Below are positions 1 through 64,000 of a stretch of 64,000 bases of DNA, piece after piece; position 1 is the stretch's first letter, and every line of letters begins with the position of its first letter. Origin of the DNA: Minisyncoccota bacterium (lineage in GTDB: Bacteria; Patescibacteriota; Minisyncoccia; Phycocordibacterales; UBA2100); the NCBI GenBank assembly GCA_036517335.1, contig DATDWX010000033.1, positions 9 to 64,008 of the forward strand, in the 5' to 3' direction. The notes beneath the pieces are model-generated. The model had not been told where the DNA came from. It saw only the letters and a list, made by a program, of their open reading frames with translations, and did no database searches. Position numbers and translations under genes: made by a program.

Positions 1-233
1 AATTGAATCAACCGTATCGATTACTCGCTGAACCGGCGCGACGTCTGCCTTAATGGCATCCCTCTTTTCCAAAGATTCTCCCGCAATACGCGCGTGCTCT
101 TTTCCATTCGGTGTTAGATTTCCAGCTTCGTCTTTTTCGGCGTGTCTGGTAAAGATGGCGTGTATCTCAACATTACGCCCAAATCTTTCTTTGGATTCAA
201 CTGCATTTTCTAGTTTTGGTTCTCTTGATTCCA
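1..233 (-). CDS. Histidine phosphatase (PGAM-like) family protein, N-terminal part; the gene continues beyond the window start
   Basis: Reverse-strand translation gives MESREPKLENAVESKERFGRNVEIHAIFTRHAEKDEAGNLTPNGKEHARIAGESL... with an RH(A)E catalytic-motif context. The ORF is open to the window edge and is absent from the ORF track because it has no stop. Confidence 0.4.
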
Positions 234-305
234 TATTTAATACCATCTTATCACCCTTGGGTTCGTTTTCACAGAGCCACCGCATAAAAATCCGAAAAGG
301 AAAAA

Positions 306-410
306 CCCGCCCGCATTCATTCCCCAGACCCCTTTCTGCGGGCGGGAGAAGAGCCGAGGTTTTGCGAAATCCTTTTCCCCAGAAAATAGTTTTCGCAAAA
401 CCGAGCCCGC
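306..410. repeat. Nested GC-rich hairpins (cccgcccgca/tgcgggcggg; gccgaggttttgcgaaa/tttcgcaaaaccgagc), related to the palindrome inside the GT2 gene
   Basis: Inverted repeats read directly from the sequence. It shares the gcgggcggg and aggttttgc blocks with the 2335-2424 element. Confidence 0.6.
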
Positions 411-450
411 ATTGAAGCCCCGCCACACTGCCCGAATACTTGGAGGGCAG

Positions 451-541
451 AACCCCAAAAAGAAAAATGTCCTTTCCTTTTTCAGAGAAAATTAGTCGCG
501 CGCAAATCCGAAAAGCAAGGAACATTTTTCTTTTTGGGGTT
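451..541. repeat. 91-bp palindrome with 24-bp arms (aaccccaaaaagaaaaatgtcctt / aaggaacatttttctttttggggtt)
   Basis: Near-perfect inverted repeat with a partly self-complementary interior. Sits in the intergenic region between two minus-strand genes. Confidence 0.6.
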
Positions 542-683
542 GCCGAGCGGAGCGAGGCGGTGGCGGGGCTTTCTCGGAGCGTATGATTTAATTTAGAGCC
601 ACCACGCGCTCCGCGCGTGCGATTAGCCATCGTTACGAATTTTTGATAAAATAGGTTCGAGTGAAGTCATAAAGACACTCACA

Positions 684-1406
684 TTATTTTTTCTTCACCG
701 GTGTCGAGGTCGCGGCTTTTTGGAGGGTTTTGAGTTGCGGGAGGATTTTTTGAATATCGTCCGTATTTTTGAGGCCGTAATACACTTTGCCATTGATCAC
801 GAGCGCTGGCAGCTTATCCTTCACGTCGTTGATCGAGATCAGCGTCTGCAGCGCTCCGATACCCAAATTGTAGTCAAAGGAGTAGACGCGGAGCTGCGGG
901 TACGTTTGTGAAAGCGAAGTCAGCACGTACCCCTGATTCTCGCAGTCCTTGCAATCGCCCTTGTTCGAATAGAAATAGAGAATAAAAACTGGCTTCAATT
1001 TGCACTTTTCCGCGAGCTGTTGCATGAGGAGATAATCCTTGATCTCGAGCAGGGAATACAGCCGCTTCAGCCGCGTGACCTCCGATAGATTGCTCTGGCC
1101 CGGCAAGCCACCACCCTGCGCTTCCATATACGAGAGCTGATTGCCGAGGGAGGCAAGCTCAGACGGAAGGATGGTATTTTCGCCGATGTCGGTGCATGAG
1201 TGCTGCGCGAGGAGATCAAACTGCGTCTCGAGTGAAAGGATGTCGGTGGAAATGGTGTCTTGCGCGGCGCGAATATCGCTGATGCGTGCGTTGTTGAAAT
1301 AGTTGGATGCGTACAGAGCAACGGCAAACATGAGCCCCGTGATGAGGAGCGCGACTATGTAGCTTCCCCAGCGGGCCGTGCGTGTGTTGATGACGGGTTG
1401 TTCCAT
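684..1406 (-). CDS. Membrane-anchored protein with a C-terminal thioredoxin-like CxxC (CKDC) domain, possibly a thiol-disulfide oxidoreductase
   Basis: N-terminal TM helix, a CKDC motif in a Trx-like context (FILYFYSNKGDCKDCENQGY), 240 aa. Confidence 0.4.
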   Translation of the reverse strand: MEQPVINTRTARWGSYIVALLITGLMFAVALYASNYFNNARISDIRAAQDTISTDILSLETQFDLLAQHSCTDIGENTILPSELASLGNQLSYMEAQGGGLPGQSNLSEVTRLKRLYSLLEIKDYLLMQQLAEKCKLKPVFILYFYSNKGDCKDCENQGYVLTSLSQTYPQLRVYSFDYNLGIGALQTLISINDVKDKLPALVINGKVYYGLKNTDDIQKILPQLKTLQKAATSTPVKKK

Positions 1407-1407
1407 A

Positions 1408-2805
1408 CTATCGCCACCGTACGCCGGTTTGAAACACCGCCCGAAAGAGGGCAGTGCCCAGCCAGAGCGGAACGAGAAAACTGTAGAAAAGTAGGAAGAG
1501 CGGTGTCGCCTTGGGCGGCAAACGCTTATTCGTGCCGATCATCGTGCCTGCGCACAGGAGCACCACGATCATCGCAACCGCCATATACACGAGGAACCAC
1601 AACGCGCTTGTATTGAAGTAAAAAAGATCGAATGATAGCTCTGGATAGATGCCGGTCGCGTATGTTCTCTCGACGACCTCCGCAATCCATCGCGTCGAAA
1701 AAAAGGCAATGCGCGCGAAGAAATAGATGCCCGCGAAGACTGAGGTGATGGCAAAAGGTAAGATGACGAGCCCGAGATTGCCGAACTCACGATTGCCGAA
1801 CATGTGGCGATAGTCTACGGCATTGCGCAGCCACCCGTATGTCCAGCGTACACGCTGGCGGAAGAGACCGCGCAATTTCGCAGGTGTCGCAGTGTGTACG
1901 ATCGCAGTAGGTACGTTGGCGATCAAGAACCCCGCATTTTGTACCCGCAGTGCCATCTCCATGTCTTCGGTGGCGTGGCCACGCCGCCAGCCGCCAAGCT
2001 CGCGCACCACTGAGGCGCGAAAGAGTGAAAATGGCCCCGGTGTGATGAAGGCGCTTCCGAGCGCCGCAAGCATGAAGCGGTTGAAGATACTCAATCGGTA
2101 TTCGACATGTTGCATGTGTTGCAGGATTGTCTTCGGGTCTTTTACGTGAATGCCGGGGGTTGCAGCGGCGACTGTTGTGTTTTCAAACACCGGTGCCATT
2201 GCGCGCAGCGCCCCAGGCTCTACGACTGAATCGGCATCCAAGCACCCAACGATATCGGCGGATGTGCGCTCAAGCGCGAAGTTCATCGCCGAATGTTTGC
2301 CACCGTTGGCTTTGTGAAATACCCTGATATGAGGGCGGGCGGGCAAGGTTTTGCCGCCTGCGGGACTTCCCGCCTGCTGGCGGGTTCGGACAAAGTCCTC
2401 GTCGGCAAAACCTTGCCCGCCCGCTACCGCGTCCTCAAATGTCTGCGCGATTTTGAGGGTATTGTCGGTCGAGCCGTCGTCCACCACAATGATCTCAAAT
2501 TTCTCGCGTGGATAATCGAGCGCGAGCAGGGAAGCTACGGTGCCCGCTATCGTTTTTTCTTCGTTGAAACACGGCACAACGATCGCGACCGTGGGTAGTG
2601 TGCCGCTTCCTTTCGCTGGCGAGCGCGTGCCTTTCAACTGCCGTTCGATGAAGGCCGCAAGCAAAAAAACCTCGAAATAGAGGGAGGCGAAAAGAAATCC
2701 ATAGACGATCCATAGGTCGGCTGTCATGGCGAACGAGTATAGCAAAAAAGCGAGGATTTTGCTATATTTTTTGGATGCGTGGCCACATCCACCCGATTTC
2801 CTCAC
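1408..2805 (-). CDS. Family 2 glycosyltransferase, processive type (PgaC/cellulose-synthase-like), multi-TM
   Basis: VVPCFNEE...VVDDGSTDNT (DxD), a Q-R-V-R-W motif (QRVRWTYGW), and flanking TM helices. Confidence 0.8.
   Translation of the reverse strand: MRKSGGCGHASKKYSKILAFLLYSFAMTADLWIVYGFLFASLYFEVFLLAAFIERQLKGTRSPAKGSGTLPTVAIVVPCFNEEKTIAGTVASLLALDYPREKFEIIVVDDGSTDNTLKIAQTFEDAVAGGQGFADEDFVRTRQQAGSPAGGKTLPARPHIRVFHKANGGKHSAMNFALERTSADIVGCLDADSVVEPGALRAMAPVFENTTVAAATPGIHVKDPKTILQHMQHVEYRLSIFNRFMLAALGSAFITPGPFSLFRASVVRELGGWRRGHATEDMEMALRVQNAGFLIANVPTAIVHTATPAKLRGLFRQRVRWTYGWLRNAVDYRHMFGNREFGNLGLVILPFAITSVFAGIYFFARIAFFSTRWIAEVVERTYATGIYPELSFDLFYFNTSALWFLVYMAVAMIVVLLCAGTMIGTNKRLPPKATPLFLLFYSFLVPLWLGTALFRAVFQTGVRWR
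2335..2424. repeat. 90-bp GC-rich palindromic element inserted in frame in the GT2 gene (22-bp arms gcgggcgggcaaggttttgccg / cggcaaaaccttgcccgcccgc)
   Basis: Perfect 22-bp inverted arms. It encodes a roughly 30-aa insertion (VAGGQGFADEDFVRTRQQAGSPAGGKTLPARP) between the DxD region and the conserved HKANGGK block of GT2 enzymes. Confidence 0.75.
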
Positions 2806-3503
2806 TCATCCGCGAGGCCAATAAGATTTTCTTCGATACGGGGTTTACCTTTGTCGAAGGACCACTCGTAGAGAGCGAATGGTACAACTTCGATGCCCTC
2901 AATGTACCCAAGGATCATCCAGCACGTGATATGCAGGACACTTTTTTCATAAAGGACGAGAAGGAAATGGTACTGCGTACGCACACCTCACCAGTGCAGG
3001 TGCGTTACATGGAATCGCAAATGAAAAAAGGAATTCTTCCGCCATATCGCATCATCGTGCCAGGCAAAGTGTTTCGCAATGAAGCAACCGACATCACACA
3101 CGAAGCCGAATTTTTCCAATTAGAGGGATTGGTTGTTTCAGACGACACGACACTGGGGCACATGAAATGGACGATCAATCATTTTCTAAAAAAGGTATTC
3201 CGCGACATCGAGGTAGAGACCAGATACCGCCCCAGCTTTTTCCCGTTCGTCGAACCAGGACTTGAAGTGGATATGCAGCTCAGGGGAGCAAAGGCGCCTG
3301 AAAAATTACGTGATCGTTGGATAGAAATGATGGGCGCGGGCATGGTGCATCCCAATGTGCTGAAAAGCGCGGGCGTCGATTCCGAAAAGTACCGCGGTTT
3401 CGCATTTGGCATGGGCCTCGATCGCCTCGCAATTCTGCGCTGGGGCATAGACGACATCCGTCTCATGCACTCCGCGGATTTACGATTCATCAACCAATTC
3501 TGA
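2775..3503 (+). CDS. pheS: Phenylalanine--tRNA ligase alpha subunit (short form, catalytic core only)
   Basis: Class II motifs (FTFVEGP, DTFF, FPFVEPG, GAGMVHP, AFGMGLDRL). 242 aa. Confidence 0.85.
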   Translation: MRGHIHPISSLIREANKIFFDTGFTFVEGPLVESEWYNFDALNVPKDHPARDMQDTFFIKDEKEMVLRTHTSPVQVRYMESQMKKGILPPYRIIVPGKVFRNEATDITHEAEFFQLEGLVVSDDTTLGHMKWTINHFLKKVFRDIEVETRYRPSFFPFVEPGLEVDMQLRGAKAPEKLRDRWIEMMGAGMVHPNVLKSAGVDSEKYRGFAFGMGLDRLAILRWGIDDIRLMHSADLRFINQF

Positions 3504-3505
3504 TT

Positions 3506-5386
3506 ATGAAAGTTTCTCGCAATTGGCTCCAACGTTTCTTCAATGAAGAACTTCCGAGTGCGGCAGCCCTCGCCGAAGCGCTCACTTTTCATGCGTTTGA
3601 GATCGAAAGTGTCGAGGCACTGTCAAAGGGGAGTCCTCGAGCTGTAAGAGGGGAGTCCTCTGACAACGGTAATGATTGGATACTTGATGTAAAGGTCACG
3701 CCCAATCGCGGGCATGATTGCCTCTCGCACCACGGAATTGCCAAGGAGTTTTCTGCCATCTTGCAATTACCGATGAAAAGCGATCCACTGCGGGAGGAAG
3801 TTTCTCTTAAGCCGCGATATAGCGATATATCGCTACATATTGAAAATGCGAATCTGTGCCCGAGGTTCGTAGCCGCATATATTGCAAGTATCAAAGTCGG
3901 CCCGTCACCCGAATGGCTTCGCAAACACCTTGAATCCATCGGACAGAAATCGGTCAACAACGTTGTCGACGCGACTAATTTCGTCATGTTCGATCTCGGC
4001 CAACCCCTCCATGCCTTTGATGCTGGCAAACTTCATAAGAAAGACAATGTGTATTCATTGATCATTAGACCTGCAAAAAGAGGAGAGACCGTTACCGGTT
4101 TGGATGACAAAACATATGCGCTAAACGAGACAATGCTTGCCATCGTTGACGGGGTCGCATCGATCGTCGCGAGTATTGCGGGCATAAAGGGCGGGAAGCC
4201 AACAGGAATAGACGAGACGACGACGGACATTATTCTCGAAGGGGCGAATTGGAATGGGGCGAATATCCGGAAAACGTCGCAAGCACTCAAGCTTCGCACC
4301 GATGCGTCATCGCGATTCGAGCAGGTGATCTCGCCGGAGCTCGCTCCATACGGCGTGCGAGCATGCGCGGATCTTATCTGTGAGATCGCAGGTGGGGAAG
4401 TCGTTGGTTTCGTCGACGAGTACCCTAATAAACAGCAGCAAACAAGCATATCGGTCGATGCAGGGCGCATCAATGCTATTCTCGGCTCGAAACTCTCCGA
4501 TGCTGAAGTTGGGGGTGCGCTCACGCGCCTCGATTTGCCTTTTACCAAATCAGGCGACGCGTTCGTGATCGAACCTCCCTTTGAGCGGCTCGATCTTACT
4601 GTCCCCGAAGATATTGCCGAGGAAGTGGGTCGCATCACAGGGTACGACAAAATTCCGCCTGTTGAGTTGCCGCCCATGTCAACCAAACCTGAAGTCAATC
4701 CGAATTTTTATGCTGCCGAGCGTGCGCGTGAGGAGTACGTCGCGAAGGGCTACTCGGAAGTCTACACATCAATATTTGCCGACGACGGCGAACGTGTCAT
4801 CGCCAACAAGGTGGACGGCGTCCGGCCGTATTTACGAACAAATCTCGATATTGGTCTTGGAATTGCACTAGAGAGAAATGTCCGCAACAAAGATCTTCTA
4901 GGGCTTAAACAAGTGAAATTGTTTGAAATAGGAACTGTATGGAAAGATAATAAAGAAACAATCGTTTTTAACAGTTATTGCGAAACACCCACCAATAAAG
5001 ATAGCGTTGTGTCGGGCGAGCGATCAGGAGATAAACCGTTGACAGATTACATTTCTGAAATTCTAAAACAGTATGATGAATTGCCGCTGTCAGAAACAAA
5101 GCGCTATGTCCCGTTTTCTAAGTATCCATTCATTGTGCGCGATATTGCATTGTGGGTTTCTGCAGGTACGAAAGAAGACGATGTGCTTGAAATAATCCGC
5201 ACTCATGCGGGCGAATTGCTCGTCCTCAGCGAATTGTTTGACACGTTCAAGAAGGGCGAGCGCACCTCACTCGCCTTCCGACTCGTCTTCCAGTCCTTCG
5301 ACCGCACGCTTACCGATTTCGATGCAAATGAGCGGATGGCGAGTATTTCAAGTGCACTAAAAGCAAAAGGATTTGAGATTCGATGA
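3506..5386 (+). CDS. pheT: Phenylalanine--tRNA ligase beta subunit (short, 626 aa)
   Basis: Starts MKVSRNWLQRFF 3 nt after the pheS stop. B3/4, B5 and FDX-ACB-like C-terminus. Confidence 0.85.
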   Translation: MKVSRNWLQRFFNEELPSAAALAEALTFHAFEIESVEALSKGSPRAVRGESSDNGNDWILDVKVTPNRGHDCLSHHGIAKEFSAILQLPMKSDPLREEVSLKPRYSDISLHIENANLCPRFVAAYIASIKVGPSPEWLRKHLESIGQKSVNNVVDATNFVMFDLGQPLHAFDAGKLHKKDNVYSLIIRPAKRGETVTGLDDKTYALNETMLAIVDGVASIVASIAGIKGGKPTGIDETTTDIILEGANWNGANIRKTSQALKLRTDASSRFEQVISPELAPYGVRACADLICEIAGGEVVGFVDEYPNKQQQTSISVDAGRINAILGSKLSDAEVGGALTRLDLPFTKSGDAFVIEPPFERLDLTVPEDIAEEVGRITGYDKIPPVELPPMSTKPEVNPNFYAAERAREEYVAKGYSEVYTSIFADDGERVIANKVDGVRPYLRTNLDIGLGIALERNVRNKDLLGLKQVKLFEIGTVWKDNKETIVFNSYCETPTNKDSVVSGERSGDKPLTDYISEILKQYDELPLSETKRYVPFSKYPFIVRDIALWVSAGTKEDDVLEIIRTHAGELLVLSELFDTFKKGERTSLAFRLVFQSFDRTLTDFDANERMASISSALKAKGFEIR

Positions 5387-5485
5387 GGGGCCTAAACGCG
5401 CCTCTATTGAGCCACATATTGGGTATTGCAGGGCTGGCAATCTGCTCCGTTTGGAGTATACTGGAGGGGCGGGACTTTTTCATTT

Positions 5486-7525
5486 ATGGCAGACAAAAAA
5501 AAGAAGAAGGCGGGTTCATACAACGCCGCGGACATCACCGTCCTCGAGGGATTGGAGGCGGTACGGAGGAGGCCGGGGATGTACATCGGCACGACCGACA
5601 CGTCGGGCTTGCATCATCTTGTCTGGGAAGTATTCGACAATTCGCGCGACGAGGCGATGGGTGGTTTTGCAAACGACATCGAAGTGGCGCTCCTTCCCGA
5701 CGGCTCGGTGCGCGTCGCCGACAATGGTCGCGGCATTCCAGTAGACGTCCATTCGAAAACAAAAGTCTCCGCGCTCGAAACGGTAATGACAAAATTGCAC
5801 GCCGGTGGCAAATTCGGTGGTGAAGGCTACAAGGTATCCGGCGGCTTGCACGGCGTGGGTGTCTCGGTCGTCAATGCGCTTTCGGATGCGGTGCGTGCGG
5901 AAGTGCATCGTGATGGCGGCGCATACGTGCAGGAATATAAAAATGGTGGCACGCCCGTGAGTAAGATCAAAAGAATGGGCTCGTCGGATCTGCACGGCAC
6001 CATCATCCGCTTTCGCCCCGATTCTTCGGTCTTTCCGGAACGCACATTCAATTGGGAGACGATCGTGGCACATATGCGCCAGCAAGCGTACCTCGTGCGC
6101 GGTTTGAGGATCTCTATCCTCGATCTGCGGCAGGTGCCCAAAGTCGACGTAGAGGACGCGTTCTATGTTCGTGAGCTGGGCATCGAAGCTCCCTCGGTGA
6201 GCTTTTATTTCGAGGGTGGTCTCCGCAGTCTCGTGGCGTTCCAGAATCGTCATCAGGAGCCCATCCACAAAACTATTTTTTACGTGGAGAAGGAAGAAGA
6301 CAACGTGCAGGTGGAGATAGCACTGCAGTATGTAGACGACATCAACGCGCGTCTTTCCGCTTTTGCAAATAATATCTACACTGCCGAAGGCGGTATGCAT
6401 GTGACCGGTTTCAAGGGCGCTCTCACCCGTTCGCTGAACGCACAAATAAAGAACGGTGGTGGCAAGGAGAGCGAGAGTTTTACCGGCGACGACTGCCTGG
6501 AGGGGATGACGGCGGTCATTTCGGTAAAGCTGCGTGAGATCCAATTTGAGGGACAAACGAAAGCCAAGCTCGGCTCGGTAGAGGCGCGCGCCGCGACGGA
6601 GGCGGTGTTTGGGGAAGCATTCAGCGCTTTTCTCGAAGAGCATCCTGACGAAGCCCGGGCAATCATCGCGAAAGTAAGCTTGGCCATGAAGGCGCGCAAG
6701 GCAGCCAAGGCCGCTAAGGATTCGATCCTGCGCAAAGGCGCCCTAGACGGCATGACACTGCCGGGCAAACTTGCCGACTGCCAAACGAAATCAGCAGAGG
6801 AATCCGAGCTGTTTATCGTCGAGGGGGATTCCGCCGGTGGCACTGCCAAAGCAGGTCGCGATCGCCGTACACAGGCGATATTGCCGCTGCGCGGAAAGAT
6901 CCTCAACATCGAGCGGGCGCGACTCGACAAAATGCTCGCCTCCGAGCAGATACGAAATCTTGTGGTCGCTCTCGGGACAGCGATAGGGGATATTTTTGAC
7001 ATTTCCAAATTGCGGTATCACAAGATCATTATCGCCACCGATGCCGACGTGGACGGCGCGCACATCCGCACGCTGCTCCTTACGCTTTTATTCCGACACT
7101 TCCGTCCGGTCATTGACGGCGGCTTTCTCTACATTGCGCAGCCGCCGCTCTACAAGATCAGAAAGGGGAAGGAAGTCGCGTATGCATACAGCGAGGCCGA
7201 AAAGGTTGGCATTGCGGGGAAAGATACCCCGATTGAAGAAGAAACATCGGGGCAAGGGGAGCCAGAGATTCAAGAGGCGACGCCTCTTGAATCTGGGAAA
7301 CGAACTCCAAAAATTTCGGTACAACGCTACAAAGGTCTGGGTGAGATGAATGCCGAGGAATTGTGGGAGACAACGATGGATCCGGCCAAACGCGTGCTTA
7401 TGCAAGTCACCATCCTCGATGCCCAAGAGGCCGACCAGGTCTTCGATATGCTCATGGGCACCGACGTCCCAGCCCGCAAGTCATTCATCCAGTCTCACGC
7501 GCGCGAAGCGACGCTGGATATTTAG
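5486..7525 (+). CDS. gyrB: DNA gyrase subunit B
   Basis: MADKKKK..YNAADITVLEGLEAVRRRPGMYIG, the GHKL ATPase, a TOPRIM (EGDSAGG) and QRYKGLGEM. Confidence 0.95.
   Translation: MADKKKKKAGSYNAADITVLEGLEAVRRRPGMYIGTTDTSGLHHLVWEVFDNSRDEAMGGFANDIEVALLPDGSVRVADNGRGIPVDVHSKTKVSALETVMTKLHAGGKFGGEGYKVSGGLHGVGVSVVNALSDAVRAEVHRDGGAYVQEYKNGGTPVSKIKRMGSSDLHGTIIRFRPDSSVFPERTFNWETIVAHMRQQAYLVRGLRISILDLRQVPKVDVEDAFYVRELGIEAPSVSFYFEGGLRSLVAFQNRHQEPIHKTIFYVEKEEDNVQVEIALQYVDDINARLSAFANNIYTAEGGMHVTGFKGALTRSLNAQIKNGGGKESESFTGDDCLEGMTAVISVKLREIQFEGQTKAKLGSVEARAATEAVFGEAFSAFLEEHPDEARAIIAKVSLAMKARKAAKAAKDSILRKGALDGMTLPGKLADCQTKSAEESELFIVEGDSAGGTAKAGRDRRTQAILPLRGKILNIERARLDKMLASEQIRNLVVALGTAIGDIFDISKLRYHKIIIATDADVDGAHIRTLLLTLLFRHFRPVIDGGFLYIAQPPLYKIRKGKEVAYAYSEAEKVGIAGKDTPIEEETSGQGEPEIQEATPLESGKRTPKISVQRYKGLGEMNAEELWETTMDPAKRVLMQVTILDAQEADQVFDMLMGTDVPARKSFIQSHAREATLDI
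7267..7293. repeat. 27-bp perfect palindrome GATTCAAGAGGCGACGCCTCTTGAATC lying in frame in gyrB (encodes IQEATPLES)
   Basis: Exact palindrome. It sits in the variable loop before QRYKGLGEM, which is about 25 aa longer than in the B. subtilis GyrB. Confidence 0.8.
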
Positions 7526-8592
7526 TACATCACGATAGCGGCTTGGTTGTTGGTCTTGATGGATTCGACTACCTGGCCGATCGGATCCACGATAACGGTG
7601 AAAGTGCCGCCACGGATCGCTTGCGAGAAGCGCAGGGTGTTGACGATATGTTCTCCAGGCGCGAGGGGAATTTGTTCTACGGACGTGTAGGTAGAGGGTG
7701 CCGGGATGGGGAGAAGCGCCTGGAAATACCAAGTGTTCGTCTTCGTGCCGCCGATATTCGCGATGTCAAACTCCACCCCGACGATGTCGTAAGGAGATGT
7801 GGGCGCGCGGTTGATGAGGGCGCCCGAAGAGGGGTCTATCACCCCGATCGCGATGATAACTACCCGCAGGTCTGCCGGCCCGCTCGCAGCATGCGCGACC
7901 AGGTTGGCGGCAGGACGTTTGGCCTTGTATGAATAGGTGGGTGCTGATTTTTTTACCACTGGCTTTGCGGGTGTTTGGGTAGCTGGCTTCTGCACGGGCA
8001 GCATGACCGCAGGCTGCGCCTGTGCCTTCGGCGCGATGACGATCGTTGCGCTGCCTTCCGCGCGCGTACCGGTCGCGCTTGGGGTGAAGAAGATTGAGAT
8101 GGGGACGGAAACAGAGTTCATGCCACTCAAAACGGGCACGAGCACCGCAGCGGTGGACGAGGCAACGTTGATCGAAGCGCCGCAGGGGACGCGGCTCACG
8201 GCCCCACCTCGTCCTTGTGTGGTGAATTCAAAACCCTTCTCGCACTTGTAGAGGAACGAGTAGGAGCCAGCCTGCGCAGCCGATCCAGCACTCGTCGGCG
8301 TGATTTTCCATGAAATGGTTATTGGCTCACTTGAAGTCGCGTTTTTCGGAGCGGTAATCTCCACTTTTGGCGCAGACCGCAGCCACGACCAAACGGAAAA
8401 ATTGGAAAGGGAAGCGATGTGCACCACGCCCCACATGATGATGAATGTCAGTATGATAAAGCCGGCAATCGCGAGTGCGTTGGACACGAAGCTCATGCTC
8501 GCGCTCTCCTGGGGGCTTGGGAGGAGCTTTTGTGGGGGTTTTGGTGCTTCAGCCATGGCGATATTTTTACAGAATAATGATCGGTGTGTCAA
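7522..8592 (-). CDS. Hypothetical N-terminally anchored extracellular protein (beta-rich)
   Basis: TM helix near the N-terminus, Thr/Ser/Pro-rich linker, beta-rich C-terminus. Confidence 0.45.
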   Translation of the reverse strand: MTHRSLFCKNIAMAEAPKPPQKLLPSPQESASMSFVSNALAIAGFIILTFIIMWGVVHIASLSNFSVWSWLRSAPKVEITAPKNATSSEPITISWKITPTSAGSAAQAGSYSFLYKCEKGFEFTTQGRGGAVSRVPCGASINVASSTAAVLVPVLSGMNSVSVPISIFFTPSATGTRAEGSATIVIAPKAQAQPAVMLPVQKPATQTPAKPVVKKSAPTYSYKAKRPAANLVAHAASGPADLRVVIIAIGVIDPSSGALINRAPTSPYDIVGVEFDIANIGGTKTNTWYFQALLPIPAPSTYTSVEQIPLAPGEHIVNTLRFSQAIRGGTFTVIVDPIGQVVESIKTNNQAAIVMY

Positions 8593-8616
8593 ATGATCGT
8601 TGGGCGGGGCACTGGG

Positions 8617-8646
8617 TTGACAAGTACCCTTATATCATGGTAATAT
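8617..8646 (+). promoter_or_regulatory. Sigma70-type promoter (TTGACA-18-TAATAT) upstream of the sortase gene
   Basis: Hexamers read directly. The ATG is 13 nt downstream of the -10 box. Confidence 0.45.
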
Positions 8647-8658
8647 CCCACTGTCAAT

Positions 8659-9342
8659 ATGACTAGACCTTCCTTACAGACTCGTCCCAAAGCACCCGCT
8701 TCTGTCTTTCTCGCCGCCACGGTGCTGATATTCTTCTTGTCGCTTTCGGCCGCTGATTCAGTGGGTTTTGTGCCGAGCTACATCGATGGCTCTTCGCCCG
8801 CTGGCGAATCGTTTGCCGCCAACGAAATTTCACTCGCTGACCTTCCACAGCTGGGAGAAGCTGATACTGCGCCAGTCAACGCGCCTGCACGCGTGGCTCT
8901 TACGGCGCTCCCCGTGCGTATCAACATCTCCTCTGTCGGCATTGACTTGCCCGTGCAAAATCCCAAAACGACCGAGGTCGGCGCACTTGATGCGCTTCTC
9001 AAGAAAGGTCCCGCGCGCTACGCCGATTCGGCGCGACTTGGCGAGAATGGCAATGTAGTCCTCTTCGCACATTCTTCACACTTGCCGATCGTCCGCAATA
9101 AAATGTACCAAGCGTTCAACAACATCCCCGACGCACAAGCGGGAGACATTGTGATCCTCACGGGCTCTGACGGCAGAGAATACATCTACAGCGTGGACTC
9201 GGTGGTCAAAGCGAGCACCAATGACGGTACGACCATCCCACTCACGGCCGCGGGCGCCAAGCTCACCTTGGTAACCTGCGACACCCTTACCGGCAAATCT
9301 GCTCGCTATATTCTGACCGCAAGCTTCGTCGGGACCGACTAA
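8659..9342 (+). CDS. Sortase family transpeptidase
   Basis: N-terminal TM anchor, catalytic His (LFAHSSH), TLVTC cysteine motif and downstream Arg. Confidence 0.8.
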   Translation: MTRPSLQTRPKAPASVFLAATVLIFFLSLSAADSVGFVPSYIDGSSPAGESFAANEISLADLPQLGEADTAPVNAPARVALTALPVRINISSVGIDLPVQNPKTTEVGALDALLKKGPARYADSARLGENGNVVLFAHSSHLPIVRNKMYQAFNNIPDAQAGDIVILTGSDGREYIYSVDSVVKASTNDGTTIPLTAAGAKLTLVTCDTLTGKSARYILTASFVGTD

Positions 9343-9645
9343 TCACTCGGTACCCAGCTGTTTTTTCAGGTCGGCGATGTGCGCCTGGTCGTCGAGTTTT
9401 CTATCCTCGACGGCAAGATCGCGCAGAGCCTGTAGTCCTTCCTGTTGCATTCGTCCAATTTCTTTCGTGGCAGCTGCCCGACTGCGCAGCGCATCTTCGA
9501 AAAAGATAAGTGTGAGGCGTTCTTGTACGTCTTCGGGGAATTCGGCGAAGTGATCTGTCAAGTAAGCGCGTGCCGCCGCTTCGTCCCCGCTCTCAACAAA
9601 ACCAAGAAAGGTTTTGTATAGTGACATCGTAGCAATCGGTTCCAT
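9343..9645 (-). CDS. Hypothetical alpha-helical protein
   Basis: ORF only. Tightly packed with the next gene. Confidence 0.35.
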   Translation of the reverse strand: MEPIATMSLYKTFLGFVESGDEAAARAYLTDHFAEFPEDVQERLTLIFFEDALRSRAAATKEIGRMQQEGLQALRDLAVEDRKLDDQAHIADLKKQLGTE

Positions 9646-9654
9646 AGATGAAGT

Positions 9655-10746
9655 TTATTTAAATCTTTTGGTCTTCAAGGCTCCACCAAATAGGAAGAGT
9701 GCAAATGCAGCCCACATGCCCGTGCCTTTTGCCGCCACCCGTTGCCTCATCGTTTCTTGGTACTCTTCTTCGAAGTGCGCTCGTTCAAGATCTTTATCGT
9801 ACTCACTCATACGACCCCAGTTTCGGATAGTCATCTTGTGATTTTGCCAGTCAGCATCCATCTGTGTCTCCGTTGGCAGAATGGTGTAAAGGTCTTTAAG
9901 CGGCATCTGGGGAGCACGTTCTGGATTTTTACCGACGATCTCAAGCATGAGAGCACGTCGAACCTCCAAATTTTCCTCCAACATCAATCCCATCAAGTTA
10001 CCCACCCCTTCAGTTCTTCGCTGTATCTCCGTTTTTGCCGTTTGGATATCTCCTCCAAGAGCCTGAAATTCTTTGAAAGTTTTTTCGCTGGTGAAAAGTC
10101 CACGCCAGAACCCAAGTTGAGAATTAATTTCAGCCCGCAACTCTTGAGTGCGTGTGTGTGGATTGGGGTCATTGAGAATGCGGACAATCGTGCTTGTATC
10201 TGGCTCTATGTGACGCTGCTTACAAATCTTTTCAAACTCTCCTTTTAATCGCGCCGATTCAGTTGCTTGCCACGCCGCTAGAGCATTTTGATCTGTTCGC
10301 ATCTCCTCAAACCTTACTGGATCGCTAATCGCTAGTTCCGACAATTGCTTCTGAATAAACGCCGTCATTTGCTTCGCGCCCCGGACCTTGATCGCATTTT
10401 GTAGCTCGGGGGAGGAGGTCGCGAGATCATCAATATTCCCCTCTGTTACCGTTTCGGCTATCTCCTTGGCGTGTGCCACCTGTTCGCCGTAAATCTCTTG
10501 TGCTCGGGCCAATTTTGCTATGTCTCCAGGTGCGACTGTTTCTGGTTGTGCCAGCAAATCAATAATGACACCAGGATCCAATCCTTCTGCACGCAAGAGG
10601 TCTCCCTGCTCAAGCATTTTAGTGAACCGCGTTTGATCTTCCGGCTTGTTTAGTATGTCAGAGAACTTCGGCTGCTCTGGTCCTGCTGGAGCCGCGGCTG
10701 CGGCGACTTCTTTATCGTGTTTGATCGACTCCTCCAAAATATCCAT
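9655..10746 (-). CDS. Hypothetical tail-anchored alpha-helical protein
   Basis: 363-aa ORF with a C-terminal TM (MWAAFALFLFGGAL) followed by KTKRFK. Confidence 0.45.
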   Translation of the reverse strand: MDILEESIKHDKEVAAAAAPAGPEQPKFSDILNKPEDQTRFTKMLEQGDLLRAEGLDPGVIIDLLAQPETVAPGDIAKLARAQEIYGEQVAHAKEIAETVTEGNIDDLATSSPELQNAIKVRGAKQMTAFIQKQLSELAISDPVRFEEMRTDQNALAAWQATESARLKGEFEKICKQRHIEPDTSTIVRILNDPNPHTRTQELRAEINSQLGFWRGLFTSEKTFKEFQALGGDIQTAKTEIQRRTEGVGNLMGLMLEENLEVRRALMLEIVGKNPERAPQMPLKDLYTILPTETQMDADWQNHKMTIRNWGRMSEYDKDLERAHFEEEYQETMRQRVAAKGTGMWAAFALFLFGGALKTKRFK

Positions 10747-10821
10747 TACAAAACTGTATCATGCACTTAACAATGGAACCAACGAGTATTGTGGGCGAGG
10801 GGTGAAAGGTGAGATTTGAGC

Positions 10822-10849
10822 TTGACAAGGCACAATAAAGTGATATAAT
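10822..10849 (+). promoter_or_regulatory. Consensus sigma70 promoter TTGACA-16-TATAAT
   Basis: Exact hexamers about 75 nt upstream of the small-peptide ATG. A GGAGAAGAAGACG RBS is present. Confidence 0.55.
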
Positions 10850-10925
10850 CCCAACTAGTCTGGCGGGAGACCGTCCTGGCCAGTCGAAACCGGCTCTGCG
10901 GAGTCATAACACGGAGAAGAAGACG

Positions 10926-11180
10926 ATGAAGACGACGATGACGGCCGCCCTGGCGCTTGTCGCGTTGTGCGGTTTGGCCTCCTCGGCGGAGGCACGCTGG
11001 GTGTGCCAGCAGTGGCATCATCGGACCTGCGTAAGGGCAGTGTGGGTGCAACCGCCCCCGCAGGCGCAAACCGTCTACGGGCCGACGACGAGGTCCGCAC
11101 CCACGAGCACGTACCAGGCGTGCTGGGTCAACGGGGTCCGACGTACGGACATCCCCGAGAGTCAGTGCCGCGCGCACTAA
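10926..11180 (+). CDS. Small secreted cysteine- and tryptophan-containing peptide (84-aa precursor, about 61-aa mature, 4 Cys)
   Basis: Signal peptide MKTTMTAALALVALCGLASSAEA. High-GC codon usage. Strong promoter and RBS. Confidence 0.5.
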   Translation: MKTTMTAALALVALCGLASSAEARWVCQQWHHRTCVRAVWVQPPPQAQTVYGPTTRSAPTSTYQACWVNGVRRTDIPESQCRAH

Positions 11181-11392
11181 CGTTCCCAAGGTGTGGCCAG
11201 CTTCGCAGTGATCTGCAGGCTGGCCCACCAATCCATTCTTTTGTTCTTTTTCGTGTTCTTTTTCGCGAAAGTCTGTTTGCGAGCAACCATCTTATTCGGT
11301 TCTCAAACAGACCTTCACGAGATGAAGGTTTCGCAACGGGACCAACCGCTGCGGTTGGTCTTTGATATCTTACCGCAAATGGGAGAAATGCG

Positions 11393-11920
11393 ATGCATGT
11401 ATCCGATATTTTTTCGCGGCATGAACGCCGCGAAGCGATGGTCACTTTTTTCGTGGAGGCCGGTGCCAGCGACGCGCAGTCCTACGGGGCGATCGTAGCC
11501 TTGATTGTTCCAATCCTTGGTCTACTCGATCCATCCCTCGAGATACGGCTCTTCGCGGCAGCCATTTTCTTCGCCATCGGGCACGTCTACTGGTGGATCG
11601 AGGCCGGATGGATCACGGCCGAAATCCAACGGCACGGCGTGCTCGACACCAACGACGTGAGTTATCAGCGTCGCACGATGTACTGGCTGTATTACGGCGT
11701 CATCTTCGCTGTCGTCGTATGGCTCCTGTCGATGGTCGGATGGTTTGCCGGAGGTTGGCCCCATTTGCACTACGGCCTTGTGGAATGGGTGATACTAATC
11801 CATACCATTATGGTTGGGAGGGGGGCAATCGGTACCATAAATCACCTCTTCGACCAGTACCTGCAGGCCACGGCGGCTCAAAAGAGGTACGAGACGGAGG
11901 AGAGGCCACCTCGGCAGTGA
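11393..11920 (+). CDS. Hypothetical 4-TM membrane protein
   Basis: ORF with four hydrophobic helices in the high-GC islet. An alternative start is at 11438 (MVTFF). Confidence 0.45.
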   Translation: MHVSDIFSRHERREAMVTFFVEAGASDAQSYGAIVALIVPILGLLDPSLEIRLFAAAIFFAIGHVYWWIEAGWITAEIQRHGVLDTNDVSYQRRTMYWLYYGVIFAVVVWLLSMVGWFAGGWPHLHYGLVEWVILIHTIMVGRGAIGTINHLFDQYLQATAAQKRYETEERPPRQ

Positions 11921-11943
11921 GATACTTGCCGGTGCAACAAAAA

Positions 11944-11972
11944 GGCGGGGACCCAACCCCGCCATTTTTCTA
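11944..11972 (+). terminator. Rho-independent terminator (ggcgggg acccaa ccccgcc atttttct)
   Basis: GC stem plus T-run directly after the 11393-11920 gene. Confidence 0.55.
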
Positions 11973-11973
11973 C

Positions 11974-12001
11974 TTGACAATTCGTATTCGTTTGTTATAA
12001 T
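11974..12001 (+). promoter_or_regulatory. Consensus sigma70 promoter TTGACA-16-TATAAT
   Basis: Exact hexamers upstream of the 12076 gene. Confidence 0.55.
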
Positions 12002-12075
12002 AGAAAGTGGACTAAGAAGCCCTCATACGACCGGGGCTTTAAAATTCGGTCGCGTTCATTGGGAGATAGATAAGC

Positions 12076-12726
12076 ATGTCCGACACCTCTGGTACGTCGC
12101 GTACCCCGCGTCGCGTTCGTCGCCACCATGTGGCGTTGGTCATCCTCGTTCTGCTTGTGGCAACCGTCGCAGGTGGTTGGGGTCTAGGCGTTTTTTCGAT
12201 CAACAAAGACAAGGCCGCCGAGATTGGCCAACGTGCGGGCATCGGTGGCGGCCCATCGGCTCCCCTCGACCCGGCTTTCAAGGTCAAGGCCGACGCGGCC
12301 GAGCAGGAAAACGCTCGCCTCAAGGCCGAGGTGGTGGAGCGGAAACGCGTCGCCAAGATCGAGGCCGAAAACGCCGAGCTCAGGGCGAAGCTGTCTGGCC
12401 AAAAGTCGCCAGCAGCGCCTGATTCGACCGCTTCGGCACCGCCAGCGGCACCAGTGCCTCCGCAGTCGACGCAGCCGCCCGCGGGAAACCCTCGCGAGCA
12501 AATGGCTGCCCGCGCCTACGAGAAGCTTGGCCCTGCTCCGGAAGGTTCGCGCCTTTACGAGCACCAGGTCAACCCTGCGCAGCCCGCCCTTAAGGCTGCA
12601 CAGAAGGTGGCCGCGACGCCGCCCGCAGGCTACACGGGCTGTGAGATTCACAGCCAGGTGGACGATCCGGTCACGCACGAGCTTCACACCCGCTGGAAGA
12701 ACTGCGTTCCCGCAAAAGGCAAATAG
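12076..12726 (+). CDS. Membrane-anchored coiled-coil, Pro/Ala-rich protein
   Basis: N-terminal TM, coiled-coil segment (ENARLKAEVVERKRVAKIEAENAELRAKL), PA-rich linker. High-GC. Confidence 0.5.
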   Translation: MSDTSGTSRTPRRVRRHHVALVILVLLVATVAGGWGLGVFSINKDKAAEIGQRAGIGGGPSAPLDPAFKVKADAAEQENARLKAEVVERKRVAKIEAENAELRAKLSGQKSPAAPDSTASAPPAAPVPPQSTQPPAGNPREQMAARAYEKLGPAPEGSRLYEHQVNPAQPALKAAQKVAATPPAGYTGCEIHSQVDDPVTHELHTRWKNCVPAKGK

Positions 12727-12740
12727 GACTTCGGTCCGGT

Positions 12741-12780
12741 GCGGGGGGTGGCTGAGCTGCCCCCCGCATTTCTCTTTTTC
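12741..12780 (+). terminator. Rho-independent terminator (gcgggggg..ccccccgc + atttctctttttc)
   Basis: 8-bp GC stem and a T-rich tail. Confidence 0.6.
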
Positions 12781-12885
12781 ACTTCAAGAAATCTTTCGTG
12801 GACGGCTGATTGTGTGCTACAAATGCACAGCCAGGCTTTCATGAAATCTGCGCACCATGCGTGGATATAGCGCAAGGAGGAAGCC

Positions 12886-13269
12886 ATGCTGATCTTTATA
12901 AGAATGGCGACGGTTTTTTCCTTCGCCACAATCATTGCCTTTACGGCTCACGCGCAGAGCTCACCGCCGCGGTGCGTTGACACTGGAAACAGTATTGACA
13001 TCCAGACACCTGACGGTAAGCCATTCCATGTTCAGATTCCGATTGGAAAGGAGCTCAAACAAGAACTCTTCTTCTCGTGGGCGTATTCGATCGATGGCAC
13101 GGGCTGCATCGAAGAACGCCCGCGCAAGGTCTGCGATAGGGAGCTCAAAAAACGCGGTCTGCCTCCGCATCGGTGGAAAAGAACCGAAACGTGCGAGCAT
13201 TTCGTCATTCCAAGCAACGCGGGACACGACCACCGGAGGGAGAACCAGCGTAGGGGCAGGAGACAATAA
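12886..13269 (+). CDS. Hypothetical secreted protein (4 Cys)
   Basis: Signal peptide (MATVFSFATIIAFTAHA). A GGAGGAAGCC RBS precedes the start. Confidence 0.45.
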   Translation: MLIFIRMATVFSFATIIAFTAHAQSSPPRCVDTGNSIDIQTPDGKPFHVQIPIGKELKQELFFSWAYSIDGTGCIEERPRKVCDRELKKRGLPPHRWKRTETCEHFVIPSNAGHDHRRENQRRGRRQ

Positions 13270-13333
13270 AGGGAGGGACGTTGGCGGAATTGTCGACGTC
13301 CCCCCACCCCCTAACTTGGGCGGAGGCGGGTAC

Positions 13334-13361
13334 TTGACAAGTCAAAAAAAAGCATTATAAT
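13334..13361 (+). promoter_or_regulatory. Consensus sigma70 promoter TTGACA-16-TATAAT
   Basis: Exact hexamers. The first in-frame ATG overlaps the -10 box, so the true start is more likely the ATG at 13402. Confidence 0.5.
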
Positions 13362-13401
13362 GGCTAAGGAACTTGAAGTTATCAAATTTATTAGAAATAT
13401 T

Positions 13402-14856
13402 ATGAAGTCAATCATGCAACGGGAAAATTCGATCGGGCTTATGTTCAGCATTGTCATGCTGTTTGCTTTGTTTGCCGTCACAGGAGTGTTTCCGATGCAG
13501 GCGCATGCCCAATTTGTTGATACGACCACTCCCTATGGTGATGGAGGCGGGTTTTTGGGTGATACGAACGGCGGATACGGAATTTTCGGCTCGCAAGGAG
13601 GTTTTGTTGATACAACTACGCCGTATGGCGGAGGTGGATACGTTGATACAACTACACCATACGATTACTCCGGTTACGTAGACACCACTACTCCTTACAA
13701 TTATGGAGGTTATGTCGATACAACTACTCCTTACGGCAGCATTACGCCGATCGGCGACACATACACTCCTGAATACAGCTACAGGCCCGGCGACACGTAC
13801 ACGCCCGAGTACAGTTACACCCCGGGCAGTACATACACGCCCGAGTACAGCTATTCGACGTATTCCCCGTACTCTTCAATTCCGTCGTACGCTTCGCAGT
13901 ACATTCCTACCTACGCGGCACAGTACATGCCGAGCTACACGATACCAACATTCACTTCGACACAGGTGCAGACACAGCGCGCGCCGACGTTTACCACGGC
14001 CGCTCCGCAGACACAGACGCAGAGTCAGTCGCAGGCGAGCACGAATACGAACGTGAATCCGAATACAAACACCAACGTCAACACCGCTTCGACAGGTGCG
14101 ATCACCATCAACAACACGGTCAACGCAGCGCCGGTCGTGCAGGCACAGCCGCAGCGCCCGATCCAGTACACGTTCCCGAGCCCTGCCTGCACCATCTACG
14201 CTTCCAACGCCTATAGCTACAACACCTACAATTACAATCAACCGATCACTCTTACGTGGTCTTCCAGCAACGCCACCAGCGCATATATCTCGCCGAACGT
14301 CGGCACCGTCAACACCTCTGGCTCGACCACGGTGTACCCGAGCGGCTACACGACCTACACGCTCACGGTCAGCGGCGCGGGCGGCACCGCGACCTGTCAG
14401 ACGACTGCCAACTATGCCTATGCTGCGCCGACCTACGTTGCTCCGACCGTCGCAACTCCCGTAGCTCCATACGTCTCGCTCACGCAGATCCCGTACACAG
14501 GCCTCGATTACGGCCCGGTGGGCAACGCGATCTACTGGCTCTCGATGCTCTCGTTTGCAGTTGCGGCCGGATATCTGATGGTCTATTATCGTGGTGGCGC
14601 CTTCGCCTTCGCTTCGAGCATGCTCGGTTCCGCCAAGGGGGGGACTCGCAATGACTCGTACGATTTCTCGGATGATGGTGGTGCTTCATCCGCTGTCGAA
14701 ACAGAAGCGTCGGCAGAAGTTGCCCCTGAAATGATAAAAAGTCCGATCACTGTAGGTATGCTTCCGACCATCGAGAACCGCCGCATCACGACCGACTCGA
14801 TGATCATTGAAAGTTCGATTGGCAGTGCACCTCGCATCGTGATTGCGCGGGGTTAA
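13402..14856 (+). CDS. Secreted low-complexity surface protein with tandem (F/Y)VDTTTPY and PEYSY repeats, Thr/Tyr/Asn-rich, with an internal TM near the C-terminus
   Basis: Signal peptide, 6x YVDTTTPY repeats, 3x TYTPEYSY repeats, an IPYTG motif followed by a hydrophobic segment. Confidence 0.6.
   Translation: MKSIMQRENSIGLMFSIVMLFALFAVTGVFPMQAHAQFVDTTTPYGDGGGFLGDTNGGYGIFGSQGGFVDTTTPYGGGGYVDTTTPYDYSGYVDTTTPYNYGGYVDTTTPYGSITPIGDTYTPEYSYRPGDTYTPEYSYTPGSTYTPEYSYSTYSPYSSIPSYASQYIPTYAAQYMPSYTIPTFTSTQVQTQRAPTFTTAAPQTQTQSQSQASTNTNVNPNTNTNVNTASTGAITINNTVNAAPVVQAQPQRPIQYTFPSPACTIYASNAYSYNTYNYNQPITLTWSSSNATSAYISPNVGTVNTSGSTTVYPSGYTTYTLTVSGAGGTATCQTTANYAYAAPTYVAPTVATPVAPYVSLTQIPYTGLDYGPVGNAIYWLSMLSFAVAAGYLMVYYRGGAFAFASSMLGSAKGGTRNDSYDFSDDGGASSAVETEASAEVAPEMIKSPITVGMLPTIENRRITTDSMIIESSIGSAPRIVIARG
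13495..13740. repeat. Tandem roughly 27-bp coding repeats (YVDTTTPYG units)
   Basis: Six degenerate direct repeats read in the DNA and in the translation. Confidence 0.7.
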
Positions 14857-14921
14857 TAAAACAATTGACGGGTGCGAGCTCTCCTGCTTCGCCAAGGCTT
14901 CGCAGGACAAGAAAGTGAACG

Positions 14922-14950
14922 AAAAACCGCCCCAAAGGCGGTTTTTCGTT
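14922..14950 (+). terminator. Rho-independent terminator (aaaaaccgcc ccaaa ggcggttttt)
   Basis: Perfect stem with a flanking T-run after the repeat-protein gene. Confidence 0.7.
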
Positions 14951-15012
14951 GTGCCCAGGGGGTGTGTAGGCAACCCTCCACGGTGGCAATGTATGGTTTA
15001 TACTGACGGGGT

Positions 15013-15387
15013 ATGGCAAAAAGGATCCTCGTGGGTGAAGACGACTCGCTGCTTTCTTCGATGATCGTGAGGCGTTTGGATGCCGAAGGGTACGACACCG
15101 AGGCCACGTACGACGGCGAACAAACGATCAAGAAGATACGAGACTGGAAGCCCGATCTCTTGCTCCTCGACATTCTCATGCCTGGTAAAAGTGGCTACGA
15201 TGTCTTGGAAGTGATGCGCGCCGAGGGCATACACGCGAGCATGCATGTCATCATTCTCTCAAACTTGAGTGCCAAAGAGGATATCGCTCGCGCGCAGAAA
15301 TATGGCGTGACCGACTTTCTCGTCAAGGCTCGAACTACGCTCGCAGAAGTGGCCGAGAAGGTAAAGAGCGTACTTTCCGCCTCCTAA
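15013..15387 (+). CDS. Stand-alone response-regulator receiver domain (CheY-like)
   Basis: ILVGEDD...DLLLLDILMPGKSGYDVL...VIILS...DFLVKA with conserved Asp and Lys positions. Confidence 0.8.
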   Translation: MAKRILVGEDDSLLSSMIVRRLDAEGYDTEATYDGEQTIKKIRDWKPDLLLLDILMPGKSGYDVLEVMRAEGIHASMHVIILSNLSAKEDIARAQKYGVTDFLVKARTTLAEVAEKVKSVLSAS

Positions 15388-15392
15388 ATTCC

Positions 15393-16508
15393 GTGGAACA
15401 GCCGATGAAGAGCAGGCTCCTCTTTTTTCCACTCTGGTTGAAACTTGTTGTCGTGATCGTGGTGGCCGCGTTGCCCCTCGCTGCGCTTACTTTGCTACTC
15501 TCGGATGTGTGGAGTTTCCTCGGTGTTTCTGGTCTCTTCGTACGTACCGACCTTACCCATATCGGGCAGTACGAAGTACCGCTGGTATATGTGGCGGGCG
15601 GTAGCGCCTTATTACTCGCCCTCTTACTCGGCCTCATCGCATCAGAAGCGCTCTTCCTCACCTCCGCCCGTCGTACTTTGCGGTGGCTTCTCGAATTGCG
15701 TCGGGGAGAATTTAAGGTCGTGCCACCGCTTGGAAGGACCGGAGCAGATGAGATCGGAGAAATAGGCCGGCAAGTGGCCTTCGCGGCGCTCACCTTCTCG
15801 CGTCAAAAAGAGCAAAGCGATGCATCCATCGAGCAGCGCTCACTCTTCCTCATGACCGCCGCACATCAGCTCCGCACACCGCTCACGGGTCTTCTGTGGA
15901 CCATCGACACGCTTCAGAATGCTGCCACATCGGAAGCGGAGCGGGCGAGATCACTGCTTGCGGTGGGCGAGAGTGTGCGGCGCATGCGGCTCGTGATCGA
16001 ACACATTCTCGCGAGCGCCAGTATCGAGGAAGGAAAGTACGGCTACGTGTTTGAACAGGCCGATATGGTCCCCGTGATCGAGGAGCTCGTATCAGAACTG
16101 AAGCCACTTTCGGAGCATCATCAGATAGACCTTGCATTCTTGCACGAGGGAAGCGTACCTGCGCACATAGATAAAGAGCGTATTTCGCTCGCGCTCTTCG
16201 ACCTGATGTCCAATGCTATTCAGTACACGCCTGCGCGCGGACACGTACGCGTGTCGCTCAATGCGGCGGGTGGGCGCGTGGAGGTAGCCATCGAAGATAC
16301 TGGTATCGGCATTTCGGAGGATGAACGCGCACTCCTTTTTAATAAATTTTATCGCGGGGAACGCGCGCGACACATGCATCCCGACGGCTCGGGCCTCGGA
16401 CTCTACCTGGCGCGCACGATCATCCAGAAACACGGATCGGACATCGCTATACAATCTGCCGAAGGAAAGGGGACCCGCATCTCTTTTTTCCTGAAGTCGA
16501 AGCGTTGA
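15393..16508 (+). CDS. Sensor histidine kinase (membrane-bound)
   Basis: H-box HQLRTPLTGL, N/G boxes (DTGIGI, GSGLGLYLA), N-terminal TM helices. Confidence 0.8.
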   Translation: MEQPMKSRLLFFPLWLKLVVVIVVAALPLAALTLLLSDVWSFLGVSGLFVRTDLTHIGQYEVPLVYVAGGSALLLALLLGLIASEALFLTSARRTLRWLLELRRGEFKVVPPLGRTGADEIGEIGRQVAFAALTFSRQKEQSDASIEQRSLFLMTAAHQLRTPLTGLLWTIDTLQNAATSEAERARSLLAVGESVRRMRLVIEHILASASIEEGKYGYVFEQADMVPVIEELVSELKPLSEHHQIDLAFLHEGSVPAHIDKERISLALFDLMSNAIQYTPARGHVRVSLNAAGGRVEVAIEDTGIGISEDERALLFNKFYRGERARHMHPDGSGLGLYLARTIIQKHGSDIAIQSAEGKGTRISFFLKSKR

Positions 16509-16511
16509 ACC

Positions 16512-17753
16512 TCACACCCTGCCCTCGATCTCGCCTTTCAGTCGCGAAATAATTTCTGGCACTGACAACTCACCTATCTTTCCACCACGCCCCTCCAGAG
16601 TCGCCGTCTGCGCACTCACTTCCTCATCGCCGACGACCAGGAGGTAGGGGACTTTTTCCACCTTTGCGCTCCGAATTTTCTTGCCGAGCGTTTCGTCGCT
16701 TTCATCTAGCTCCGCTCGAATGGAAGCCCCGCGCAATGCTTCCAAGATGCCTCGTGCGTACTCGGCGTGTTTTTCAGAGATTGGAATGACTTTCGCTTGC
16801 ACGGGTGAGAGCCAGAGGGGGAATACGCCTGCGTAGTGTTCGATGAGGAATGCAACCGTGCGCTCGATGGCACCGATAGAGGAGCGATGTACGACGAACG
16901 CGCGATGCTTTTGCCCGTCCTCGCCAATGTACGTGAGGTCGAAACGGTCGGGCATGCAAAAGTCGTACTGGACCGTAAAGGCCGTGTCTTCTTTTCCGTT
17001 CACATTTTTCACTTGGATGTCTATCTTGGGGCCGTAGAAAGCGGCTTCGTCTTTCGCCTCCACGTATTGCGCACCACGTTGCTCGAGCAATTCACGCAGC
17101 ATCTTCTCGCCTTTTTCCCATGCAGCGTCATTTTTATAATATTTTTCGCTGTTGTCCGGGTCGCCAAGCGACAAGCGGTAGTGGTAGTCGGTGCCGTACT
17201 GCAGGCCGAACACGCCCGCCGCATACTGTATGAGGTCGAGCGCCGAGCCAATCTCTTCCATCGCCTGTTCCTCGCTCGCGCAGATAATGTGCGCGTCAGA
17301 AAGGCAGAACGATCGCACGCGCTGTAAGCCCATCAGTTCGCCGGATTGTTCGTAGCGGTAGAGCTTGGCTAGTTCCGCGATGCGCATCGGCAGCTCGCGG
17401 TAGCTGCGCGGGCGCGAGAGGTAGAGCTCGAAATGGTGCGGGCAAGTCATCGGCCGCAGCATATATTCCTCGTCGTCTATGATGATGGGCGCATACATGG
17501 AATCCTTGTAGTGCGGGTAGTGGCCGCTTTTTCGGTAGAGATCGAGCTTAGCGATATCGGGGGTGCATACGTGTTGGTAGCCGCGCTTGATCTCCTCATC
17601 TACTATGAAGCGCTCAAGCTCGCGGCGTATCGTCGCGCCCTTTGGGAGCCACAGCGGGAGGCCCTTGCCCACCTCATCGGAAAACGTAAAAAGCTCCAGC
17701 TCGCGACCCAATACCTTGTGGTCATTCTCTTTCGGCTGCTTGTCGTCAGACAT
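16512..17753 (-). CDS. thrS: Threonine--tRNA ligase, truncated form (catalytic and anticodon-binding domains only, 413 aa)
   Basis: Class II ThrRS core (RGYQHVCTPDIAKLDLYRKSGHYPHY, CPHHFELY, FTVQYDF) and a C-terminal anticodon-binding domain. Confidence 0.85.
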   Translation of the reverse strand: MSDDKQPKENDHKVLGRELELFTFSDEVGKGLPLWLPKGATIRRELERFIVDEEIKRGYQHVCTPDIAKLDLYRKSGHYPHYKDSMYAPIIIDDEEYMLRPMTCPHHFELYLSRPRSYRELPMRIAELAKLYRYEQSGELMGLQRVRSFCLSDAHIICASEEQAMEEIGSALDLIQYAAGVFGLQYGTDYHYRLSLGDPDNSEKYYKNDAAWEKGEKMLRELLEQRGAQYVEAKDEAAFYGPKIDIQVKNVNGKEDTAFTVQYDFCMPDRFDLTYIGEDGQKHRAFVVHRSSIGAIERTVAFLIEHYAGVFPLWLSPVQAKVIPISEKHAEYARGILEALRGASIRAELDESDETLGKKIRSAKVEKVPYLLVVGDEEVSAQTATLEGRGGKIGELSVPEIISRLKGEIEGRV

Positions 17754-17774
17754 GGGGAGATGATAACAACTTTA

Positions 17775-17822
17775 GTGGTAGGTGTAAAAGTAAACACGCC
17801 CCATAAAAGGAGGCGTGTTCCC
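17775..17822 (-). terminator. Intrinsic terminator on the minus strand (acacgcc...ggcgtgt stem, T-rich tail on minus)
   Basis: Hairpin plus tttacttttac on the minus strand, downstream of the 17862-18305 gene. Confidence 0.4.
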
Positions 17823-17861
17823 GCGAGCGAGCCGCGGGCAAAGTTCGTTGTCGCTTACAGA

Positions 17862-18305
17862 TCAGCTTGCGGCCTCGGAATCCTGGGATTGGCGAGGCAG
17901 CACTTCCAACAGCTCCATCCGCATCGCGATGCAGATTTCGGCGGCACGTTCGCGTCGAGGTGCGTCCCTGTCGATGCGAAGCTTCTTGGGGCGTCGAGAG
18001 AATGTCTGCATAGCTCTAATCCAGCCCCACAGCTCGCCATAGATGTGGTCCAACTTGGCTGTGCCGAGCGGGTTGCAAACCTTCTTCCAGCCCCCGATCA
18101 GAACGTCACAATCGCCAGCTCCACCCATCCCATGCTCGCGCACGAACACGGCCTGCTCTTTGCCAATGATCGAGCTTGCGATATGGGCGCATCTGGCGAT
18201 ACTCCCATAATCGACATTTGGGTTTTGCCGATTGAGTTCGCGGAGTGCATTGGCCGCATCCCCCAGTGCTGCGACCGCGGTCCTATCAAACAGAACAAGC
18301 GTCAT
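17862..18305 (-). CDS. Hypothetical protein (147 aa)
   Basis: ORF with an upstream promoter-like TTGACT. No confident family. Confidence 0.4.
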   Translation of the reverse strand: MTLVLFDRTAVAALGDAANALRELNRQNPNVDYGSIARCAHIASSIIGKEQAVFVREHGMGGAGDCDVLIGGWKKVCNPLGTAKLDHIYGELWGWIRAMQTFSRRPKKLRIDRDAPRRERAAEICIAMRMELLEVLPRQSQDSEAAS

Positions 18306-18453
18306 CTCGCGTTTCCCCTTTTAGCGTAACCTTGGCCTCTCAGGACCAACTTCAAAATACCTCCACTTTTGCAAACAGTCAATCACAAAGCTTTCGCTTT
18401 TTCCACAACCCCGAACCAAAGCAAAGCTTGGTACGGGGCAGGCAAAACTCGGC

Positions 18454-21400
18454 TTACAGTGCTTTCGCTCGCTCTACGACAAAGCTGGGCTCGCCGTTTC
18501 TTTCAGAAATTCTGCCTTTCAGCATGACGCAGGTGCCGGGGGCGAGGAGGGCTTCGTGTTCTTTTAAGATGCGGGGAAACGCGACGGCTTCGATGCCACC
18601 GGAGAGGTCGGCGAGTTTGAGGAAGAGCATACGCTCGCCGTTTTTCGTTAGGATATACTGCACGCTTTCGATGAATCCGGCGATGACCGTCTCGACGCCG
18701 CGCAGATTTTCTTTGGCATGCTGGATGGTTGTTTTCTGATTCGCCAATTTTTCTTTGTGCTTATCGAGCGGGTGACCGGAAATATAGAGGCCGAGCAATT
18801 CCTTTTCCCACACCAACCGTTGATCCATCGTCGCCGGAGGTGCGGGCGGCAACTTCAGCGCCGCAGGCGCTGAAGTTGCCGCTCCGAACAAAGAACCCTG
18901 ATCGGTCGGCGCCTTCATGTGTTCGCGATGATAGGTGAGGAGCAGTTCAACGTTGGCAAAAAGCGCTCCGCGCTCTCCCAGATCATCTAATGCACCACAT
19001 TGGATCAGCGCCTCAAGGGACTTCTTGTTCAAGTTCTTATCGGGGATACGGGAGATAAAGTCGGCAATATCTTTGAACGCGCCGCCCGACTCTCTGGCGG
19101 CAATGATCGAATCCCCCACTCCTGTGCCGAAATTTTTGATGGAGTAAAGACCAAAGCGGATATTCGTCTGATCTACCACAGTAAACACGCCACCACTCTC
19201 ATTGACTGAAGGCGGCCACACGTGGATACCCATTCGTTTGCATTCCGCGACCGCTTCAGCGATTTTTTCCACGTCGCCGGCGTCAGCTGTTAGCACCGCA
19301 GCCATATAGTCCACAGGGAAGTTGGCCTTCATGTACGCCGTTTTGTACGCGAGCGAGCCGTAAGAAGCCGCATGGGCTTTGTTGAATCCGTATGCAGCGA
19401 ATGTCTCTATTTGCTCCCATAATTTTTTTGCTGCATCTGGCTTCATGCCGTTATGTATACAGCCAGTAGTAAAACGCTCTTTCTGTGCCGCCATTTCTTT
19501 CGGCACTTTCTTTCCCATTGCTTTGCGGAATTTGTCGGCCTCGCCCCATGAGTACCCTGCGAGCTGCACAGCTATCATCATCACGTCGTCCTGATAAATG
19601 AGGACGCCATACGTAGGCTTCAAGATTTCCTCCAGACGCGGATCGAGATAGCGCACGCGTGCTGGATTTTTCTTGCGCTCAATGTATTCAGGGATGAAGG
19701 CCATGGGGCCTGGCCGGTAGAGAGCGACCATCGCATTCAAGTCATGGATGACGGTCGGCTTTAGCTCTTTGAGATACGACGTCATACCGCCACCCGCCAT
19801 TTGAAAGACGCCGAGGGTTTCGCCGCGGGTGAGCATCTCGTACACTTTCCCATCGTCGAGCGGAATGCGATCGAGATCCACTTCTTGCCCGAGCCGCGCG
19901 CTCACGCGCGCGACGGAGTCGGCGAGGACCGACAGGTTGGTGAGTCCGAGGAAGTCGAATTTGAGAAGGCCCACGCCGCCATATTCGTCGGCGATAGAGT
20001 ACATGTCGTACTGGGTGATCATTTTGCCACCTTTCGGGTCCATTTGGATCGGCGAGTAGTTGACCACAGGCTCCGGCGCGAGGATCACACCCGCCGCGTG
20101 CACACCGACATGCCGCGCGTTGCCCTCTATCTTTTGCGCAAAGTCAATAATTTCTCGCGCGTCGGGATCATTCTCATACACTTGTTTGAGTTCTGGCACG
20201 CTCTCTAGTGATCCCGCAATAGAGACAGGGAAGCCCTGCTTGCCGAAGGGGATCATTTTGGCCAGAGAATCGCCCTTGCCGTAGGAGTGCCCGAGTGCTC
20301 GCGAGACATCCCGCACTGCAGCGCGCGCCATCATCGTGCCGAACGTGCCGATCTGTACCACTTTGTTCTCGCCGTACTTTTCTCGCGCGTACTCTATTAG
20401 TTCGTCGCGGCGAAAGGCGTCGATATCCATGTCGATATCCGGCGCGCTCGGCCTCTCGGGATTGAGGAAGCGCTCGAAGGGCATGTTGAACTCGAGGGGA
20501 TTGACGCTCGTGATGCCGCAGAGATAGGAGACCAAGGAGCCAGCTGCGGAGCCGCGCGTATTAGTGAAAATGCCTCTCCCCCGTGCCCACGCGAGGAGAT
20601 CAGCGACGATGAGGAAGTACGATGCGTAGCCCTTTTGCCTGATAATGTCGAGTTCATAATTGACCCGCGCCCACATCTCGTGCGATTCCGTGAGTTCGCG
20701 CTCTTTGATGCCGCGCTCAGTGAGCACTCGCAGCTCATGATCGTCCGTGGACCCTGGGGGAATGGGGAAGTTGGGAAAAATGACCTTGCCCAGCGTGAGC
20801 TTGAGGTCGCAGAGATCGGTGATTTTTTGTGCATTTTCGAGCGCCTCGGGCGTGTCGGCGAAAAGTTCAGCAGCGCGTTCGCTTGTAATGAATGAAAAAT
20901 CCGGGCCACTGCCCGCCGATTCACGATCAAGCGTACCCCCCGTGCGTATCTTGATGACGAGCTCGCGCGCGGCCGCGTCCTCTTTCTGCATATAGTAAAC
21001 GTCGTGCGCCGCCACCAATTCGACAAGCTCATGGCGAGCTAGTGTGACAATACGGCGCATCTTTTCCTCGTGTCCTTCGACTTCCGGGTGGTGGGTGATT
21101 TCGATGAAATATTTTTCTCCATACAATTTTTTGTACCACGCCAGGATTTCTTTCGCACGTTCGACATTCCCGTCCGCCAAAGCGCGGGCATGCTCACCCG
21201 AAAAGCTGGGCAGTATCGCAATCAATCCATCGCGGTGTTGCTCCATCAATTCCCTATCAATGCGCGGGCGATAATAAAATCCTTCGAGATACGATTTTGA
21301 TACGAGCTGGAGAAGATTGTGATACCCCGCCTCATTCGCCGCGAGCAACACAAGCCGCGAGTGTCTATCGTCCACCCGGTGCTCTTTATCGCGCCGCGTG

Positions 21401-21645
21401 CGCGGCGCAACATAAAAATCCACGCCGATGATGGGCTTGATTTTCTGCTCCTTGCACTCTTTGTAGAATTCAATGGCGCCGTACAGATTGCCATTATCCG
21501 TCAAAGCCAAAGCCGTTTGTCCATCAGCTTTGGCCGCCGCAACCAGCTCCGGAATTTTCGGCAGCGCTTCGAGCAAGGAATAATGCGAATGGACATGCAA
21601 ATGGACAAAGCCGCGCGCGCTCATGCCAGCAGTATAGCTCATCGA
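18454..21645 (-). CDS. dnaE: DNA polymerase III alpha subunit (compact, about 1064 aa)
   Basis: PHP domain (FVHLHVHSHYSLLEA), palm/fingers (GVHAAGVI, FDFLGL) and a C-terminal OB fold. Confidence 0.9.
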   Translation of the reverse strand, partial: SMSYTAGMSARGFVHLHVHSHYSLLEALPKIPELVAAAKADGQTALALTDNGNLYGAIEFYKECKEQKIKPIIGVDFYVAPRTRRDKEHRVDDRHSRLVLLAANEAGYHNLLQLVSKSYLEGFYYRPRIDRELMEQHRDGLIAILPSFSGEHARALADGNVERAKEILAWYKKLYGEKYFIEITHHPEVEGHEEKMRRIVTLARHELVELVAAHDVYYMQKEDAAARELVIKIRTGGTLDRESAGSGPDFSFITSERAAELFADTPEALENAQKITDLCDLKLTLGKVIFPNFPIPPGSTDDHELRVLTERGIKERELTESHEMWARVNYELDIIRQKGYASYFLIVADLLAWARGRGIFTNTRGSAAGSLVSYLCGITSVNPLEFNMPFERFLNPERPSAPDIDMDIDAFRRDELIEYAREKYGENKVVQIGTFGTMMARAAVRDVSRALGHSYGKGDSLAKMIPFGKQGFPVSIAGSLESVPELKQVYENDPDAREIIDFAQKIEGNARHVGVHAAGVILAPEPVVNYSPIQMDPKGGKMITQYDMYSIADEYGGVGLLKFDFLGLTNLSVLADSVARVSARLGQEVDLDRIPLDDGKVYEMLTRGETLGVFQMAGGGMTSYLKELKPTVIHDLNAMVALYRPGPMAFIPEYIERKKNPARVRYLDPRLEEILKPTYGVLIYQDDVMMIAVQLAGYSWGEADKFRKAMGKKVPKEMAAQKERFTTGCIHNGMKPDAAKKLWEQIETFAAYGFNKAHAASYGSLAYKTAYMKANFPVDYMAAVLTADAGDVEKIAEAVAECKRMGIHVWPPSVNESGGVFTVVDQTNIRFGLYSIKNFGTGVGDSIIAARESGGAFKDIADFISRIPDKNLNKKSLEALIQCGALDDLGERGALFANVELLLTYHREHMKAPTDQGSLFGAATSAPAALKLPPAPPATMDQRLVWEKELLGLYISGHPLDKHKEKLANQKTTIQHAKENLRGVETVIAGFIESVQYILTKNGERMLFLKLADLSGGIEAVAFPRILKEHEALLAPGTCVMLKGRISERNGEPSFVVERAKAL

Positions 21646-21722
21646 CATTACTCGATTTTTCTTGCAGCGTGGTTCGCGAGCAGCCTCCTTCATTTTGCCT
21701 GCCTGCCAGTGGGCAGGATACT

Positions 21723-22337
21723 ATGGAACAGATGAAATACCTCATCGGCATCGACGAGGCGGGGCGGGGGCCTTTGGCTGGGCCGGTTGCCGTGGGGGCG
21801 GTTGTTGTTCCTCGGAATTTTGATTGGAAGCTCGTCGCTGGTGCCAAGGATTCCAAGCAGATGACCCCGGCGGGGCGGGAGAGCTTGTACTCCACGATGA
21901 GCGAATTGCGCAAGGAGGGAAAACTCGATTTTGTCGTTGCATTTTCCTACCCAGCCATGATTGATCGGCAGGGCATTGTTCCGGCGATCCAAAGCGCCCT
22001 CAACCGAGCCCTGAGCAAAATTCAAGAGGCGTCGCCTCTTGAATGCGAGGTGCGGCTCGACGGGAATCTCAAGGCTCCCTCCGAGTTCGTTCATCAAACC
22101 ACTATCATCCGCGGCGACGAGTCGGAGTCTGTCATTTCCCTAGCCTCGATCGCTGCCAAGGTGGAGCGTGATCTCCTGATGGCGCGGCTTGCTACGAAGT
22201 ATCCGGCGTACAGATTTGAAAAACACAAGGGGTACGGCACCGCAGAGCACAGGCGGAACATCCGGGAGTTTGGGCTCTGCAAAATTCACCGGGCCACATT
22301 TTGCACACGTTTGCTTCTTGGCTCAAATGCAGTATAA
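21723..22337 (+). CDS. rnhB: Ribonuclease HII
   Basis: IGIDEAGRGPLAGPV, DSKQ, the LDGN..., KGY motifs. Confidence 0.85.
   Translation: MEQMKYLIGIDEAGRGPLAGPVAVGAVVVPRNFDWKLVAGAKDSKQMTPAGRESLYSTMSELRKEGKLDFVVAFSYPAMIDRQGIVPAIQSALNRALSKIQEASPLECEVRLDGNLKAPSEFVHQTTIIRGDESESVISLASIAAKVERDLLMARLATKYPAYRFEKHKGYGTAEHRRNIREFGLCKIHRATFCTRLLLGSNAV
22020..22044. repeat. 25-bp perfect palindrome ATTCAAGAGGCGTCGCCTCTTGAAT in frame in rnhB (encodes KIQEASPLE)
   Basis: Exact palindrome. Same family and same coding phase as the gyrB and tsaD copies. Confidence 0.8.
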
Positions 22338-22345
22338 TCGCGGCG

Positions 22346-22612
22346 ATGGTAGTACGAATGCGGGCCAATCGCTCGAAGACTGGTATGCGCCGCTCCCATG
22401 CGGCTGTTTTGGCCAGTCGGGCAGCTCTGTGCAGCTGCGGCGCTTTGCGCCTCGCACACCGCGCGTGTCCTTCATGCGGAAAATACAATGGCAGGGTTAT
22501 CATTGATATTGTGGCACGCACCAAGCGTGATCAGCGTCGCACCAAACGGCGCGAAAAGGCGCTGCGCGAGAGCGGTCAGATTACAGAATCTAAAGAACAA
22601 GTAAAAACCTGA
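22346..22612 (+). CDS. rpmF: 50S ribosomal protein L32 with a basic C-terminal extension
   Basis: MVVRMRANRSKTGMRRSHAA...CPSCG zinc-ribbon. Confidence 0.7.
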   Translation: MVVRMRANRSKTGMRRSHAAVLASRAALCSCGALRLAHRACPSCGKYNGRVIIDIVARTKRDQRRTKRREKALRESGQITESKEQVKT

Positions 22613-22677
22613 TATCCACATGATTGTCCGTTGCTCTTTCTGTTTGCTGTAAACTGTTCACTGTTCACTTGCTCTTT

Positions 22678-23757
22678 ATGTCCAACAGACACCTCGCTCG
22701 CTCCGTCGTCCTCCAAGTCCTCTTTGAGAGGGATCAATCCGCCAGCACCAAGAGTCTCGATGAATGCATCGGCCGCCTCGCAGAGTATGCGAGCGAATTT
22801 GGAGCGCGCGAGAGCGACATGCCGTTTATGAAGCAATTACTCCAAACGGCAATCGCGAAACAAAAAGAAATAGACGAAGTGATCATAAAAGCGGCGCCTG
22901 AGTGGCCGCTCGAAAGAATAGCCGCGATCGATCGCAATATCTTGCGGGTCGGGCTCACGGAGCTCCTCTTCGCCGACCGCGCGCACGTACCGGCGAAAGT
23001 GGCGATCAACGAAGCGATCGAGCTCGCCAAATCATTCGGTGGTAGCTCCTCTAGCAGGTTTGTCAACGGCGTCCTCGGAGCCGTGTATATTGAGCTTGGC
23101 GAGCCTGGTAAGGACGAAGGTACGGCGCGTAAAAAAGGTGGGACAAATCCGAGCAAAATGCCGACCGAGCATTTGGCTGGCGCGGTCGTGTACGCGCGGA
23201 GCGAAGGTGAGACATATCTGGCTTTCGTACACGATATTTTTGGACACTGGACCATCTCGAAAGGCAAAATAGAGAATGGGGAAGACGTAGCGGCGGGAGC
23301 CATTCGCGAGATCAAAGAGGAAATGGGGCTCGATATGAAGATCGTGCAAGAATTGGGGGTCAATGAATACATCGCCAACGATTCCAAGATCGAGGGTGGC
23401 AAAAAGCGGAAACGCGTGACCTATTTTTTGGCGGAGTCACCATTCTCCGAGCTCCGGCTCGGGCCCTCGGGCGGCCTCGACGACGCCCAGTGGTTTCCGC
23501 TCTCCTCGGTGGGTGATCTCAATTTCTATGACGATACGCTCAAGATCATCATTCCGGCTATTAATGCGCTTGCTCGTAGGAGCGATGATCCTCAAGTGCA
23601 GAAAGAGCGGGAGCAGAAAAAAGAAGATCAAGAGCGCATTGAAAATCAGAAGCGATTGGAAGACGAAGAGGAGGTAGAGGAAGAGGAAAAAACGGAAAAC
23701 CGCGAGGAGACCGTAGAATCAAGAGTAGAAAGGAGAGGGGGGAGGAGGAGGCGTTGA
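22678..23757 (+). CDS. Fusion of a NusB-like antitermination domain, a NUDIX hydrolase and an acidic/basic low-complexity tail
   Basis: N-terminal NusB family (HLARSVVLQVLFE...PAKVAINEAIELAK). NUDIX box GKIENGEDVAAGAIREIKEEMGL. C-terminal EDEEEVEEEEK...RRGGRRRR. Confidence 0.7.
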   Translation: MSNRHLARSVVLQVLFERDQSASTKSLDECIGRLAEYASEFGARESDMPFMKQLLQTAIAKQKEIDEVIIKAAPEWPLERIAAIDRNILRVGLTELLFADRAHVPAKVAINEAIELAKSFGGSSSSRFVNGVLGAVYIELGEPGKDEGTARKKGGTNPSKMPTEHLAGAVVYARSEGETYLAFVHDIFGHWTISKGKIENGEDVAAGAIREIKEEMGLDMKIVQELGVNEYIANDSKIEGGKKRKRVTYFLAESPFSELRLGPSGGLDDAQWFPLSSVGDLNFYDDTLKIIIPAINALARRSDDPQVQKEREQKKEDQERIENQKRLEDEEEVEEEEKTENREETVESRVERRGGRRRR

Positions 23758-23777
23758 AGTGAGACGTTCTTTTTGCT

Positions 23778-24464
23778 ATGGATTTCAAACCGTTTGAAAA
23801 AAAAATTGGCCGGAAGTTTAAGGATAAAGGTTTGCTGGAACAAGCCTTCACGCACCGCTCCTACCTCAATGAGAATCGGCAATCCGGCCGTGAGCATAAT
23901 GAGCGTCTCGAATTTTTGGGCGATGCGGTGCTTGAGCTAGTCGTGACGGAATTCTTGTTTGCGAAGTATCCCGAAAAGGCAGAAGGGGAATTGACCGCAG
24001 TGCGCGCGGCACTGGTCAACACCACATCTATATCGGCCGCGGCTGTGGCGCTCGGTATGAATGAGTACCTCTTACTCTCCCGTGGCGAAGCCAAGGACAC
24101 CGGCCGCGCGCGCGCCATCATTCTCGCGAATGCCTTCGAGGCGCTTATCGGTGCCATTTATCTCGATGCCGGTTACAAGCCTGCAAGGGACTTCATCGCC
24201 GAGCAGCTCTTCGGCATGGCCGACGAAGTGGTAGCAAAAAAATTGTGGCAGGATGGGAAGAGCAAATTCCAAGAGCTCGCGCAAGAGAAAACCGGCATTA
24301 CGCCGTCGTACCAAATGCTCCAGCAGTCGGGGCCCGATCATGACAAACGATTTGTGGTGGGCGTCTTCATCGGGCAAGAAAAGGTAGCCCAAGGCGATGG
24401 CCGCTCCAAGCAAGAGGCGGAGCAGGCTGCCGCAGAGAAAGGCCTTGCAGCAAAAGGCTGGTAA
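23778..24464 (+). CDS. rnc: Ribonuclease III
   Basis: ERLEFLGDAVLELVV signature and a C-terminal dsRBD. Confidence 0.9.
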   Translation: MDFKPFEKKIGRKFKDKGLLEQAFTHRSYLNENRQSGREHNERLEFLGDAVLELVVTEFLFAKYPEKAEGELTAVRAALVNTTSISAAAVALGMNEYLLLSRGEAKDTGRARAIILANAFEALIGAIYLDAGYKPARDFIAEQLFGMADEVVAKKLWQDGKSKFQELAQEKTGITPSYQMLQQSGPDHDKRFVVGVFIGQEKVAQGDGRSKQEAEQAAAEKGLAAKGW

Positions 24465-24475
24465 AATAAAGAGCG

Positions 24476-26671
24476 ATGTATCTAAAGTCGATAGAGCTCG
24501 CGGGGTTTAAATCATTTGGGAAGAAGACCGAACTGGTTTTTGGCAGCGCTATTGCCGCGATCGTGGGGCCCAACGGGAGTGGCAAGAGCAATGTGGCTGA
24601 TGGTTTCCGATTTGTACTTGGCGAGCAGTCTATGAAGAGCATGCGTGGCAAGCGCGGCGAGGACATGATATGGGGTGGCTCACCTGCGCTTGCACGCATG
24701 AATAGGGCGTCGGTCAAATTGGTATTCGATAATTCAAAGCGACTGCTTGATATTGATTTCAAAGAAGTAGTGATTGAGCGCGTGGTGTATCGCGACGGGC
24801 AGAATGAATACGTGCTGAACGGCACCGTTGTACGGCTCAAAGACGTGATACGACTCTTGGCGGGAGCCAATATCGGCGGCTCGGGATACCAGATCATCTC
24901 GCAGGGTGAAGCCGATCGGATATTAAATGCGTCGCCCAAAGAACGGCGCGAGATGGTGGAAGATGCGCTGGGATTAAAATTGTACCAGCACAAAAAAGCC
25001 GAGAGCGAGAGAAAGCTCGAGGAGACGGCGGTCAATATCGACAAGACAAAATCGCTCCGGCGCGAGATCGCACCTCATATCCATTTTCTGCGCGTGCAAG
25101 TGGAAAAAATCGAGAAAGCGCGGGAAATGAAAGAAGAACTGGCTGCGAAATTGGCCGAGTACCTCGCGCGTGAGGATGCGTGGATCACAGCGGAAAACGC
25201 GCGGCTCCTGCAAGACGCACATGCACATGAAGAAGAGATCGCGGGGCTCAAACTGCGGCTCTTGGATACGCGATCCACCAGCAGTGGGGGCTACACTACA
25301 CGGGTTACTGATCTCCAAGTGAGTTTGAATGACGCGGAAGCGAAAGCGAGTGTGCTGCGCAGAGAAAGTGCTGAATTATCGCGCGATTTGGGGCGCGCCG
25401 AGGGCGCGCTTGAGGCCAATACGGTGACGGTGGAGCAGATCGTGGCTGTGCCGCATGTGCGACAATTTGCACGGGAGATCGAGGGAGTGCTCGCCGAAGC
25501 AGAAAAAGGTGAAGATGTTGTGGCGCTCCGGGGCGTTCTTATGCATGTGCGAGGGCGCATCCGTTCGTTCGTCGAGGGTTTGACGGGCGCTGCACCCGTC
25601 ACTTCGCACGAAGCGAAAGCGCACGTGGATGAGCTGGGCGCGAAACTCGAAAGGAAGCGCAAAGAGGAAGAAGTGTCGGCGGAAGCGATTGTCCAGCTTC
25701 GCAAAGAGATCGCGCATGCCCGCGAAGCGGGATTTGCCGCTCAGCGCGATGTTGTCGAGCTCGAAGGGCAGATTCGTGCCTTGCAGGCTACGCTCGCCTC
25801 GGTGAATACTGCGCGCGCTGGTGTGGCTGCGCTGCGCACCAGATTTGAGGAGGAAGTACGGGAGGGGATTGTGCTCTTGGGCGCGGCCATACACAACTGG
25901 AAAAGGGAGCAGATGCCGCAGGGTGCGCTCTCCGAAGACCGAAATGAACAGGAGAAGCGGAGGCGCGCGATCGAGCGGCTCAAGATCAAGATCGAAGAGT
26001 CGGGGATCGGCAACGGCGACGCAGTGGTGAAAGAATTTACACAGACAAAAGAGCGCGACGAATTTCTGGCACGCGAATTAGCCGATCTCGAGGCATCTGC
26101 CAAATCACTGAAAGACATGATTGCCGATCTCGAAAAAACTATCGATGAGCGGTTCAAAGAAGGCCTCCACCTCATCAACGCGGCCCTCAAGGAATTCTTC
26201 GCCAAGCTCTTTGGGGGTGGAGAGGCCAAGCTCACCATTGAGACGCCTCGGCGCTCGAAGCAAGATCTTGATGAAGGGGAAGAAAGGGAGGAATGGGAGG
26301 AAAGGGACGAATTATACGCGGGCCTCTCCGTATCTGTGCATCTGCCACGGAAGAAAGTGCACGGATTGGAAGTGCTCTCCGGCGGCGAGCGCGCGCTCAC
26401 CTCGATTGCCCTCATCTTTTCCATGAGCCAGGTGAATCCCCCGCCATTTCTTATTCTCGATGAGACCGATGCTGCGCTCGACGAGGCCAATAGCAAACGC
26501 TACGCCGACATGATCGAAGGCTTAGGCAAGAAGAGCCAACTCATCGTCATCACCCACAATAGGGCCACCATGGCCGCCGCGGGCGAGCTCTACGGAGTCA
26601 CGATGGGGCAGGATGGGGTTTCCAAATTGTTGTCGGTCAAACTGGAGGAAGCAGAGCGGGTAGCAAAGTAG
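24476..26671 (+). CDS. smc: SMC-family ATPase, unusually short (731 aa) with no recognisable hinge
   Basis: Walker A GPNGSGKSN, C-terminal LSGGERALTSIAL signature and Walker B LILDETDAALD. Canonical rnc-smc synteny. Confidence 0.75.
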   Translation: MYLKSIELAGFKSFGKKTELVFGSAIAAIVGPNGSGKSNVADGFRFVLGEQSMKSMRGKRGEDMIWGGSPALARMNRASVKLVFDNSKRLLDIDFKEVVIERVVYRDGQNEYVLNGTVVRLKDVIRLLAGANIGGSGYQIISQGEADRILNASPKERREMVEDALGLKLYQHKKAESERKLEETAVNIDKTKSLRREIAPHIHFLRVQVEKIEKAREMKEELAAKLAEYLAREDAWITAENARLLQDAHAHEEEIAGLKLRLLDTRSTSSGGYTTRVTDLQVSLNDAEAKASVLRRESAELSRDLGRAEGALEANTVTVEQIVAVPHVRQFAREIEGVLAEAEKGEDVVALRGVLMHVRGRIRSFVEGLTGAAPVTSHEAKAHVDELGAKLERKRKEEEVSAEAIVQLRKEIAHAREAGFAAQRDVVELEGQIRALQATLASVNTARAGVAALRTRFEEEVREGIVLLGAAIHNWKREQMPQGALSEDRNEQEKRRRAIERLKIKIEESGIGNGDAVVKEFTQTKERDEFLARELADLEASAKSLKDMIADLEKTIDERFKEGLHLINAALKEFFAKLFGGGEAKLTIETPRRSKQDLDEGEEREEWEERDELYAGLSVSVHLPRKKVHGLEVLSGGERALTSIALIFSMSQVNPPPFLILDETDAALDEANSKRYADMIEGLGKKSQLIVITHNRATMAAAGELYGVTMGQDGVSKLLSVKLEEAERVAK

Positions 26672-26725
26672 TTGCTTTCTATAAAGTTCAAGTATAGAGT
26701 CCTTCTTCAGAAGAGGGAGGTGCAC

Positions 26726-27049
26726 ATGGCCGACATTTCCGCAAGGGCCGGGGGATATTGGCTCCTGGCGACGCAAGGCGATCCCCTCGGAGCAAAGACT
26801 TTGGGCGTATACTTGTTGAACCCGACCAAGCTAGTGTACGTGGTATGGTTTAGGCGCAAACATCCGGTGATACCCTGGAATTTGGTACCGATCGCCGAGT
26901 ATGGCACTGAGCCGTACATTATCGATGGGGCCCTAACGAGCAATTTCCGGAGCGTCAAGGACGTTTATAAATTCGGTTCGGATTCGGAGGTGCGCGAAGC
27001 CGTTCTCAACGCTCGCATAACCATCAAAGGCACCTCTATTCTTGACTAG
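26726..27049 (+). CDS. Hypothetical protein
   Basis: ORF only. Confidence 0.3.
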   Translation: MADISARAGGYWLLATQGDPLGAKTLGVYLLNPTKLVYVVWFRRKHPVIPWNLVPIAEYGTEPYIIDGALTSNFRSVKDVYKFGSDSEVREAVLNARITIKGTSILD

Positions 27050-27119
27050 TGCAAGACTGGCCGGCGTGGGAATCCTCCTGCTTGAAACTTTATAGATTCC
27101 TGATACAGTGCTCCGACAT

Positions 27120-27578
27120 ATGTTGAAAATCCGGATGCAGCGGACAGGGCGTATTAATATGCCCTCGTATCGCATTGTCGTCATCGAGCACGCCCGGAGC
27201 CCCCAAGCAGGCAAATACCTCGAGCGGCTAGGCTCTTACGACCCCAAGAGCAAACAGCGCGTCCTCTCCGAAGAGCGCATCAAATACTGGATGTCGGTCG
27301 GTGCCAAGCCCTCGGACACGGTACATAATATGCTCGTCTCCGCCGGTATTTTGAGTGCTAAAAAGATCAATGTGTTGCCGGCGTTTAAGGCGCCAACGAA
27401 ACCCGCCGACGCGGAAGGCTCTGGCGTGGCGAAGGAAGAATCCGCTGTCGAAATACCCGTCGAAGCCGCGCTTGCGATCGAGGCAGCCGCTTCCGTCGAA
27501 GACTCCGGCGAGCCGAAGGCTGGCGAAGCGCCTGCGGAAGCCGCTCCCGAGCCATCCCCCGAAAAAGTCACAGAGTAG
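27120..27578 (+). CDS. rpsP: 30S ribosomal protein S16 with an Ala/Glu/Pro-rich C-terminal extension
   Basis: MLKIRMQRTGRINMPSYRIVV... Confidence 0.85.
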   Translation: MLKIRMQRTGRINMPSYRIVVIEHARSPQAGKYLERLGSYDPKSKQRVLSEERIKYWMSVGAKPSDTVHNMLVSAGILSAKKINVLPAFKAPTKPADAEGSGVAKEESAVEIPVEAALAIEAAASVEDSGEPKAGEAPAEAAPEPSPEKVTE

Positions 27579-27616
27579 TTGACACTTTCTTCATACCCAA
27601 GCAAACTGCTCATAAT

Positions 27617-27991
27617 ATGGAACAAGATCAGACATTTCTGGAATACGTGGTCAAAGCGCTGGTAGACAACCCGGTGGATGTGAAGATCGTGCGCACGCTC
27701 GACGAGATGGGAGTCTTGCTCACACTCACGGTGCACAAAGATGACATGGGCAAGGTCATCGGCCGCTCGGGTGCCACCGCCAAGGCCATCCGCACCATCC
27801 TGCGCGTGGTGGGTATGAAGCACGATGCGCGTGTAAATCTCAAGATAGAAGAGCCGGAAGGCAGCGAGCCCCGTGAGGCTCGTAGTATGACCGGCGAGCG
27901 CACGAGCACCGTCACTATGGAAAGGCCACCACGCGCTGCCTCGCGCGATCGCTCGGTGGACGATGTCATTGATGAGTTGAAGACAGATTGA
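27617..27991 (+). CDS. KH-domain RNA-binding protein (YlqC/UPF0109-like) with a C-terminal extension
   Basis: VKIVRTLDEMGVLLTLTVHKDDMGKVIGRSGATAKAIRTIL. Conserved position between rpsP and trmD. Confidence 0.7.
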   Translation: MEQDQTFLEYVVKALVDNPVDVKIVRTLDEMGVLLTLTVHKDDMGKVIGRSGATAKAIRTILRVVGMKHDARVNLKIEEPEGSEPREARSMTGERTSTVTMERPPRAASRDRSVDDVIDELKTD

Positions 27992-28665
27992 TGTTGCATT
28001 TTCACGTCATTACTCTCTTTCCTGAATCAATCGAGCCATACCTGAAAAGCTCGATCATCGGCCGCGCGCAGCAAGCGAAGAAAATTAAGATTTCTTATTA
28101 CGATCCGAAGAAGTTCACTCGCGACAAATACGGCAGGGTAGATCGCCGCCCGTATGGAGGAGGGCCGGGGATGGTGTTGGAAGCTGATGCAATGCTCCGC
28201 GCGGTTGATGCCGCTCTCAAAAAAGGTAAAAAGCCGCAAGGCGACACCTTGCTGGTTTTCTTCTCGACTGACGGGAAACAGTTTGATGAAGCGATGGCAA
28301 AGAAAATGGCAGGAAATTCGAGAGGTGTCGCCTCTCGGAAACACATCGTACTGATCTGCGGGCATTATGAGGGGGTGGATGCGCGAGTGCAGAAAATACT
28401 CAGGGCGAAGAAAGTTTCCGTGGGACCGTATGTGCTCACGGGTGGAGAATTACCGGCGGCAACGGTGATAGACGCCGTAGCCCGCTTCGTACCGGGCGTA
28501 CTCGGAAAGAGCGAATCCCTCGAAGCCTCTCGAGTCTCCAGCCCGGAGGTCTACACGCGCCCGGAAATCTTGGTATGGAAAAAGAAAAAGTATCGCGTAC
28601 CAAAAGTTCTCCTCACTGGCCATCATGCGAAGATCGAAGAGTGGAAAAAGAAACGACGGAAATAG
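27988..28665 (+). CDS. trmD: tRNA (guanine37-N1)-methyltransferase
   Basis: HFHVITLFPE...YGGGPGMVL...ICGHYEGVDARV. Confidence 0.9.
   Translation: MMLHFHVITLFPESIEPYLKSSIIGRAQQAKKIKISYYDPKKFTRDKYGRVDRRPYGGGPGMVLEADAMLRAVDAALKKGKKPQGDTLLVFFSTDGKQFDEAMAKKMAGNSRGVASRKHIVLICGHYEGVDARVQKILRAKKVSVGPYVLTGGELPAATVIDAVARFVPGVLGKSESLEASRVSSPEVYTRPEILVWKKKKYRVPKVLLTGHHAKIEEWKKKRRK
28317..28340. repeat. 24-bp palindrome TTCGAGAGGTGTCGCCTCTCGGAA in frame in trmD (encodes NSRGVASRK, about an 8-aa insertion relative to the E. coli TrmD)
   Basis: Inverted repeat with 7-9 bp arms. A divergent member of the TTCAAGAGGCG family, in a different coding phase. Confidence 0.6.
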
Positions 28666-28713
28666 TTCGATATGACAGCATAACTCGCACCTGCGTATAA
28701 AAGTGTCATATCG

Positions 28714-28763
28714 GCATCATGCGAAGATCGAGGAGTGGAAGAAAAAGAAACGCTCGAAATAAA
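28714..28763 (+). repeat. Near-identical duplicate of the trmD 3' end (HHAKIEEWKKK...*), 50 bp downstream of the real stop
   Basis: 28618-28665 versus 28714-28763. The intervening 48 bp carry a 9-bp terminal inverted repeat (gatatgaca/tgtcatatc). Confidence 0.6.
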
Positions 28764-28783
28764 AAGAAAGCGCCCCCTCCGTC

Positions 28784-28814
28784 GCGAAACGAAGAGGTTG
28801 CTTCTTCGTTTCGC
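28784..28814 (+). terminator. Hairpin (gcgaaacgaaga ggttgc tcttcgtttcgc), a possible terminator lacking a U-tract
   Basis: 12-bp perfect stem downstream of the trmD duplicate. Confidence 0.35.
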
Positions 28815-28827
28815 CCGGAAAGGGGCG

Positions 28828-29076
28828 TTAGCAGCGGCGTGTAAGGGCCGCGAGGAGTTGTTGCGTGTGCTGACCACCTGTGGTCAACAGGTCGGCGCCA
28901 ACGGCGATACAAGCGACGGCACCGAAGAACCACATCGTGGTTTCGCCGTCGCTCGGCGCGCTGATTTGACGCTGATACGACGGGGTGCCGAAGCTTTTCG
29001 CACCCCACGCGGCTGCAAAGCCAAGGCCGGTGCCGACGAGCAGGAGGGCAGACCCTCCAATCAGTTGACCAAACAT
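28828..29076 (-). CDS. Hypothetical small 2-TM membrane protein
   Basis: 82-aa ORF with a GGAG about 10 nt upstream. Weak support. Confidence 0.3.
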   Translation of the reverse strand: MFGQLIGGSALLLVGTGLGFAAAWGAKSFGTPSYQRQISAPSDGETTMWFFGAVACIAVGADLLTTGGQHTQQLLAALTRRC

Positions 29077-29138
29077 GGTTTTCTTGCTCCCAAAGTTAAC
29101 CTCTTGGAGTGTAGCATATATATATCACCATGTCAAGG

Positions 29139-29166
29139 TTGACGACAAGGCCTTTACTGATACAAT
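29139..29166 (+). promoter_or_regulatory. Sigma70-type promoter TTGACG-16-TACAAT upstream of rpoB
   Basis: Hexamers read directly. Confidence 0.5.
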
Positions 29167-29322
29167 GCCGCCACATTTGCTCGCATGCCGAATGAGTTGC
29201 GGTTGCGCCTTCGAGTGAAGAATCGTTAGTGTGGGGTGGAAGCCATGCTGACATTTTTAATAATCCAACTCATATAGATCGACGCTCTGCGCCTCGACGT
29301 TTTGCGTTTGACTACATACAAA

Positions 29323-32300
29323 ATGGCGAAAACCAAAGCGGTGCGACCGCAGAAATTCTTCGGCAAGTTTCGCGAGCCTCTCGTGAAAATGCCAAATCTC
29401 GTGGACAGCCAGCTGGCCAGCTTCCGCGAGTTCATCGAAGGTGGCGCGGAGCGCGTTTTTAAAGAGTTCTCGCCGATATCGGACCACGCCGGAAAGAAAT
29501 TTGAATTGAAACTCGTCAAATTCACCTTTGGTGATGTGCGCTGGGACGAGCACTACGCCAAGCGGACGATGCGCACGTATGAAGCGCCGCTCTCGATGGT
29601 GGTGAAATTGAAGAACAAAACGACGGGCGAGGAAAAGGAGCAGGAAATTTTCTTGGCGGATTTTCCGTGGATGACGGCGCACGGCTCGTTCATCATCAAC
29701 GGCGTTGAGCGTGTCGTCGTGTCGCAGCTCGCTCGCTCGTACGGCGTCTTTTTTGAAGCGGTGCCGATAAAGGGCAAAACATATTTCGCGGCAAAAATAA
29801 TCCCCGCTCGCGGCGTGTGGATCGAGATCGAGAGCGATCCGGATGGCGGCATGTACGTGAAGGTAGATCGCAAACGCCGCTTCCCTATCACTACTCTCCT
29901 GCGCTGCCTCGGGCTCACGACCGATTCGGAGATCCAAGGTCATTTTTCCCAATCAGCCCCCGCCTGCGACGCTGTGAACGCAACTTTGCAACACGACACC
30001 GCGAAGACGCCGGAAGAGGCGTTTGTAGAGATCTACCGCCGATTGCGCGATGGTGACATCGCCACAGCCGACAACGCGCGTGATCACGTGCAGACCATCC
30101 TCTCGGGAGAGCGCTATGATCTTTCGAAAGTGGGCCGTTTTCACTTCAATCGCCGCTTCGGTTTGCCTACCGGAGAGAAAGAGCTCACTGGTTCGACTCT
30201 CACGCAGGGCGACGTCGTCCGGATCGTGACACATATCGCTGAACTAAACGCCGATCCAAAAGCAGAAGGCGACGACATCGACCACCTCGGCTTCCGTCGC
30301 GTGCGATTCGTCGGCGAGTTGCTTGAGCAGCGGATGCGCGTGGGACTCTCGCGCATGAAGCGCAATATCCAAGACAGGATGGCGATGGTGGACGCGGAGA
30401 CGTCGAGTCCGGTTTCTATGATCAATCCTCGCCCCTTCCAGGCCGCGATACGCGAATTCTTCACCACCGACCAGCTATCGCAGCTCATGCAGCAGTACAA
30501 CACACTCGATGAGATAGAACACCTCCGCATTCTCTCCACGCTCGGCCGGGGCGGCCTCACCTCGGAGCGCGCTGGTCTTGAGGTGCGCGACGTGCACTCG
30601 TCGCACTACGGCAGGGTTTGCCCCATTCACACACCAGAAGGCAAGAACATCGGCCTCGTCTTGCACCTTTCGCTCTACGCGAGACCCAACGAGTTTGGCA
30701 TCATCGAGACCCCGTATGCCAAAGTGGAAAAGGCCGTCGTAAGCGACAAGATCCTGTATTTGAACGCATTCGAGGAAGAACAGTACGCGATCGCGCACGC
30801 AGCGACCGCGCGCGACGAACACGGCAAGATCATCGAAAAAATGGTCGAGGCGCGCAAGGGCGGCAAACCGACCCTCGTCCCGCGCGACGAAGTAGATTTT
30901 ATGGAAGTGGCCACCAACCAGCCGTTCTCGGTCGCGACGTCCCTCATCCCATTCGTCGAGAATGACGACGCGAACCGTGCGCTCATGGGTTCCAACATGC
31001 AAAAGCAAGCAGTGCCTCTGGTCGTCCCCGAGGCGCCCGTGGTCGCAACAGGTGTTGAAGCGGCCGCCGCGCACGACTCTGGTCGCCTCGTCCTTGCAGA
31101 CGAAGCAGGAGAAATCGTGTACGCCGATGCGCGGATGGTCAAGGTGAAAAATCAGGACGGTAAGACCAAGCAATATGATCTCGTAACCTTTTTGCGCACC
31201 AATGGCTTCACGACGCTCAATCAACGCCCAGCCGTTCGAGCAGGAGATCGCGTCAAGCGCGGAGACATACTCGCCGATATGTCTACATCGGTCGGCGGCC
31301 AGCTCTCGATCGGGCAAAACGTCCGGGTAGCATTCTTGCCGTGGTTTGGCGCTAATTACGAAGACGCAATCGTCATTTCAGAGCGTCTCGCGAAGACGGC
31401 GAAATTTACCTCCATCCACATGGAAGAATTCGTCTCCGTCGTGCGCGACACGAAGCTCGGTCCTGAAGTCACGACGCACGACATTTCCAATGTATCCGAA
31501 TTCAAGCTCCGCAATCTCGATGAGGACGGGATCGTGCGCATTGGCGCCGAGGTGCGTCCCGGCGATATTTTGGTAGGCAAAGTAACGCCCAAGGGCGAGA
31601 CGCAGCTGACTCCCGAAGAGCGGCTTTTGCACGCGATATTCGGCGAGAAAGCAAAGGACGTGAAAGACACTTCACTGCGTATGGAAGGCGGCAAGCGCGG
31701 CCGCGTCATCGGGGTCAAGGTGTTTTCGCGCGAGTCTGGCGACAATTTGGAGAGCGGCGTTATCAAACGCGTGCATGTGGAGGTGGCGCAGCTGCGCGCG
31801 ATCTCGGTGGGCGATAAGCTTGCCGGCCGTCACGGCAACAAGGGTGTCATATCGCGCGTCCTGCCGGAAGAAGACATGCCGTTCGACGAAGACGGCAACC
31901 CCGTGGATATTATTCTTACGCCACTTGGCGTGCCGAGCCGCATGAATCTCGGGCAAATTTTGGAGTTGCACCTTGGGCTCGCGGCAGGTGCCCTCGGATA
32001 CCAAGCAGTGGTGCCGTCATTCGCCGGTGCGACCGAAGTCGAGATCAGGGAAGAATTGAAAAAGGCCGGTTTCCATGAGAGCGGTAAGCGCAAGCTCTTC
32101 GACGGTCGCACCGGCGAAGCGTTTGCGCAGCCGGTATCGGTGGGCGTGATGTACATGCTGAAGTTGCACCACATGGTGGAAGACAAGATCCACATGCGCT
32201 CAATCGGTCCGTATTCGCTCACGACACAGCAACCTCTCGGCGGCAAAGCGCAAAACGGCGGCCAGCGGGTGGGGGAAATGGAAGTCTGGGCGTTCCTCGG

Positions 32301-32502
32301 CTACGGCGCCGCATACTCACTGCGTGAGATCCTCACGATCAAATCCGACGACATTCTCGGCCGCTCCGCCGCCTTCGATGCAATCGTTAGTGGCAAACGC
32401 ATTGTGGAGAGCAATACGCCCGCGACCTTCAATGTGCTCGTGCGGCACCTGCGCGGACTTGGCATTGATATGGAGTTTATGAGCGAATCAGCGAACCAAT
32501 AA
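29323..32502 (+). CDS. rpoB: DNA-directed RNA polymerase beta subunit (compact)
   Basis: MAKTKAVRPQKFFGK..., NADFDGD-adjacent regions and GEMEVWA. Confidence 0.95.
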   Translation: MAKTKAVRPQKFFGKFREPLVKMPNLVDSQLASFREFIEGGAERVFKEFSPISDHAGKKFELKLVKFTFGDVRWDEHYAKRTMRTYEAPLSMVVKLKNKTTGEEKEQEIFLADFPWMTAHGSFIINGVERVVVSQLARSYGVFFEAVPIKGKTYFAAKIIPARGVWIEIESDPDGGMYVKVDRKRRFPITTLLRCLGLTTDSEIQGHFSQSAPACDAVNATLQHDTAKTPEEAFVEIYRRLRDGDIATADNARDHVQTILSGERYDLSKVGRFHFNRRFGLPTGEKELTGSTLTQGDVVRIVTHIAELNADPKAEGDDIDHLGFRRVRFVGELLEQRMRVGLSRMKRNIQDRMAMVDAETSSPVSMINPRPFQAAIREFFTTDQLSQLMQQYNTLDEIEHLRILSTLGRGGLTSERAGLEVRDVHSSHYGRVCPIHTPEGKNIGLVLHLSLYARPNEFGIIETPYAKVEKAVVSDKILYLNAFEEEQYAIAHAATARDEHGKIIEKMVEARKGGKPTLVPRDEVDFMEVATNQPFSVATSLIPFVENDDANRALMGSNMQKQAVPLVVPEAPVVATGVEAAAAHDSGRLVLADEAGEIVYADARMVKVKNQDGKTKQYDLVTFLRTNGFTTLNQRPAVRAGDRVKRGDILADMSTSVGGQLSIGQNVRVAFLPWFGANYEDAIVISERLAKTAKFTSIHMEEFVSVVRDTKLGPEVTTHDISNVSEFKLRNLDEDGIVRIGAEVRPGDILVGKVTPKGETQLTPEERLLHAIFGEKAKDVKDTSLRMEGGKRGRVIGVKVFSRESGDNLESGVIKRVHVEVAQLRAISVGDKLAGRHGNKGVISRVLPEEDMPFDEDGNPVDIILTPLGVPSRMNLGQILELHLGLAAGALGYQAVVPSFAGATEVEIREELKKAGFHESGKRKLFDGRTGEAFAQPVSVGVMYMLKLHHMVEDKIHMRSIGPYSLTTQQPLGGKAQNGGQRVGEMEVWAFLGYGAAYSLREILTIKSDDILGRSAAFDAIVSGKRIVESNTPATFNVLVRHLRGLGIDMEFMSESANQ

Positions 32503-32506
32503 TAGT

Positions 32507-35500
32507 ATGGCTGCTCCAAAAAGAAAAGACATGATCCCGCAAGAATTCGATGCCGTGACGATGAGGCTTGCCTCACCCGAGCGCATGCTCGAGTGGTCGC
32601 ACGGAGAGATCACGAAGCCGGAAACCATCAACTACCGCACCCAGCGGCCCGAGAAAAACGGTCTCTTCGATGAACGTGTCTTCGGTCCCGAAAAAGACTA
32701 CGAATGTTATTGCGGTAAATACCGCGGCATCCGCTTCCGCGGCATCATTTGTGAGAAGTGCGGCGTGGAGATCACGCGTGCCATTGTACGGCGCGAGCGC
32801 ATGGGCCACATTGATCTCGCAACTCCCGTGACCCACATCTGGTTCCTCCGGGGAATCCCTTCGAGGATCGCGCTCATGCTTGGCCTTTCTGCCGCAGAGG
32901 TGGAGAAAGTCGTCTATTTCGCTGGGTACATTGTCACATCGGTGGCAGAAGCAGAGCGGACGCGCCTCTTGAAAGACCTTGAGCAGGAGTTCCAGATGAA
33001 AACGAAGTCAGCTGCGAACGCAGAAGAGAAGACGCGGCTCAAGGATCTTGCGCAAAAAGCAAAGAAGGAAATTGAATCAATCAAGGAAGGTTCTGTTCTC
33101 GATGAGGCATCGTACCACCTTTTTGCCGTCAAGTACGGCGCAATGTTCCGTGCCGCGATCGGTGCCGAGGCCCTGTTCAATATAATGAAACATCTCGATC
33201 TTAAGGCGTTCATCAAGCGGCTGAAAGGAGAGCAGGGGACGGCGGGAGCGGCCGAGCGCGAAAAATTGCGCAAGCGCCTCGCGCTCGCCGAGTCTTTGCA
33301 GCGAGCAGGCGTGCGACCGGAGTGGATGTTTATCACGCGCCTGCCCGTCGTGCCGCCAGCCTTGCGACCCATGGTCGCCCTCGAAGGCGGCCGCCACGCG
33401 TCGTCGGATCTCAACGATCTCTACCGTCGTGTCATCAATCGCAACAACCGCCTCAAGCGACTGCAACAGATCAATGCACCCGAGGTCATTTTGCGCAATG
33501 AAAAGCGTATTTTGCAGGAAGCTGTGGACGCACTTCTCGACAACTCTATGCGCCGCGGAGCGGGCATTTCCGGCATTTTGGGCGGCCGAAGGCGTGCCTT
33601 GAAATCTCTGGCAGATTATTTGAAAGGCAAACACGGCTATCTTCGGCAAAATTTGCTCGGCAAGCGCGTAGATTATTCGGGCCGCTCCGTCATTGTGGTC
33701 GGCCCCGACCTCGCGCTCGACCAGTGCGGATTGCCCAAGCACATGGTCTTGGAGCTCTTCCGCCCCTTCGTTATTCAAGGGCTTCTCGCACGCGAGCTCG
33801 CCTACAACATCCGTGGCGCCGGACGCCTCATCGAAGACGAATCACCGGATGTGTGGCCGATCCTCGAAGAGGCGATCGAAAATAAGTACGTCCTCTTAAA
33901 CCGCGCGCCGACACTCCACCGTCAATCCATTCAGGCGTTCCGGCCCGTATTGATCGAAGGCAACGCGATCCAGGTGCACCCATTGGTGTGCCCCGCATAC
34001 AATGCCGACTTCGACGGGGACGCCATGGCGGTGCACGTGCCACTGACGGAGGCTGCGCAGCTCGAGGCGGCGCAGATCATGTCTGCCAACAAAAACATTT
34101 TGAAGCCGGGAAGCGGCGACGTGGTTGTTGCATCGAAGCTCCTCGACATCGTCCTTGGCTGCTACTGGATGACGAAGTCGGTGGACAAAATGAAAGGCGA
34201 AGGCACTGCCTTCCCTTCCACCAACGCCGCAATAACAGCCTTCGATTTCGGCGCGATCGATCTGCGCGCGAAGATAAAAGTCTTGCCGAGTACCAATAAA
34301 AAATATGCACAATTCAAGGGCGCGATCTTCGAGACCACGGTCGGGCGGCTCCTCTTCAACTCCGTCCTGCCCAATGTTTTCCCGTACCTTAATGAAGAGA
34401 TCACCAACAAGCGTATGCTTGCCCTGGTGCAGAATCTAGTCACCGAATACAAGCTGGACGGCATTCCGGCGATACTCGACAAGATCAAGACCTTCGGTTT
34501 TCGCTACGCGACGCACGCGGGCATTACGTGGTCCATCTCCGACGTTGTTGTTCCCGACATCAAGAAAGAATTGGTCGCAGGAGGTCAGGCGCACGCAGCG
34601 CGCGAACAAGAAAATTACCGGGACGGACTCCTCACGGAAGAGGAGCGTAAGCGAATGACGATCGAGATCTGGGCCAAAGTATCTGCCGACCTGCGCAAGT
34701 ACGTCGTCGAGTCACTCGACCCCAACGGCTCCGTACACGACATGATCCAGTCCGGCGCTCGTGGCTCCGTCGTGCAATTGCACCAGATGGTCGGCATGAA
34801 GGGACTCATCACCAACCCGCGTGGCGAGATCATTGAGTTCCCCGTCCGTTCGTCCCTGAAAGAAGGTCTTACTCCGATCGAATACTTCATCTCGACACAC
34901 GGCGCTAGGAAGGGTCTTGCCGACACGGCTCTTAATACAGCGCGCGCTGGCTACCTCACGCGCCGTCTCTTCGACGTCGCGCATGACGTTGTCATTTTAG
35001 AGCCCGATTGTGGCGTCAAAGACGGTATCGCGATCGCACGGCCGGGCAAGGAAAACATCGGCGAGAGTTTTGCGGACCGCCTTGCGGGGCGGGTGCTTGC
35101 CGAGGACATCGATGGAAGCTTCTCCGCCTCCGGCGGGAAGCGAGGCCGTCTTCTCACGCGGGACGACGCGCAGGCTATAGAAGATAATTCAAAGATCAAG
35201 GAGGCTGTCGTGCGCTCCCCCATGCACTGCAAAGTTGCTCGCGGCGTGTGCCAAAAATGCTATGGCGTGGATCTGGCAAGCGGCGAGCTTGTGGATCTCG
35301 GCGAGGCTGTGGGGGTGATTGCGGCGCAAGCGATCGGGGAGCCGGGTACGCAGCTCACGATGCGTACCTTCCACACAGGAGGCGTGGCACAAAGTGGTGG
35401 CGACATCACGATGGGCTTGCCGCGCGTCGAGGAAATATTCGAATGTCGCATGCCAAAATCGCCTGCCCTTCTCGCGCGCGTATCGGGCGTCGTCTCTGAT

Positions 35501-36202
35501 ATTACTCGCGATGGCGAAGAGCACGTGATCACCATTGTCCCCGAGGTCGCCAGCACCAAAACAGCCAAGGCTGCAAAGAAAGAGACCGAATACAGAGCCA
35601 CCGCTTTCCGCCAAATCGTCGTGAAAGTAGGGCATAGTGTGGTGAAGGGCGACTACCTAACAGACGGCTCGGCAGACCTCGACGAGCTCTACATGCTCGC
35701 GGGCAAAGAGCGCGCGCAAAATTACATCATCAGTGAAGTCACTCGCATCTACGAACTGCAGGGCGTGTCGACCGCGCGCAAACACTTGGAAATTATCGTG
35801 AAGCAAATGTTTAGCCGCGTATCGGTCGTCTCTCCCGGCGATACGGGGGTTTCCGCGGGAGAAATTCTTGCCGACTTCAAATATGAGCAGCTCAATGAGA
35901 GTGCAAAGGAAACGGGCAGCGAGAAAGCGGTGGGTAAGCAGCTGCTTCTCGGCATCACCGAAGTGTCGCTCACCAGGGCGTCGTTCCTCTCCGCGATCTC
36001 ATTCCAAAACACACCGCGCAAGCTCGCAGAAGCCGCCGTCTCGGGTGCCGTGGACCGACTCGTCGGTCTCAAAGAAAACGTGATCATCGGCCGCCTCATC
36101 CCCGCAGGCACGGGCTTCCCGGGCAGCAAGAAGCACAAAATGATCGAAGATATGGAAACAAGCCTCGCGGCGAGTGTTCCAGCGGAAGCGGAAGGGGCGT
36201 AA
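32507..36202 (+). CDS. rpoC: DNA-directed RNA polymerase beta-prime subunit
   Basis: Zn-finger CEKCGVEIT and NADFDGDAMAVHVP. Confidence 0.95.
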   Translation: MAAPKRKDMIPQEFDAVTMRLASPERMLEWSHGEITKPETINYRTQRPEKNGLFDERVFGPEKDYECYCGKYRGIRFRGIICEKCGVEITRAIVRRERMGHIDLATPVTHIWFLRGIPSRIALMLGLSAAEVEKVVYFAGYIVTSVAEAERTRLLKDLEQEFQMKTKSAANAEEKTRLKDLAQKAKKEIESIKEGSVLDEASYHLFAVKYGAMFRAAIGAEALFNIMKHLDLKAFIKRLKGEQGTAGAAEREKLRKRLALAESLQRAGVRPEWMFITRLPVVPPALRPMVALEGGRHASSDLNDLYRRVINRNNRLKRLQQINAPEVILRNEKRILQEAVDALLDNSMRRGAGISGILGGRRRALKSLADYLKGKHGYLRQNLLGKRVDYSGRSVIVVGPDLALDQCGLPKHMVLELFRPFVIQGLLARELAYNIRGAGRLIEDESPDVWPILEEAIENKYVLLNRAPTLHRQSIQAFRPVLIEGNAIQVHPLVCPAYNADFDGDAMAVHVPLTEAAQLEAAQIMSANKNILKPGSGDVVVASKLLDIVLGCYWMTKSVDKMKGEGTAFPSTNAAITAFDFGAIDLRAKIKVLPSTNKKYAQFKGAIFETTVGRLLFNSVLPNVFPYLNEEITNKRMLALVQNLVTEYKLDGIPAILDKIKTFGFRYATHAGITWSISDVVVPDIKKELVAGGQAHAAREQENYRDGLLTEEERKRMTIEIWAKVSADLRKYVVESLDPNGSVHDMIQSGARGSVVQLHQMVGMKGLITNPRGEIIEFPVRSSLKEGLTPIEYFISTHGARKGLADTALNTARAGYLTRRLFDVAHDVVILEPDCGVKDGIAIARPGKENIGESFADRLAGRVLAEDIDGSFSASGGKRGRLLTRDDAQAIEDNSKIKEAVVRSPMHCKVARGVCQKCYGVDLASGELVDLGEAVGVIAAQAIGEPGTQLTMRTFHTGGVAQSGGDITMGLPRVEEIFECRMPKSPALLARVSGVVSDITRDGEEHVITIVPEVASTKTAKAAKKETEYRATAFRQIVVKVGHSVVKGDYLTDGSADLDELYMLAGKERAQNYIISEVTRIYELQGVSTARKHLEIIVKQMFSRVSVVSPGDTGVSAGEILADFKYEQLNESAKETGSEKAVGKQLLLGITEVSLTRASFLSAISFQNTPRKLAEAAVSGAVDRLVGLKENVIIGRLIPAGTGFPGSKKHKMIEDMETSLAASVPAEAEGA

Positions 36203-36276
36203 GGTTGATTCAGTTCACATTGTCTTGTATTGTTGATTTGGACTGCGGGCAACAACGCCTGCAGAAAGGAGGCGTA

Positions 36277-36534
36277 ATGCCGTCGCAAGATACCGACAGT
36301 TTGCACGTTTGGGCGTCGCGCCAGCGTGCCGAGACTGAGATCGAAGGCGCCGAGCTGACAGAAAAATTCAAAGGCTACCCGCACATTCTGCGGTGGATCA
36401 AGCTCTGGATCTTGGTCAGACCATCGGGTATCGAATTTTTGGAAAAGATGGATTTCGACAATCCGCCGTTCGATTTGCGCCATCTTGATAATATCTTGAA
36501 GGTTTTCGTCTTCGATGTCTTGCCACCGCTTTAG
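36277..36534 (+). CDS. Hypothetical small protein
   Basis: Strong RBS AAAGGAGG 7 nt upstream of the ATG. Confidence 0.4.
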   Translation: MPSQDTDSLHVWASRQRAETEIEGAELTEKFKGYPHILRWIKLWILVRPSGIEFLEKMDFDNPPFDLRHLDNILKVFVFDVLPPL

Positions 36535-36581
36535 GATGCGGCCAACCTCGGAAGGGCCTACTCGTGCGGCTAAGGAAGAAA

Positions 36582-36623
36582 CCCCGGTCGGCGAATTAAT
36601 CTGCCGACCGGGGTTCGCTTTCC
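36582..36623 (+). terminator. Rho-independent terminator (ccccggtcggc gaattaatct gccgaccgggg ttcgctttcc)
   Basis: 11-bp perfect stem and a T-rich tail, ending the rpoBC transcription unit. Confidence 0.75.
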
Positions 36624-36642
36624 GGTCTTATGGCCTGACGTA

Positions 36643-36673
36643 AATATTAGTGGTTTACGAAACCACTAATATT
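36643..36673. repeat. REP-like 31-bp palindrome AATATTAGTGGTTTACGAAACCACTAATATT overlapping the RAYT1 stop codon
   Basis: 14-bp perfect arms. Copy 1 of 3 of this family. Confidence 0.75.
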
Positions 36674-37328
36674 CCAGGCGGTACTCCTTGAGAGAGCTTG
36701 CTTGGTTGGATCGCAAGAATGACGAGATTTCTTTTTTGTAGTCCTTAAAGACGTCGGAGAAGAGTTCGGTTGTCAGAATTGATGGAAAATTGTGTGTCCC
36801 CGTGTAGTCGAGGTAGCTGCTCCACTTATATTTTTCAAGAGTTTGCAATGCAGCTGTAGCACTCTGCAAACCATGTTGCCGCCATTCCTTGCCGCCGCGA
36901 GAAAAGTCGAGTGGATTACTATGAATGTAATTGAGAATGTGCAAAAAATGTGCGTCGGTATGGATGTGAACCTTCTTGCTGCGTCCCTGAAAAAGCGTGC
37001 CTTGCCGTTTATATCGCTCGTTAAAGTAATTGGCATATCCCACGTTCAGGCGACGAATAAACTTTGTAAGGCCGCCGTCTATCCGTTCAGATATGAGAAG
37101 GTGATAGTGATTTCCCATAAGACACCATGCATGCAGATCAACGATCCGCTCCTTTGCCATATAGTGGTTTCGTAAACCACTAATATCAGACGCGCGATGC
37201 CAAACATTTTTTGCGTCTTCAACGTCATTGAATTCCCACATGTCGTGTACGAACCGGGCCCTGTCCTTGTCATCAAGGAATAATGATCGCTTATCAACGC
37301 CGCGATTCAAAACGTGGTACAGCTCCAT
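36666..37328 (-). CDS. REP-associated tyrosine transposase (RAYT) / IS200-like HUH-Y1 transposase, copy 1
   Basis: HUH motif (AWCLMGNHYHLLI) and a Y1 motif (LNYIHSNPL; compare YIYINPV in E. coli RayT). 220 aa, flanked by REP-like palindromes. Confidence 0.8.
   Translation of the reverse strand: MELYHVLNRGVDKRSLFLDDKDRARFVHDMWEFNDVEDAKNVWHRASDISGLRNHYMAKERIVDLHAWCLMGNHYHLLISERIDGGLTKFIRRLNVGYANYFNERYKRQGTLFQGRSKKVHIHTDAHFLHILNYIHSNPLDFSRGGKEWRQHGLQSATAALQTLEKYKWSSYLDYTGTHNFPSILTTELFSDVFKDYKKEISSFLRSNQASSLKEYRLEY
37159..37186. repeat. REP-like palindrome (ATATAGTGGTTTCGTAAACCACTAATAT) inside the RAYT1 coding sequence (encodes DISGLRNHY)
   Basis: Same arms as the flanking copies with a complementary centre. 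Confidence 0.7.
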
Positions 37329-37337
37329 ACCATCATT

Positions 37338-37369
37338 ATATATTAGTGGTTTACGAAACCCCTAATATT
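37338..37369. repeat. REP-like palindrome ATATATTAGTGGTTTACGAAACCCCTAATATT immediately upstream of the RAYT1 start
   Basis: One mismatch relative to copy 1. Confidence 0.7.
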
Positions 37370-37518
37370 CGGGCGGGGTTGATTGTCGAACGCTGATCAT
37401 GCCCAAAGGGGCGACCCGTTCGCCCTTTTTGTTTTCCGGATGAGAGGAGCCCCACAGGGGAACTGCTGTTTGTATTCAATCGCTTCGCGCTCGGACAAAG
37501 AGGGAGCATAATGGGCGC

Positions 37519-39300
37519 ATGTCAGATACTGTGCAGCAAATTAAGGATAGGTTGTCTATTACGGATGTGGTCAGCCAGTACGTGAAATTGGAACGAGCGG
37601 GCTCGACACTCCGCGCCCGTTGCCCTTTCCACGCCGAGAAAACACCCTCCTTTTTCGTCTCGCCCGAACGCGGCACCTACCACTGCTTCGGTTGCAATGT
37701 GGGCGGCGACATATTCTCGTTCGTCGAGCAGATCGAGGGACTGGATTTTAAAGGGGCGCTGAAGATTCTTGCAGAAAAAGCCGGCGTGGAGATCGTGTAC
37801 CGGGGCAAGGGTGAGTCTCGGGAGGGCAGGGATGAACGCGACCGATTATTTGCGCTTATGGAAACGGCCGCGATCTTTTATGCGTCGCGCTTGAGCGACG
37901 GGGCGCGGAGTTATTTACAGGGACGCGGCGTCGAAGACGCCACCGTACACGCTTTTCGTATTGGCTGGGCAGGCAATGAGTGGAGCGAGGCGTCGGATTA
38001 TCTGAAAGGCAAAAGGTTTACCGACAAAGAAATGATTGACGCCGGTATTGCAAAGAAAAACGAACGTGGCAACCTGACCGACAAATTCCGCAACCGCATC
38101 ATGTTTCCTATTGCGGATTCAGCCGGGCGCGTGGTGGCTTTTTCTGGTAGAATTTTTGGTGAGCACGCCTCTCCCGAGGCACCCAAATATTTGAATAGCC
38201 CCGAGACGCAGCTGTATCACAAATCCCGGATACTCTACGCATTCGACCGCGCCAAAATGGCTATCCGCAAGGCTGCTTGCGCGGTCTTGGTGGAAGGACA
38301 GATGGATCTCATTATGAGTCACCAAGCAGGATGGACCAACACCGTTGCCGTTTCGGGTACCGCCTTCACGCAGGAGCACGCAGCGCTTATTCGGCGGATG
38401 ACGGATAATCTCGTGCTTGCCCTCGACGCTGATCAGGCGGGTATAAAAGCAGCGGGTCGCGCTGCCCGGGTGGCCCTGCAGGGCGGACTCAATGTGAAAG
38501 TAGCCCAGTTGCCCGAGAATATGGACCCCGCCGACCTCATCGCGAAGCGCGGCATTGATGCGTGGAAAACAGCAATTCGTGAGGCTAAAGACATCATCAC
38601 CTTTTTGCTTGATGTGCTCGAGAAGCACCTGCCTGCGCAGGCAGGTGCCCAGCACAGCGACCGATTTCGCCGTGCGGTGGAGACGGTCGTACTGCCGTTT
38701 GTGGTGGATGTGGGAAGCCCGATTGCGCGTGAGCAGTATATGCGGCAAATCGCAGGGCGCCTCGGCGTCTCGGAGAGCGCAGTCGCAGAGGCGCTGAAGC
38801 GCGTGCCGACCGAGTCTCTCACGACAGGCACCAAGGGAATGGTGGCACCGCCTGAAAGTGGGACAACCACACTGAAGGGTCTCGATAGGGTACAGCCCTC
38901 CTTCGCCAAAGGTTTCGAGAGGACGCGGCATGGATATGCCTTGCTCCTTCTGCAAACTTCGATGCCAAAACCGGACATTGATATTGTGCAATACGCGCGA
39001 GAGCTTGAGGTCGCAATAGGCAAAGAGGCATTCAAAGCTCTCGAAGCCTTGAGCGAATCCGAAAAGGAAGTCCTTCGTTTTTCTGCCGAACGCTTGTACA
39101 GTGCGAGCAAGAATGTAGTGCGTGACGCCCATGAGCTCGTGAAGATCCTCCACGAGGAACGATTGCGGCGCGAACTTGCCGAAGTGGTCAAACTGCAGCA
39201 AAAGGCCGAACGCGCAGGTGGCAAGGCCGAACTGGCCACGCTGGAGAAGCGATCGAAGGTGTTGATAGCCAAGATTGCACAATTGCACGGAAAGGGATAG
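37519..39300 (+). CDS. dnaG: DNA primase
   Basis: Zn-ribbon CPFHAEKTPSF...CFGC and a TOPRIM (VEGQMD, DADQAG). Confidence 0.9.
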   Translation: MSDTVQQIKDRLSITDVVSQYVKLERAGSTLRARCPFHAEKTPSFFVSPERGTYHCFGCNVGGDIFSFVEQIEGLDFKGALKILAEKAGVEIVYRGKGESREGRDERDRLFALMETAAIFYASRLSDGARSYLQGRGVEDATVHAFRIGWAGNEWSEASDYLKGKRFTDKEMIDAGIAKKNERGNLTDKFRNRIMFPIADSAGRVVAFSGRIFGEHASPEAPKYLNSPETQLYHKSRILYAFDRAKMAIRKAACAVLVEGQMDLIMSHQAGWTNTVAVSGTAFTQEHAALIRRMTDNLVLALDADQAGIKAAGRAARVALQGGLNVKVAQLPENMDPADLIAKRGIDAWKTAIREAKDIITFLLDVLEKHLPAQAGAQHSDRFRRAVETVVLPFVVDVGSPIAREQYMRQIAGRLGVSESAVAEALKRVPTESLTTGTKGMVAPPESGTTTLKGLDRVQPSFAKGFERTRHGYALLLLQTSMPKPDIDIVQYARELEVAIGKEAFKALEALSESEKEVLRFSAERLYSASKNVVRDAHELVKILHEERLRRELAEVVKLQQKAERAGGKAELATLEKRSKVLIAKIAQLHGKG

Positions 39301-39441
39301 AATGGTCCTTCACGCTCGATTCATCCGATTTTGAAATAAAAGGGGGTGTGAGGAGCGTATCATAGGCGTAAGCAGCCCTTCTCGAAGAGGGGGTTGCCGC
39401 TTTGTCTGTATTTTTTATTACATCCAGTCCCACCTCATAAT

Positions 39442-40767
39442 ATGGCAGCAAAAAAATCAAAGAAAACAGGCAAGCGCAAACAGGTGAGCCGCCCAAGGCG
39501 CGCGAAGCTTTCGAGGGTCAAGCCGCGCGCGCGGCGTCGCTCCAGCTCCGCACAAACGGCGATGCGCCGAAGGGCTGCCCGCGTGCGGGCTGCGCGTGCT
39601 TCACGTGTACGCGCTCCTTTACCCGCCAAAAAATCCACGGCGACCAAGCCCCTGCCGGGTGAGAGGATCTTCGGCGGAGAGGCAGGACAGCGCAAATACC
39701 AGACTAAAGTCGAGGGGCTCATCCGCCTCGGACGCGAACGCGGCTACGTGACCTATGATGAAATTCTTCGCGAATTTCCCACGATCGAGGAAAACGTTCT
39801 TTTGCTCGAAGAAATGTACGAGCGCTTCGGATCGGCGGGCATCGATGTCTTAGAAGGAGGGGGCATGCTCGGAGATACGACGGCCGACGAAATATTGGAG
39901 AAGAAAAAATTGCAGCACCGCCGCGCGGACGCTGGCTTCGATTCAGTGCAGATGTATCTGCGCGAGATCGGCCAGTACCCGCTCTTGAACGGCGATCAGG
40001 AAAAAACGCTCGCGAAGCGCATTGTGGAAGGTGATCAAGAAGCGCGCGGCATTCTCGCCCGCTCCAACCTTCGTCTGGTCGTATCGATCGCCAAGAAATA
40101 CGTGAATCGCTCGCCCGACCTCACACTCCTCGACCTCATTCAGGAGGGCAATCTCGGCCTTTTCAAGGCGGTGGACAAATTCGATTGGACCAAGGGCTAC
40201 AAATTCTCCACCTATGCGACTTGGTGGATCCGCCAAGCCATCACCCGCGCGCTGGCCGATCAGAGCCGCACCATCCGCATCCCCGTCCACATGGTCGAGA
40301 CCATCGCCAAGTACAAGCAAAAGGTGCGCGAGCTTTCCCAGCACCTGGGGCGCGACCCGCTGCCGGAGGAGATCGCGGCGGAAATGGGCATCGAGATCGA
40401 GAAGATCTACACCATCCAGAAGATCAACCAAGACACCGTGTCTCTCGAGAGCCCGGTGGGTGAAGACGACGACGAGCGCTCCACCTTGGGCAGCTTCATT
40501 GCCGACGACACCATCGCGAGCCCCGATATGGACGCTTCGCGCCGCATCCTCGGCGAGCAAATGATGGACATTCTCGAAGAGCTCTCACCGAAGGAGCGCA
40601 AGATACTCGAAATGCGCAATGGTCTCACCGACGACGGCGTCTGCTCCACCCTCGAAGAAGTAGGCCGAGAATTCGGCGTGACGCGCGAAAGAATTAGGCA
40701 AATTGAGGCAAAGGCGCTAGAGAGAATAAGGTTCCACGAACGCGCAAAACAGCTCCGGAGCTACTAA
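39442..40767 (+). CDS. rpoD: RNA polymerase sigma factor RpoD with a basic N-terminal extension
   Basis: Regions 1.2-4 ([44 protein letters not shown]). Confidence 0.9.
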
Positions 40768-40864
40768 TTTTAGAGTGTACGTACCGTTGGGAGTTAAGGT
40801 GAGATAGTGTATATTGCTGGGTATGGCTTGGTTTGGATACAAAAAGGATACAGAAACAGAAACA

Positions 40865-41149
40865 ATGCAGATGGCGGTAGACCTGCCAGTATCTTTTATT
40901 GAAGAGGGTAATTCTGTTATTGCCTACACGCCAGCCCTCGATCTGTCGACCTGCGGAAGCACTCATGAAGAAGCCAAACAAATGTTTGACGAAATAGTTA
41001 AAATTTTCTTTAAAGACTTAGTTGAGAACAATACAACTGATGAGGTGCTGTCTTCCTTGGGGTGGACCAAAAAGACCCAGACGGCAAACTGGATGCCGCC
41101 TAAAATTTCACAAGAATCTATCGGGGTCCAAGTTCCGATCCCTGCCTGA
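40865..41149 (+). CDS. hicB: HicB-like antitoxin (UPF0150 fold)
   Basis: VIAYTPALDLSTCGSTHEEAKQMFDEIVKIFF matches the HicB N-terminal domain pattern. Immediately followed by a HicA-like gene. Confidence 0.55.
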   Translation: MQMAVDLPVSFIEEGNSVIAYTPALDLSTCGSTHEEAKQMFDEIVKIFFKDLVENNTTDEVLSSLGWTKKTQTANWMPPKISQESIGVQVPIPA

Positions 41150-41157
41150 CTTCCCGT

Positions 41158-41391
41158 ATGAAGGGGGTCGGTAAGATAAGTTGGCAGAGGTTTGAAAAAT
41201 TTCTCCTCGCGATTGGTTGCGAACTTAAAAGCCAAGAAGCCAGTCATCGCAAATACAAAAAGGCCGGAATTCTAAGGCCGATCATTGTTCCATGCTACAA
41301 AGAAATTCCAGATTTTGTCATTCTTAATAATTTGAGAACGCTCGGGATCTCAAGGGAGTACTTTGAGAAAACGATTAAAAGTTTCCGCTAG
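41158..41391 (+). CDS. hicA: HicA-like mRNA interferase toxin (YcfA family)
   Basis: FEKFLLAIGCELKSQEASHRKYKK...IVPCYKEIPDFVILNNLRTLGISREYF matches the HicA family pattern. Confidence 0.6.
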   Translation: MKGVGKISWQRFEKFLLAIGCELKSQEASHRKYKKAGILRPIIVPCYKEIPDFVILNNLRTLGISREYFEKTIKSFR

Positions 41392-41460
41392 ACAAGAGAG
41401 AATTCTCGCACTCATCCGCCAGACCTGCCCCGTTAGAGGCGAATGCTCTCTAACGGAGTC

Positions 41461-41523
41461 GAAGCCAAAGCCCTCGAACGCATCCGCTTTCACGAACGTG
41501 CCAAGCAACTGCGGAGCTATTAA
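41461..41523 (+). repeat. Synonymously recoded duplicate of the last 20 codons plus stop of rpoD ([20 protein letters not shown])
   Basis: Identical peptide to 40705-40767, but almost every codon differs at the third position or in Arg codon choice. Preceded by the hairpin cgttagag..ctctaacg. Confidence 0.75.
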
Positions 41524-41528
41524 AAATG

Positions 41529-42548
41529 TTAGTGCACCCCTATATTAAAAAGAATATAAGTTACAGCCCCTGCGAGAACTACGTTGATAAAGGTGTTCAC
41601 ATAGGCAGTCAGATTTTGCCAGAAGTTTGATCGCTTGCTCACTGCAAAATCCAAAAGGCTTTTAACTGACGCAATCGGATAGTTTCTGAAATTGCGGCGC
41701 GCATTGTCGTTGTATTCCCGCAGATACTCTCGCGGAGGGTTATAAGTATCCTCAAACCGATCATTGATAAGGTGCGGCAACAACACAGAATCTGATTCAA
41801 ACTCAATCAACTGCTCCATAACTTCAGCAATGTGATCGTTCAGGATGAACCACTTAGCACTTTGTCCAGCGACGAGCAGATTTTTTTCCTCAATATTTGA
41901 CCACTTTTTAACTCGTGACGCCTCGATTTCGCGCATCATATAAAAGAGATTCAGCTCAGACCTGAGCTCTTCAAATATCTGATCCTTGATGTCGAGAAAT
42001 TTGAGCTTATCTACGAATACCTGAACGCGGTCATATCCAGATTGCTTCTCTATCTCCACACCAAAGAAATTGGTTGGGATTACGAAGAAGTCGGCGTGAA
42101 AAGGAGAGGGACCAATTACTTCCAATTCGAAATTACTTCGAAGGTATTTCCGAATGTATCCACGCACCTTTACAATTCCCGTGCTGGGATCTGCGGAGGT
42201 GGTGAGGGGAAAAACGAGCGTAACTGGCGTGTCGTATTCCGATTGGGTCCATAAACTGTACCGGGTATCCGATCCACGAAAATTATGATCAGAGCTCAGA
42301 TCAATATGAAATGAGAAATTCAAAAACCTGAGAGGATGTGTTCCTTCGAGAAGAGCTGGCGGTGCATCAAGATCAGCCTCTATGTGAAGGTTTGATAGAC
42401 CTGGTATATTCCTCAACGCTTCAGAAAGGTTGAGTATTTGTTCCTCCAAAGTTATTGGCACTGCAGATGTTATTTGAAAAAAGAACGAACCTATACCAAA
42501 TGAAAAATTAGTACCTACTGGCAAATTTTCTTTATTCACAAAGCGCAT
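41529..42548 (-). CDS. Hypothetical protein with a C-terminal TM; markedly AT-rich gene
   Basis: 339-aa ORF. Local GC is well below the window average. Convergent with hicA. Confidence 0.5.
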   Translation of the reverse strand: MRFVNKENLPVGTNFSFGIGSFFFQITSAVPITLEEQILNLSEALRNIPGLSNLHIEADLDAPPALLEGTHPLRFLNFSFHIDLSSDHNFRGSDTRYSLWTQSEYDTPVTLVFPLTTSADPSTGIVKVRGYIRKYLRSNFELEVIGPSPFHADFFVIPTNFFGVEIEKQSGYDRVQVFVDKLKFLDIKDQIFEELRSELNLFYMMREIEASRVKKWSNIEEKNLLVAGQSAKWFILNDHIAEVMEQLIEFESDSVLLPHLINDRFEDTYNPPREYLREYNDNARRNFRNYPIASVKSLLDFAVSKRSNFWQNLTAYVNTFINVVLAGAVTYILFNIGVH

Positions 42549-42615
42549 GCTACTCCTTCATGATTGGCTTGTCCAAAACGAGAGACCCGTACCGGCGACG
42601 ATGTGGCGGTACGGG

Positions 42616-43074
42616 TCAGTGTTTCGACCTATTATTGTTGAGGAGGAATTTCCGAGTCCATTGCCAGCCGGAACGATGAGCGAGGTTTCGAGCCGCTAAG
42701 TTGACGAATAGACTGGTCGAACCGCTGAGCGCCGTTGGCGCAAAGCAGCTCCACAAGAATTCCGGTGTCCCATTCAGAAAGTGAGCGAGAGCAACGAAGA
42801 CGAGAGTCATTGCTGCAGGCACCGCGCTGCCCCAAAAATAGGCAGGAAGAGGCTTTTGTATCTTGCAGGAAATGAGCTGTGCGACACCTGCGGTCACTCC
42901 CGTTAGTAGAGCGGATACTGGTGCCTGCGATCCACCGGCCCGAAGGTATTCTATGATGCCGTGGTCCCAGTTGATCAGGGCAACCATAACTCCCTGGAAA
43001 ATGCCCGAGACCAAAGCAAGCTTCCAGTTAAAGACGTCGCGGCAGAAAGCCACGACGTTGCTGAGCAACTTCAT
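42616..43074 (-). CDS. Hypothetical 4-TM membrane protein
   Basis: ORF. A GGAGG RBS 6 nt upstream of the ATG on the minus strand. Confidence 0.45.
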   Translation of the reverse strand: MKLLSNVVAFCRDVFNWKLALVSGIFQGVMVALINWDHGIIEYLRAGGSQAPVSALLTGVTAGVAQLISCKIQKPLPAYFWGSAVPAAMTLVFVALAHFLNGTPEFLWSCFAPTALSGSTSLFVNLAARNLAHRSGWQWTRKFLLNNNRSKH

Positions 43075-43250
43075 GACTTCCTCCCAAAATGCGATTCGAG
43101 GAACAGGCCGACCGGAATCCTACACCCCGCCGCGGGCTTGTCCAAATACTTATGGTATTTGTTAATTCCCTTCTCCGCCAAGGCTACGAAAGGGCACGGC
43201 AAACGAATAAGCAAATACAGTTCATCAAAAACGAAGCGGCCGGTTCCTTT
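43075..43250 (-). promoter_or_regulatory. Conserved roughly 150-nt 5' leader (copy 1 of 2) upstream of the 42616-43074 gene
   Basis: Shares blocks (gtatttgcttatt..tgccg.gccctttc.tagcc..gcggagaa.ggaattaacaaatacca...tatttggac...ggtgtaggatt.cgg) with 43717-43995. Confidence 0.5.
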
Positions 43251-43287
43251 GGCGGGGAACTCGGCCTTCTTGCTCGTAATGTCCGAG

Positions 43288-43716
43288 CTAGTCGGACGGA
43301 GCGGTTGGGTGTTGCGATGCCCAGCGATCGCAGACTGCGCAATAAATCACATCGCCTAGCACTTGGACACCCAGGGCTTCGAACTCAAGGATAAGGTGGC
43401 CGAGCTTCAGACTATCTGCGAGCACAACGCTGGGCTGAGCAGGATGCGCCGCGAGAGCTTTGGCGAGCTTCGCACAACCTTCCCGCATATACCCCGTATA
43501 CAGCTGGTATTCATCGGAGATGTACACCAACTGCAGAGACGGATGCTCTTGAATATAGCTGACTGCATCGTGAAAGAGCGTTCGGCAGCTGACAGTGGAG
43601 GACCACACGCCGGGCTCGGTGGTCTCCAAGCAGAAGTGAAGCATTCCTTCCAAATGGTGACGCCCCATACTGCTCGCCGCCACCATGAGGATGTGTGTGG
43701 CCTTCATCGGAGCCAT
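43288..43716 (-). CDS. Hypothetical small alpha/beta protein, paralogue A (DUF134/NifX-like or DsrE-like; unassigned)
   Basis: Start chosen at the ATG preceded by AGGAGG. Paralogous to the 44042-44434 gene (LVYISDEY...VVLADSLKLG versus FVFIGNEY...VVFANEGLHD). Confidence 0.4.
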   Translation of the reverse strand: MAPMKATHILMVAASSMGRHHLEGMLHFCLETTEPGVWSSTVSCRTLFHDAVSYIQEHPSLQLVYISDEYQLYTGYMREGCAKLAKALAAHPAQPSVVLADSLKLGHLILEFEALGVQVLGDVIYCAVCDRWASQHPTAPSD

Positions 43717-43995
43717 GAGGTTCCTCCTGAGAAGAGCGGACGTTCTCCAGCCGGAGCTATTCCGCCGCAATCCTACACCACGCCTCGAGTTTGCCAAGCC
43801 CCCGTAGCTCCGCCGGAGGCTGATGGTACCGGGGTCCAAATATTATTTTGGTATTTGTTAATTCCTTTCTCCGCCCGGGCTATGAAAGGGCGCGGCAATC
43901 AAATAAGCAAATACGGTTGGTCCAAAATCGGATTTTCAATTCTCTAATTCGCGCGAATAAGCGAATAGTTTGAAATGTCCAAAAATGAAGCGGTC
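43717..43995 (-). promoter_or_regulatory. Conserved 5' leader (copy 2) upstream of paralogue A, with a roughly 70-nt insertion relative to copy 1
   Basis: Blockwise similarity to 43075-43250 seen in the sequence. Confidence 0.5.
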
Positions 43996-44041
43996 GGATC
44001 TTCCCCTTTGATCCGGCCGTTTTATAGTTTGCCGCGTACCG

Positions 44042-44434
44042 TCATGCAGCGTGCCCGTCTTGCGCCCACCCAGCGACCACGACGAGTTCGGAGAGATTGC
44101 GAGCGACTTGCGCGCCTGCGAAGATCGGCGCGTAGAGGTCATGAAGTCCTTCGTTGGCGAACACGACCCGTGGATGCGGCCTGGCCCCCGCTACGGCTTT
44201 AGCGATACCTTGGCAAAACATTTCCATAATATGGGTGTCCACAACTCCATACTCGTTCCCGATGAATACGAAATGGAGGATTCCAGCTCCCTGTATCGCC
44301 GCAGGAGCGTTTGCAAGGTTCTTAAGGTGGTCTAGATCGGGCACCAAACCTTCTCGCAGCTCGACCGCCATCTTCAGAAGAACGGTGTCGCGCGTTTCTC
44401 GTCCCACGCCAATAAGCAAACCACGAACAACCAT
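44042..44434 (-). CDS. Hypothetical small alpha/beta protein, paralogue B
   Basis: Paralogous to 43288-43716. The start is uncertain. Confidence 0.35.
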   Translation of the reverse strand: MVVRGLLIGVGRETRDTVLLKMAVELREGLVPDLDHLKNLANAPAAIQGAGILHFVFIGNEYGVVDTHIMEMFCQGIAKAVAGARPHPRVVFANEGLHDLYAPIFAGAQVARNLSELVVVAGWAQDGHAA

Positions 44435-44569
44435 GTGACTCCCTCCGGAAGGACCGGCAGGACATCTCCCACCAGGCATCAACTCAACACATGCTACACC
44501 CGTTCCCGATTTGTCAAAACGAAGAGGCCGGTCCTCCGGGGGAGGGCCGGCTGCCTGGATGCTGCGAAT

Positions 44570-44914
44570 TTAGGCGGCGTAGGATTTTTCGGCCTCTTGC
44601 TCGAAGACGAAGGTACGGGCTCCTGGGGTGGGCGGGGCGATGGGGATAGTTATCTGGTATTTCGACAACTCTCTTTCGAGCTCGTTCTTTTCTGCCTCAA
44701 GCTTTTTCACCAGGCTTTCGCTGCGATACACGGTGGGGAGGAGCCCAAGCAGTGTCGCAATTACAGCGACGCCGATCACGCAGAGGAGCACGAAGGCGAG
44801 CGGTGCGCTGAAGTGCCAGGCAAGGAGGCTCACGCTCGCAAGAGTAGCGTTTTGGAGGGTAAAGACGGTGAGGCCTGCGCCGAGAATAATGCCCAATATT
44901 AAAGCCAATATCAT
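44570..44914 (-). CDS. LapA/DUF1049-like small membrane protein (2 TM plus coiled coil)
   Basis: Two N-terminal TM helices then a KKLEAEKNELERELSKYQ coiled coil. Confidence 0.4.
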   Translation of the reverse strand: MILALILGIILGAGLTVFTLQNATLASVSLLAWHFSAPLAFVLLCVIGVAVIATLLGLLPTVYRSESLVKKLEAEKNELERELSKYQITIPIAPPTPGARTFVFEQEAEKSYAA

Positions 44915-45031
44915 ATGTGCAATTGTTATCTGCTAATATGTGCATGCCTTAAGACGTATGACAGGCGCAAGTATTTCAGAATGATGGAGTTTGTCCAAAG
45001 CGGGACACCATAGTACGATTTCGACAATATT

Positions 45032-46087
45032 ATGACGGGCACAATAGATTTAGTGAAATTCATACTCGATCGCAACAAGGCGCAGAGCAAGGAATTTTGC
45101 ACGCCCGGCAGCCAGCTCGGCCGCCGCCTCTACCGCGCCCAGCATCCGAGCGAGATAATCGCGCTCAAATGCATGGACGGTCGGCTGAATCTTTCGGTCA
45201 TGACGAATACGCCGCAGGGCATCATCAAACCGTACCGAAATATCGGCGGCAAGTTCGATCTCGGCTGGCCATTCTTCGGGCGATTGATGCTTGAGGATAT
45301 CGAGTTTGCCGTATCGAGAGGTCGGACGACGATCGTGCTTTCCACATACCACTTTTCAAAAGGCGATCAGCATCGCAGTTGCGCTGGCTATGCGTATGAC
45401 AGCGATGCCGCGCGCGCGGGCGCTACCGCACTGTGTGATCAATTCACACGAGCGTTCGGGGGCAACCATGTGGCTGTCTTTCCCATAGTTGTGGGTATCG
45501 AGACCGATGAAGGCGGACTTGTATTCCATGGAGGAGGGAAACGTACCTTTAACATTGCGAATCATGTCGGCGCCAACGCGGAAAATCTGCGAAGCGAATT
45601 GCGGCATATGTATGCAGACATGCCCGAGCACATCATTGATGACCTTATGCCGCTCGTCGTGGGCAATCAGCATTACGTGATCGCTATTCGCGCGCAGAAG
45701 CGGCCGGTGGAAGATATGGAACACAAGGAGCAGATAATCGCCGTGGGGCGCGGATTTGATTGGCTGCATTTGCCGAATCGCGCCCTCATCATCGGGCCGT
45801 ATGACCCGCGCTGGGAAGACGCTGTTGCTACCGCTGGCGCGATCGTGCTGGGCAACATGAAGGCAAAAAGAATTCCGGAGGAAAGCGGCGTATTGCTTCT
45901 CGTTACTGCGCCGTACCGTACCGTGGGGGCCGATCAGGGCGTTGCTGAAGAAAAGGCGCTTTTCCTCGCTCGCGAAGCCGACCGCATTTTCAAGGAGCGC
46001 GTGCCAGCCATACTGGAAAAACTGAAGGTGCTCGTCGGTATTGTTGATCTGAACACAAGGAATTTCAACGTGTTAAAAAAAGCCTAA
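45032..46087 (+). CDS. Hypothetical protein with divergent beta-carbonic-anhydrase-like Cys/His motifs (C-M-D-G-R ... H-R-S-C-A-G)
   Basis: Motif resemblance only. Assignment is weak. Confidence 0.3.
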   Translation: MTGTIDLVKFILDRNKAQSKEFCTPGSQLGRRLYRAQHPSEIIALKCMDGRLNLSVMTNTPQGIIKPYRNIGGKFDLGWPFFGRLMLEDIEFAVSRGRTTIVLSTYHFSKGDQHRSCAGYAYDSDAARAGATALCDQFTRAFGGNHVAVFPIVVGIETDEGGLVFHGGGKRTFNIANHVGANAENLRSELRHMYADMPEHIIDDLMPLVVGNQHYVIAIRAQKRPVEDMEHKEQIIAVGRGFDWLHLPNRALIIGPYDPRWEDAVATAGAIVLGNMKAKRIPEESGVLLLVTAPYRTVGADQGVAEEKALFLAREADRIFKERVPAILEKLKVLVGIVDLNTRNFNVLKKA

Positions 46088-46183
46088 ATCTTGCTATAAC
46101 GGTGGTCCCTCTTTTTTGATGATGTAAAGGCGGGGACGTTCGAGGAGGTTTGTCGGGTGTGAGATACTCGATATACTCGCCTC

Positions 46184-47038
46184 ATGGCGAGGAAAAAAAC
46201 GGCATTGCCCATAACCCACTGGAGCTACTCCTCGTTAATGTCTTATTTGCGCAATCCTTTGGCTTGGTACAAGCGCTACGTAGAGCACGTGTACGACACG
46301 CCTTCGTCGCCCGCGGGTATCATTGGCCGGGCGGGGCATGTGGCCTTGCAACATTTCTACAGCGGGATAGCGAAGGAGGGCGCGATTGATCTAGGATTGG
46401 AATATTTGCGCAGCGTGCCGGACTTTGAGATCAATTTTGGCAAGCTAAAGTCCCTGCCTGCCGGCAGGCAGGGTGCCGCGCAAAGGAGAAAGCGCCAGCT
46501 GATGGGACGCGAATACCTGCAGGCGGTCGCTTTCTACTTGGAGAAGCCGCCACGCTACGATGTCTTGGGCGTGGAGGTCAGGGCCGACGCACTAGTACAA
46601 GGATTGCCCCTGCCGATACGTGCGGTATCCGATCTCGTCGTGCGGTCAAAGGGGGAGCGGGATGCGCTTGATGTCGTAGATCACAAATTTGTGGATTCTT
46701 TCAGCGCGCTCGGCGCTGGCAAGACGCTCTTCGTCATCCAAGCCATCTTCAACTACTACACCGTCTCACAGATGTACGATAGACCTGTACGCCGCTTCAT
46801 TCTGCAGGAGTGCAAAAAAAGAAAAAACGCCGACGGCTCACCCCAAATGCGCAAATATGTAATCAACTTCGACGAACGAGCCGAAGATTTCGCCCTCTTC
46901 CACCGTTTAATCAAGGAAACAACGGCCGATCTCGCAAAGCGACAACACTTCCTCCCCAATCCATCTGATATGTTCGAAGGCGAGAATTCCTTTGATATTT
47001 ATCGGCTTGGATTGACTGGTAAAAATCACACGTTATAA
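46184..47038 (+). CDS. PD-(D/E)XK nuclease superfamily protein (RecB/Cas4-like N-terminus, no Cys cluster)
   Basis: N-terminal HWSYSSLMSYLRNPLAWYKRYV and a D...D-x-K-like motif (ALDVVDHKF). Confidence 0.5.
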   Translation: MARKKTALPITHWSYSSLMSYLRNPLAWYKRYVEHVYDTPSSPAGIIGRAGHVALQHFYSGIAKEGAIDLGLEYLRSVPDFEINFGKLKSLPAGRQGAAQRRKRQLMGREYLQAVAFYLEKPPRYDVLGVEVRADALVQGLPLPIRAVSDLVVRSKGERDALDVVDHKFVDSFSALGAGKTLFVIQAIFNYYTVSQMYDRPVRRFILQECKKRKNADGSPQMRKYVINFDERAEDFALFHRLIKETTADLAKRQHFLPNPSDMFEGENSFDIYRLGLTGKNHTL

Positions 47039-47151
47039 CGCGTACGGTAGCAAATTCGCTATCGCTTGAAAAAGGACGCTAGCTTTGCAAAGACGGGGAG
47101 GATATACTGCCAGCAGAATGAACCGGGAGTTTATTTATAATTTTATCTATC

Positions 47152-50100
47152 ATGCAAAGCTCAATACACACGAATGTCGGGCGCGTTTTTAGGGTCGGTT
47201 TTATTACTTTGATCATCCTTGCTGCAGTGGCTTTGGTGAGCGTTCCATCGGCGGACGCAGCCGTGGCGTACCGCGCTTCGGCCGCGACCTGCAACGCGAC
47301 AGCGAATACTTCCGTGAGCGTTCCTTCTGGCACGATAAACGGCGATGTGATGCTCATGGTCATCAATTCCAAAGACAATGCGGTGCAAGCCACATCTACC
47401 GGCTGGACACGGATCGGTACCCAGCTCAACAACGGCAGCTCGCTGACGACAAGCATCTTCTATCGCGTCGCAAGTAGCGAACCAGCGAGTTACTCGCCTG
47501 CCACGACGGCAGTGTCGCACTGTCTTAGCATCTCATCTTTTAGCGGCGCAGACGCGACTTCTCCCATCAATGCTTCAAGTCAGCGCGCCAACGCATCTTC
47601 TATCACTGTTACCGCAAATGCAATTACGCCAAGTATCGCCGATACACAAATAGTATTTATTTCCGGGTACGGAGACAACAGTACCCATAGCAGTTATAGC
47701 GGAACCAACCCCACCTTTACCGAGCGTTTTGATGTACGTACATCGCTGGGCACGGATAATGCCATTGCGCTTGCATCGGGCGCAAAAACAGACACGACGA
47801 GCACCGGCAACAGGACGGCGGTCGCCACGTCTCCTGCCGCAGTCAACAACGGCTACCTTATCGCCCTTGCGCCGGGAGCGCCCTCGACACTAAGCATCTC
47901 GGGCACCTGTAAGCAGCACGACAACATCACCAACTGTACCGACACGGGGACGGTGCGTGTGGCCGTTGACGGCGTCTTACAGGGGCAAACGCAAGCCACC
48001 GTCGCTGGCTCATGGACCATCTCGGGCGTGACCGCCTCTGCCGGTGCCGTGATTACGGTGTTTATCGACGGCGTCGCCTCGAGCGAAGAGCGCGCAGTAG
48101 CCGTCACCACGTATGTAGGCAGCGGTGACGTGGCAGGGCTCGAGCTCATCGAAGGAGCGCTCAGCCTCGGCAGCAGCGAAAACCGCACCCTCACTAATGC
48201 CAACATCGCGCAGTATGACAATTCGGTATCCGGAGATGCTGATATATTCGACGACGTAAATGCGGGCAACGACCTCACCGTCGATGCCAATAGCTCGATA
48301 ACCGGCGAATTGCTGTACGTAAAAAGCGGCAATACGTACCGCCCCGACAGCACGAGCTCCGGATTCATGACGACGCACGACCTCGAAAACCGAGGAACAC
48401 TTCAGACAGACGGTAATACCATTACGCTCGACGGCTCGTGGAAAAATAGCGGCACGTTTACGGCAAACACTTCGCTGGTCACGTTCAATTCTGCTGTCGG
48501 CGGAACAGTGAGCGGCACCTTAAGCGGCACGTCTGCGTTCAACAAAGTACTATTTGATGGCGGCGGCGCATGGACGATTCAAAATGCTATGAAAGTATCG
48601 GCTGCAAATGCTACTGACACATTTGTGATCAAAAACGGCACGACCACCATCGGCGATTCGAGTGGCGACAATTTGGAAGTAAATGGCAAACTCGTCATCG
48701 CAGGAACCGCCGGAGAAATGGGTACGTTGCAAACTGCGGCCCTCCCACAAGGTAGCACCATCACGATCGACCTCAACAACAACACATCTCCCGCTACATG
48801 CGCCAACTGCATCATTTCTGTCGGTGCTTCTTCTGGCGCTGGCGCTGGCAGCTTGAAGCTGAAGAAAAACACGATTTTGAGGCTCAATCCTCGATCGACG
48901 GCAACAGCATCAGATACCGGTGTCGAAGTACAGTCGACTGGGTATCTGGAGATCCTCGGCAGCCAGGAGGCCACCAACACGGTCGCCTCCCTTACACAAA
49001 ATACATCGGGCACCACGATCACCGTAGCCGGTACGCCGTTTTCTTCTGGCCAGTGGGACGGTATGGCGGTTCGCTTCACGTCTTCGAGCACGCCAAGCTT
49101 CGGCAAAATATACACGGCAACCAGCACGGCAAGCAGCAGTATCACCATCACCGCCGTGACTTCTCCCACCGATTCAGATGCACAGGTACGGGGCGCTGAC
49201 ACGGCCTGTGCAGGAAGCGGCAACTGCACGGTCGATGTTGCGGATACGCTTTTTAGTGCAACCGGTCAGTATGTCGGCAGCTATCTCCACAACATTACCG
49301 ACGACAAGTACTACCTCATAGCAAGTACGACCGAGGCGACCACCGACTCGGTACGCATCGTCAGCAACTCACCGGACGATTTTGCGACGATGAACGATGG
49401 TGACGATGTCGAGATTACCGACGGTATCCGCTCTGGTGATGCGTTCGAGGTCATTGACTACGCCCACGTTACCGCCGAGAGCGGTACCGCATGCACCTCA
49501 GCCATCAATCAGGGCGGTGAGGCGTACATCGCTGGAAAGGCGGGTTCAGAAACAGTGATTCGCTATGCCGATATGTGCAATCTCGGCAAGGGTGTCACAA
49601 GCAAGTTCGGACTTACCTTCGAGAGCGTGAATGGCGCGGGTGCAGGAGAAGGCGTCACGGTCGACGACTCGCGAATACGTAAGGGCATGCGCGGTATCGC
49701 GCTCATCAGTTCGTCGGGGAATAGCGGAGGGAAGGGTATAACCAACAACACTATCGAGAATAGTTTTGATTATGGCCTGCACCTCAACGCCAGTTCCAAT
49801 AATGCCATTTCGTCTAACCTCAGCTCCGATAACCTGGTCGGTATGCTCCTCGAGGCTAGCAGCAACAGCAATACGGTAGCAAGCAACAAGGTGTCTCGCA
49901 GCACCGCACACGGCGTCGCCCTCGTTACCTCTTCGGGTAACTCGGTTACGGATAACAGCATCTTCCACAATGGCACCGTCTACGAAAGTCACCACGGCCT
50001 CTTTTTGCTCGGTACTTCCAACAACAACGTACTTGATGGAAACAAGGTGTACGACAACATCACCTGGGGCGTCGCACTCTTCAACGGCGCATCAAACAAC

Positions 50101-51474
50101 ACCGTCTCCAACAACGACGCGCACAACAATCGCAAATCGGGCATTGTCATCGGAGAATATGACAACACGATTTTCAGCAACCAAAGCTTCAATAACGGCT
50201 ATCACGGCATGACACAAGTCTGCCCCAATGCTGACAACCTCAATACCATTCTCTTCAACAATTCGTTCTACCAGAACGATAAGCTCGGCCTCATGCTCGA
50301 GAGCGGTTTCGATTGTCTCGCTACCGTCATCCATGACAACTACGGCGGGCAGGGCGCCAACGCCGTAGCCGATCTCTGGATGGCCGCCGCAGGAGCGCCA
50401 ACACCGGGAGATCACAAGATGGTGCTGTACGACACGACGCTCGCCTCTCCGACCGAGTCCAACTTTACCGAGGTGGCGAACGTAAACGCGTACGCGATAT
50501 CAAAGAAGCACGACGGGGCAAGCGGCGCTACGCAAATCTGGGGTAAGTACGCGGTACCGGCAAATGATTCCGAAACGCCGCAAAATGAAAGCATCGCAGC
50601 GTACAATTATGCAAACAATCTCTGGGAGAAGAGCGCATCGCCCCACGGCTACGCGGGTACGGGAACCGAAGACAGCAATCTCAACTACGATCTCTCTACT
50701 GCAACGCTCTCTGGAGGTCCCTACCACTACCGAGCCACAGTCAAGACCGCCGGCAGTGCAAACTGCGCGACCGCAGCCGAGTTTGACGTATATCGCAACA
50801 ATGTAGACGTGGGCGATGCTACGTGCGGCAGCACCTTTACCGACGCCACGACCGGGGTATCGTTCAAGATCGACGGCGGAGCGACCGGGTACGCAGTCGG
50901 CGATTCGTACACGTTTACCGCATGGGACGCTTCAGGCGACAGCAGCACACAAAAGACCGTGACCATGATGCAGGATAAGGACACCTTCACCACTCCTGTG
51001 TCCACAACACTAGAACTGAAAGGTGAATCTGCCAGCCTCAATCCTACACTCATTACTCGCGGCGGCACCGGCGGGTACCAGTTTGCAATTAACGGTACGC
51101 TCGATGCCGATAGCTACCAATTCGACTACCTCGGCGGTACCGGGCAGAGCGCCGGACTGCTCCTCAACAGCGGCTCGACGATTGCCTCGCTCGATAACGG
51201 CAGCTTCGACAACTTCGGGGTAGGCAGCGGCAGCGCCGATGCCTTTGTCCAAGTGGCCAGCTCGCTCATCGGCTCGAGTACGCCCGCCCTCCTTATCTCT
51301 GGCACAAACTTCGCAAATTCCGGCTCAAATGCGGAGTGTAACCTCAATGCAAGTGGGTCAGCAGCGGGCTACTGGGAATTCCAGAGCTTCACGGGAGCGT
51401 TCGCGGGAGAGAACTTCGATTGTCAAAACGGCTCAGCCGATTCCGACCCGGGCAACTTCGTCTGGACACCGTAG
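47152..51474 (+). CDS. Giant secreted/anchored right-handed beta-helix (PbH1 repeat) surface protein, 1440 aa
   Basis: Signal/TM at the N-terminus. Numerous N-x-[IV]-x-x-N parallel beta-helix repeats (NNTIENSFDYGLHLNASSNNAISSN...). Confidence 0.7.
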   Translation: MQSSIHTNVGRVFRVGFITLIILAAVALVSVPSADAAVAYRASAATCNATANTSVSVPSGTINGDVMLMVINSKDNAVQATSTGWTRIGTQLNNGSSLTTSIFYRVASSEPASYSPATTAVSHCLSISSFSGADATSPINASSQRANASSITVTANAITPSIADTQIVFISGYGDNSTHSSYSGTNPTFTERFDVRTSLGTDNAIALASGAKTDTTSTGNRTAVATSPAAVNNGYLIALAPGAPSTLSISGTCKQHDNITNCTDTGTVRVAVDGVLQGQTQATVAGSWTISGVTASAGAVITVFIDGVASSEERAVAVTTYVGSGDVAGLELIEGALSLGSSENRTLTNANIAQYDNSVSGDADIFDDVNAGNDLTVDANSSITGELLYVKSGNTYRPDSTSSGFMTTHDLENRGTLQTDGNTITLDGSWKNSGTFTANTSLVTFNSAVGGTVSGTLSGTSAFNKVLFDGGGAWTIQNAMKVSAANATDTFVIKNGTTTIGDSSGDNLEVNGKLVIAGTAGEMGTLQTAALPQGSTITIDLNNNTSPATCANCIISVGASSGAGAGSLKLKKNTILRLNPRSTATASDTGVEVQSTGYLEILGSQEATNTVASLTQNTSGTTITVAGTPFSSGQWDGMAVRFTSSSTPSFGKIYTATSTASSSITITAVTSPTDSDAQVRGADTACAGSGNCTVDVADTLFSATGQYVGSYLHNITDDKYYLIASTTEATTDSVRIVSNSPDDFATMNDGDDVEITDGIRSGDAFEVIDYAHVTAESGTACTSAINQGGEAYIAGKAGSETVIRYADMCNLGKGVTSKFGLTFESVNGAGAGEGVTVDDSRIRKGMRGIALISSSGNSGGKGITNNTIENSFDYGLHLNASSNNAISSNLSSDNLVGMLLEASSNSNTVASNKVSRSTAHGVALVTSSGNSVTDNSIFHNGTVYESHHGLFLLGTSNNNVLDGNKVYDNITWGVALFNGASNNTVSNNDAHNNRKSGIVIGEYDNTIFSNQSFNNGYHGMTQVCPNADNLNTILFNNSFYQNDKLGLMLESGFDCLATVIHDNYGGQGANAVADLWMAAAGAPTPGDHKMVLYDTTLASPTESNFTEVANVNAYAISKKHDGASGATQIWGKYAVPANDSETPQNESIAAYNYANNLWEKSASPHGYAGTGTEDSNLNYDLSTATLSGGPYHYRATVKTAGSANCATAAEFDVYRNNVDVGDATCGSTFTDATTGVSFKIDGGATGYAVGDSYTFTAWDASGDSSTQKTVTMMQDKDTFTTPVSTTLELKGESASLNPTLITRGGTGGYQFAINGTLDADSYQFDYLGGTGQSAGLLLNSGSTIASLDNGSFDNFGVGSGSADAFVQVASSLIGSSTPALLISGTNFANSGSNAECNLNASGSAAGYWEFQSFTGAFAGENFDCQNGSADSDPGNFVWTP

Positions 51475-51616
51475 AAAGACCCTGAGGTTTGAAAAGACGC
51501 AGCAACTCATTTCCGCGAACCCTCGAAAATGGAGGGTAGATACGTAGAATGGAACTGGAGCCCACGACACTCGACAATTGTCTTCTTCACTTTCTTTACT
51601 GCGTTCGCACCTTTAG

Positions 51617-51673
51617 CAGGTCACACCACTTCCTCCCCAACCCGTCAGATATGTTCGAAGGAGAGAACAGTTT
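51617..51673 (+). repeat. Synonymously recoded duplicate of the PD-(D/E)XK nuclease 3' end (HFLPNPSDMFEGENSFDI*)
   Basis: Same peptide as 46946-46999 with synonymous substitutions (tcc to agt Ser, ttt to ttc, gat to gac, and others). Lies 4.6 kb downstream, after the giant gene and immediately before REP-B/RAYT2. Confidence 0.7.
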
Positions 51674-51707
51674 CGACATTTAACGTCTTGGGTTATTGGA
51701 AAAATAA

Positions 51708-51744
51708 TGAAAGACATCGGATGTTGGACATCCGATGTCTTTCA
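51708..51744. repeat. REP-like palindrome TGAAAGACATCGGATG-ttgga-CATCCGATGTCTTTCA upstream of RAYT2
   Basis: 16-bp perfect arms. Shares the GACATCCGATGTC core with 52426-52452. Confidence 0.7.
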
Positions 51745-51759
51745 TGGTATCATTGGGGT

Positions 51760-52422
51760 ATGGATCTGTACCACATTTGCAATCGGGGTGTCGATAAGCG
51801 AGAGGTGTTTCTTGATGATGGCGATCGCACACGATTCGTTCATGACCTGTATGTAATGAACGATGTGCATTCGGTGCCGAATCACGGCCGTCATGAGCTA
51901 GGCAACATATCAGATGCAGGACACGAACGAGAGCCACTTGTTCATTTGTACGCATGGTGTCTCATGCCCAACCATTACCACCTACTCCTGTCCCCGGTCG
52001 ACGATGAGCCCGCGAATCTGTCTTTGTTTGCGCAGAAAGTGGGCATGGGCTACTCGAAGTTTTTCAATAAAAAATACAAACGATCCGGTGCCCTTTGGCA
52101 GGGGAAACATAAAAAGGTGCATATACAACGAGACGCTCATTTCCTCTATATTCCGTTCTATATCCATCTTAATCCTCTCGACCTATCGATTCCGGAATGG
52201 CGTCACGGGCGGGTGAAGGATGTGGACAAGGCCTTGGAACAACTAAGCGGCTATCGCTGGAGCAGTTTTCTCGACTATACTGGAGTAAAAAATTTCCCGT
52301 CCCTTATCGACAAACCTCTGCTTACAGATATGCTCGGTTCGCGCAAGAAACAAAGCAAGATAATAGCGGATATCATCGGCGACGGAATATTGGCAAATTC
52401 CAGCTGGGCATTAGAGATGTAG
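51760..52422 (+). CDS. REP-associated tyrosine transposase (RAYT) / IS200-like HUH-Y1 transposase, copy 2
   Basis: AWCLMPNHYHLLL (HUH) and FYIHLNPLD (Y1). 220 aa, a paralogue of 36666-37328. Confidence 0.8.
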   Translation: MDLYHICNRGVDKREVFLDDGDRTRFVHDLYVMNDVHSVPNHGRHELGNISDAGHEREPLVHLYAWCLMPNHYHLLLSPVDDEPANLSLFAQKVGMGYSKFFNKKYKRSGALWQGKHKKVHIQRDAHFLYIPFYIHLNPLDLSIPEWRHGRVKDVDKALEQLSGYRWSSFLDYTGVKNFPSLIDKPLLTDMLGSRKKQSKIIADIIGDGILANSSWALEM

Positions 52423-52425
52423 AAC

Positions 52426-52452
52426 AATGAGGGACATCCGATGTCCTTCATT
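52426..52452. repeat. REP-like palindrome AATGAGGGACATCCGATGTCCTTCATT immediately downstream of RAYT2
   Basis: 13-bp arms with one mismatch. Confidence 0.65.
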
Positions 52453-52464
52453 GGTAAAGGATTG

Positions 52465-52782
52465 TTACTGGATTAAATGCGGCGCGAATATCAGGGCGAA
52501 TGTAAAAAAGAGTAGAAAAAGCCACAATGGGGAAGTTAATACGACAAGAATTACCCATCTTCGTTTGATGAACGTATCGGTGACCCGATTGCTTAAACTG
52601 GATGAGTCAGGTCTAGCCTTGAATGCGAAAAGGATAGAAGCACCTATGGCTATGCTAGTTAACCCAACAAGACGGACCATTCCTTCATCGCACTGTCCTG
52701 AACCTGCTCCACAGGGCGCCAAACTAATTAAGAGAATGATAAAACCAATCGCAAAGAAAACGGCTGCGGAAAGTGCCCTCAT
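52465..52782 (-). CDS. Hypothetical 3-TM membrane protein
   Basis: ORF only. Confidence 0.3.
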   Translation of the reverse strand: MRALSAAVFFAIGFIILLISLAPCGAGSGQCDEGMVRLVGLTSIAIGASILFAFKARPDSSSLSNRVTDTFIKRRWVILVVLTSPLWLFLLFFTFALIFAPHLIQ

Positions 52783-52792
52783 GATACATCGT

Positions 52793-53296
52793 TTACCGAG
52801 CGCGGACTTTGAGTTTGGTCTGCCGAGCCTTATTGATCTTTGGCAGGCGGATCATGAGGATGCCGTGCTTTTCACTAGCTTCGGCCAGGTCCACGTCTAC
52901 TTCTTCGGGGAGGAGGATGGTGCGGGAAAATGAGCCCCAGTAGAGCTCCTTTTGATAGTAGTTGTCTTCCTCGACTTCTTTTTCATCCTGCCTTGTGCCC
53001 GATACGGTCAGCGTCTCACGCGTGAGAGAAATGTCTACAGAATTTGGCTGCACGCCAGCAATGAGCGCTTTCACCACGATGGCGTCCGGCGTCTGGTATA
53101 CGTCTACCGCTAATTCCCCAGCCACATCATCACCCGCTTCCTTCGGCCAGCTTTCGCCCTTGGTACTGATATGCGCGTGGCGCTCGCCGCCTGCCCCATG
53201 GAAAACGGCCGGCGTGCCAGCTGCAAAAGTGTCATCGGAATAATCATCATCGCTACCGCCCGCGAGCCTTGAGAAAAAAGATTGTTTTTTCACCAT
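52793..53296 (-). CDS. Small heat-shock protein (Hsp20/alpha-crystallin family)
   Basis: Alpha-crystallin domain (LAVDVYQTPDAIVVKALIAGV...SFSRTILLPEEVDVDLAEASEKHGILMIRLPK). Confidence 0.75.
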   Translation of the reverse strand: MVKKQSFFSRLAGGSDDDYSDDTFAAGTPAVFHGAGGERHAHISTKGESWPKEAGDDVAGELAVDVYQTPDAIVVKALIAGVQPNSVDISLTRETLTVSGTRQDEKEVEEDNYYQKELYWGSFSRTILLPEEVDVDLAEASEKHGILMIRLPKINKARQTKLKVRAR

Positions 53297-53327
53297 ATAT
53301 TCGTTTCCATTATACACTAGCTACACA

Positions 53328-54017
53328 CTACCGATGTCGCGGAATGCGTTTGATGAATTCCAACAAGGCGAGGAGCGCTATGAGACCGAGCCACACGAAT
53401 GCAAAGGTGCGGATCATATGCTCCGGCGCCGTGTTCATTATGAGGAAGTTGAAGAGACCATGCAAGAGAATGGAGAGGATAACTCCGGCAAGGAGATAAC
53501 GGACGCGGATACGCCACGGTCTGTAGAACGAAAACGCGAGCGAAGCGCCGATCGCAGAGGAGGCAAGTACATGCAAGAGCGTCGCGCCGACGAACCGAAA
53601 GTCTCCGGTAATAATCGTTTGGCTAAGCGAAATGCCGGAGAGCGGGGAGAGGAGAAAGAGGGTGTTTTCTGCTGCAGCAAATCCGAGCGCGACGGCAAGC
53701 ATGTAAATGATGGGATCGATCGGCTCGTCGTTTTCCCTCCTGCGTAGTACCGTGATCCACGCCACGGCAAATTTCATCAATTCTTCGATCGCCGACCAAG
53801 CGACGAAGATGAGCGTTTGGCTGACAAGGAGGCCAGCGACCCACTGCTCGATGGGGATCACCAGCCCCACTGCCACCATTCCTGCCAAGAACGCAAGGGC
53901 GATCAGCTTGCGCGGCTCAGGATGTTTGGAATCCTCGCGCAGCCAAAACCACAGCCACAAGAAGGTGGGCAATACGCCGCCGCCGGCCGCGATGAGAAAA
54001 GGAAAAGCTTCGTCCAC
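53328..54017 (-). CDS. Multi-TM protein, possibly a PrsW-family intramembrane protease
   Basis: E-E-x-x-K (IEELMK), F-x-x-x-H...H (FRFVGATLLH, HGLFNF) in TM segments. Confidence 0.45.
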   Translation of the reverse strand: MDEAFPFLIAAGGGVLPTFLWLWFWLREDSKHPEPRKLIALAFLAGMVAVGLVIPIEQWVAGLLVSQTLIFVAWSAIEELMKFAVAWITVLRRRENDEPIDPIIYMLAVALGFAAAENTLFLLSPLSGISLSQTIITGDFRFVGATLLHVLASSAIGASLAFSFYRPWRIRVRYLLAGVILSILLHGLFNFLIMNTAPEHMIRTFAFVWLGLIALLALLEFIKRIPRHR

Positions 54018-54024
54018 TTCCGAA

Positions 54025-56148
54025 TTATTGCACAGTTGGCCATTTTGCGACCATCAGCAATCCACACTCTTTCTCCGGCAGCTCTTGCCAGATCGCTTCG
54101 GTGACGAAGGGCATGAAGGGGTGGAGGAGTTTTAGAATTACAATCAGCGATTGATATAATGCAACTGCACGGGACTGAACCGTCTCGGGATTGTTTAAGA
54201 TGGACTTGCTTTCTTCTATGACCTGGCTCGCGAAATAATCCCAAACATATGGGTATAAAATGCCGATTGCCATGTCGAATCGATATTTTTCAATCTGCGC
54301 AGTAACTTCCGCGGCCTTTTGATAAGCCTCGTCTACAATTTGTTTGTCTTGTCCTCTAAGTTCTACTTCTGAAGAAACATAATGATCAAGAATAAATCGC
54401 GTTATATTCCATAATTTGTTTGCGAACTTTTTGTAGGCGATAGTTTTTCTTGTATCAAGATTGAGATCGGTGCCTGGCGTGTTGCCCACGATGAGCCCCA
54501 TGCGCAATGCATCGGTACCGAATTCTTTCGATACCTCCAGAGGAGAAATAACGTTGCCCCTTGATTTGCTCATCTTTTGTCCTTTTGCATCTCGCACGAG
54601 ACCGTGGAGGTAGACGTGTTTGAACGGAACCTCGCCCGTGACATAGAGGCCGAGCATGATCATGCGCGCCACCCAGAAAAAGAGAATGTCGGCGCCCGTT
54701 TCCATCACACTTGTCGGATAGAATGCTTTGAAATCTTCACCGTCTGGCCAACTCAGCGTGATGAATGGCCACTGACCCGATGAGAACCACGTGTCGAAGG
54801 TGTCGGGGTCCTTGGTCCAGCCATCGCCGGGAGAATTTTCTTGGATCTTCCACTCATCGTTTTTTTGCCATGCAGGGATAGGTATACCCCAGACGATCTG
54901 GCGCGAAATGTTCCAGTCTTGGATGTTCTCTAGCCAGTGCAACAATATTTTCTCGTGCGACTCGGTGAGTATCTTGACACCGCCCTCTTTGACCGCTGCT
55001 ATCGCCCGCTCGGCAAGCGGCTGCATTTTGACGAACCACTGCGCCTTCACCTGCGGCTCTATTTCGCGAGCGCATTTATAGCACACGGGCACCTCGTGCT
55101 CGTATTTTTCGTCGATTTTTACCAAAAGTCCCTTCTGTTCCAAATTCGCGACGATTTTTTCTCGCGCCTCTTTGATATTCATTCCGGCAAATTCGCCAGC
55201 TATGGGGAGTAGCTTCCCGCGCCAGTCAATGATTTGTTCAAACGGAAGATTGTGCCGCTGCGCTATCTCAAAATCAATTGGATCGTGCCAGGGCGTGATC
55301 GTCATAACGCCGCTTCCGAGCTCCATGTCGATAGCCTCATCCTTGACCACGGTCGCGGTAATTTTCCCGTTGATCCATTCCACCTCGAATTGCTGGCCTT
55401 CTTTGTACTCCGCGTAGCGCTCGTCCGCCGGATGCATCACGACGTATTTGTCGCCGAACTTAGTCTCCGGTCGTGCGGTCGCGATGACGAACGGGCCGTA
55501 TTGGAGGTAGTAGAATTTGTCGGTACGCGTCTGTCGCTCGGTCTCGAGATTCGAAAGTGAGGTCTGATGCTTGGGGCACCAATTGACGATGCGGGAGCCT
55601 CGGTAGAGAAGCCCATCATCCGAAAGTTTTTGAAATGTTGCATACACTGTCTTGACCACACGTTCATCAAGTGTGAAAAGTTCGCGCGACCAATCACACG
55701 AAGCGCCGAGCGCTCGCAGCTGGCCTCCCATAAACGATTTATTTTCTAGCGTGAAGGTCAATATTTCCTTGTATAGTTCCTCCGGTTCCATGTCGAAGCG
55801 CGAACGGCCCTCTTTTTCAAGCTTTTTTTCGTACACCACCTGCGTCTCGAATCCCGCATGATCCGCACCCGGAAGCCATAGCGCCTTCTTGCCACGCATG
55901 CGCTGGTAGCGAATCATAATGTCTTCTAGTGTCACGAAAAGTGCGTGGCCGGCATGCAAAGAACCATTCGCATTGGGCGGCGGCATTATGATCGTGAATG
56001 GTTCACGATCACCCTGAGCGGAGTCGAAGGGTTGTACCTTGTCGGGGTTAAAGTAGCCGCTGCGCTCCCAGCGGGTGTATACCGCGCTTTCGTGGTCGGC
56101 TGGATTATATGGCTTGAGAAAAATCTCGGGGGCTTTAGATGGCTCCAT
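54025..56148 (-). CDS. valS: Valine--tRNA ligase (compact, 707 aa)
   Basis: PPPNANGSLHAGHA (HIGH), KMSKS, WLPGADHAGFETQ. Confidence 0.85.
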   Translation of the reverse strand: MEPSKAPEIFLKPYNPADHESAVYTRWERSGYFNPDKVQPFDSAQGDREPFTIIMPPPNANGSLHAGHALFVTLEDIMIRYQRMRGKKALWLPGADHAGFETQVVYEKKLEKEGRSRFDMEPEELYKEILTFTLENKSFMGGQLRALGASCDWSRELFTLDERVVKTVYATFQKLSDDGLLYRGSRIVNWCPKHQTSLSNLETERQTRTDKFYYLQYGPFVIATARPETKFGDKYVVMHPADERYAEYKEGQQFEVEWINGKITATVVKDEAIDMELGSGVMTITPWHDPIDFEIAQRHNLPFEQIIDWRGKLLPIAGEFAGMNIKEAREKIVANLEQKGLLVKIDEKYEHEVPVCYKCAREIEPQVKAQWFVKMQPLAERAIAAVKEGGVKILTESHEKILLHWLENIQDWNISRQIVWGIPIPAWQKNDEWKIQENSPGDGWTKDPDTFDTWFSSGQWPFITLSWPDGEDFKAFYPTSVMETGADILFFWVARMIMLGLYVTGEVPFKHVYLHGLVRDAKGQKMSKSRGNVISPLEVSKEFGTDALRMGLIVGNTPGTDLNLDTRKTIAYKKFANKLWNITRFILDHYVSSEVELRGQDKQIVDEAYQKAAEVTAQIEKYRFDMAIGILYPYVWDYFASQVIEESKSILNNPETVQSRAVALYQSLIVILKLLHPFMPFVTEAIWQELPEKECGLLMVAKWPTVQ

Positions 56149-56595
56149 CTCGCCATCCTAGCAGGAAGATGAACCATTTTCGAGGACTAAGCGCGACCCA
56201 ACCGCGTGTACCGATGGAATCTATCTCTACATGCAAAAAAAACGCAGCGACAGGTATAAGCTGCCGCTGCAAGTGTTGGCTGTCAAACGGAATGACCCTT
56301 GTTAAGCTTTGGGGCGTACCCATTTTCGTATGGTCTTGTCCCATACGAGCATGGGCAGCCCGCTCGAGGCAGTTCTTGGATCGGGGCACTGGGTAACACC
56401 CCGCTCTAGGAGGAAGCGCTCTATTACTCCGAGTTCTTCCGCGCGGGGCGGCGAGTTCCGCACGGGAGAGGACTTGGTCCGCGGTTGCGGATTGGCAACA
56501 TGTGGACGCGGAGCCGGCAACGAGGTTCTCCGCACTCCCCGCTCCAGCGCAGGCGTGCGATCTGCTCCAGACGCGCGGTCCGTTTCTTCGGTTGG
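56149..56595 (-). promoter_or_regulatory. Roughly 450-nt structured, GC-rich 5' leader of valS with an internal intrinsic terminator (candidate T-box or attenuator)
   Basis: Non-coding. A terminator sits about 75 nt upstream of the valS ATG. AGUAAUAGAG and AGGGU...CCG blocks are present, but there is no clean T-box consensus. Confidence 0.4.
56236..56271 (-). terminator. Rho-independent terminator on the minus strand (gcagcggcag cttatac ctgtcgctgc + UUUUUUUU)
   Basis: 10-bp stem and 8 U. Located inside the valS leader. Confidence 0.65.
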
Positions 56596-57078
56596 TTACG
56601 ATTCGGCTACAATGCCAGAAATAATGTACCCCTGGCCCCATTGCCCCTCGATCTTTGCCGGCGTCAACTGACGCCGCAACTTTGCCATGAGCCCGCGCAC
56701 CGCCGTCTGCCCAGGAGGAGGGTTATTACCGTACAGATGCCGGAGCAATTGCGCGTGCGGGACAAGTTGTCCCGGCGTCCTTGCCAGACGCTGCAACGCA
56801 CGACTTTCCTTGGGCGTTAAGTTCACTCGCTTACCATCGACGGCTGCATTTCCCTCCGCGTCGACATAAACCACATGCTGGTCGTCCAGGGGTGTTGGAG
56901 TAAGCTCGAAGCCCAGCCCCGCCGCCCATTTGACGAGCTCGTCTGCCGAAGGCTGTTGGCCGCCGCTCTCCCATGCCATCAGCACGTCTGCACTGACACC
57001 ACATTTTTTGCTGGTCGCCTGCACCAATTGACCGGTTTGTTCGCGCAGCTCGCGCAACTTAAGGATCAGCGAATTCAT
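56596..57078 (-). CDS. Transcriptional regulator: XRE-type HTH fused to an OmpR/PhoB-type winged-helix DNA-binding domain (no receiver)
   Basis: N-terminus LILKLRELREQTGQLVQATSKKCGVSADVLMAWESG (HTH_XRE). C-terminus LTPKESRALQRLARTPGQLVPHAQLLRHLYG...VRGLMAKLRRQL...GQGYII (trans_reg_C). Confidence 0.55.
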   Translation of the reverse strand: MNSLILKLRELREQTGQLVQATSKKCGVSADVLMAWESGGQQPSADELVKWAAGLGFELTPTPLDDQHVVYVDAEGNAAVDGKRVNLTPKESRALQRLARTPGQLVPHAQLLRHLYGNNPPPGQTAVRGLMAKLRRQLTPAKIEGQWGQGYIISGIVAES

Positions 57079-57182
57079 CGTCCGTCTCCTCTCCTGTCTC
57101 CCGAATTCGTGGGTCTCGGAACATCCTACACCTTCATGATTGAGATCAAAAGGTCGCATTTATCATTAATTGCTCACCGCGC

Positions 57183-58385
57183 TTACACGTTTGCCAGCCT
57201 TAAATTCCCACTGGCGCGAAGAGATGCCGGATCGGCGAATTCTTTTTTGAGAGCGTGGAAATAGCCGGCTAGCGCGATCATGAGGGCGTTGTCGGTGGCC
57301 CATTCGGGTGCGGGGATGAGGAGTTGGACATCCTGTTCATCGAGTGCTTCTTTGAGCCGTTGTTTGATATGCGTGTTGGCCGAGACGCCGCCGCCAACTA
57401 AGACCGTTTGTGCGCCATGTTCCTCCACGGCTCGCAGGGTTTTCGCGACGAGCACGTCGGCGGCGGCGTCTTCAAATTCGCGCGCGATTTCTATTTTCTT
57501 TGCATACGTGAGCGTTCGACCGCCGATCACATTGCGCACTGCTGTTTTCAATCCCGAGAATGAAAAGTCGTAAGATTCATCCTTCATCATCGGCCGCGGC
57601 AATTCAAGAGGCGACACCTCTTGAATCTGACGCGAGCGAGAGGCAAGCCGTGCGATCTCCGGCCCGCCAGGATAGGGAAGTCCCATCATCCGCGCAATTT
57701 TATCAAACGCTTCGCCCACCGCATCGTCGCGCGTCTCACCAATCGTTTTAAACTTTGGCCATTCAGTAATCAAATCCAATTCCGTGTGCCCACCCGAGAT
57801 GAGTAGCGCAATGGCGGGGAATCCGGACTCGTCGATTCTTAATCCCGATACTTCGTTATATAACGAAGTATCGGGATTTGAGACTATCGCCATGGCAATA
57901 TGACCCTCCAGGTGGTTCACAGGTACGATCGGAATATTCCATACTGCGCTCAGCGCTTTTGCAAAATTTACCCCGACCCACAGCGCGGGCTCAAGGCCGG
58001 GGCCGTGCGTCACCGCGATCGCATCAATATCAGGCCTCCCATGTGTTTTTAAAAATTCTTCGAGCGCCTGAAAAAGTTCCGGTTCTCGCACCAGCAATTC
58101 CCGGATGTTCAAGGACCGTCCTTGAACCAATTGGATCAAGGACGGTCCTTGAACAGCTTGAGCGGACTGTGCGAGTACTTCACTTAGAAGCGGGACGAGA
58201 TTTTTTGCATGCTCGCGCTTGGCGAGATTGGGAAAGATGCCGCCGTAGGGGGCATGAGTCGCGATTTGTGAGTGGAGTGCGTTGCCCAGCACTTGAAATT
58301 TGAACGATGCGCCAAATGATCCTTCGGCCTCGATCAAACAAACAGCGGTTTCATCGCACGAGGTCTCTATCCCTAAAATCTTCAT
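57183..58385 (-). CDS. tsaD: tRNA N6-adenosine threonylcarbamoyltransferase TsaD (400 aa, about 55 aa longer than typical)
   Basis: MKILGIETSCDETAV, HLEGHI, GGVSAN. Carries two in-frame palindromic insertions. Confidence 0.85.
   Translation of the reverse strand: MKILGIETSCDETAVCLIEAEGSFGASFKFQVLGNALHSQIATHAPYGGIFPNLAKREHAKNLVPLLSEVLAQSAQAVQGPSLIQLVQGRSLNIRELLVREPELFQALEEFLKTHGRPDIDAIAVTHGPGLEPALWVGVNFAKALSAVWNIPIVPVNHLEGHIAMAIVSNPDTSLYNEVSGLRIDESGFPAIALLISGGHTELDLITEWPKFKTIGETRDDAVGEAFDKIARMMGLPYPGGPEIARLASRSRQIQEVSPLELPRPMMKDESYDFSFSGLKTAVRNVIGGRTLTYAKKIEIAREFEDAAADVLVAKTLRAVEEHGAQTVLVGGGVSANTHIKQRLKEALDEQDVQLLIPAPEWATDNALMIALAGYFHALKKEFADPASLRASGNLRLANV
57602..57626. repeat. Palindrome ATTCAAGAGGCGACACCTCTTGAAT in frame in tsaD (encodes QIQEVSPLE on the minus strand)
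   Basis: 10-bp arms. Same family and phase as the gyrB and rnhB copies. Confidence 0.75.
58107..58154. repeat. 48-bp compound palindrome GTTCAAGGACCGTCCTTGAAC-CAATTG-GATCAAGGACGGTCCTTGAAC in frame in tsaD
   Basis: Two 21-bp palindromes in inverted orientation around CAATTG. Encodes VQGPSLIQLVQGRSLNI. Confidence 0.75.
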
Positions 58386-58451
58386 ATATTAAGCTACAGA
58401 ATAGCGCAAAGCGAGGATTTACGCTAGAATAAAGTAATCATCTTCCCCTTT

Positions 58452-60236
58452 ATGACAACGAATACAGACATGTGGCGCAGTGACATCCCCATCGGCAAAA
58501 GTCCGTGGCGTTTTTTCCTTTTCTCGTCGCGTCCACATTGGAGGGCCGCCGTTCTCGCCATCGCGCTCGCTGGTGCCGCTGCTGCCGTCTCTGCCAGCGT
58601 CGCCTATGTATTCAAGCTCATTGCGAACGCTGCGATCGCGATCCGTGTGGGCGGTTCGTTCGACGCACTCTTTCTCTGGTGTGGCGTCTCGATCGCGCTC
58701 CTCGCGGTGGCCAAAATATTCTGGCGCGCCGGGGGATTCGCTGCGGCTCGCTGGGCGACGGGTGCCTCCGCTACTGCCCGCTTTGCGCTGATCTCCTATG
58801 TGACGCTCCATAGCCGCGCATATTTCTCGGACCGCTTTGCCGGCTCCATCATGAACAAGATCCGGCACGCCGCAACCGGCATGCGCGAGGTCGTCGACAT
58901 CTTCCTCTGGGAGTTTCTCGAGCTGGGCGTCAACGTGATCGCGAGCTTCGTTATCGTGTTTATCGTGAGTCCTCTTGTAGCATGGATCTTCCTCGGGTGG
59001 GTGGTGCTGATACTCGCGATCAACGCCTACATGGGCCTCAAGCGCGTGCCGCTCGCGATCGAAGCGCACAATATCGAGACACTCATCAACGGCGCTACAG
59101 TGGATCTCCTGACCAACGTCTCGGCGATGCAGGAGTACGCGCGCCGTGAGTACGAGATCGAGCGCCTGCGAAGCACGACAGAAAGGCGGCGCTACGCGCA
59201 TTTGCGCAGTTGGTATTTTGGCGAGTGGACGCGGGTTATCAATAGCGCTCTTCTCGTCATCTTCGGTACGGCGATGGTGTTTACCACGGTCGCGCTGGCT
59301 CAAGGTGGGTTCGTGTCGCTCGGCGACGTACTCTTGGTCGTGACCATCATCTTCCGCATCGAGGGGCTTTTGCAGTCGCTTGGCTCCAATTTTAATAAAT
59401 TTGCAGAAACATGGGGCGAGATACAGGAGAGTCTGGAAGAGATCATTGAGCCGCACGAGATACCTGACGCCCCAGAGGCCGCCGCGCTTCAGGTACCAGC
59501 GGGCGAGATCGATCTGCGTGACGTGTCATTCTCGTACGGCGGGCACCATGTGTTTGATACCATGAATCTGCATATTCCTGCACAGCAGCGCGTGGGACTC
59601 GTCGGTCGCTCGGGAGCCGGGAAATCCACACTCATGCGCCTCCTGCTTCACCACCACGATCTGCAGGCAGGCACGATCACGATAGACGGGCAGAATATCG
59701 CAGGCGTGACGCAGGAAAGTTTGCGGGAATCGATCGCGATCGTGCCGCAGGAGCCGCTGCTCTTCCACCGCACCATCAGTGAGAATATTGCGTACGGTAA
59801 TCCTAAGGCGACGCAAGAAGATGTAGAAAAGGCTGCAAAGCTCGCACAGGCGCATGAATTCATCTTACGTCTGCAGCAGGGATACGAATCCTTGGTCGGC
59901 GAGCGCGGGGTCAAGCTCTCCGGCGGCGAGCGCCAGCGGGTGGCTATAGCGCGCGCGATACTAAAGAACGCTCCCATCCTCCTACTAGATGAAGCCACCT
60001 CCTCGCTCGACAGCGAGAGCGAAGTTGCTATCCAAAAAGCGCTCGCGGAGTTGATGAAAGGGAAAACGGTAATAGCGATTGCCCACCGCCTCTCTACTCT
60101 GCGTGGTATGGACCGTCTCATCGTTCTCGATCGCGGCAAGATCATCGAAGAAGGCACACATGAAGAGTTGGTCGCACGTGGCGGCACTTATGCCGAGCTC
60201 TGGCGCCACCAGGCCGGCGGCTTCTTGCAGGATTAG
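58452..60236 (+). CDS. ABC transporter, fused permease/ATPase (MsbA-like exporter)
   Basis: 6 TM, Walker A GRSGAGKST, signature LSGGERQRVAIARA, Walker B ILLLDEATSSLD. Confidence 0.8.
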   Translation: MTTNTDMWRSDIPIGKSPWRFFLFSSRPHWRAAVLAIALAGAAAAVSASVAYVFKLIANAAIAIRVGGSFDALFLWCGVSIALLAVAKIFWRAGGFAAARWATGASATARFALISYVTLHSRAYFSDRFAGSIMNKIRHAATGMREVVDIFLWEFLELGVNVIASFVIVFIVSPLVAWIFLGWVVLILAINAYMGLKRVPLAIEAHNIETLINGATVDLLTNVSAMQEYARREYEIERLRSTTERRRYAHLRSWYFGEWTRVINSALLVIFGTAMVFTTVALAQGGFVSLGDVLLVVTIIFRIEGLLQSLGSNFNKFAETWGEIQESLEEIIEPHEIPDAPEAAALQVPAGEIDLRDVSFSYGGHHVFDTMNLHIPAQQRVGLVGRSGAGKSTLMRLLLHHHDLQAGTITIDGQNIAGVTQESLRESIAIVPQEPLLFHRTISENIAYGNPKATQEDVEKAAKLAQAHEFILRLQQGYESLVGERGVKLSGGERQRVAIARAILKNAPILLLDEATSSLDSESEVAIQKALAELMKGKTVIAIAHRLSTLRGMDRLIVLDRGKIIEEGTHEELVARGGTYAELWRHQAGGFLQD

Positions 60237-60316
60237 GCATGTTTCGGTTATGCACAGTCTCCTTGTCCCTTCTCCCTTGCCTTCTATGTCGCCAGTGTTA
60301 TCCTGAACCCATCGTT

Positions 60317-60838
60317 ATGGTGAAGAAAATCTGCTCGGGAGCAACCGCACTTCTTTTTCTGGCGTCACCCTCATTTTCCCTCGCCGCCATCCAATCATTT
60401 CCCTCTGCATGCCCCACCCTCGCACGCACGCTCGCGCGCGGTGCCCGCGGAGCCGATGTTTCCGCACTCCAAACGTTTCTCATCGCCCGGGGACTCCTTG
60501 CCAGCGATTCTGCTACGGGATTCTTCGGCGCGCTCACACAGACAGCAGTACAAAAGTTCCAAGCATCACAAGCAATCGTCTCGTCAGGGACTCCCGCCTC
60601 GACCGGCTACGGCTTGGTGGGCAAAAAGACACGCGCTGCAATCGGCCTTGCATGTACGCATACCAATTACTCCATGAACTCTGCCTCCAGCTCTGCACCC
60701 AAAGCCGCTCCTCCATCATCGCTGCAACCAGAGTGTCCTCTCGTCGCACTCCCTATCGGCAAGTCATGCAGCGGCTCATGGAAAGAAGTGAAAGACACCA
60801 AAGGCTGCACGGCTTCGTGGCAGTGTGTTGCTCAATAA
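60317..60838 (+). CDS. Secreted protein with a peptidoglycan-binding (PG_binding_1) domain
   Basis: Signal peptide. DVSALQTFLIARGLL...GFFGALTQTAVQKFQ. Confidence 0.6.
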   Translation: MVKKICSGATALLFLASPSFSLAAIQSFPSACPTLARTLARGARGADVSALQTFLIARGLLASDSATGFFGALTQTAVQKFQASQAIVSSGTPASTGYGLVGKKTRAAIGLACTHTNYSMNSASSSAPKAAPPSSLQPECPLVALPIGKSCSGSWKEVKDTKGCTASWQCVAQ

Positions 60839-60840
60839 AT

Positions 60841-63800
60841 ATGGATACACTAAAACATATAAAGCGACTCCAGATGTACACTCTTCTTTTTCTTCTTGCT
60901 GTTGCGTGTATGTTTGCACTTCTTCGTCCAACTACAGCATCCGCTGCGTGCGGGACATTGGCGAGCGGCGCCTCGCTCACACCAGGGCAATCCATAGTTT
61001 CCTGCAACGGTGCATACACCCTTGCTTTCCAAACCGACGGCAACGTCGTGCTCTATGTAGGAAAAGTATTCACCCCAGAGTACGCGCTCTGGAGCACCAA
61101 GACAAATGGCGAAGCAGCAACCCTCTTTGCCATGGAAACCGACGGCAATCTTGTCCTTTACAAAACAGGATCGCAGACCAACGACAATGCGCTCTGGGCG
61201 TCCGGATCAACACCACCAACGTTGAAGTCTGGCGGTGGGACATTCGGTAAGCCTGGTTATCTTGCCGTGCAAGACGATGGCAATCTCGTTGTCTATGCGA
61301 CGTCTGACGCCTCTGTTCTGTGGGCATCAAACACAGTACCGCGAGTGCTGAAAGAAGCGTGTGAGGTCAATTTGCCGCTGGATGGATATACGTGTTCACA
61401 CATAGCCCCTCCTTCAGCCTCTTCTCTCACGATGGACGATCTGCAGGCGATCTTAGAGGAGCAGGGACCGAATACCCCCTACGTCGAACTCTATGGAGCT
61501 TCGGCTGATGGCATTGGAATGGACGGCCTCAAAATTGTTGAAACACCCATCGGAAGCACCTATCCGTATCTTGGAGTGTTCCACCAATTGGTGGGTAGTG
61601 CTTTTGACACCTATGCCGCATATTCGACCGATCTCAAGACGTGGCACCTCCTCGGAACAATCAGGGGCGGTACTTCCGGCCAACCAGATATCCGCATTTT
61701 ACCAGACAAGTCGGTCTTGGTGGCGTACGAAATGCCATCCTTCTTTACATCGCACATTACCGTCAAATATTACTCATCGGTCGATTCATTCATCACAAAT
61801 CCGTCGGGTGCGACCGCCACCATTGATCTGCCGATGGTACCGGGCAACCAAAACAACGGAACTCCCGTCTTTGGCACGATTATTTACAATGGCAATATCT
61901 ATGATTCCACGATACAGATCACGCATCACTGGAGGAATCAACGCAGTATGGATCAGGTCGCCATTGGATACCTGACCAATTTCAGCAGCTGGACATCTTC
62001 CTCCGATAATGCAGTCAACAACAAGCTTGCCGCGCTCGGGCGCCTTCAGGTAGGCGATCGTGACGTATTTCAGGTCGGCGACACGGTTTATGAGATAGTC
62101 GAGGCCAACGCCCATGAGCCTATAGGAAATTCGGGCTGGGATACCTGGCGTAACTACCTTATCAACAGAGGATCTTCAGGTTTGGAGGTCCTGGATACGC
62201 GCAAGCTCGTGCCGATAATCCCGGGAGGTGCCTACTCGCTCGGCAATCCCACCGCTTCATTTCTCCATCTGCCAGATGGTCGCCCAGCCCTCGCATTCAC
62301 ACACTACTTATTTTATCAAGGAGCAGCCAACACACCGGCCGGTCCGCACTTGTATGTGTACCCACTCAGCACTTCCTACATTGCCCCCACATCCACCACC
62401 CCAACCCCTCTCCCTCTCCGCACCGGCGCTCTCACCGTCACACTCACCGCCAACGGAGTCACTAACCCCACCGTCGCCGAAGGTGATTCACACACTCTGG
62501 AGTGGTACAGTGCCAATGCCTCATCTTGTACGCTCTCCTACTCGCTGCCAGGCGTAAGCACCATAGGAACTATCTCACTAATACCAAATGCAGCAGGGAG
62601 CGGGACATCGCAGGCCGGCGGTACGCGGACTATCACCTGCATCGGTACCTACGGCACGACTATCACAAAGACCATAACGATCACGGTAACCCCCCCCATT
62701 ACCGCAACTTCAAACTACCCCCGCGGCTACATCGAATCCTCAACCTACGCGACTATCACCGGCTGGGCGCAGGACCAAGACATCCCGGACTCACCGATCG
62801 ATGTCCACTTCTACATCGACAAGCCACCCACAGACACCGACTTCTCTGGCTACGCGGGAATGGTGAGTGCCAAAGACTACCGAGCCGATCTGTGTAACGA
62901 AATCGGCTCCTGCAACCACGCTTTCTTATTTACTGTTCCTGCAAAATTCAAAGACGGCCTAGCGCACACAGTCTATGCTTACGGTATGGATGAAGACGGT
63001 GTCGGCGCTCACAACCTGGCACTCATACCATACGCAAGCACATCCAACATATTCCAATACCTCGCTGCTACCACGACCACATCCACCGCCACCCTCACCG
63101 CAGGTAAGCAGTCCGTAGTCTCGGGCGAGACTGTCATCCTCGTATGGGAATCCACCAACACCTCATCGTGCACTGGAACCAACTTCTATACGGGAGGAAA
63201 GAGGTTCGGGTTAGCGGGCCCCTATCCGAAAGCTACTACCACCTACTCCATCACCTGCGCTGGGAACGACGACACCTCGCCTACAGCGAGCGTGACCGTG
63301 GGGGTCGGCGCCGCAACCACCAACATATTTTATCCCCGCGGCTACATCGAATCCTCAAACTACGCGACTATCACCGGCTGGGCACAAGACCGAGACATTC
63401 CCGACTCTCCGATCGACGTCCATATTTACATCGACAAGCCACCCACCGCCACCGACTTCTCTGGCTACGTGGGAATGGTGAGTGCCAAAGACTACCGGAG
63501 CGATCTGTGTACTAACGCCGGTTCCTGCAACCACGCTTTCACATTTACTACTCCCACAAAATACCAAGACGGTATTCTGCACACCGTCTACGCCTACGGC
63601 ATGGATGAAGACGGTGTCGGCGCGCACAACTCGGCACTCACCCCATATTCAAGCACCTCCAACACATTCAAATACCTCGCTGTTACCACCAGTGCCCCCA
63701 CCATCACCTCCATCTCACCCTCCTCCGGCTCCGGTAGCGTCCCCATCACCATTACGGGCACGGGCTTCAACGCCACCCAGAACCTCGTCTTCCTAGGAGG

Positions 63801-64000
63801 AATCGGCGGCCTGTGCGGTCTCTCGTACCTCACCTCGACCGCAAGCGGCACCAGTATCGCCTGCACGCTCGGCCTCGGCGGCTGGTCAGCAGGCACCTAC
63901 TCGCTCACCGTCAAGAACGTGACGACCGGCCTTACCTCCACCGGAGTGAACTTCACTGTCAGCGCGCCGAGAGTCCTCTCGATTACCACTGTCTCTCCGA
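60841..64000 (+). CDS. Giant secreted protein: N-terminal triple bulb-type (mannose-binding) lectin, central domain, two 220-aa internal repeats and Ig/TIG-like modules; 3' end beyond the window
   Basis: Continuous ORF read by hand from the ATG at 60841 to the window end (absent from the ORF track because it has no stop). QxDxNxVxY-like bulb-lectin repeats (AFQTDGNVVLY, AMETDGNLVLY, AVQDDGNLVVY). Confidence 0.7.
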   Translation, partial: MDTLKHIKRLQMYTLLFLLAVACMFALLRPTTASAACGTLASGASLTPGQSIVSCNGAYTLAFQTDGNVVLYVGKVFTPEYALWSTKTNGEAATLFAMETDGNLVLYKTGSQTNDNALWASGSTPPTLKSGGGTFGKPGYLAVQDDGNLVVYATSDASVLWASNTVPRVLKEACEVNLPLDGYTCSHIAPPSASSLTMDDLQAILEEQGPNTPYVELYGASADGIGMDGLKIVETPIGSTYPYLGVFHQLVGSAFDTYAAYSTDLKTWHLLGTIRGGTSGQPDIRILPDKSVLVAYEMPSFFTSHITVKYYSSVDSFITNPSGATATIDLPMVPGNQNNGTPVFGTIIYNGNIYDSTIQITHHWRNQRSMDQVAIGYLTNFSSWTSSSDNAVNNKLAALGRLQVGDRDVFQVGDTVYEIVEANAHEPIGNSGWDTWRNYLINRGSSGLEVLDTRKLVPIIPGGAYSLGNPTASFLHLPDGRPALAFTHYLFYQGAANTPAGPHLYVYPLSTSYIAPTSTTPTPLPLRTGALTVTLTANGVTNPTVAEGDSHTLEWYSANASSCTLSYSLPGVSTIGTISLIPNAAGSGTSQAGGTRTITCIGTYGTTITKTITITVTPPITATSNYPRGYIESSTYATITGWAQDQDIPDSPIDVHFYIDKPPTDTDFSGYAGMVSAKDYRADLCNEIGSCNHAFLFTVPAKFKDGLAHTVYAYGMDEDGVGAHNLALIPYASTSNIFQYLAATTTTSTATLTAGKQSVVSGETVILVWESTNTSSCTGTNFYTGGKRFGLAGPYPKATTTYSITCAGNDDTSPTASVTVGVGAATTNIFYPRGYIESSNYATITGWAQDRDIPDSPIDVHIYIDKPPTATDFSGYVGMVSAKDYRSDLCTNAGSCNHAFTFTTPTKYQDGILHTVYAYGMDEDGVGAHNSALTPYSSTSNTFKYLAVTTSAPTITSISPSSGSGSVPITITGTGFNATQNLVFLGGIGGLCGLSYLTSTASGTSIACTLGLGGWSAGTYSLTVKNVTTGLTSTGVNFTVSAPRVLSITTVSP
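62700..63700 (+). repeat. Two roughly 380-bp direct repeats (62700-63090 and 63330-63700, about 90% identical) inside the lectin-protein gene
   Basis: Both encode YPRGYIESS.YATITGWAQD.DIPDSPIDVH.YIDKPPT.TDFSGY.GMVSAKDYR.DLC... Confidence 0.7.

Follow-up and report, generated by a model that had tools for sequence, protein, structure and literature searches.

A RAYT-like gene between putative cognate hairpins in a Paceibacterota (CPR) bacterium

Introduction

To our knowledge, nearly all REP/RAYT systems characterised so far come from Proteobacteria, cyanobacteria and a small number of other phyla, and our literature search found no paper tying REP/RAYT to CPR/Patescibacteria. Class 2 of the TnpAY1 proteins is defined by a Y---NP signature (PMC6006769). 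Within this class, the E. coli TnpA-REP/RAYT (structure 4ER8) belongs to subclass 2.2, which corresponds to Bertels group 2. Subclass 2.1, the TIRYTs (Bertels group 1), has NH[YF]H, W[EQ]/FQ, Y[IV]HLNP and an SS tail as its key motifs (Table 1, PMC6006769); it was also described by Di Nocera et al. 2013 (PMC3733652) and has been reported to lack REP-like sequences (Quentin et al. 2018, PMC6006769). Intragenic REPs are tolerated inside housekeeping genes (PMC3733652). The IS200/IS605 transposases (IS608, ISDra2, IS200) have the Y1 fold, and their genes lie between subterminal hairpins that are recognised as ssDNA.

In the present study, we analysed a 64-kb contig of a Paceibacterota (CPR) bacterium, hereafter the window. 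One of its genes, RAYT2, lies between two GACATC-N-GATGTC hairpins. The reading that we prefer, with a probability of roughly 0.6, is that RAYT2 is a single-copy, vertically inherited, predicted HUH-Y1 ssDNA endonuclease/transferase of the RAYT/TnpA-REP kind, and that the hairpins are its cognate sites. With the hairpins as its putative recognition sites, the locus is a 'REPtron'. The locus is REPtron-like and adds the tiny-genome CPR bacteria to the groups with a system of the REP/RAYT kind.

Results

RAYT2 resembles E. coli TnpA-REP in fold and TIRYTs in motifs

The gene is as follows.

51760..52422, plus strand: RAYT2 ORF, 220 aa, HUH-Y1 protein (NCBI hypothetical protein HEY4517136.1)

The original prediction had described a 220-aa protein with HYHLLL and FYIHLNPLD, and both motifs were present in this ORF. 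The protein carries H72-Y73-H74 (NHYHLLL), LWQG at residues 112-115, the catalytic Tyr Y134 in FYIHLNPLD, and RWSS at residues 166-169. Across 29 aligned homologues, H72, H74, Y134 and Q114 were invariant, as were the motifs NHYH, WQG and YIHLNP. The HUH motif together with a single Tyr in Y---NP (YIHLNP, residues 134-139) constitutes the class-2 signature. The AF2 model had a pLDDT of 90.3, with a drop at residues 41-60, and its best Foldseek match was 4ER8_A, the E. coli TnpA-REP/RAYT with a REP hairpin (E = 8.8e-6, probability 1.00), followed by ISDra2/IS608 TnpA. Sequence matches to the PDB were weak: a single-sequence phmmer search of the PDB with RAYT2 gave no relevant match, and the family profile aligned HUH, WQ and Y..NP weakly with 4ER8 (E = 0.37). 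For this reason, the fold was judged from the predicted structure with Foldseek. The proposed HUH-Y1 identity was thus supported by the fold, the motifs and the closest solved structure, but not by the curated profiles, since RAYT2 scored below the cut-offs of Pfam Y1_Tnp (PF01797; 19.8 vs 23 bits) and NCBIfam REP_Tyr_transpos (NF047646; 40.3 vs 80 bits), which makes the profile evidence formally borderline.

Like E. coli TnpA-REP, with which it has the HUH-Y1 fold in common, RAYT2 has the Y---NP and WQ motifs, is single copy and is vertically inherited. Unlike it, RAYT2 has 220 aa with a helical tail of ~80 aa carrying a YRWSS motif, and the two proteins are only about 14% identical. By its motifs, RAYT2 was nearer to TnpAY1 subclass 2.1/TIRYT than to the canonical RAYT subclasses, with NH[YF]H, WQ/FQ, Y[IV]HLNP and the SS tail in common; in this respect the RAYT assignment was weaker than first proposed. 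TIRYTs were also the nearest non-CPR sequence relatives, at ~30% identity, and intragenomic copy number is low in both. However, TIRYTs have ~240-330 aa with a Bac_DnaA_C-type HTH tail, and GGGGWSAS terminal inverted repeats lie on either side of them, whereas members of the CPR family have ~220 aa, no HTH tail and flanking hairpin palindromes. In RAYT2, no Pfam match to Bac_DnaA_C, HTH_23 or HTH_28 was found even at E <= 1. We confirmed the GGGGWSAS repeats at L184, L188, L199 and other relatives, and the HTH tail in L184 and L188; GGGGTCAG-type inverted repeats flanked only the ~300-aa relatives.

Two hairpins with a common core flank RAYT2

The features around the ORF are as follows.

51627..51707, plus strand: nuclease 3'-end remnant (pseudo-duplicate)
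51707..51745, no strand: upstream hairpin, ATGAAAGACATCGGATGT-tgg-ACATCCGATGTCTTTCAT, perfect 18-bp arms, 3-nt loop
51725..51753, plus strand: promoter-like site, TGGACA-17-TATCAT, 10/12, with TG; tentative
51904..51927, plus strand: possible decayed internal palindrome doublet in the RAYT2 ORF; tentative
52425..52453, no strand: downstream palindrome, CAATGAGGGACATC-c-GATGTCCTTCATTG, 14-bp arms, one G.T/A.C position

Palindromes had been predicted on either side of RAYT2, and both were present, the upstream stem being two pairs longer than noted. The upstream hairpin stops 14 nt short of the start codon and folds as ssDNA at -19.7 kcal/mol (z = -9.5, 0/200 shuffles). It is made of two overlapping inverted core copies (GACATCgGATGT and GGACATCcGATGTC) and is a REPIN-like doublet, an arrangement that had been suggested. 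The downstream palindrome starts 3 nt past the stop codon and folds at -10.3 kcal/mol (z = -5.0). Both hairpins contain the core GACATCCGATGTC, whose sole exact occurrences within the 64 kb are those at 51727 and 52433; a third copy with 1-2 mismatches, at 51713, provides the left half of the upstream stem. The number of cores at <=2 mismatches was not significant, with 6 observed vs 1.9 expected in 64 kb and 4 of 100 shuffles reaching 6. The significance lies in the hairpin structures and not in the near-match core count. Searches of the entire window against Rfam (at gathering thresholds) and for tRNAs gave no match, and thus the hairpins belong to no known RNA family.

As in the E. coli REPtron, cognate palindromes flank the gene, some form inverted doublets, and each paralogue has its own palindrome family. 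Unlike E. coli REPs, the RAYT2 palindromes are (near-)perfect and symmetrical, lack GTAG in the window, and seem to number a few instead of hundreds. No GT[AG]G foot was found at the locus, where the feet are GAGG, GAAG and GAAA.

Ordinary intergenic hairpins that have a core in common by chance, beside a degenerate, non-functional transposase remnant, would be in line with the sub-threshold Pfam and NCBIfam scores and with the non-significant core count at <=2 mismatches. The exact 13-mer found twice within 750 nt, the perfect 18-bp stem and the high-confidence model with a Y1 fold speak against this explanation. It is effectively refuted by the same layout in 48 of 57 relatives, the co-variation of palindrome type with protein clade, and the intact ORF under strong purifying selection.

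The -35 hexamer of the promoter-like site falls within the right half of the upstream stem, and its -10 hexamer ends 6 nt 5' of the ATG; the site is a consensus match only, in a region with 4 sites vs 1.9 expected. A T-run follows the upstream hairpin only on the minus strand, where it is terminator-like; on the plus strand, the hairpins have no T-tails. The palindromes could be read as mainly expression signals, namely terminators or insulators, promoters or operators, or mRNA-stability or RNase sites. The protein would then bind them for autoregulation or not at all, with its real substrate elsewhere and the palindromes unmobilised. The promoter overlap and the minus-strand T-run agree with this, as do the stereotyped positions (5-50 nt before the start and at or just past the stop) and the lack of solo copies around most homologues. 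However, expression signals leave unexplained why the sequence, beyond the structure, is shared by the 5', internal and 3' sites and shifts with the protein clade, and why solo copies and doublets lie within unrelated housekeeping genes of many CPR genomes; the missing plus-strand T-tails also speak against them. We consider this explanation unlikely.

The segment at 51904..51927 encodes NISDAGHE, and an intact doublet would give TSDVGHP. Its likeness to a doublet, ~14/22 nt, was judged by eye and is an inference. It lies in the low-confidence loop of the model, at which 17 of 38 relatives have an intact in-frame copy, and its position matches that of the homologues' internal copies (+131 to +202 nt).

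A recoded duplicate of a nuclease-gene 3' end had been placed before RAYT2. We located it at 51627-51707, outside the RAYT unit and abutting the upstream hairpin. It derives from the PDDEXK nuclease gene at 46184-47038, whose 3' end it matches: in blastn, a 41-nt stretch was 90% identical to 46946-46986, and a 78-nt stretch was 87% identical to the final part of the L121 PDDEXK_1 gene. By blastx, HFLPNPSDMFEGENSFDI*RLGL aligned with HFLPNPSDMFEGENSFDIYRLGL; the peptide HFLPNPSDMFEGENSFDI is kept and then followed by a stop.

A second paralogue carries a different palindrome

The window also holds a second paralogue, RAYT1, with the following features.

36669..37328, minus strand: RAYT1, 220 aa, 49% identical to RAYT2, annotated 'transposase'
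37340..37368, no strand: RAYT1 upstream palindrome, ATATTAGGGGTTTCGTAAACCACTAATAT
37162..37182, no strand: RAYT1 internal in-frame palindrome copy, TAGTGGTTTacgAAACCACTA, encoding ISGLRNHY (residues 49-56)
36643..36673, no strand: RAYT1 downstream palindrome, AATATTAGTGGTTTcgtAAACCACTAATATT, overlapping the stop codon

RAYT1 has the motifs NHYH, FQ, YIHSNP and KWSS; it passes Pfam Y1_Tnp (33.5 bits) and fails the NCBIfam REP_Tyr_transpos cut-off. Its flanking palindrome, TAGTGGTTTCGTAAACCACTA, of which 0 copies are expected by chance, differs from that of RAYT2. The claim of two RAYT lineages, each with a distinct palindrome family, was borne out, as RAYT1 and RAYT2 fell in two clades with their own palindrome types.

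Palindromes vary with the protein across a CPR family

RAYT2 belongs to a CPR family of >2,200 proteins of ~220 aa each, which are mostly labelled 'hypothetical' or 'transposase'; PF01797 is present in most homologues. Of 57 members compared, 48 carried one and the same palindrome at both gene ends (>=12 nt common to the 5' and 3' flanks, median 19), and among mismatched pairs >=12 nt was reached in 9 of 400. Upstream copies end 5-50 nt 5' of the start; those on the downstream side are found at the stop or just past it. A third, in-frame copy within the gene was observed in 17 of 38 members. These internal copies lie before the HUH motif, at about residues 45-65, and match the flanking copies of their own gene over arms of up to 11-12 bp, with sequences that differ from gene to gene. 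The sequences indicate that the 5', internal and 3' copies of one gene evolve in concert. A consistent relative orientation of the three copies, sought as a sign of an excision/inversion unit, was not found across the family.

The RAYT2 clade carries GGACATC-N-GATGTCC and the RAYT1 clade ..TT-CGT-AA... Protein clusters and palindrome types corresponded one-to-one, and the Mantel r of 0.20 was reached by 16 of 5000 permutations. In these comparative data, palindrome type follows protein clade, in agreement with the proposed RAYT/REP co-variation.

TnpAY1 subclass 2.4 (cyanobacteria/Bacteroidetes) likewise has REPs in frame inside its own tnpA-REP gene, and its 'double-foot' symmetry (GTAG...CTAC) is shared by the orthologous loci L205 and L124; it differs in its key motifs (NH[IFV]H, YIxNNP) and its phyla. 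The GTAG foot was present in L205, in L124 and upstream in L121. Among CPR half-sites, GT[AG]G occurred in 20 of 150, the general form being xT[AT]G. At the orthologous locus of L121, the 13-nt core is the sole conserved piece of a 370-nt downstream spacer.

RAYT2 keeps its neighbours over long divergence

HSP20-PrsW-ValRS adjoins each of three RAYT2 orthologues, which are 89%, 68% and 68% identical. Between RAYT2 and the 89% orthologue, dN/dS was 0.044 and dS about 1.4, indicating strong purifying selection with saturated neutral sites. Two exact family sequences, found on 24 and 23 contigs, each had a single genomic context. The homologue P0012 (65% identical) adjoins Cpn60 and not HSP20. 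The neighbours kept at 68-89% identity and the dN/dS of 0.04 indicated that RAYT2 behaves as a fixed single-copy gene and is no active IS.

These results bear on whether the whole ~750-bp hairpin-gene-hairpin unit could be an autonomous IS200-like IS, whose gene moves itself and whose palindromes are the left- and right-end subterminal hairpins. Its layout and size fit IS200/IS605, family loci vary by lineage (as with P0012), two paralogues occupy two loci in the window, and the nuclease remnant would be a rearrangement scar abutting the upstream hairpin. However, IS200/IS605 proteins are core-only (~150 aa) and carry Y---Q, whereas RAYT2 has 220 aa and YIHLNP, which is class 2 and RAYT-like (PMC6006769 Table 1). 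Such elements are multi-copy, near-identical and horizontally mobile, often with tnpB, and none of this was found at RAYT2 in the 64-kb contig or the metagenome contigs: near-identical copies are absent, the paralogues being 49% identical, and tnpB is absent. The single context of identical proteins on 23-24 contigs, the synteny kept at identities as low as 68%, the saturated dS, the dN/dS of 0.04, and the palindromes that stand alone in other genomes also argue against an IS. We regard an autonomous IS as improbable.

Palindromes away from the gene

Further palindrome copies had been anticipated. No solo (gene-free) copy of the RAYT2 palindrome was found in the 64-kb window, whereas solo copies and doublets were found in other CPR genomes. 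The anticipated REP-like abundance was not observed, as solo copies of the own palindrome around 38 family members numbered 0 in 256.7 kb. Given this lack in the window and in the 256.7 kb, palindrome copy numbers appear to be far below those of classical REP families.

In a genome search with a 15-mer, 62 of 119 matches were CPR among the matches listed, as raw counts taken from record titles without base-count normalisation. A longer palindrome surrounded the 15-mer in 42 of 75 CPR copies vs 3 of 58 outside CPR, again among the matches listed. Several genomes had multiple palindrome copies with common immediate flanks, and doublets at 18-36-nt spacing occurred in L007, L011, L019, L042, L054, L061, L068, L090 and L110. 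L205 held an orthologue and a solo copy of an identical 27-mer, with two more copies on another contig of the same sample; these contigs were assumed to belong to one MAG. Solo copies alongside an R2-clade gene in one genome were seen in one sample only.

In-frame core copies were found in LeuRS, TsaD, DnaE, LigA, MnmA, DnaG and ArgRS of other CPR genomes, the host genes being assigned by case-by-case inspection and Pfam. A crude test for palindromes inside ORFs of >=120 aa was dropped, since antisense ORFs and ORFs extended upstream confounded it. Other in-frame palindromes in housekeeping genes, many of them for replication/repair, are the intragenic REPs and the Rickettsia palindromic elements (RPE). 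Compared with these, the CPR elements are much shorter (15-nt core, 25-45 nt in total) and are tied to one particular family of Y1 genes. The in-frame palindromes that housekeeping genes of this window carry belong to the P3 palindrome family and not to that of RAYT2; the orthologous TsaD of L121 contained no P3-type palindromes.

Discussion

By analogy with TnpA-REP and with IS608/ISDra2 TnpA, RAYT2 would bind the hairpin extruded on ssDNA such as the lagging-strand template, cleave beside the hairpin via Y134, with the metal held by H72/H74, and be able to copy or move the palindrome. Such copying or moving would account for the dispersed solo copies and doublets, including in-frame surface-loop copies tolerated in housekeeping proteins. 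The same activity would account for the sameness of the 5', 3' and, in many relatives, internal copies. The RAYT2 system may currently be quiescent in this genome, because the palindrome seems to be confined to the REPtron here and the xTWG/GTAG foot is lost.

A further, somewhat doubtful reading is that the CPR family is not a classical REP disperser but a self-editing module, with a cognate hairpin at or in the promoter region, in frame in a pre-HUH surface loop and at the stop codon. Copies within one gene are identical, their outer arms included, and divergent between genes. This could point to an ongoing enzyme-mediated copy-and-replace process resembling gene conversion, or to a DNA-level switch or autoregulatory circuit. 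If this reading were true, occasional in-frame inserts of 15-45 nt would be expected at recurrent permissive loops of essential proteins (LeuRS, TsaD, LigA, DnaE), and across the whole CPR the family would generate variation in protein loops of minimal genomes, a source of such variation that has not been described before.

Under the preferred reading of RAYT2 as a RAYT-like enzyme with cognate hairpins, the motifs are nearest to a Y1 subclass thought to be REP-less, yet the gene-palindrome pairing and co-variation are as clear as possible. The family offers a compact and diverse set of protein-hairpin pairs, with dozens of distinct cores and proteins that are 35-60% identical, which could be used for working out how Y1 enzymes read hairpins. 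The palindrome system would also explain some short odd inserts in CPR housekeeping proteins. With regard to annotation, ORFs that start within the palindromes (e.g. 51529-52422 and 52427-52933) are over-extended or spurious calls.

The RAYT2 locus and its hairpins

The window, which is nearly the whole 64-kb contig, derived from a MAG of 'Candidatus Paceibacterota bacterium' (CPR/Patescibacteria). As the original prediction had it, RAYT2 was a 220-aa protein containing HYHLLL and FYIHLNPLD with a palindrome on either side, and the ORF and both hairpins were located as follows.

Features of the two RAYT loci
51760-52422 (+), RAYT2, 220 aa, NHYHLLL and FYIHLNPLD; deposited as hypothetical protein HEY4517136.1
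51707-51745, upstream hairpin, perfect 18-bp stem with 3-nt loop; two overlapping inverted core copies
52425-52453, downstream palindrome, 14-bp arms with one G.T/A.C position
36669-37328 (-), RAYT1, 49% identical to RAYT2; deposited as 'transposase'

A longer gene extent (ORF 51529-52422) was rejected as an upstream over-extension; all homologues begin M-[DE]-[LF]-[YF]-H. The two RAYT2 hairpins shared GGACATCCGATGTC, and the exact 13-nt core occurred nowhere else in the 64 kb. As ssDNA, both hairpins folded much more stably than shuffled controls, with z = -9.5 (upstream) and z = -5.0 (downstream). The upstream hairpin overlapped a promoter-like site, a consensus match whose -10 element ended 6 nt 5' of the ATG; this overlap would fit RAYT2 autoregulation. 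The palindrome flanking RAYT1, TAGTGGTTTCGTAAACCACTA, was unlike that of RAYT2, and a third copy lay in frame within the RAYT1 coding sequence (37162-37182).

Classification of RAYT2

Pfam Y1_Tnp and NCBIfam REP_Tyr_transpos were the sole profiles to match RAYT2, but each scored under its curated cut-off. In a 29-homologue alignment, H72 and H74 (HUH), Q114 and Y134 were invariant within NHYH, LWQG and YIHLNP, and a YRWSS tail motif was also seen. The AlphaFold model was confident (pLDDT 90.3), and its top PDB match was 4ER8 (E = 8.8e-6), the REP-associated tyrosine transposase of E. coli in complex with a REP hairpin, followed by the ISDra2, IS608 and IS200 transposases. The Y---NP signature places RAYT2 in TnpAY1 class 2 (RAYT-like), not with IS200 (Y---Q). 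RAYT2 matched the motif set of subclass 2.1 (Bertels group 1, 'TIRYT'), NH[YF]H / WQ-FQ / Y[IV]HLNP / SS. The nearest non-CPR relatives (~30% identity, ~300 aa) carried the defining TIRYT features, namely a Bac_DnaA_C HTH tail and flanking inverted repeats of the GGGGTCAG type, whereas RAYT2 lacked both the tail and these terminal repeats.

Co-variation of palindrome and protein across the family

More than 2,200 homologues, about 215-225 aa long, came from the protein search, and those with names were nearly all Kaiserbacteria, Paceibacteria or other CPR. We analysed 80 metagenome loci with their encoded relatives, together with the loci found earlier. At least 12 identical nt were common to the 5' and 3' flanks in 48 of the 57 short family members (median 19), compared with 9/400 mismatched 5'/3' pairs. 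The shared sequence was the palindrome, which ended 5-50 nt 5' of the start codon and began again at the stop codon or just 3' of it. A complete third copy, in frame at +131 to +202 nt and before the HUH motif, was present in 17/38 members.

Members with an internal copy
RAYT1 of the window (37162-37182)
L128, L133, L135, L137, L138, L142, L143, L147, L149
L152, L157, L158, L162, L164, L167, L177

The internal site corresponded to a low-confidence loop (residues about 41-60 of the RAYT2 model), where RAYT2 appears to keep only a decayed trace, NISDAGHE.

Core sequences varied widely among genes (for example GACTTCGTAAGTC, GAAGTCGGACTTC, GGTGTCCGACACC and AGAGGCGACGCCTCT), and these differences follow the protein tree. 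GGACATC-N-GATGTCC, exact or with one base changed, was present throughout the RAYT2 cluster; in all of the RAYT1 cluster the stem ended in TT and the loop was CGT/ACG; and two more protein clusters each had their own core. When protein identity was compared with arm identity in a Mantel test, r was 0.20, a value reached by 16/5000 permutations. Palindrome type thus followed protein cluster, which gave independent comparative support to the claim of two RAYT lineages, each with its own palindrome family. Within one gene, internal and flanking copies had common arms of up to 11-12 bp, and outer arm positions were common to these copies yet differed between close relatives. The copies at the three fixed positions, alike within a gene and divergent between genes, show concerted evolution.

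Inheritance of RAYT2

The orthologues P0002 (89%), P0008 (68%) and P0006 (68%) all adjoined HSP20-PrsW-ValRS, as does RAYT2, and each of two further family sequences, represented by exact matches on 24 and 23 contigs of many samples, had a single context. Between RAYT2 and the 89% orthologue, dS was saturated (about 1.4) and dN/dS was 0.044. Of the 370 nt of downstream spacer, just the 13-nt palindrome core was recognisably conserved. On the basis of the kept synteny, single contexts and low dN/dS, RAYT2 is a single-copy, fixed gene under purifying selection, like RAYTs and unlike IS200. The family has clearly relocated over long times: the homologue P0012 lay at another locus and RAYT1 and RAYT2 occupy different loci in the window.

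Dispersal of the palindrome

The further palindrome copies that had been anticipated were not found in the 64-kb contig, where the RAYT2 palindrome had no solo copy, and none was present in 256.7 kb around 38 relatives; therefore the palindromes are probably not high-copy REPs. A scan for GGACATCCGATGTCC, with one genome per species and CPR assigned from record titles, gave at least 119 loci. Among the matches listed, 62/119 were from CPR (Saccharibacteria, Kaiser-, Nomura-, Giovannoni-, Moran-, Taylor-, Adler-, Jorgensen- and Niyogibacteria, Paceibacterota), and copies extended to longer palindromes in 42/75 cases in CPR versus 3/58 outside. Also among these listed matches, several MAGs had several copies with the same 4-5 nt beside the core, and inverted doublets spaced 18-36 nt occurred at about a dozen loci, a REPIN-like arrangement. 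Only five of the listed loci encoded a family member; the palindrome therefore also occurs without the gene. At L205, ATGTAGGACATCGGATGTCCTACAT flanked the 68% orthologue, with an identical solo copy 1.4 kb away; the same sample also yielded a Kaiserbacteria MAG contig with two further identical copies.

Many solo GGACATC[C/G]GATGTCC copies, single or doublet, lay in frame within essential genes of many CPR genomes.

Host genes of the in-frame core
LeuRS: L092, L111, L035
TsaD: L002, L054
DnaE: L011
LigA: L097, L110
MnmA: L019, L116
DnaG: L031
ArgRS: L032
TatD: L030

Direct reading found no stop codon in any of the six frames of the core, and the encoded peptides included RTSDV, GHPMS and DIGCP. 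In LeuRS of three genomes, the core occupied the same loop and was read in different frames. Recurrence at the same loops, sometimes with another reading frame (RTSDV versus GHPMS), points to separate insertion events at permissive sites of essential genes. Other phyla already provide examples of intragenic REPs, often within genes for replication and repair (PMC3733652).

Separately, the doublet-hosting DnaE (L011, 865-3726, -) also contained an intein with a LAGLIDADG domain, and a 7694-aa giant gene beside P0012 (L124) gave an intein match.

Proposed function

The results showed a Y1 enzyme gene between hairpin copies that co-varied with the gene, were conserved despite neutral-site saturation and were also dispersed. 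If it acts as E. coli TnpA-REP and the IS608/ISDra2 transposases do, the enzyme would recognise the hairpin on ssDNA, cleave at its foot through Y134 and the HUH-bound metal, and might copy or relocate the palindrome. The feet (tetranucleotides at the hairpin base) were GAGG/GAAA on the window copies, xT[AT]G in the family consensus and GTAG at orthologous loci. Taken with the absence of solo copies from the contig, the GAGG/GAAA feet suggest a RAYT2 palindrome family that is quiescent in this genome.

The predicted function of the RAYT2 locus is that of a REPtron, a RAYT gene between cognate REP palindromes. It resembled REPtrons in fold, motifs, flanking cognate palindromes, co-variation, single-copy vertical inheritance and doublets, but differed in its sub-threshold curated-profile scores and its lack of a GT[AG]G foot; as to genomic abundance, the 64-kb contig had no solo palindrome. 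With subclass 2.4 it had in-gene REP copies and 'double-foot' palindromes in common, whereas motifs and insertion site differed. Our literature search found no publication on REP/RAYT systems in CPR.

Other palindromes and neighbouring genes

Besides those of RAYT1 and RAYT2, the window had a third family, P3 (ATTCAAGAGGCG-N-CGCCTCTTGAAT), with three copies, all in frame within genes.

P3 copies and other palindromes
7266-7294, P3, in GyrB-like ORF 5426-7525
22020-22044, P3, in ORF 21669-22337
57602-57626, P3, in TsaD 57183-58385
57841-57878, in TsaD, perfect 19+19-nt, AATCCCGATACTTCGTTAT|ATAACGAAGTATCGGGATT
58107-58127, in TsaD, GTTCAAGGAC-c-GTCCTTGAAC
38625-38648, zero-loop, GCACCTGCCTGC|GCAGGCAGGTGC, in ORF 37519-39300
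46452-46473, zero-loop, CCCTGCCTGCC|GGCAGGCAGGG, in PDDEXK nuclease ORF 46184-47038

The P3 copies encoded IQE[AV][ST]PLE and had no RAYT gene nearby in the window; the P3 core, AGAGGCG-N-CGCCTCT, flanked a family member in L179. The TsaD copy was absent from the orthologous TsaD of the related genome L121, and lay at the loop (between GGPEI..LA and PRPM) that holds a GGACATC-type doublet in L002 and L054. The two further TsaD palindromes fell in loops that are rich in indels when compared with the L121 orthologue. The zero-loop palindromes shared CCTGCCTGC/GCAGGCAGG and may form a fourth small family.

The duplicated nuclease 3' end noted before RAYT2 was recovered as a stop-containing remnant (51627-51707) of the PDDEXK gene (46184-47038), whose intact 3' end lies at 46946-47038. 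These two ends bracketed a 1440-aa surface-protein gene (47152-51474), and in L121 a CDP-alcohol phosphatidyltransferase gene lay between the nuclease gene and the RAYT2 orthologue downstream of it; therefore the 4.4-kb gene looks like an insertion or rearrangement with partial duplication.

Gene content of the spacer downstream of RAYT2 varied among orthologous loci. A publicly annotated 168-aa ORF (52427-52933, +) is probably spurious, because its start lies within the downstream palindrome (ATGAGGGACATCC...) and it overlaps HSP20 on the opposite strand. A 105-aa ORF (52465-52782, -) looks like a small membrane protein. Two long perfect hairpins were unrelated to the RAYT palindromes.

18846-18882, GCGGCAACTTCAGCGCC-gca-GGCGCTGAAGTTGCCGC, 17-bp stem
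14918-14950, AACGAAAAACCGCC-ccaaa-GGCGGTTTTTCGTT, terminator-like

Follow-up and report, generated by a model that had tools for sequence, protein, structure and literature searches.

REP/RAYT systems have mostly been studied in Proteobacteria, and the repeats there are extragenic. Of the Rickettsia palindromic elements (RPE), RPE-1 has a length of about 100-150 bp. A REPIN is a pair of REPs in inverted orientation that gives a hairpin (PMC3116915). REPs inside genes have been described as a minority behaviour; such intragenic REPs occur as singles and dimers that encode 20-30 aa, often in replication or repair genes (PMC3733652). The window analysed here, a 64-kb stretch of DNA from the Candidate Phyla Radiation (CPR; Patescibacteria), contains a compound palindrome at 58107-58154 that is classed as a REPIN-like doublet, within a gene, of a REP-like hairpin associated with RAYT (REP-associated tyrosine transposase) and lacking a GTAG/CGTC tag. 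The full reading is that the element consists of two inverted copies of a short REP-like hairpin; the family of this hairpin is dispersed in CPR genomes and has a physical link to Y1 (HuH) proteins, a CPR-wide clade whose closest characterised relative is RAYT. This reading is considered likely, with a probability of roughly 0.7.

Structure of the compound palindrome

A preliminary description of this DNA had reported a 48-bp palindrome of palindromes, composed of two 21-bp palindromes inverted around CAATTG. The structure is real. The plus strand at 58107-58154 reads GTTCAAGGACCGTCCTTGAAC CAATTG GATCAAGGACGGTCCTTGAAC; 46 of its 48 positions agree with the reverse complement, and the palindrome extends to 50 bp (58106-58155). 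Copies 1 and 2 are truly inverted, because their central bases are C and G. The off-palindrome base in copy 2 is GATCAAGG where GTTCAAGG would be expected. With up to 3 mismatches allowed, the 21-mer occurs at only these two places in the window, compared with 0.00 expected from 100 dinucleotide shuffles. RNA folding, which had been proposed as a check, gave one long, stable hairpin for the 72 nt around the element (-42.4 kcal/mol, z = -9.1); as DNA the same 72 nt folded at -24.8 kcal/mol (z = -8.1), and in both cases 0 of 200 shuffles were as good. Fourteen perfect hairpins with arms of at least 10 bp are present in the window (about 0.4 expected), twelve of them inside open frames of at least 120 aa. 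The window-wide hairpin density is about 2-fold that of non-CPR loci with spurious ORFs included, a weak argument that is not relied on. Rfam covariance models gave 0 matches at the gathering score in the window and in seven hairpin-bearing loci. The features of the window are listed in Table 1.

Table 1. Repeat elements, transposase genes and host gene in the 64-kb window
Feature	Position	Strand	Remarks
27-bp family copy in gyrB	7266..7294		AGATTCAAGAGGCGACGCCTCTTGAATCT
27-bp family copy in RNase HII gene	22020..22044		
RAYT-A cognate hairpin, 3' end	36643..36673		TAG within the hairpin is the stop codon
RAYT-A, Y1 (HuH) transposase	36666..37328	-	motifs NHYHLL, YIHSNP; between rpoC and dnaG
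RAYT-A cognate hairpin, internal	37162..37182		in frame (ISGLRNHY), loop inverted
RAYT-A cognate hairpin, upstream	37340..37368		ATATTAGGGGTTTCGTAAACCACTAATAT; 12 nt 5' of ATG
RAYT-B upstream hairpin	51707..51745		palindrome of palindromes, ATGAAAG[ACATCGGATGT]TGG[ACATCCGATGT]CTTTCAT
RAYT-B, Y1 transposase	51761..52421	+	motifs NHYHLL, YIHLNP
RAYT-B downstream hairpin	52425..52453		simple single form, just 3' of stop codon
tsaD	57183..58385	-	400 aa; palindrome-bearing loops at residues about 77-94, 170-182, 254-262
tsaD hot spot 3 palindrome	57602..57626		25-bp, IQEVSPLEL; member of the 27-bp family
tsaD hot spot 2 palindrome	57841..57878		38-bp, perfect, NPDTSLYNEVSGL; hairpin family differs from that of the element
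Whole compound palindrome	58106..58155		50 bp, 25-bp arms, one mismatched pair; TsaD residues about 77-94
Hairpin copy 1	58107..58127		GTTCAAGGAC-C-GTCCTTGAAC, perfect 10-1-10 palindrome
Spacer CAATTG	58128..58133		itself palindromic; centre of the compound element
Hairpin copy 2	58134..58154		GATCAAGGAC-G-GTCCTTGAAC, inverted centre, one off-palindrome base

Dispersal of the hairpin and its association with Y1 transposase genes

At least 119 metagenome contigs contain the unit hairpin TTCAAGGAC-N-GTCCTTGAA (pattern TTCAAGGACNGTCCTTGAA). The matches listed for this pattern number at least 146, including one window copy, and represent 94 distinct contexts with at most 3 copies per contig. A lack of other copies, which had been named as counting against the element, was not found: many exist elsewhere, though no further one lies in this window. 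The family consensus is ACC-TTCAAGGAC-N-GTCCTTGAA-GGT, and the window subtype is C/G-centred, GTTCAAGGACSGTCCTTGAAC. In a position-frequency table of 89 oriented contexts, the symmetric A-C-C/G-G-T positions alone carried information beyond the 19-mer. The unit is therefore limited to the hairpin itself, and neither a GTAG/CGTC tag nor any other asymmetric guide sequence flanks it in these contexts. With a length of 21-25 bp the unit falls within the range of REPs, which are short stem-loops of 20-40 bp with many dispersed copies. The pattern gave 0 matches in 2.9 million viral contigs, and scans of viral contigs for both hairpin families likewise gave 0 matches; there is therefore no sign of a phage vector, and the result is also usable as a chance control.

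Copies are located in many unrelated genes and also in intergenic spacers. Among the matches listed, 42 of the 94 contexts (about 45%) lie inside open frames of at least 150 aa, and copies within ORFs always use either LQGxSLK or PSRTVLE, the two frames that contain no stop. Host genes, several of them housekeeping genes, were recognized by PDB match (DHFR, GatA, PurD) and by eye from ORF translations (RecG, HisRS, SecA, CysRS, UvrC). The GatA and PurD copies leave the protein length unchanged relative to homologues, as does the hot spot 3 palindrome of TsaD; these length-neutral copies are contrary to the prediction of simple insertion. Seven of the eight hairpin pairs not more than 90 bp apart are in inverted orientation, with spacings of 18-76 bp among the matches listed. 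Doublets account for 8 of about 94 contexts among these matches, and the far commoner singles are the opposite of what is characteristic of REPINs, a weak test because the sample was chosen by exact match to one unit.

The preliminary description had also regarded the element as akin to the 27-bp family ATTCAAGAGGCG-N-CGCCTCTTGAAT but separate from it. This is supported, the element being a repeat element. The 27-bp family is represented three times in the window, once each in gyrB, tsaD and the RNase HII gene, and was absent from all metagenome loci retrieved. Nothing points to a target duplication made at insertion, as had been suggested: no direct repeats flank the unit, the flanks beyond ACC/GGT are uninformative, and the shared TTCAAG/CTTGAA ends that had been read as its trace are part of the hairpin stems. 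A role as DNA-uptake sequence or parS-like site was dropped, as no motif dominates the window and the families differ among close relatives. Enrichment of the HIP1-like GCGATCGC was not significant (8 copies, 3.9 expected; 6 of 100 shuffles reach 8).

Two Y1/RAYT-like transposase genes are present in the window, to which the preliminary description had drawn no link. A RAYT-A orthologue is located between rpoC and dnaG in another Kaiserbacteria genome too. No RAYT-like gene cognate to the hairpin subtype of the element was found in the 64-kb window, where RAYT-A and RAYT-B have other hairpins. Compound hairpin forms directly upstream of RAYT genes occur in the window (51707-51745) and at metagenome locus L156. 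The hairpin family of the element flanks RAYT-like genes at loci L111, L156, L098, L117, L106, L203, L095 and others. The gene at L111 carries GATCAAGGACGGTCCTTGATC as its internal and TTGTTCAAGGACGGTCCTTGAACAATT as its downstream hairpin, and these are both window variants: copy 1 (58107-58127) is identical to the downstream hairpin, and the GATCAAGGACGGTCCTTGATC form of copy 2 is the internal one. The spacer CAATTG is similar to the AACAATTCGG flank of the L111 hairpin. Among the matches listed, 40 of 145 copies lie in or not more than 60 bp from a RAYT-like ORF, against a share of 2.1% of the sequence for ORFs of this kind; the binomial P of about 1e-32 for this proximity is inflated because the metagenome contigs are redundant.

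Over 13 RAYT-like genes the cognate hairpin has three typical positions: 5-30 nt 5' of the ATG, in frame upstream of the HuH motif, and either at the stop codon or behind it. All three are occupied in 7 of the 13. Five hairpin families co-vary with the RAYT-like protein across these 13 genes. The proteins pass the Pfam model Y1_Tnp (PF01797) with 33-43 bits against a cutoff of 23, and NH(F/Y)H and Y.H.NP are invariant in their alignment. REP_Tyr_transpos (NCBIfam NF047646, an equivalog) is the top or only NCBIfam match, at 38-45 bits and below its 80-bit cutoff. The best PDB match of the RAYT-like profile is 4er8, E. coli TnpA-REP (E = 7e-4), with the HuH and Y..NP motifs aligned; the second best is ISDra2 TnpA. 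Single-sequence searches of these proteins against PDB sequences returned nothing meaningful, and only the profile reached 4er8. The sub-cutoff NF047646 score and the distant 4er8 match indicate a distant sister clade and not canonical RAYTs. Homologues of these Y1 proteins number at least 4707, and those with a named source are nearly all from CPR. The hairpin family is linked to a dedicated transposase-like gene in tiny groundwater bacteria.

Hairpin transposition would be the process behind such a family. A RAYT-like enzyme may recognise the hairpin in single-stranded DNA and copy or move it. In this genome, about 94% of which is coding, the only surviving copies would be those in short spacers or in tolerant protein loops, with a stop-free frame and no frameshift. 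The second, inverted copy could stem from another insertion next to the first, or a template switch (fold-back copying) about the central CAATTG could have made it; either origin would give a REPIN-like unit able to fold as one hairpin with a 25-bp stem.

A purely local origin, by which the palindrome was made and perfected on the spot by fold-back template switching at a quasi-palindrome, without any mobile or enzyme-associated repeat, is improbable. It fits a doublet that is an exact inverted copy about a small palindromic centre, the flipped centre bases in otherwise identical contexts (e.g. L105 versus L115 and L117 versus L181), arms that are perfectly Watson-Crick paired with no G-U pairs tolerated, and the length-neutral state of some in-gene copies; template switching homogenises and extends inverted repeats, according to PMC8604942 and PMC8794818. 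It leaves unexplained why the same 19-25-bp sequence is present in 94 unrelated contexts among the matches listed, and why hairpins are placed as they are around Y1 genes. Nor does it explain the presence of one hairpin family at tsaD hot spot 1 both in L211 (frame QGPSL) and in L212 (frame SRTVLE), where the two frames argue for independent arrivals. As a sub-step that made the second copy, local template switching is plausible.

The host gene tsaD and its palindrome-bearing loops

The ORF at 57183-58385 encodes TsaD (NCBIfam TIGR03723, 341.9 bits, cutoff 296.1). As had been stated earlier, the element is in frame. It encodes VQGPSLIQLVQGRSLN at residues 78-93 and lies in a segment that is missing from solved TsaD structures; residues 76-117 align with only 3 residues of E. 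coli TsaD. The peptide VQGPSLIQLVQGRSLN was found in no orthologue outside the same species-level cluster. The protein had been described as about 55 aa longer than typical. The excess length was confirmed (about 57-65 aa over solved homologues), but the share of the element is only 16 aa; the remaining extra length is due to two more palindromes in tsaD and to a helical insert shared across the lineage. An AlphaFold2 model of TsaD has a mean pLDDT of 87.7, and its weakest blocks, the C-terminal tail aside, coincide with the three palindrome sites (residues 71-90, 171-180 and 251-260). As modelled, the element sits in a tolerant surface loop of the essential TsaD, and for TsaD itself the insert is most likely a neutral passenger sequence.

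In all Kaiserbacteria tsaD orthologues examined, at least one of these three loops bears a palindrome, and the palindrome families differ. The ACATC-S-GATGT family, for example, is the one at RAYT-B, and it recurs in tsaD of L081 (hot spot 1) and of L211 (hot spot 2). When arms of 9 bp or longer are required, perfect hairpins number 0.08 per tsaD in non-CPR bacteria, 0.47 in other CPR and 1.38 in Kaiserbacteria among the matches listed; the control set was obtained by searching the TsaD alignment against genome contigs, where the matches listed were mostly from non-CPR bacteria. The 13 codons that span the 38-bp palindrome are identical to the L083 orthologue at 39 of 39 nt, compared with only 66% in the rest of tsaD.

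This conservation could be taken to mean that the hairpin is a functional cis-element kept for the benefit of the host, e.g. as mRNA structure that sets translation or stability of tsaD, or as the site of a dimeric DNA-binding protein. Hairpins conserved much more strongly than the genes around them, the very stable RNA hairpin (-42 kcal/mol), the recurrence of palindromes, with compensatory changes, in the same loops of tsaD in Kaiserbacteria through to Harrisonbacteria, and the fixed position of the internal copy in RAYT-like genes are in line with such a role. The families at a given loop vary, however, among close orthologues, some of which have none; the same hairpin is present in many unrelated genes and spacers without a shared position, the doublet is limited to one species-level cluster, and Rfam was without a match in the window and the seven loci. 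The probability of host benefit is accordingly rated low, about the same as that of a purely local origin.

Adaptation at the protein level, with the 16 extra residues selected for TsaD function and the DNA palindrome incidental, is very improbable. An in-frame insert is indeed kept in an essential gene, but orthologues do not conserve the peptide, other genes read the same DNA in two different frames, and the model confidence of the segment is low; a selected peptide would also gather synonymous changes that break the palindrome. An assembly or amplification artefact, e.g. an inverted chimera, is the least probable explanation: some amplification and assembly errors do yield palindromes, but the identical TsaD protein is present on 8 contigs from NCBI, JGI and ENA sources, the reading frame is intact, and independent assemblies have related hairpins at the same loop.

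The preferred reading, a REP-like doublet tied to RAYT-like enzymes, has a bolder form that is entertained only tentatively and is rather unlikely. According to it, CPR have a distinct and very large RAYT-like Y1 clade, each enzyme with its own perfect-palindrome hairpin that is also in frame inside its own gene, and an active process writes the hairpins into the same surface loops of essential proteins (such as TsaD, GyrB, DnaE, DnaG and aminoacyl-tRNA synthetases) and keeps them identical there. If true, this would be hairpin-directed, sequence-specific writing or homogenising of coding DNA, more than tolerated junk, in which the hairpins surpass the host genes by far in conservation and in some cases take the place of native sequence of equal length. 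The internal, in-frame cognate hairpin of the RAYT-like genes hints at self-regulation or cis-targeting and is a candidate for autoregulation.

Apart from this bolder form, the window suggests that a related pair of hairpin and Y1 transposase survives in ultra-compact CPR genomes by colonising tolerant loops of essential proteins. Part of the 'hypervariable inserts' and of the differing lengths of CPR proteins would thereby be accounted for. CPR annotation and phylogenomics also call for caution, because palindrome-encoded peptides are not homologous residues. The matched enzyme-hairpin pairs, five here, are direct candidates for the study of single-strand DNA recognition and insertion.

Comparison with known systems

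Perfect inverted repeats within reading frames, as found here, are also known from the coding palindromes of Nematomorpha mitochondria (PMC6649704) and from inverted repeats perfected by template switching (PMC8794818, PMC8604942). Here as in these cases arm-to-arm copying likely keeps coding inverted repeats perfect. The template-switch cases, like the Nematomorpha ones, are locus-specific, with no dispersed family and no transposase, unlike the present element. IS200/IS605 elements share with the RAYT-like proteins the predicted Y1_Tnp fold with HuH motif and catalytic tyrosine, and the predicted recognition of DNA hairpins. They have two different imperfect end hairpins and the transposase gene moves along, whereas the present repeat is one perfect palindrome that is dispersed apart from the gene.

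The RPE are, like the present element, palindromic repeats in frame in functional protein genes, and RPE-1 is a longer palindromic insertion than the hairpin here (PMC3733652). Only the short RPE-4 and RPE-6 are among the CGTC-tagged REPs, and the element has no CGTC tag; the RPE host is Rickettsia (Alphaproteobacteria) and the present host belongs to the CPR, so that the likeness to RPE is in behaviour only. To our knowledge, there is no dedicated transposase for the CGTC repeats.

The REPIN-RAYT system (Bertels and Rainey 2011, PMC3116915) is similar in that two inverted units give one long hairpin, which is kept by compensatory changes. It has a single-copy Y1 gene flanked by cognate REPs; here RAYT-A is vertically inherited at a syntenic locus. 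In Pseudomonas the REPINs lie outside genes, their spacings are 71 or 110 bp, and doublets are more frequent than singlets (PMC3116915), whereas the present element is intragenic with a 6-bp spacer, and singles dominate the sample.

A close resemblance in structure and location is to intragenic REPs and REP dimers (Di Nocera et al. 2013, PMC3733652), which are likewise short stem-loops found as singles and closely spaced inverted dimers in frame in known proteins. Both have replication/repair and tRNA-related hosts, here gyrB, dnaE, dnaG, the RNase HII gene, valS and tsaD. GTAG-type REPs are RAYT-associated (PMC3733652), like the hairpins here. The latter differ from GTAG/CGTC REPs in the missing terminal tag, in their perfect palindromic stems with a 1-nt centre and in their CPR (Patescibacteria) host. 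REPs are characteristically extragenic, whereas the element is in frame in tsaD; intragenic copies are common here (about 45% of the contexts among the matches listed) and exceptional there, and here the transposase gene itself has an internal in-frame copy. No earlier description was found in the literature on in-frame palindromes of CPR or RAYT in Patescibacteria. Since intragenic REP dimers are known in other bacteria, the element is best regarded as a new variant of these in CPR.

The compound palindrome and the loops of TsaD

The host of the compound palindrome is a Kaiserbacteria-like CPR member; source records label its proteins Candidatus Paceibacterota or Kaiserbacteria. On the plus strand the element reads GTTCAAGGACCGTCCTTGAAC-CAATTG-GATCAAGGACGGTCCTTGAAC. 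All but two bases of the 48-mer (46/48) agree with its reverse complement, and the palindrome reaches 50 bp (58106-58155) once one flanking base per side is counted. Copy 1 is a 10-1-10 palindrome without mismatch, and copy 2 has a single off-palindrome base. The centre bases of the copies are C and G, so the copies are inverted, not tandem. The near-perfect hairpin-of-hairpins of the preliminary description was thereby borne out, and the RNA folding that it proposed predicts one long hairpin (-42.4 kcal/mol, z = -9; DNA -24.8 kcal/mol, z = -8). Its in-frame placement also holds: the host ORF is TsaD (NCBIfam TIGR03723, score above the curated cutoff), and the element encodes residues 78-93, VQGPSLIQLVQGRSLN.

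An alignment of 33 orthologues places three hypervariable insertion sites in TsaD (residues about 70-95, 165-180 and 253-262), here called hot spots 1, 2 and 3. Each bears a palindrome. E. coli TsaD (4wq5/4ydu) matches residues 76-117 of the window protein with only 3 residues, and shows gaps of 14 and 4 residues at the second and third sites. In the AlphaFold2 model (mean pLDDT 87.7), the lowest-pLDDT blocks, C-terminal tail aside, are residues 71-90, 171-180 and 251-260, the three palindrome sites. All eight tsaD orthologues with fetched DNA carry palindromes at one or more hot spots, in differing families: CCCCGAGGTTCAACCTCGGGG and GACATCCGATGTTGGACATCCGATGTC at hot spot 1, TATTCCAATGTTCTTAAGAACATTGGAATA at hot spot 2, and palindromes of 42 and 47 bp at hot spot 3. 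Perfect hairpins (arms of at least 9 bp) number 1.38 per tsaD gene in Kaiserbacteria and 0.47 in other CPR, where arms reach 17 bp; in 61 bacteria outside CPR the figure is 0.08. The hot-spot behaviour of tsaD is established.

The 13 codons of the 38-bp palindrome at hot spot 2 are identical (39/39 nt) between the window and the orthologue contig L083; outside them the two genes share 66% identity, and 41% at third codon positions. Two further orthologues (L081, L085) have this palindrome with CCCAAT..ATTGGG in place of CCCGAT..ATCGGG, two changes that compensate each other. Harrisonbacteria (L035) retain a related palindrome at this site. The hairpin family of the window element also occurs at hot spot 1 of L211 (one copy, CAATGTCAAGGACCGTCCTTGACATTG, frame QGPSL) and L212 (a 31-bp palindrome, frame SRTVLE, with a partial inverted copy ahead). 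Since frames, spacers and flanks differ, these sequences argue for independent events.

Among close relatives two sites each have two alleles: at hot spot 1 these are the doublet and an insert KSSHSAKASKDKQEPNPEQIPNS, at hot spot 3 IQEVSPLEL and an insert of roughly 40 aa, NNAEHTRNDADEIPR...KSASSPHE. The window TsaD and the proteins P0003, P0006 and P0008 show all four pairings of these alleles, which indicates strain recombination or else chimeric assemblies.

Coordinates of the palindromes, host gene, transposase-like genes and related hairpins (in the window unless a fetched locus, L-number, is named)
Feature	Position	Strand	Location or basis
Compound palindrome	58107-58154		tsaD hot spot 1
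TsaD ORF	57183-58385	minus	
Perfect palindrome, 38-mer	57841-57878		tsaD hot spot 2
27-bp family, ATTCAAGAGGCG-N-CGCCTCTTGAAT, 25-mer	57602-57626		tsaD hot spot 3, in frame
27-bp family, ATTCAAGAGGCG-N-CGCCTCTTGAAT	7266-7294		gyrB, in frame
27-bp family, ATTCAAGAGGCG-N-CGCCTCTTGAAT	22020-22044		RNase HII gene, in frame
Perfect palindrome	18846-18882		dnaE
Perfect palindrome	28784-28814		ORF
Perfect palindrome	38625-38648		dnaG
Perfect palindrome	46452-46473		PD-(D/E)XK nuclease
Perfect palindrome	55989-56011		valS
RAYT-A	36666-37328	minus	Pfam Y1_Tnp threshold passed
RAYT-A plus three hairpins	36643-37368		
RAYT-B	51761-52421		HMM from five RAYT-like proteins, E = 5e-53
RAYT-B plus two hairpins	51707-52453		
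Leader-borne hairpins	3780-3920; 5190-5320		L140
Degenerate second hairpin	about 2418-2440		L117, RAYT-like gene
Degenerate second hairpin	about 4173-4197		L106, RAYT-like gene
Exact 19-mer	about 6609		L189, Ser/Thr kinase

The unit hairpin as a dispersed repeat

The preliminary description called for a search for further copies. None beyond these two were found in the 64-kb window with up to three mismatches to the 21-mer, where chance expectation is also none, but TTCAAGGACNGTCCTTGAA occurs in at least 119 public metagenome contigs. No match to the pattern was found in 2.9 million viral contigs. The matches listed comprise 146 copies, that of the window among them, spread over 94 distinct contexts; the contigs range in GC from 0.34 to 0.56 and some carry up to three copies. 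The commonest form among these matches is a 25-bp palindrome, ACC-TTCAAGGAC-W-GTCCTTGAA-GGT, outside which no conservation was found in the contexts compared.

Open frames of at least 150 aa enclose 42 of the 94 listed contexts, and the in-ORF copies are read only in the two frames without the hairpin's TGA, as LQGxSLK or PSRTVLE. The hosts DHFR, GatA and PurD were confirmed via PDB matches; RecG, HisRS, SecA, CysRS and UvrC were identified by eye from ORF translations. Compared with solved homologues, DHFR gains 5 residues from the hairpin, and GatA and PurD are unchanged in length. It is established that these repeats form a family and are used in frame. Not all pattern matches need be elements: in the Ser/Thr kinase gene of L189 (GC 0.34) the exact 19-mer codes FQGQSLK within MEY-FQGQSLK-DLL, which we take to resemble a conserved kinase motif, and the match there is more likely native or due to chance than an insertion.

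A conserved leader some 100 nt long, 5' of small paralogous genes (MSKQTTTLSSTDLDNF..., MTPNKRSLTQADVDF...) that adjoin toxin-antitoxin genes and an IS110-like gene, also contains the TTCAAGGAC hairpin (L140, L105, L115, L102, L126). An Rfam search gave no match for it. Nowhere in the window's 64 kb did a hit attain the gathering score of an Rfam family, and tRNA, rRNA and riboswitches hence went undetected; about 94% of the window is coding by crude ORF tiling.

The preliminary description also named a 27-bp hairpin family. Its tsaD copy leaves the loop at the same length as in orthologues. No transposase partner was found for this family, nor any copy in the fetched loci or viral contigs. 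The remaining perfect palindromes outside tsaD lie mostly in replication or repair genes, and those of dnaG and the PD-(D/E)XK nuclease have a common core, CCTGCCTGC/GCAGGCAGG. Intragenic REPs are reported to be biased to replication and repair genes (PMC3733652), a bias that the window palindromes echo.

RAYT-like genes and their hairpins

Two Y1 (HuH) transposase-like ORFs were identified in the window, RAYT-A and RAYT-B (RAYT: REP-associated tyrosine transposase), and each has a perfect-palindrome hairpin of its own on both sides. The sole NCBIfam match of RAYT-A is REP-associated tyrosine transposase. Its hairpin, ATATTAGTGGTTT-CGT/ACG-AAACCACTAATAT, is present in three copies: one 12 nt ahead of the start codon, one in frame within the gene, and one that supplies the gene's own stop codon. 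RAYT-B has a compound hairpin 16 nt 5' of the gene and the simple form after the stop codon. RAYT-A fits a vertically inherited single locus, since an orthologue in another Kaiserbacteria genome has the same dnaG-rpoC position.

Profile searches with the RAYT-like proteins gave E. coli TnpA-REP (4er8) as best solved relative, followed by ISDra2 TnpA. At E ≤ 1e-10 the protein family counts at least 4707 members, and nearly all named members among the matches listed come from CPR lineages.

RAYT-like ORFs account for 2.1% of the sequence in the listed metagenome loci, whose contigs are partly redundant; of the 145 TTCAAGGAC hairpin copies there, 40 are inside such an ORF or no more than 60 bp from one. 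Across 13 RAYT-like genes a common layout emerges, with one hairpin upstream, one in frame within the gene and ahead of the HuH motif, and one at the stop codon or past it; seven carry all three. Five hairpin families co-vary with the protein in these genes. Both this co-variation and the link in position between hairpins and Y1 genes are established. The RAYT-like gene of L111 has GATCAAGGACGGTCCTTGATC internally and TTGTTCAAGGACGGTCCTTGAACAATT downstream, the two variants present in the window tsaD, with a similar flank. Hairpins of an ACATC-S-GATGT family occur at RAYT-B and also in tsaD, at hot spot 1 of L081 and hot spot 2 of L211.

The internal hairpin keeps its protein position ahead of the HuH motif in diverged homologues with other hairpins. 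The RAYT-like genes of L117 and L106 contain a degenerate second hairpin whose reading, TFKDSPC, uses the third frame; its TGA has become TGC or TGT, and the gene stays open. In L203 the stop codon is the TGA of an intact hairpin.

Doublets and comparison with REP/RAYT systems

Eight pairs of unit hairpins no more than 90 bp apart were found in all fetched DNA, seven of them inverted, and further compound palindromes lie 5' of RAYT-B, 5' of the RAYT-like gene of L156 and at hot spot 3 of L081. The palindrome of palindromes is therefore a recurrent state of these repeats. The second copy in tsaD may have come from another insertion or from fold-back copying about CAATTG. Flips of the centre base between otherwise identical contexts show that these hairpins do undergo arm-to-arm copying or inversion.

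On the best-supported reading, the tsaD element consists of two copies of a RAYT-associated, REP-like hairpin, arranged as a REPIN-like doublet within the gene, where a permissive loop of TsaD tolerates it. A Y1 enzyme would move or maintain the hairpins, and selection for reading frame and loop tolerance would sieve the insertions. Filing the element as plain REP/RAYT is opposed by several differences: the hairpin family has no GTAG or CGTC tag, the RAYT-like proteins score under the NCBIfam cutoff, the window has no cognate gene for the tsaD hairpin, certain in-gene copies are length-neutral, and singles outnumber doublets in the sampled contexts. Two features most merit further study: the cognate hairpin that the transposase genes carry internally and in frame, and how extremely the hairpins are conserved. 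As an inverted, hairpin-forming doublet, the element fits the definition of a REPIN, two inverted REPs making a hairpin (PMC3116915). It is also like the closely spaced REP dimers that occur within genes (PMC3733652); such dimers are already known in other bacteria, and the novelty here is therefore that of a variant in a new lineage.
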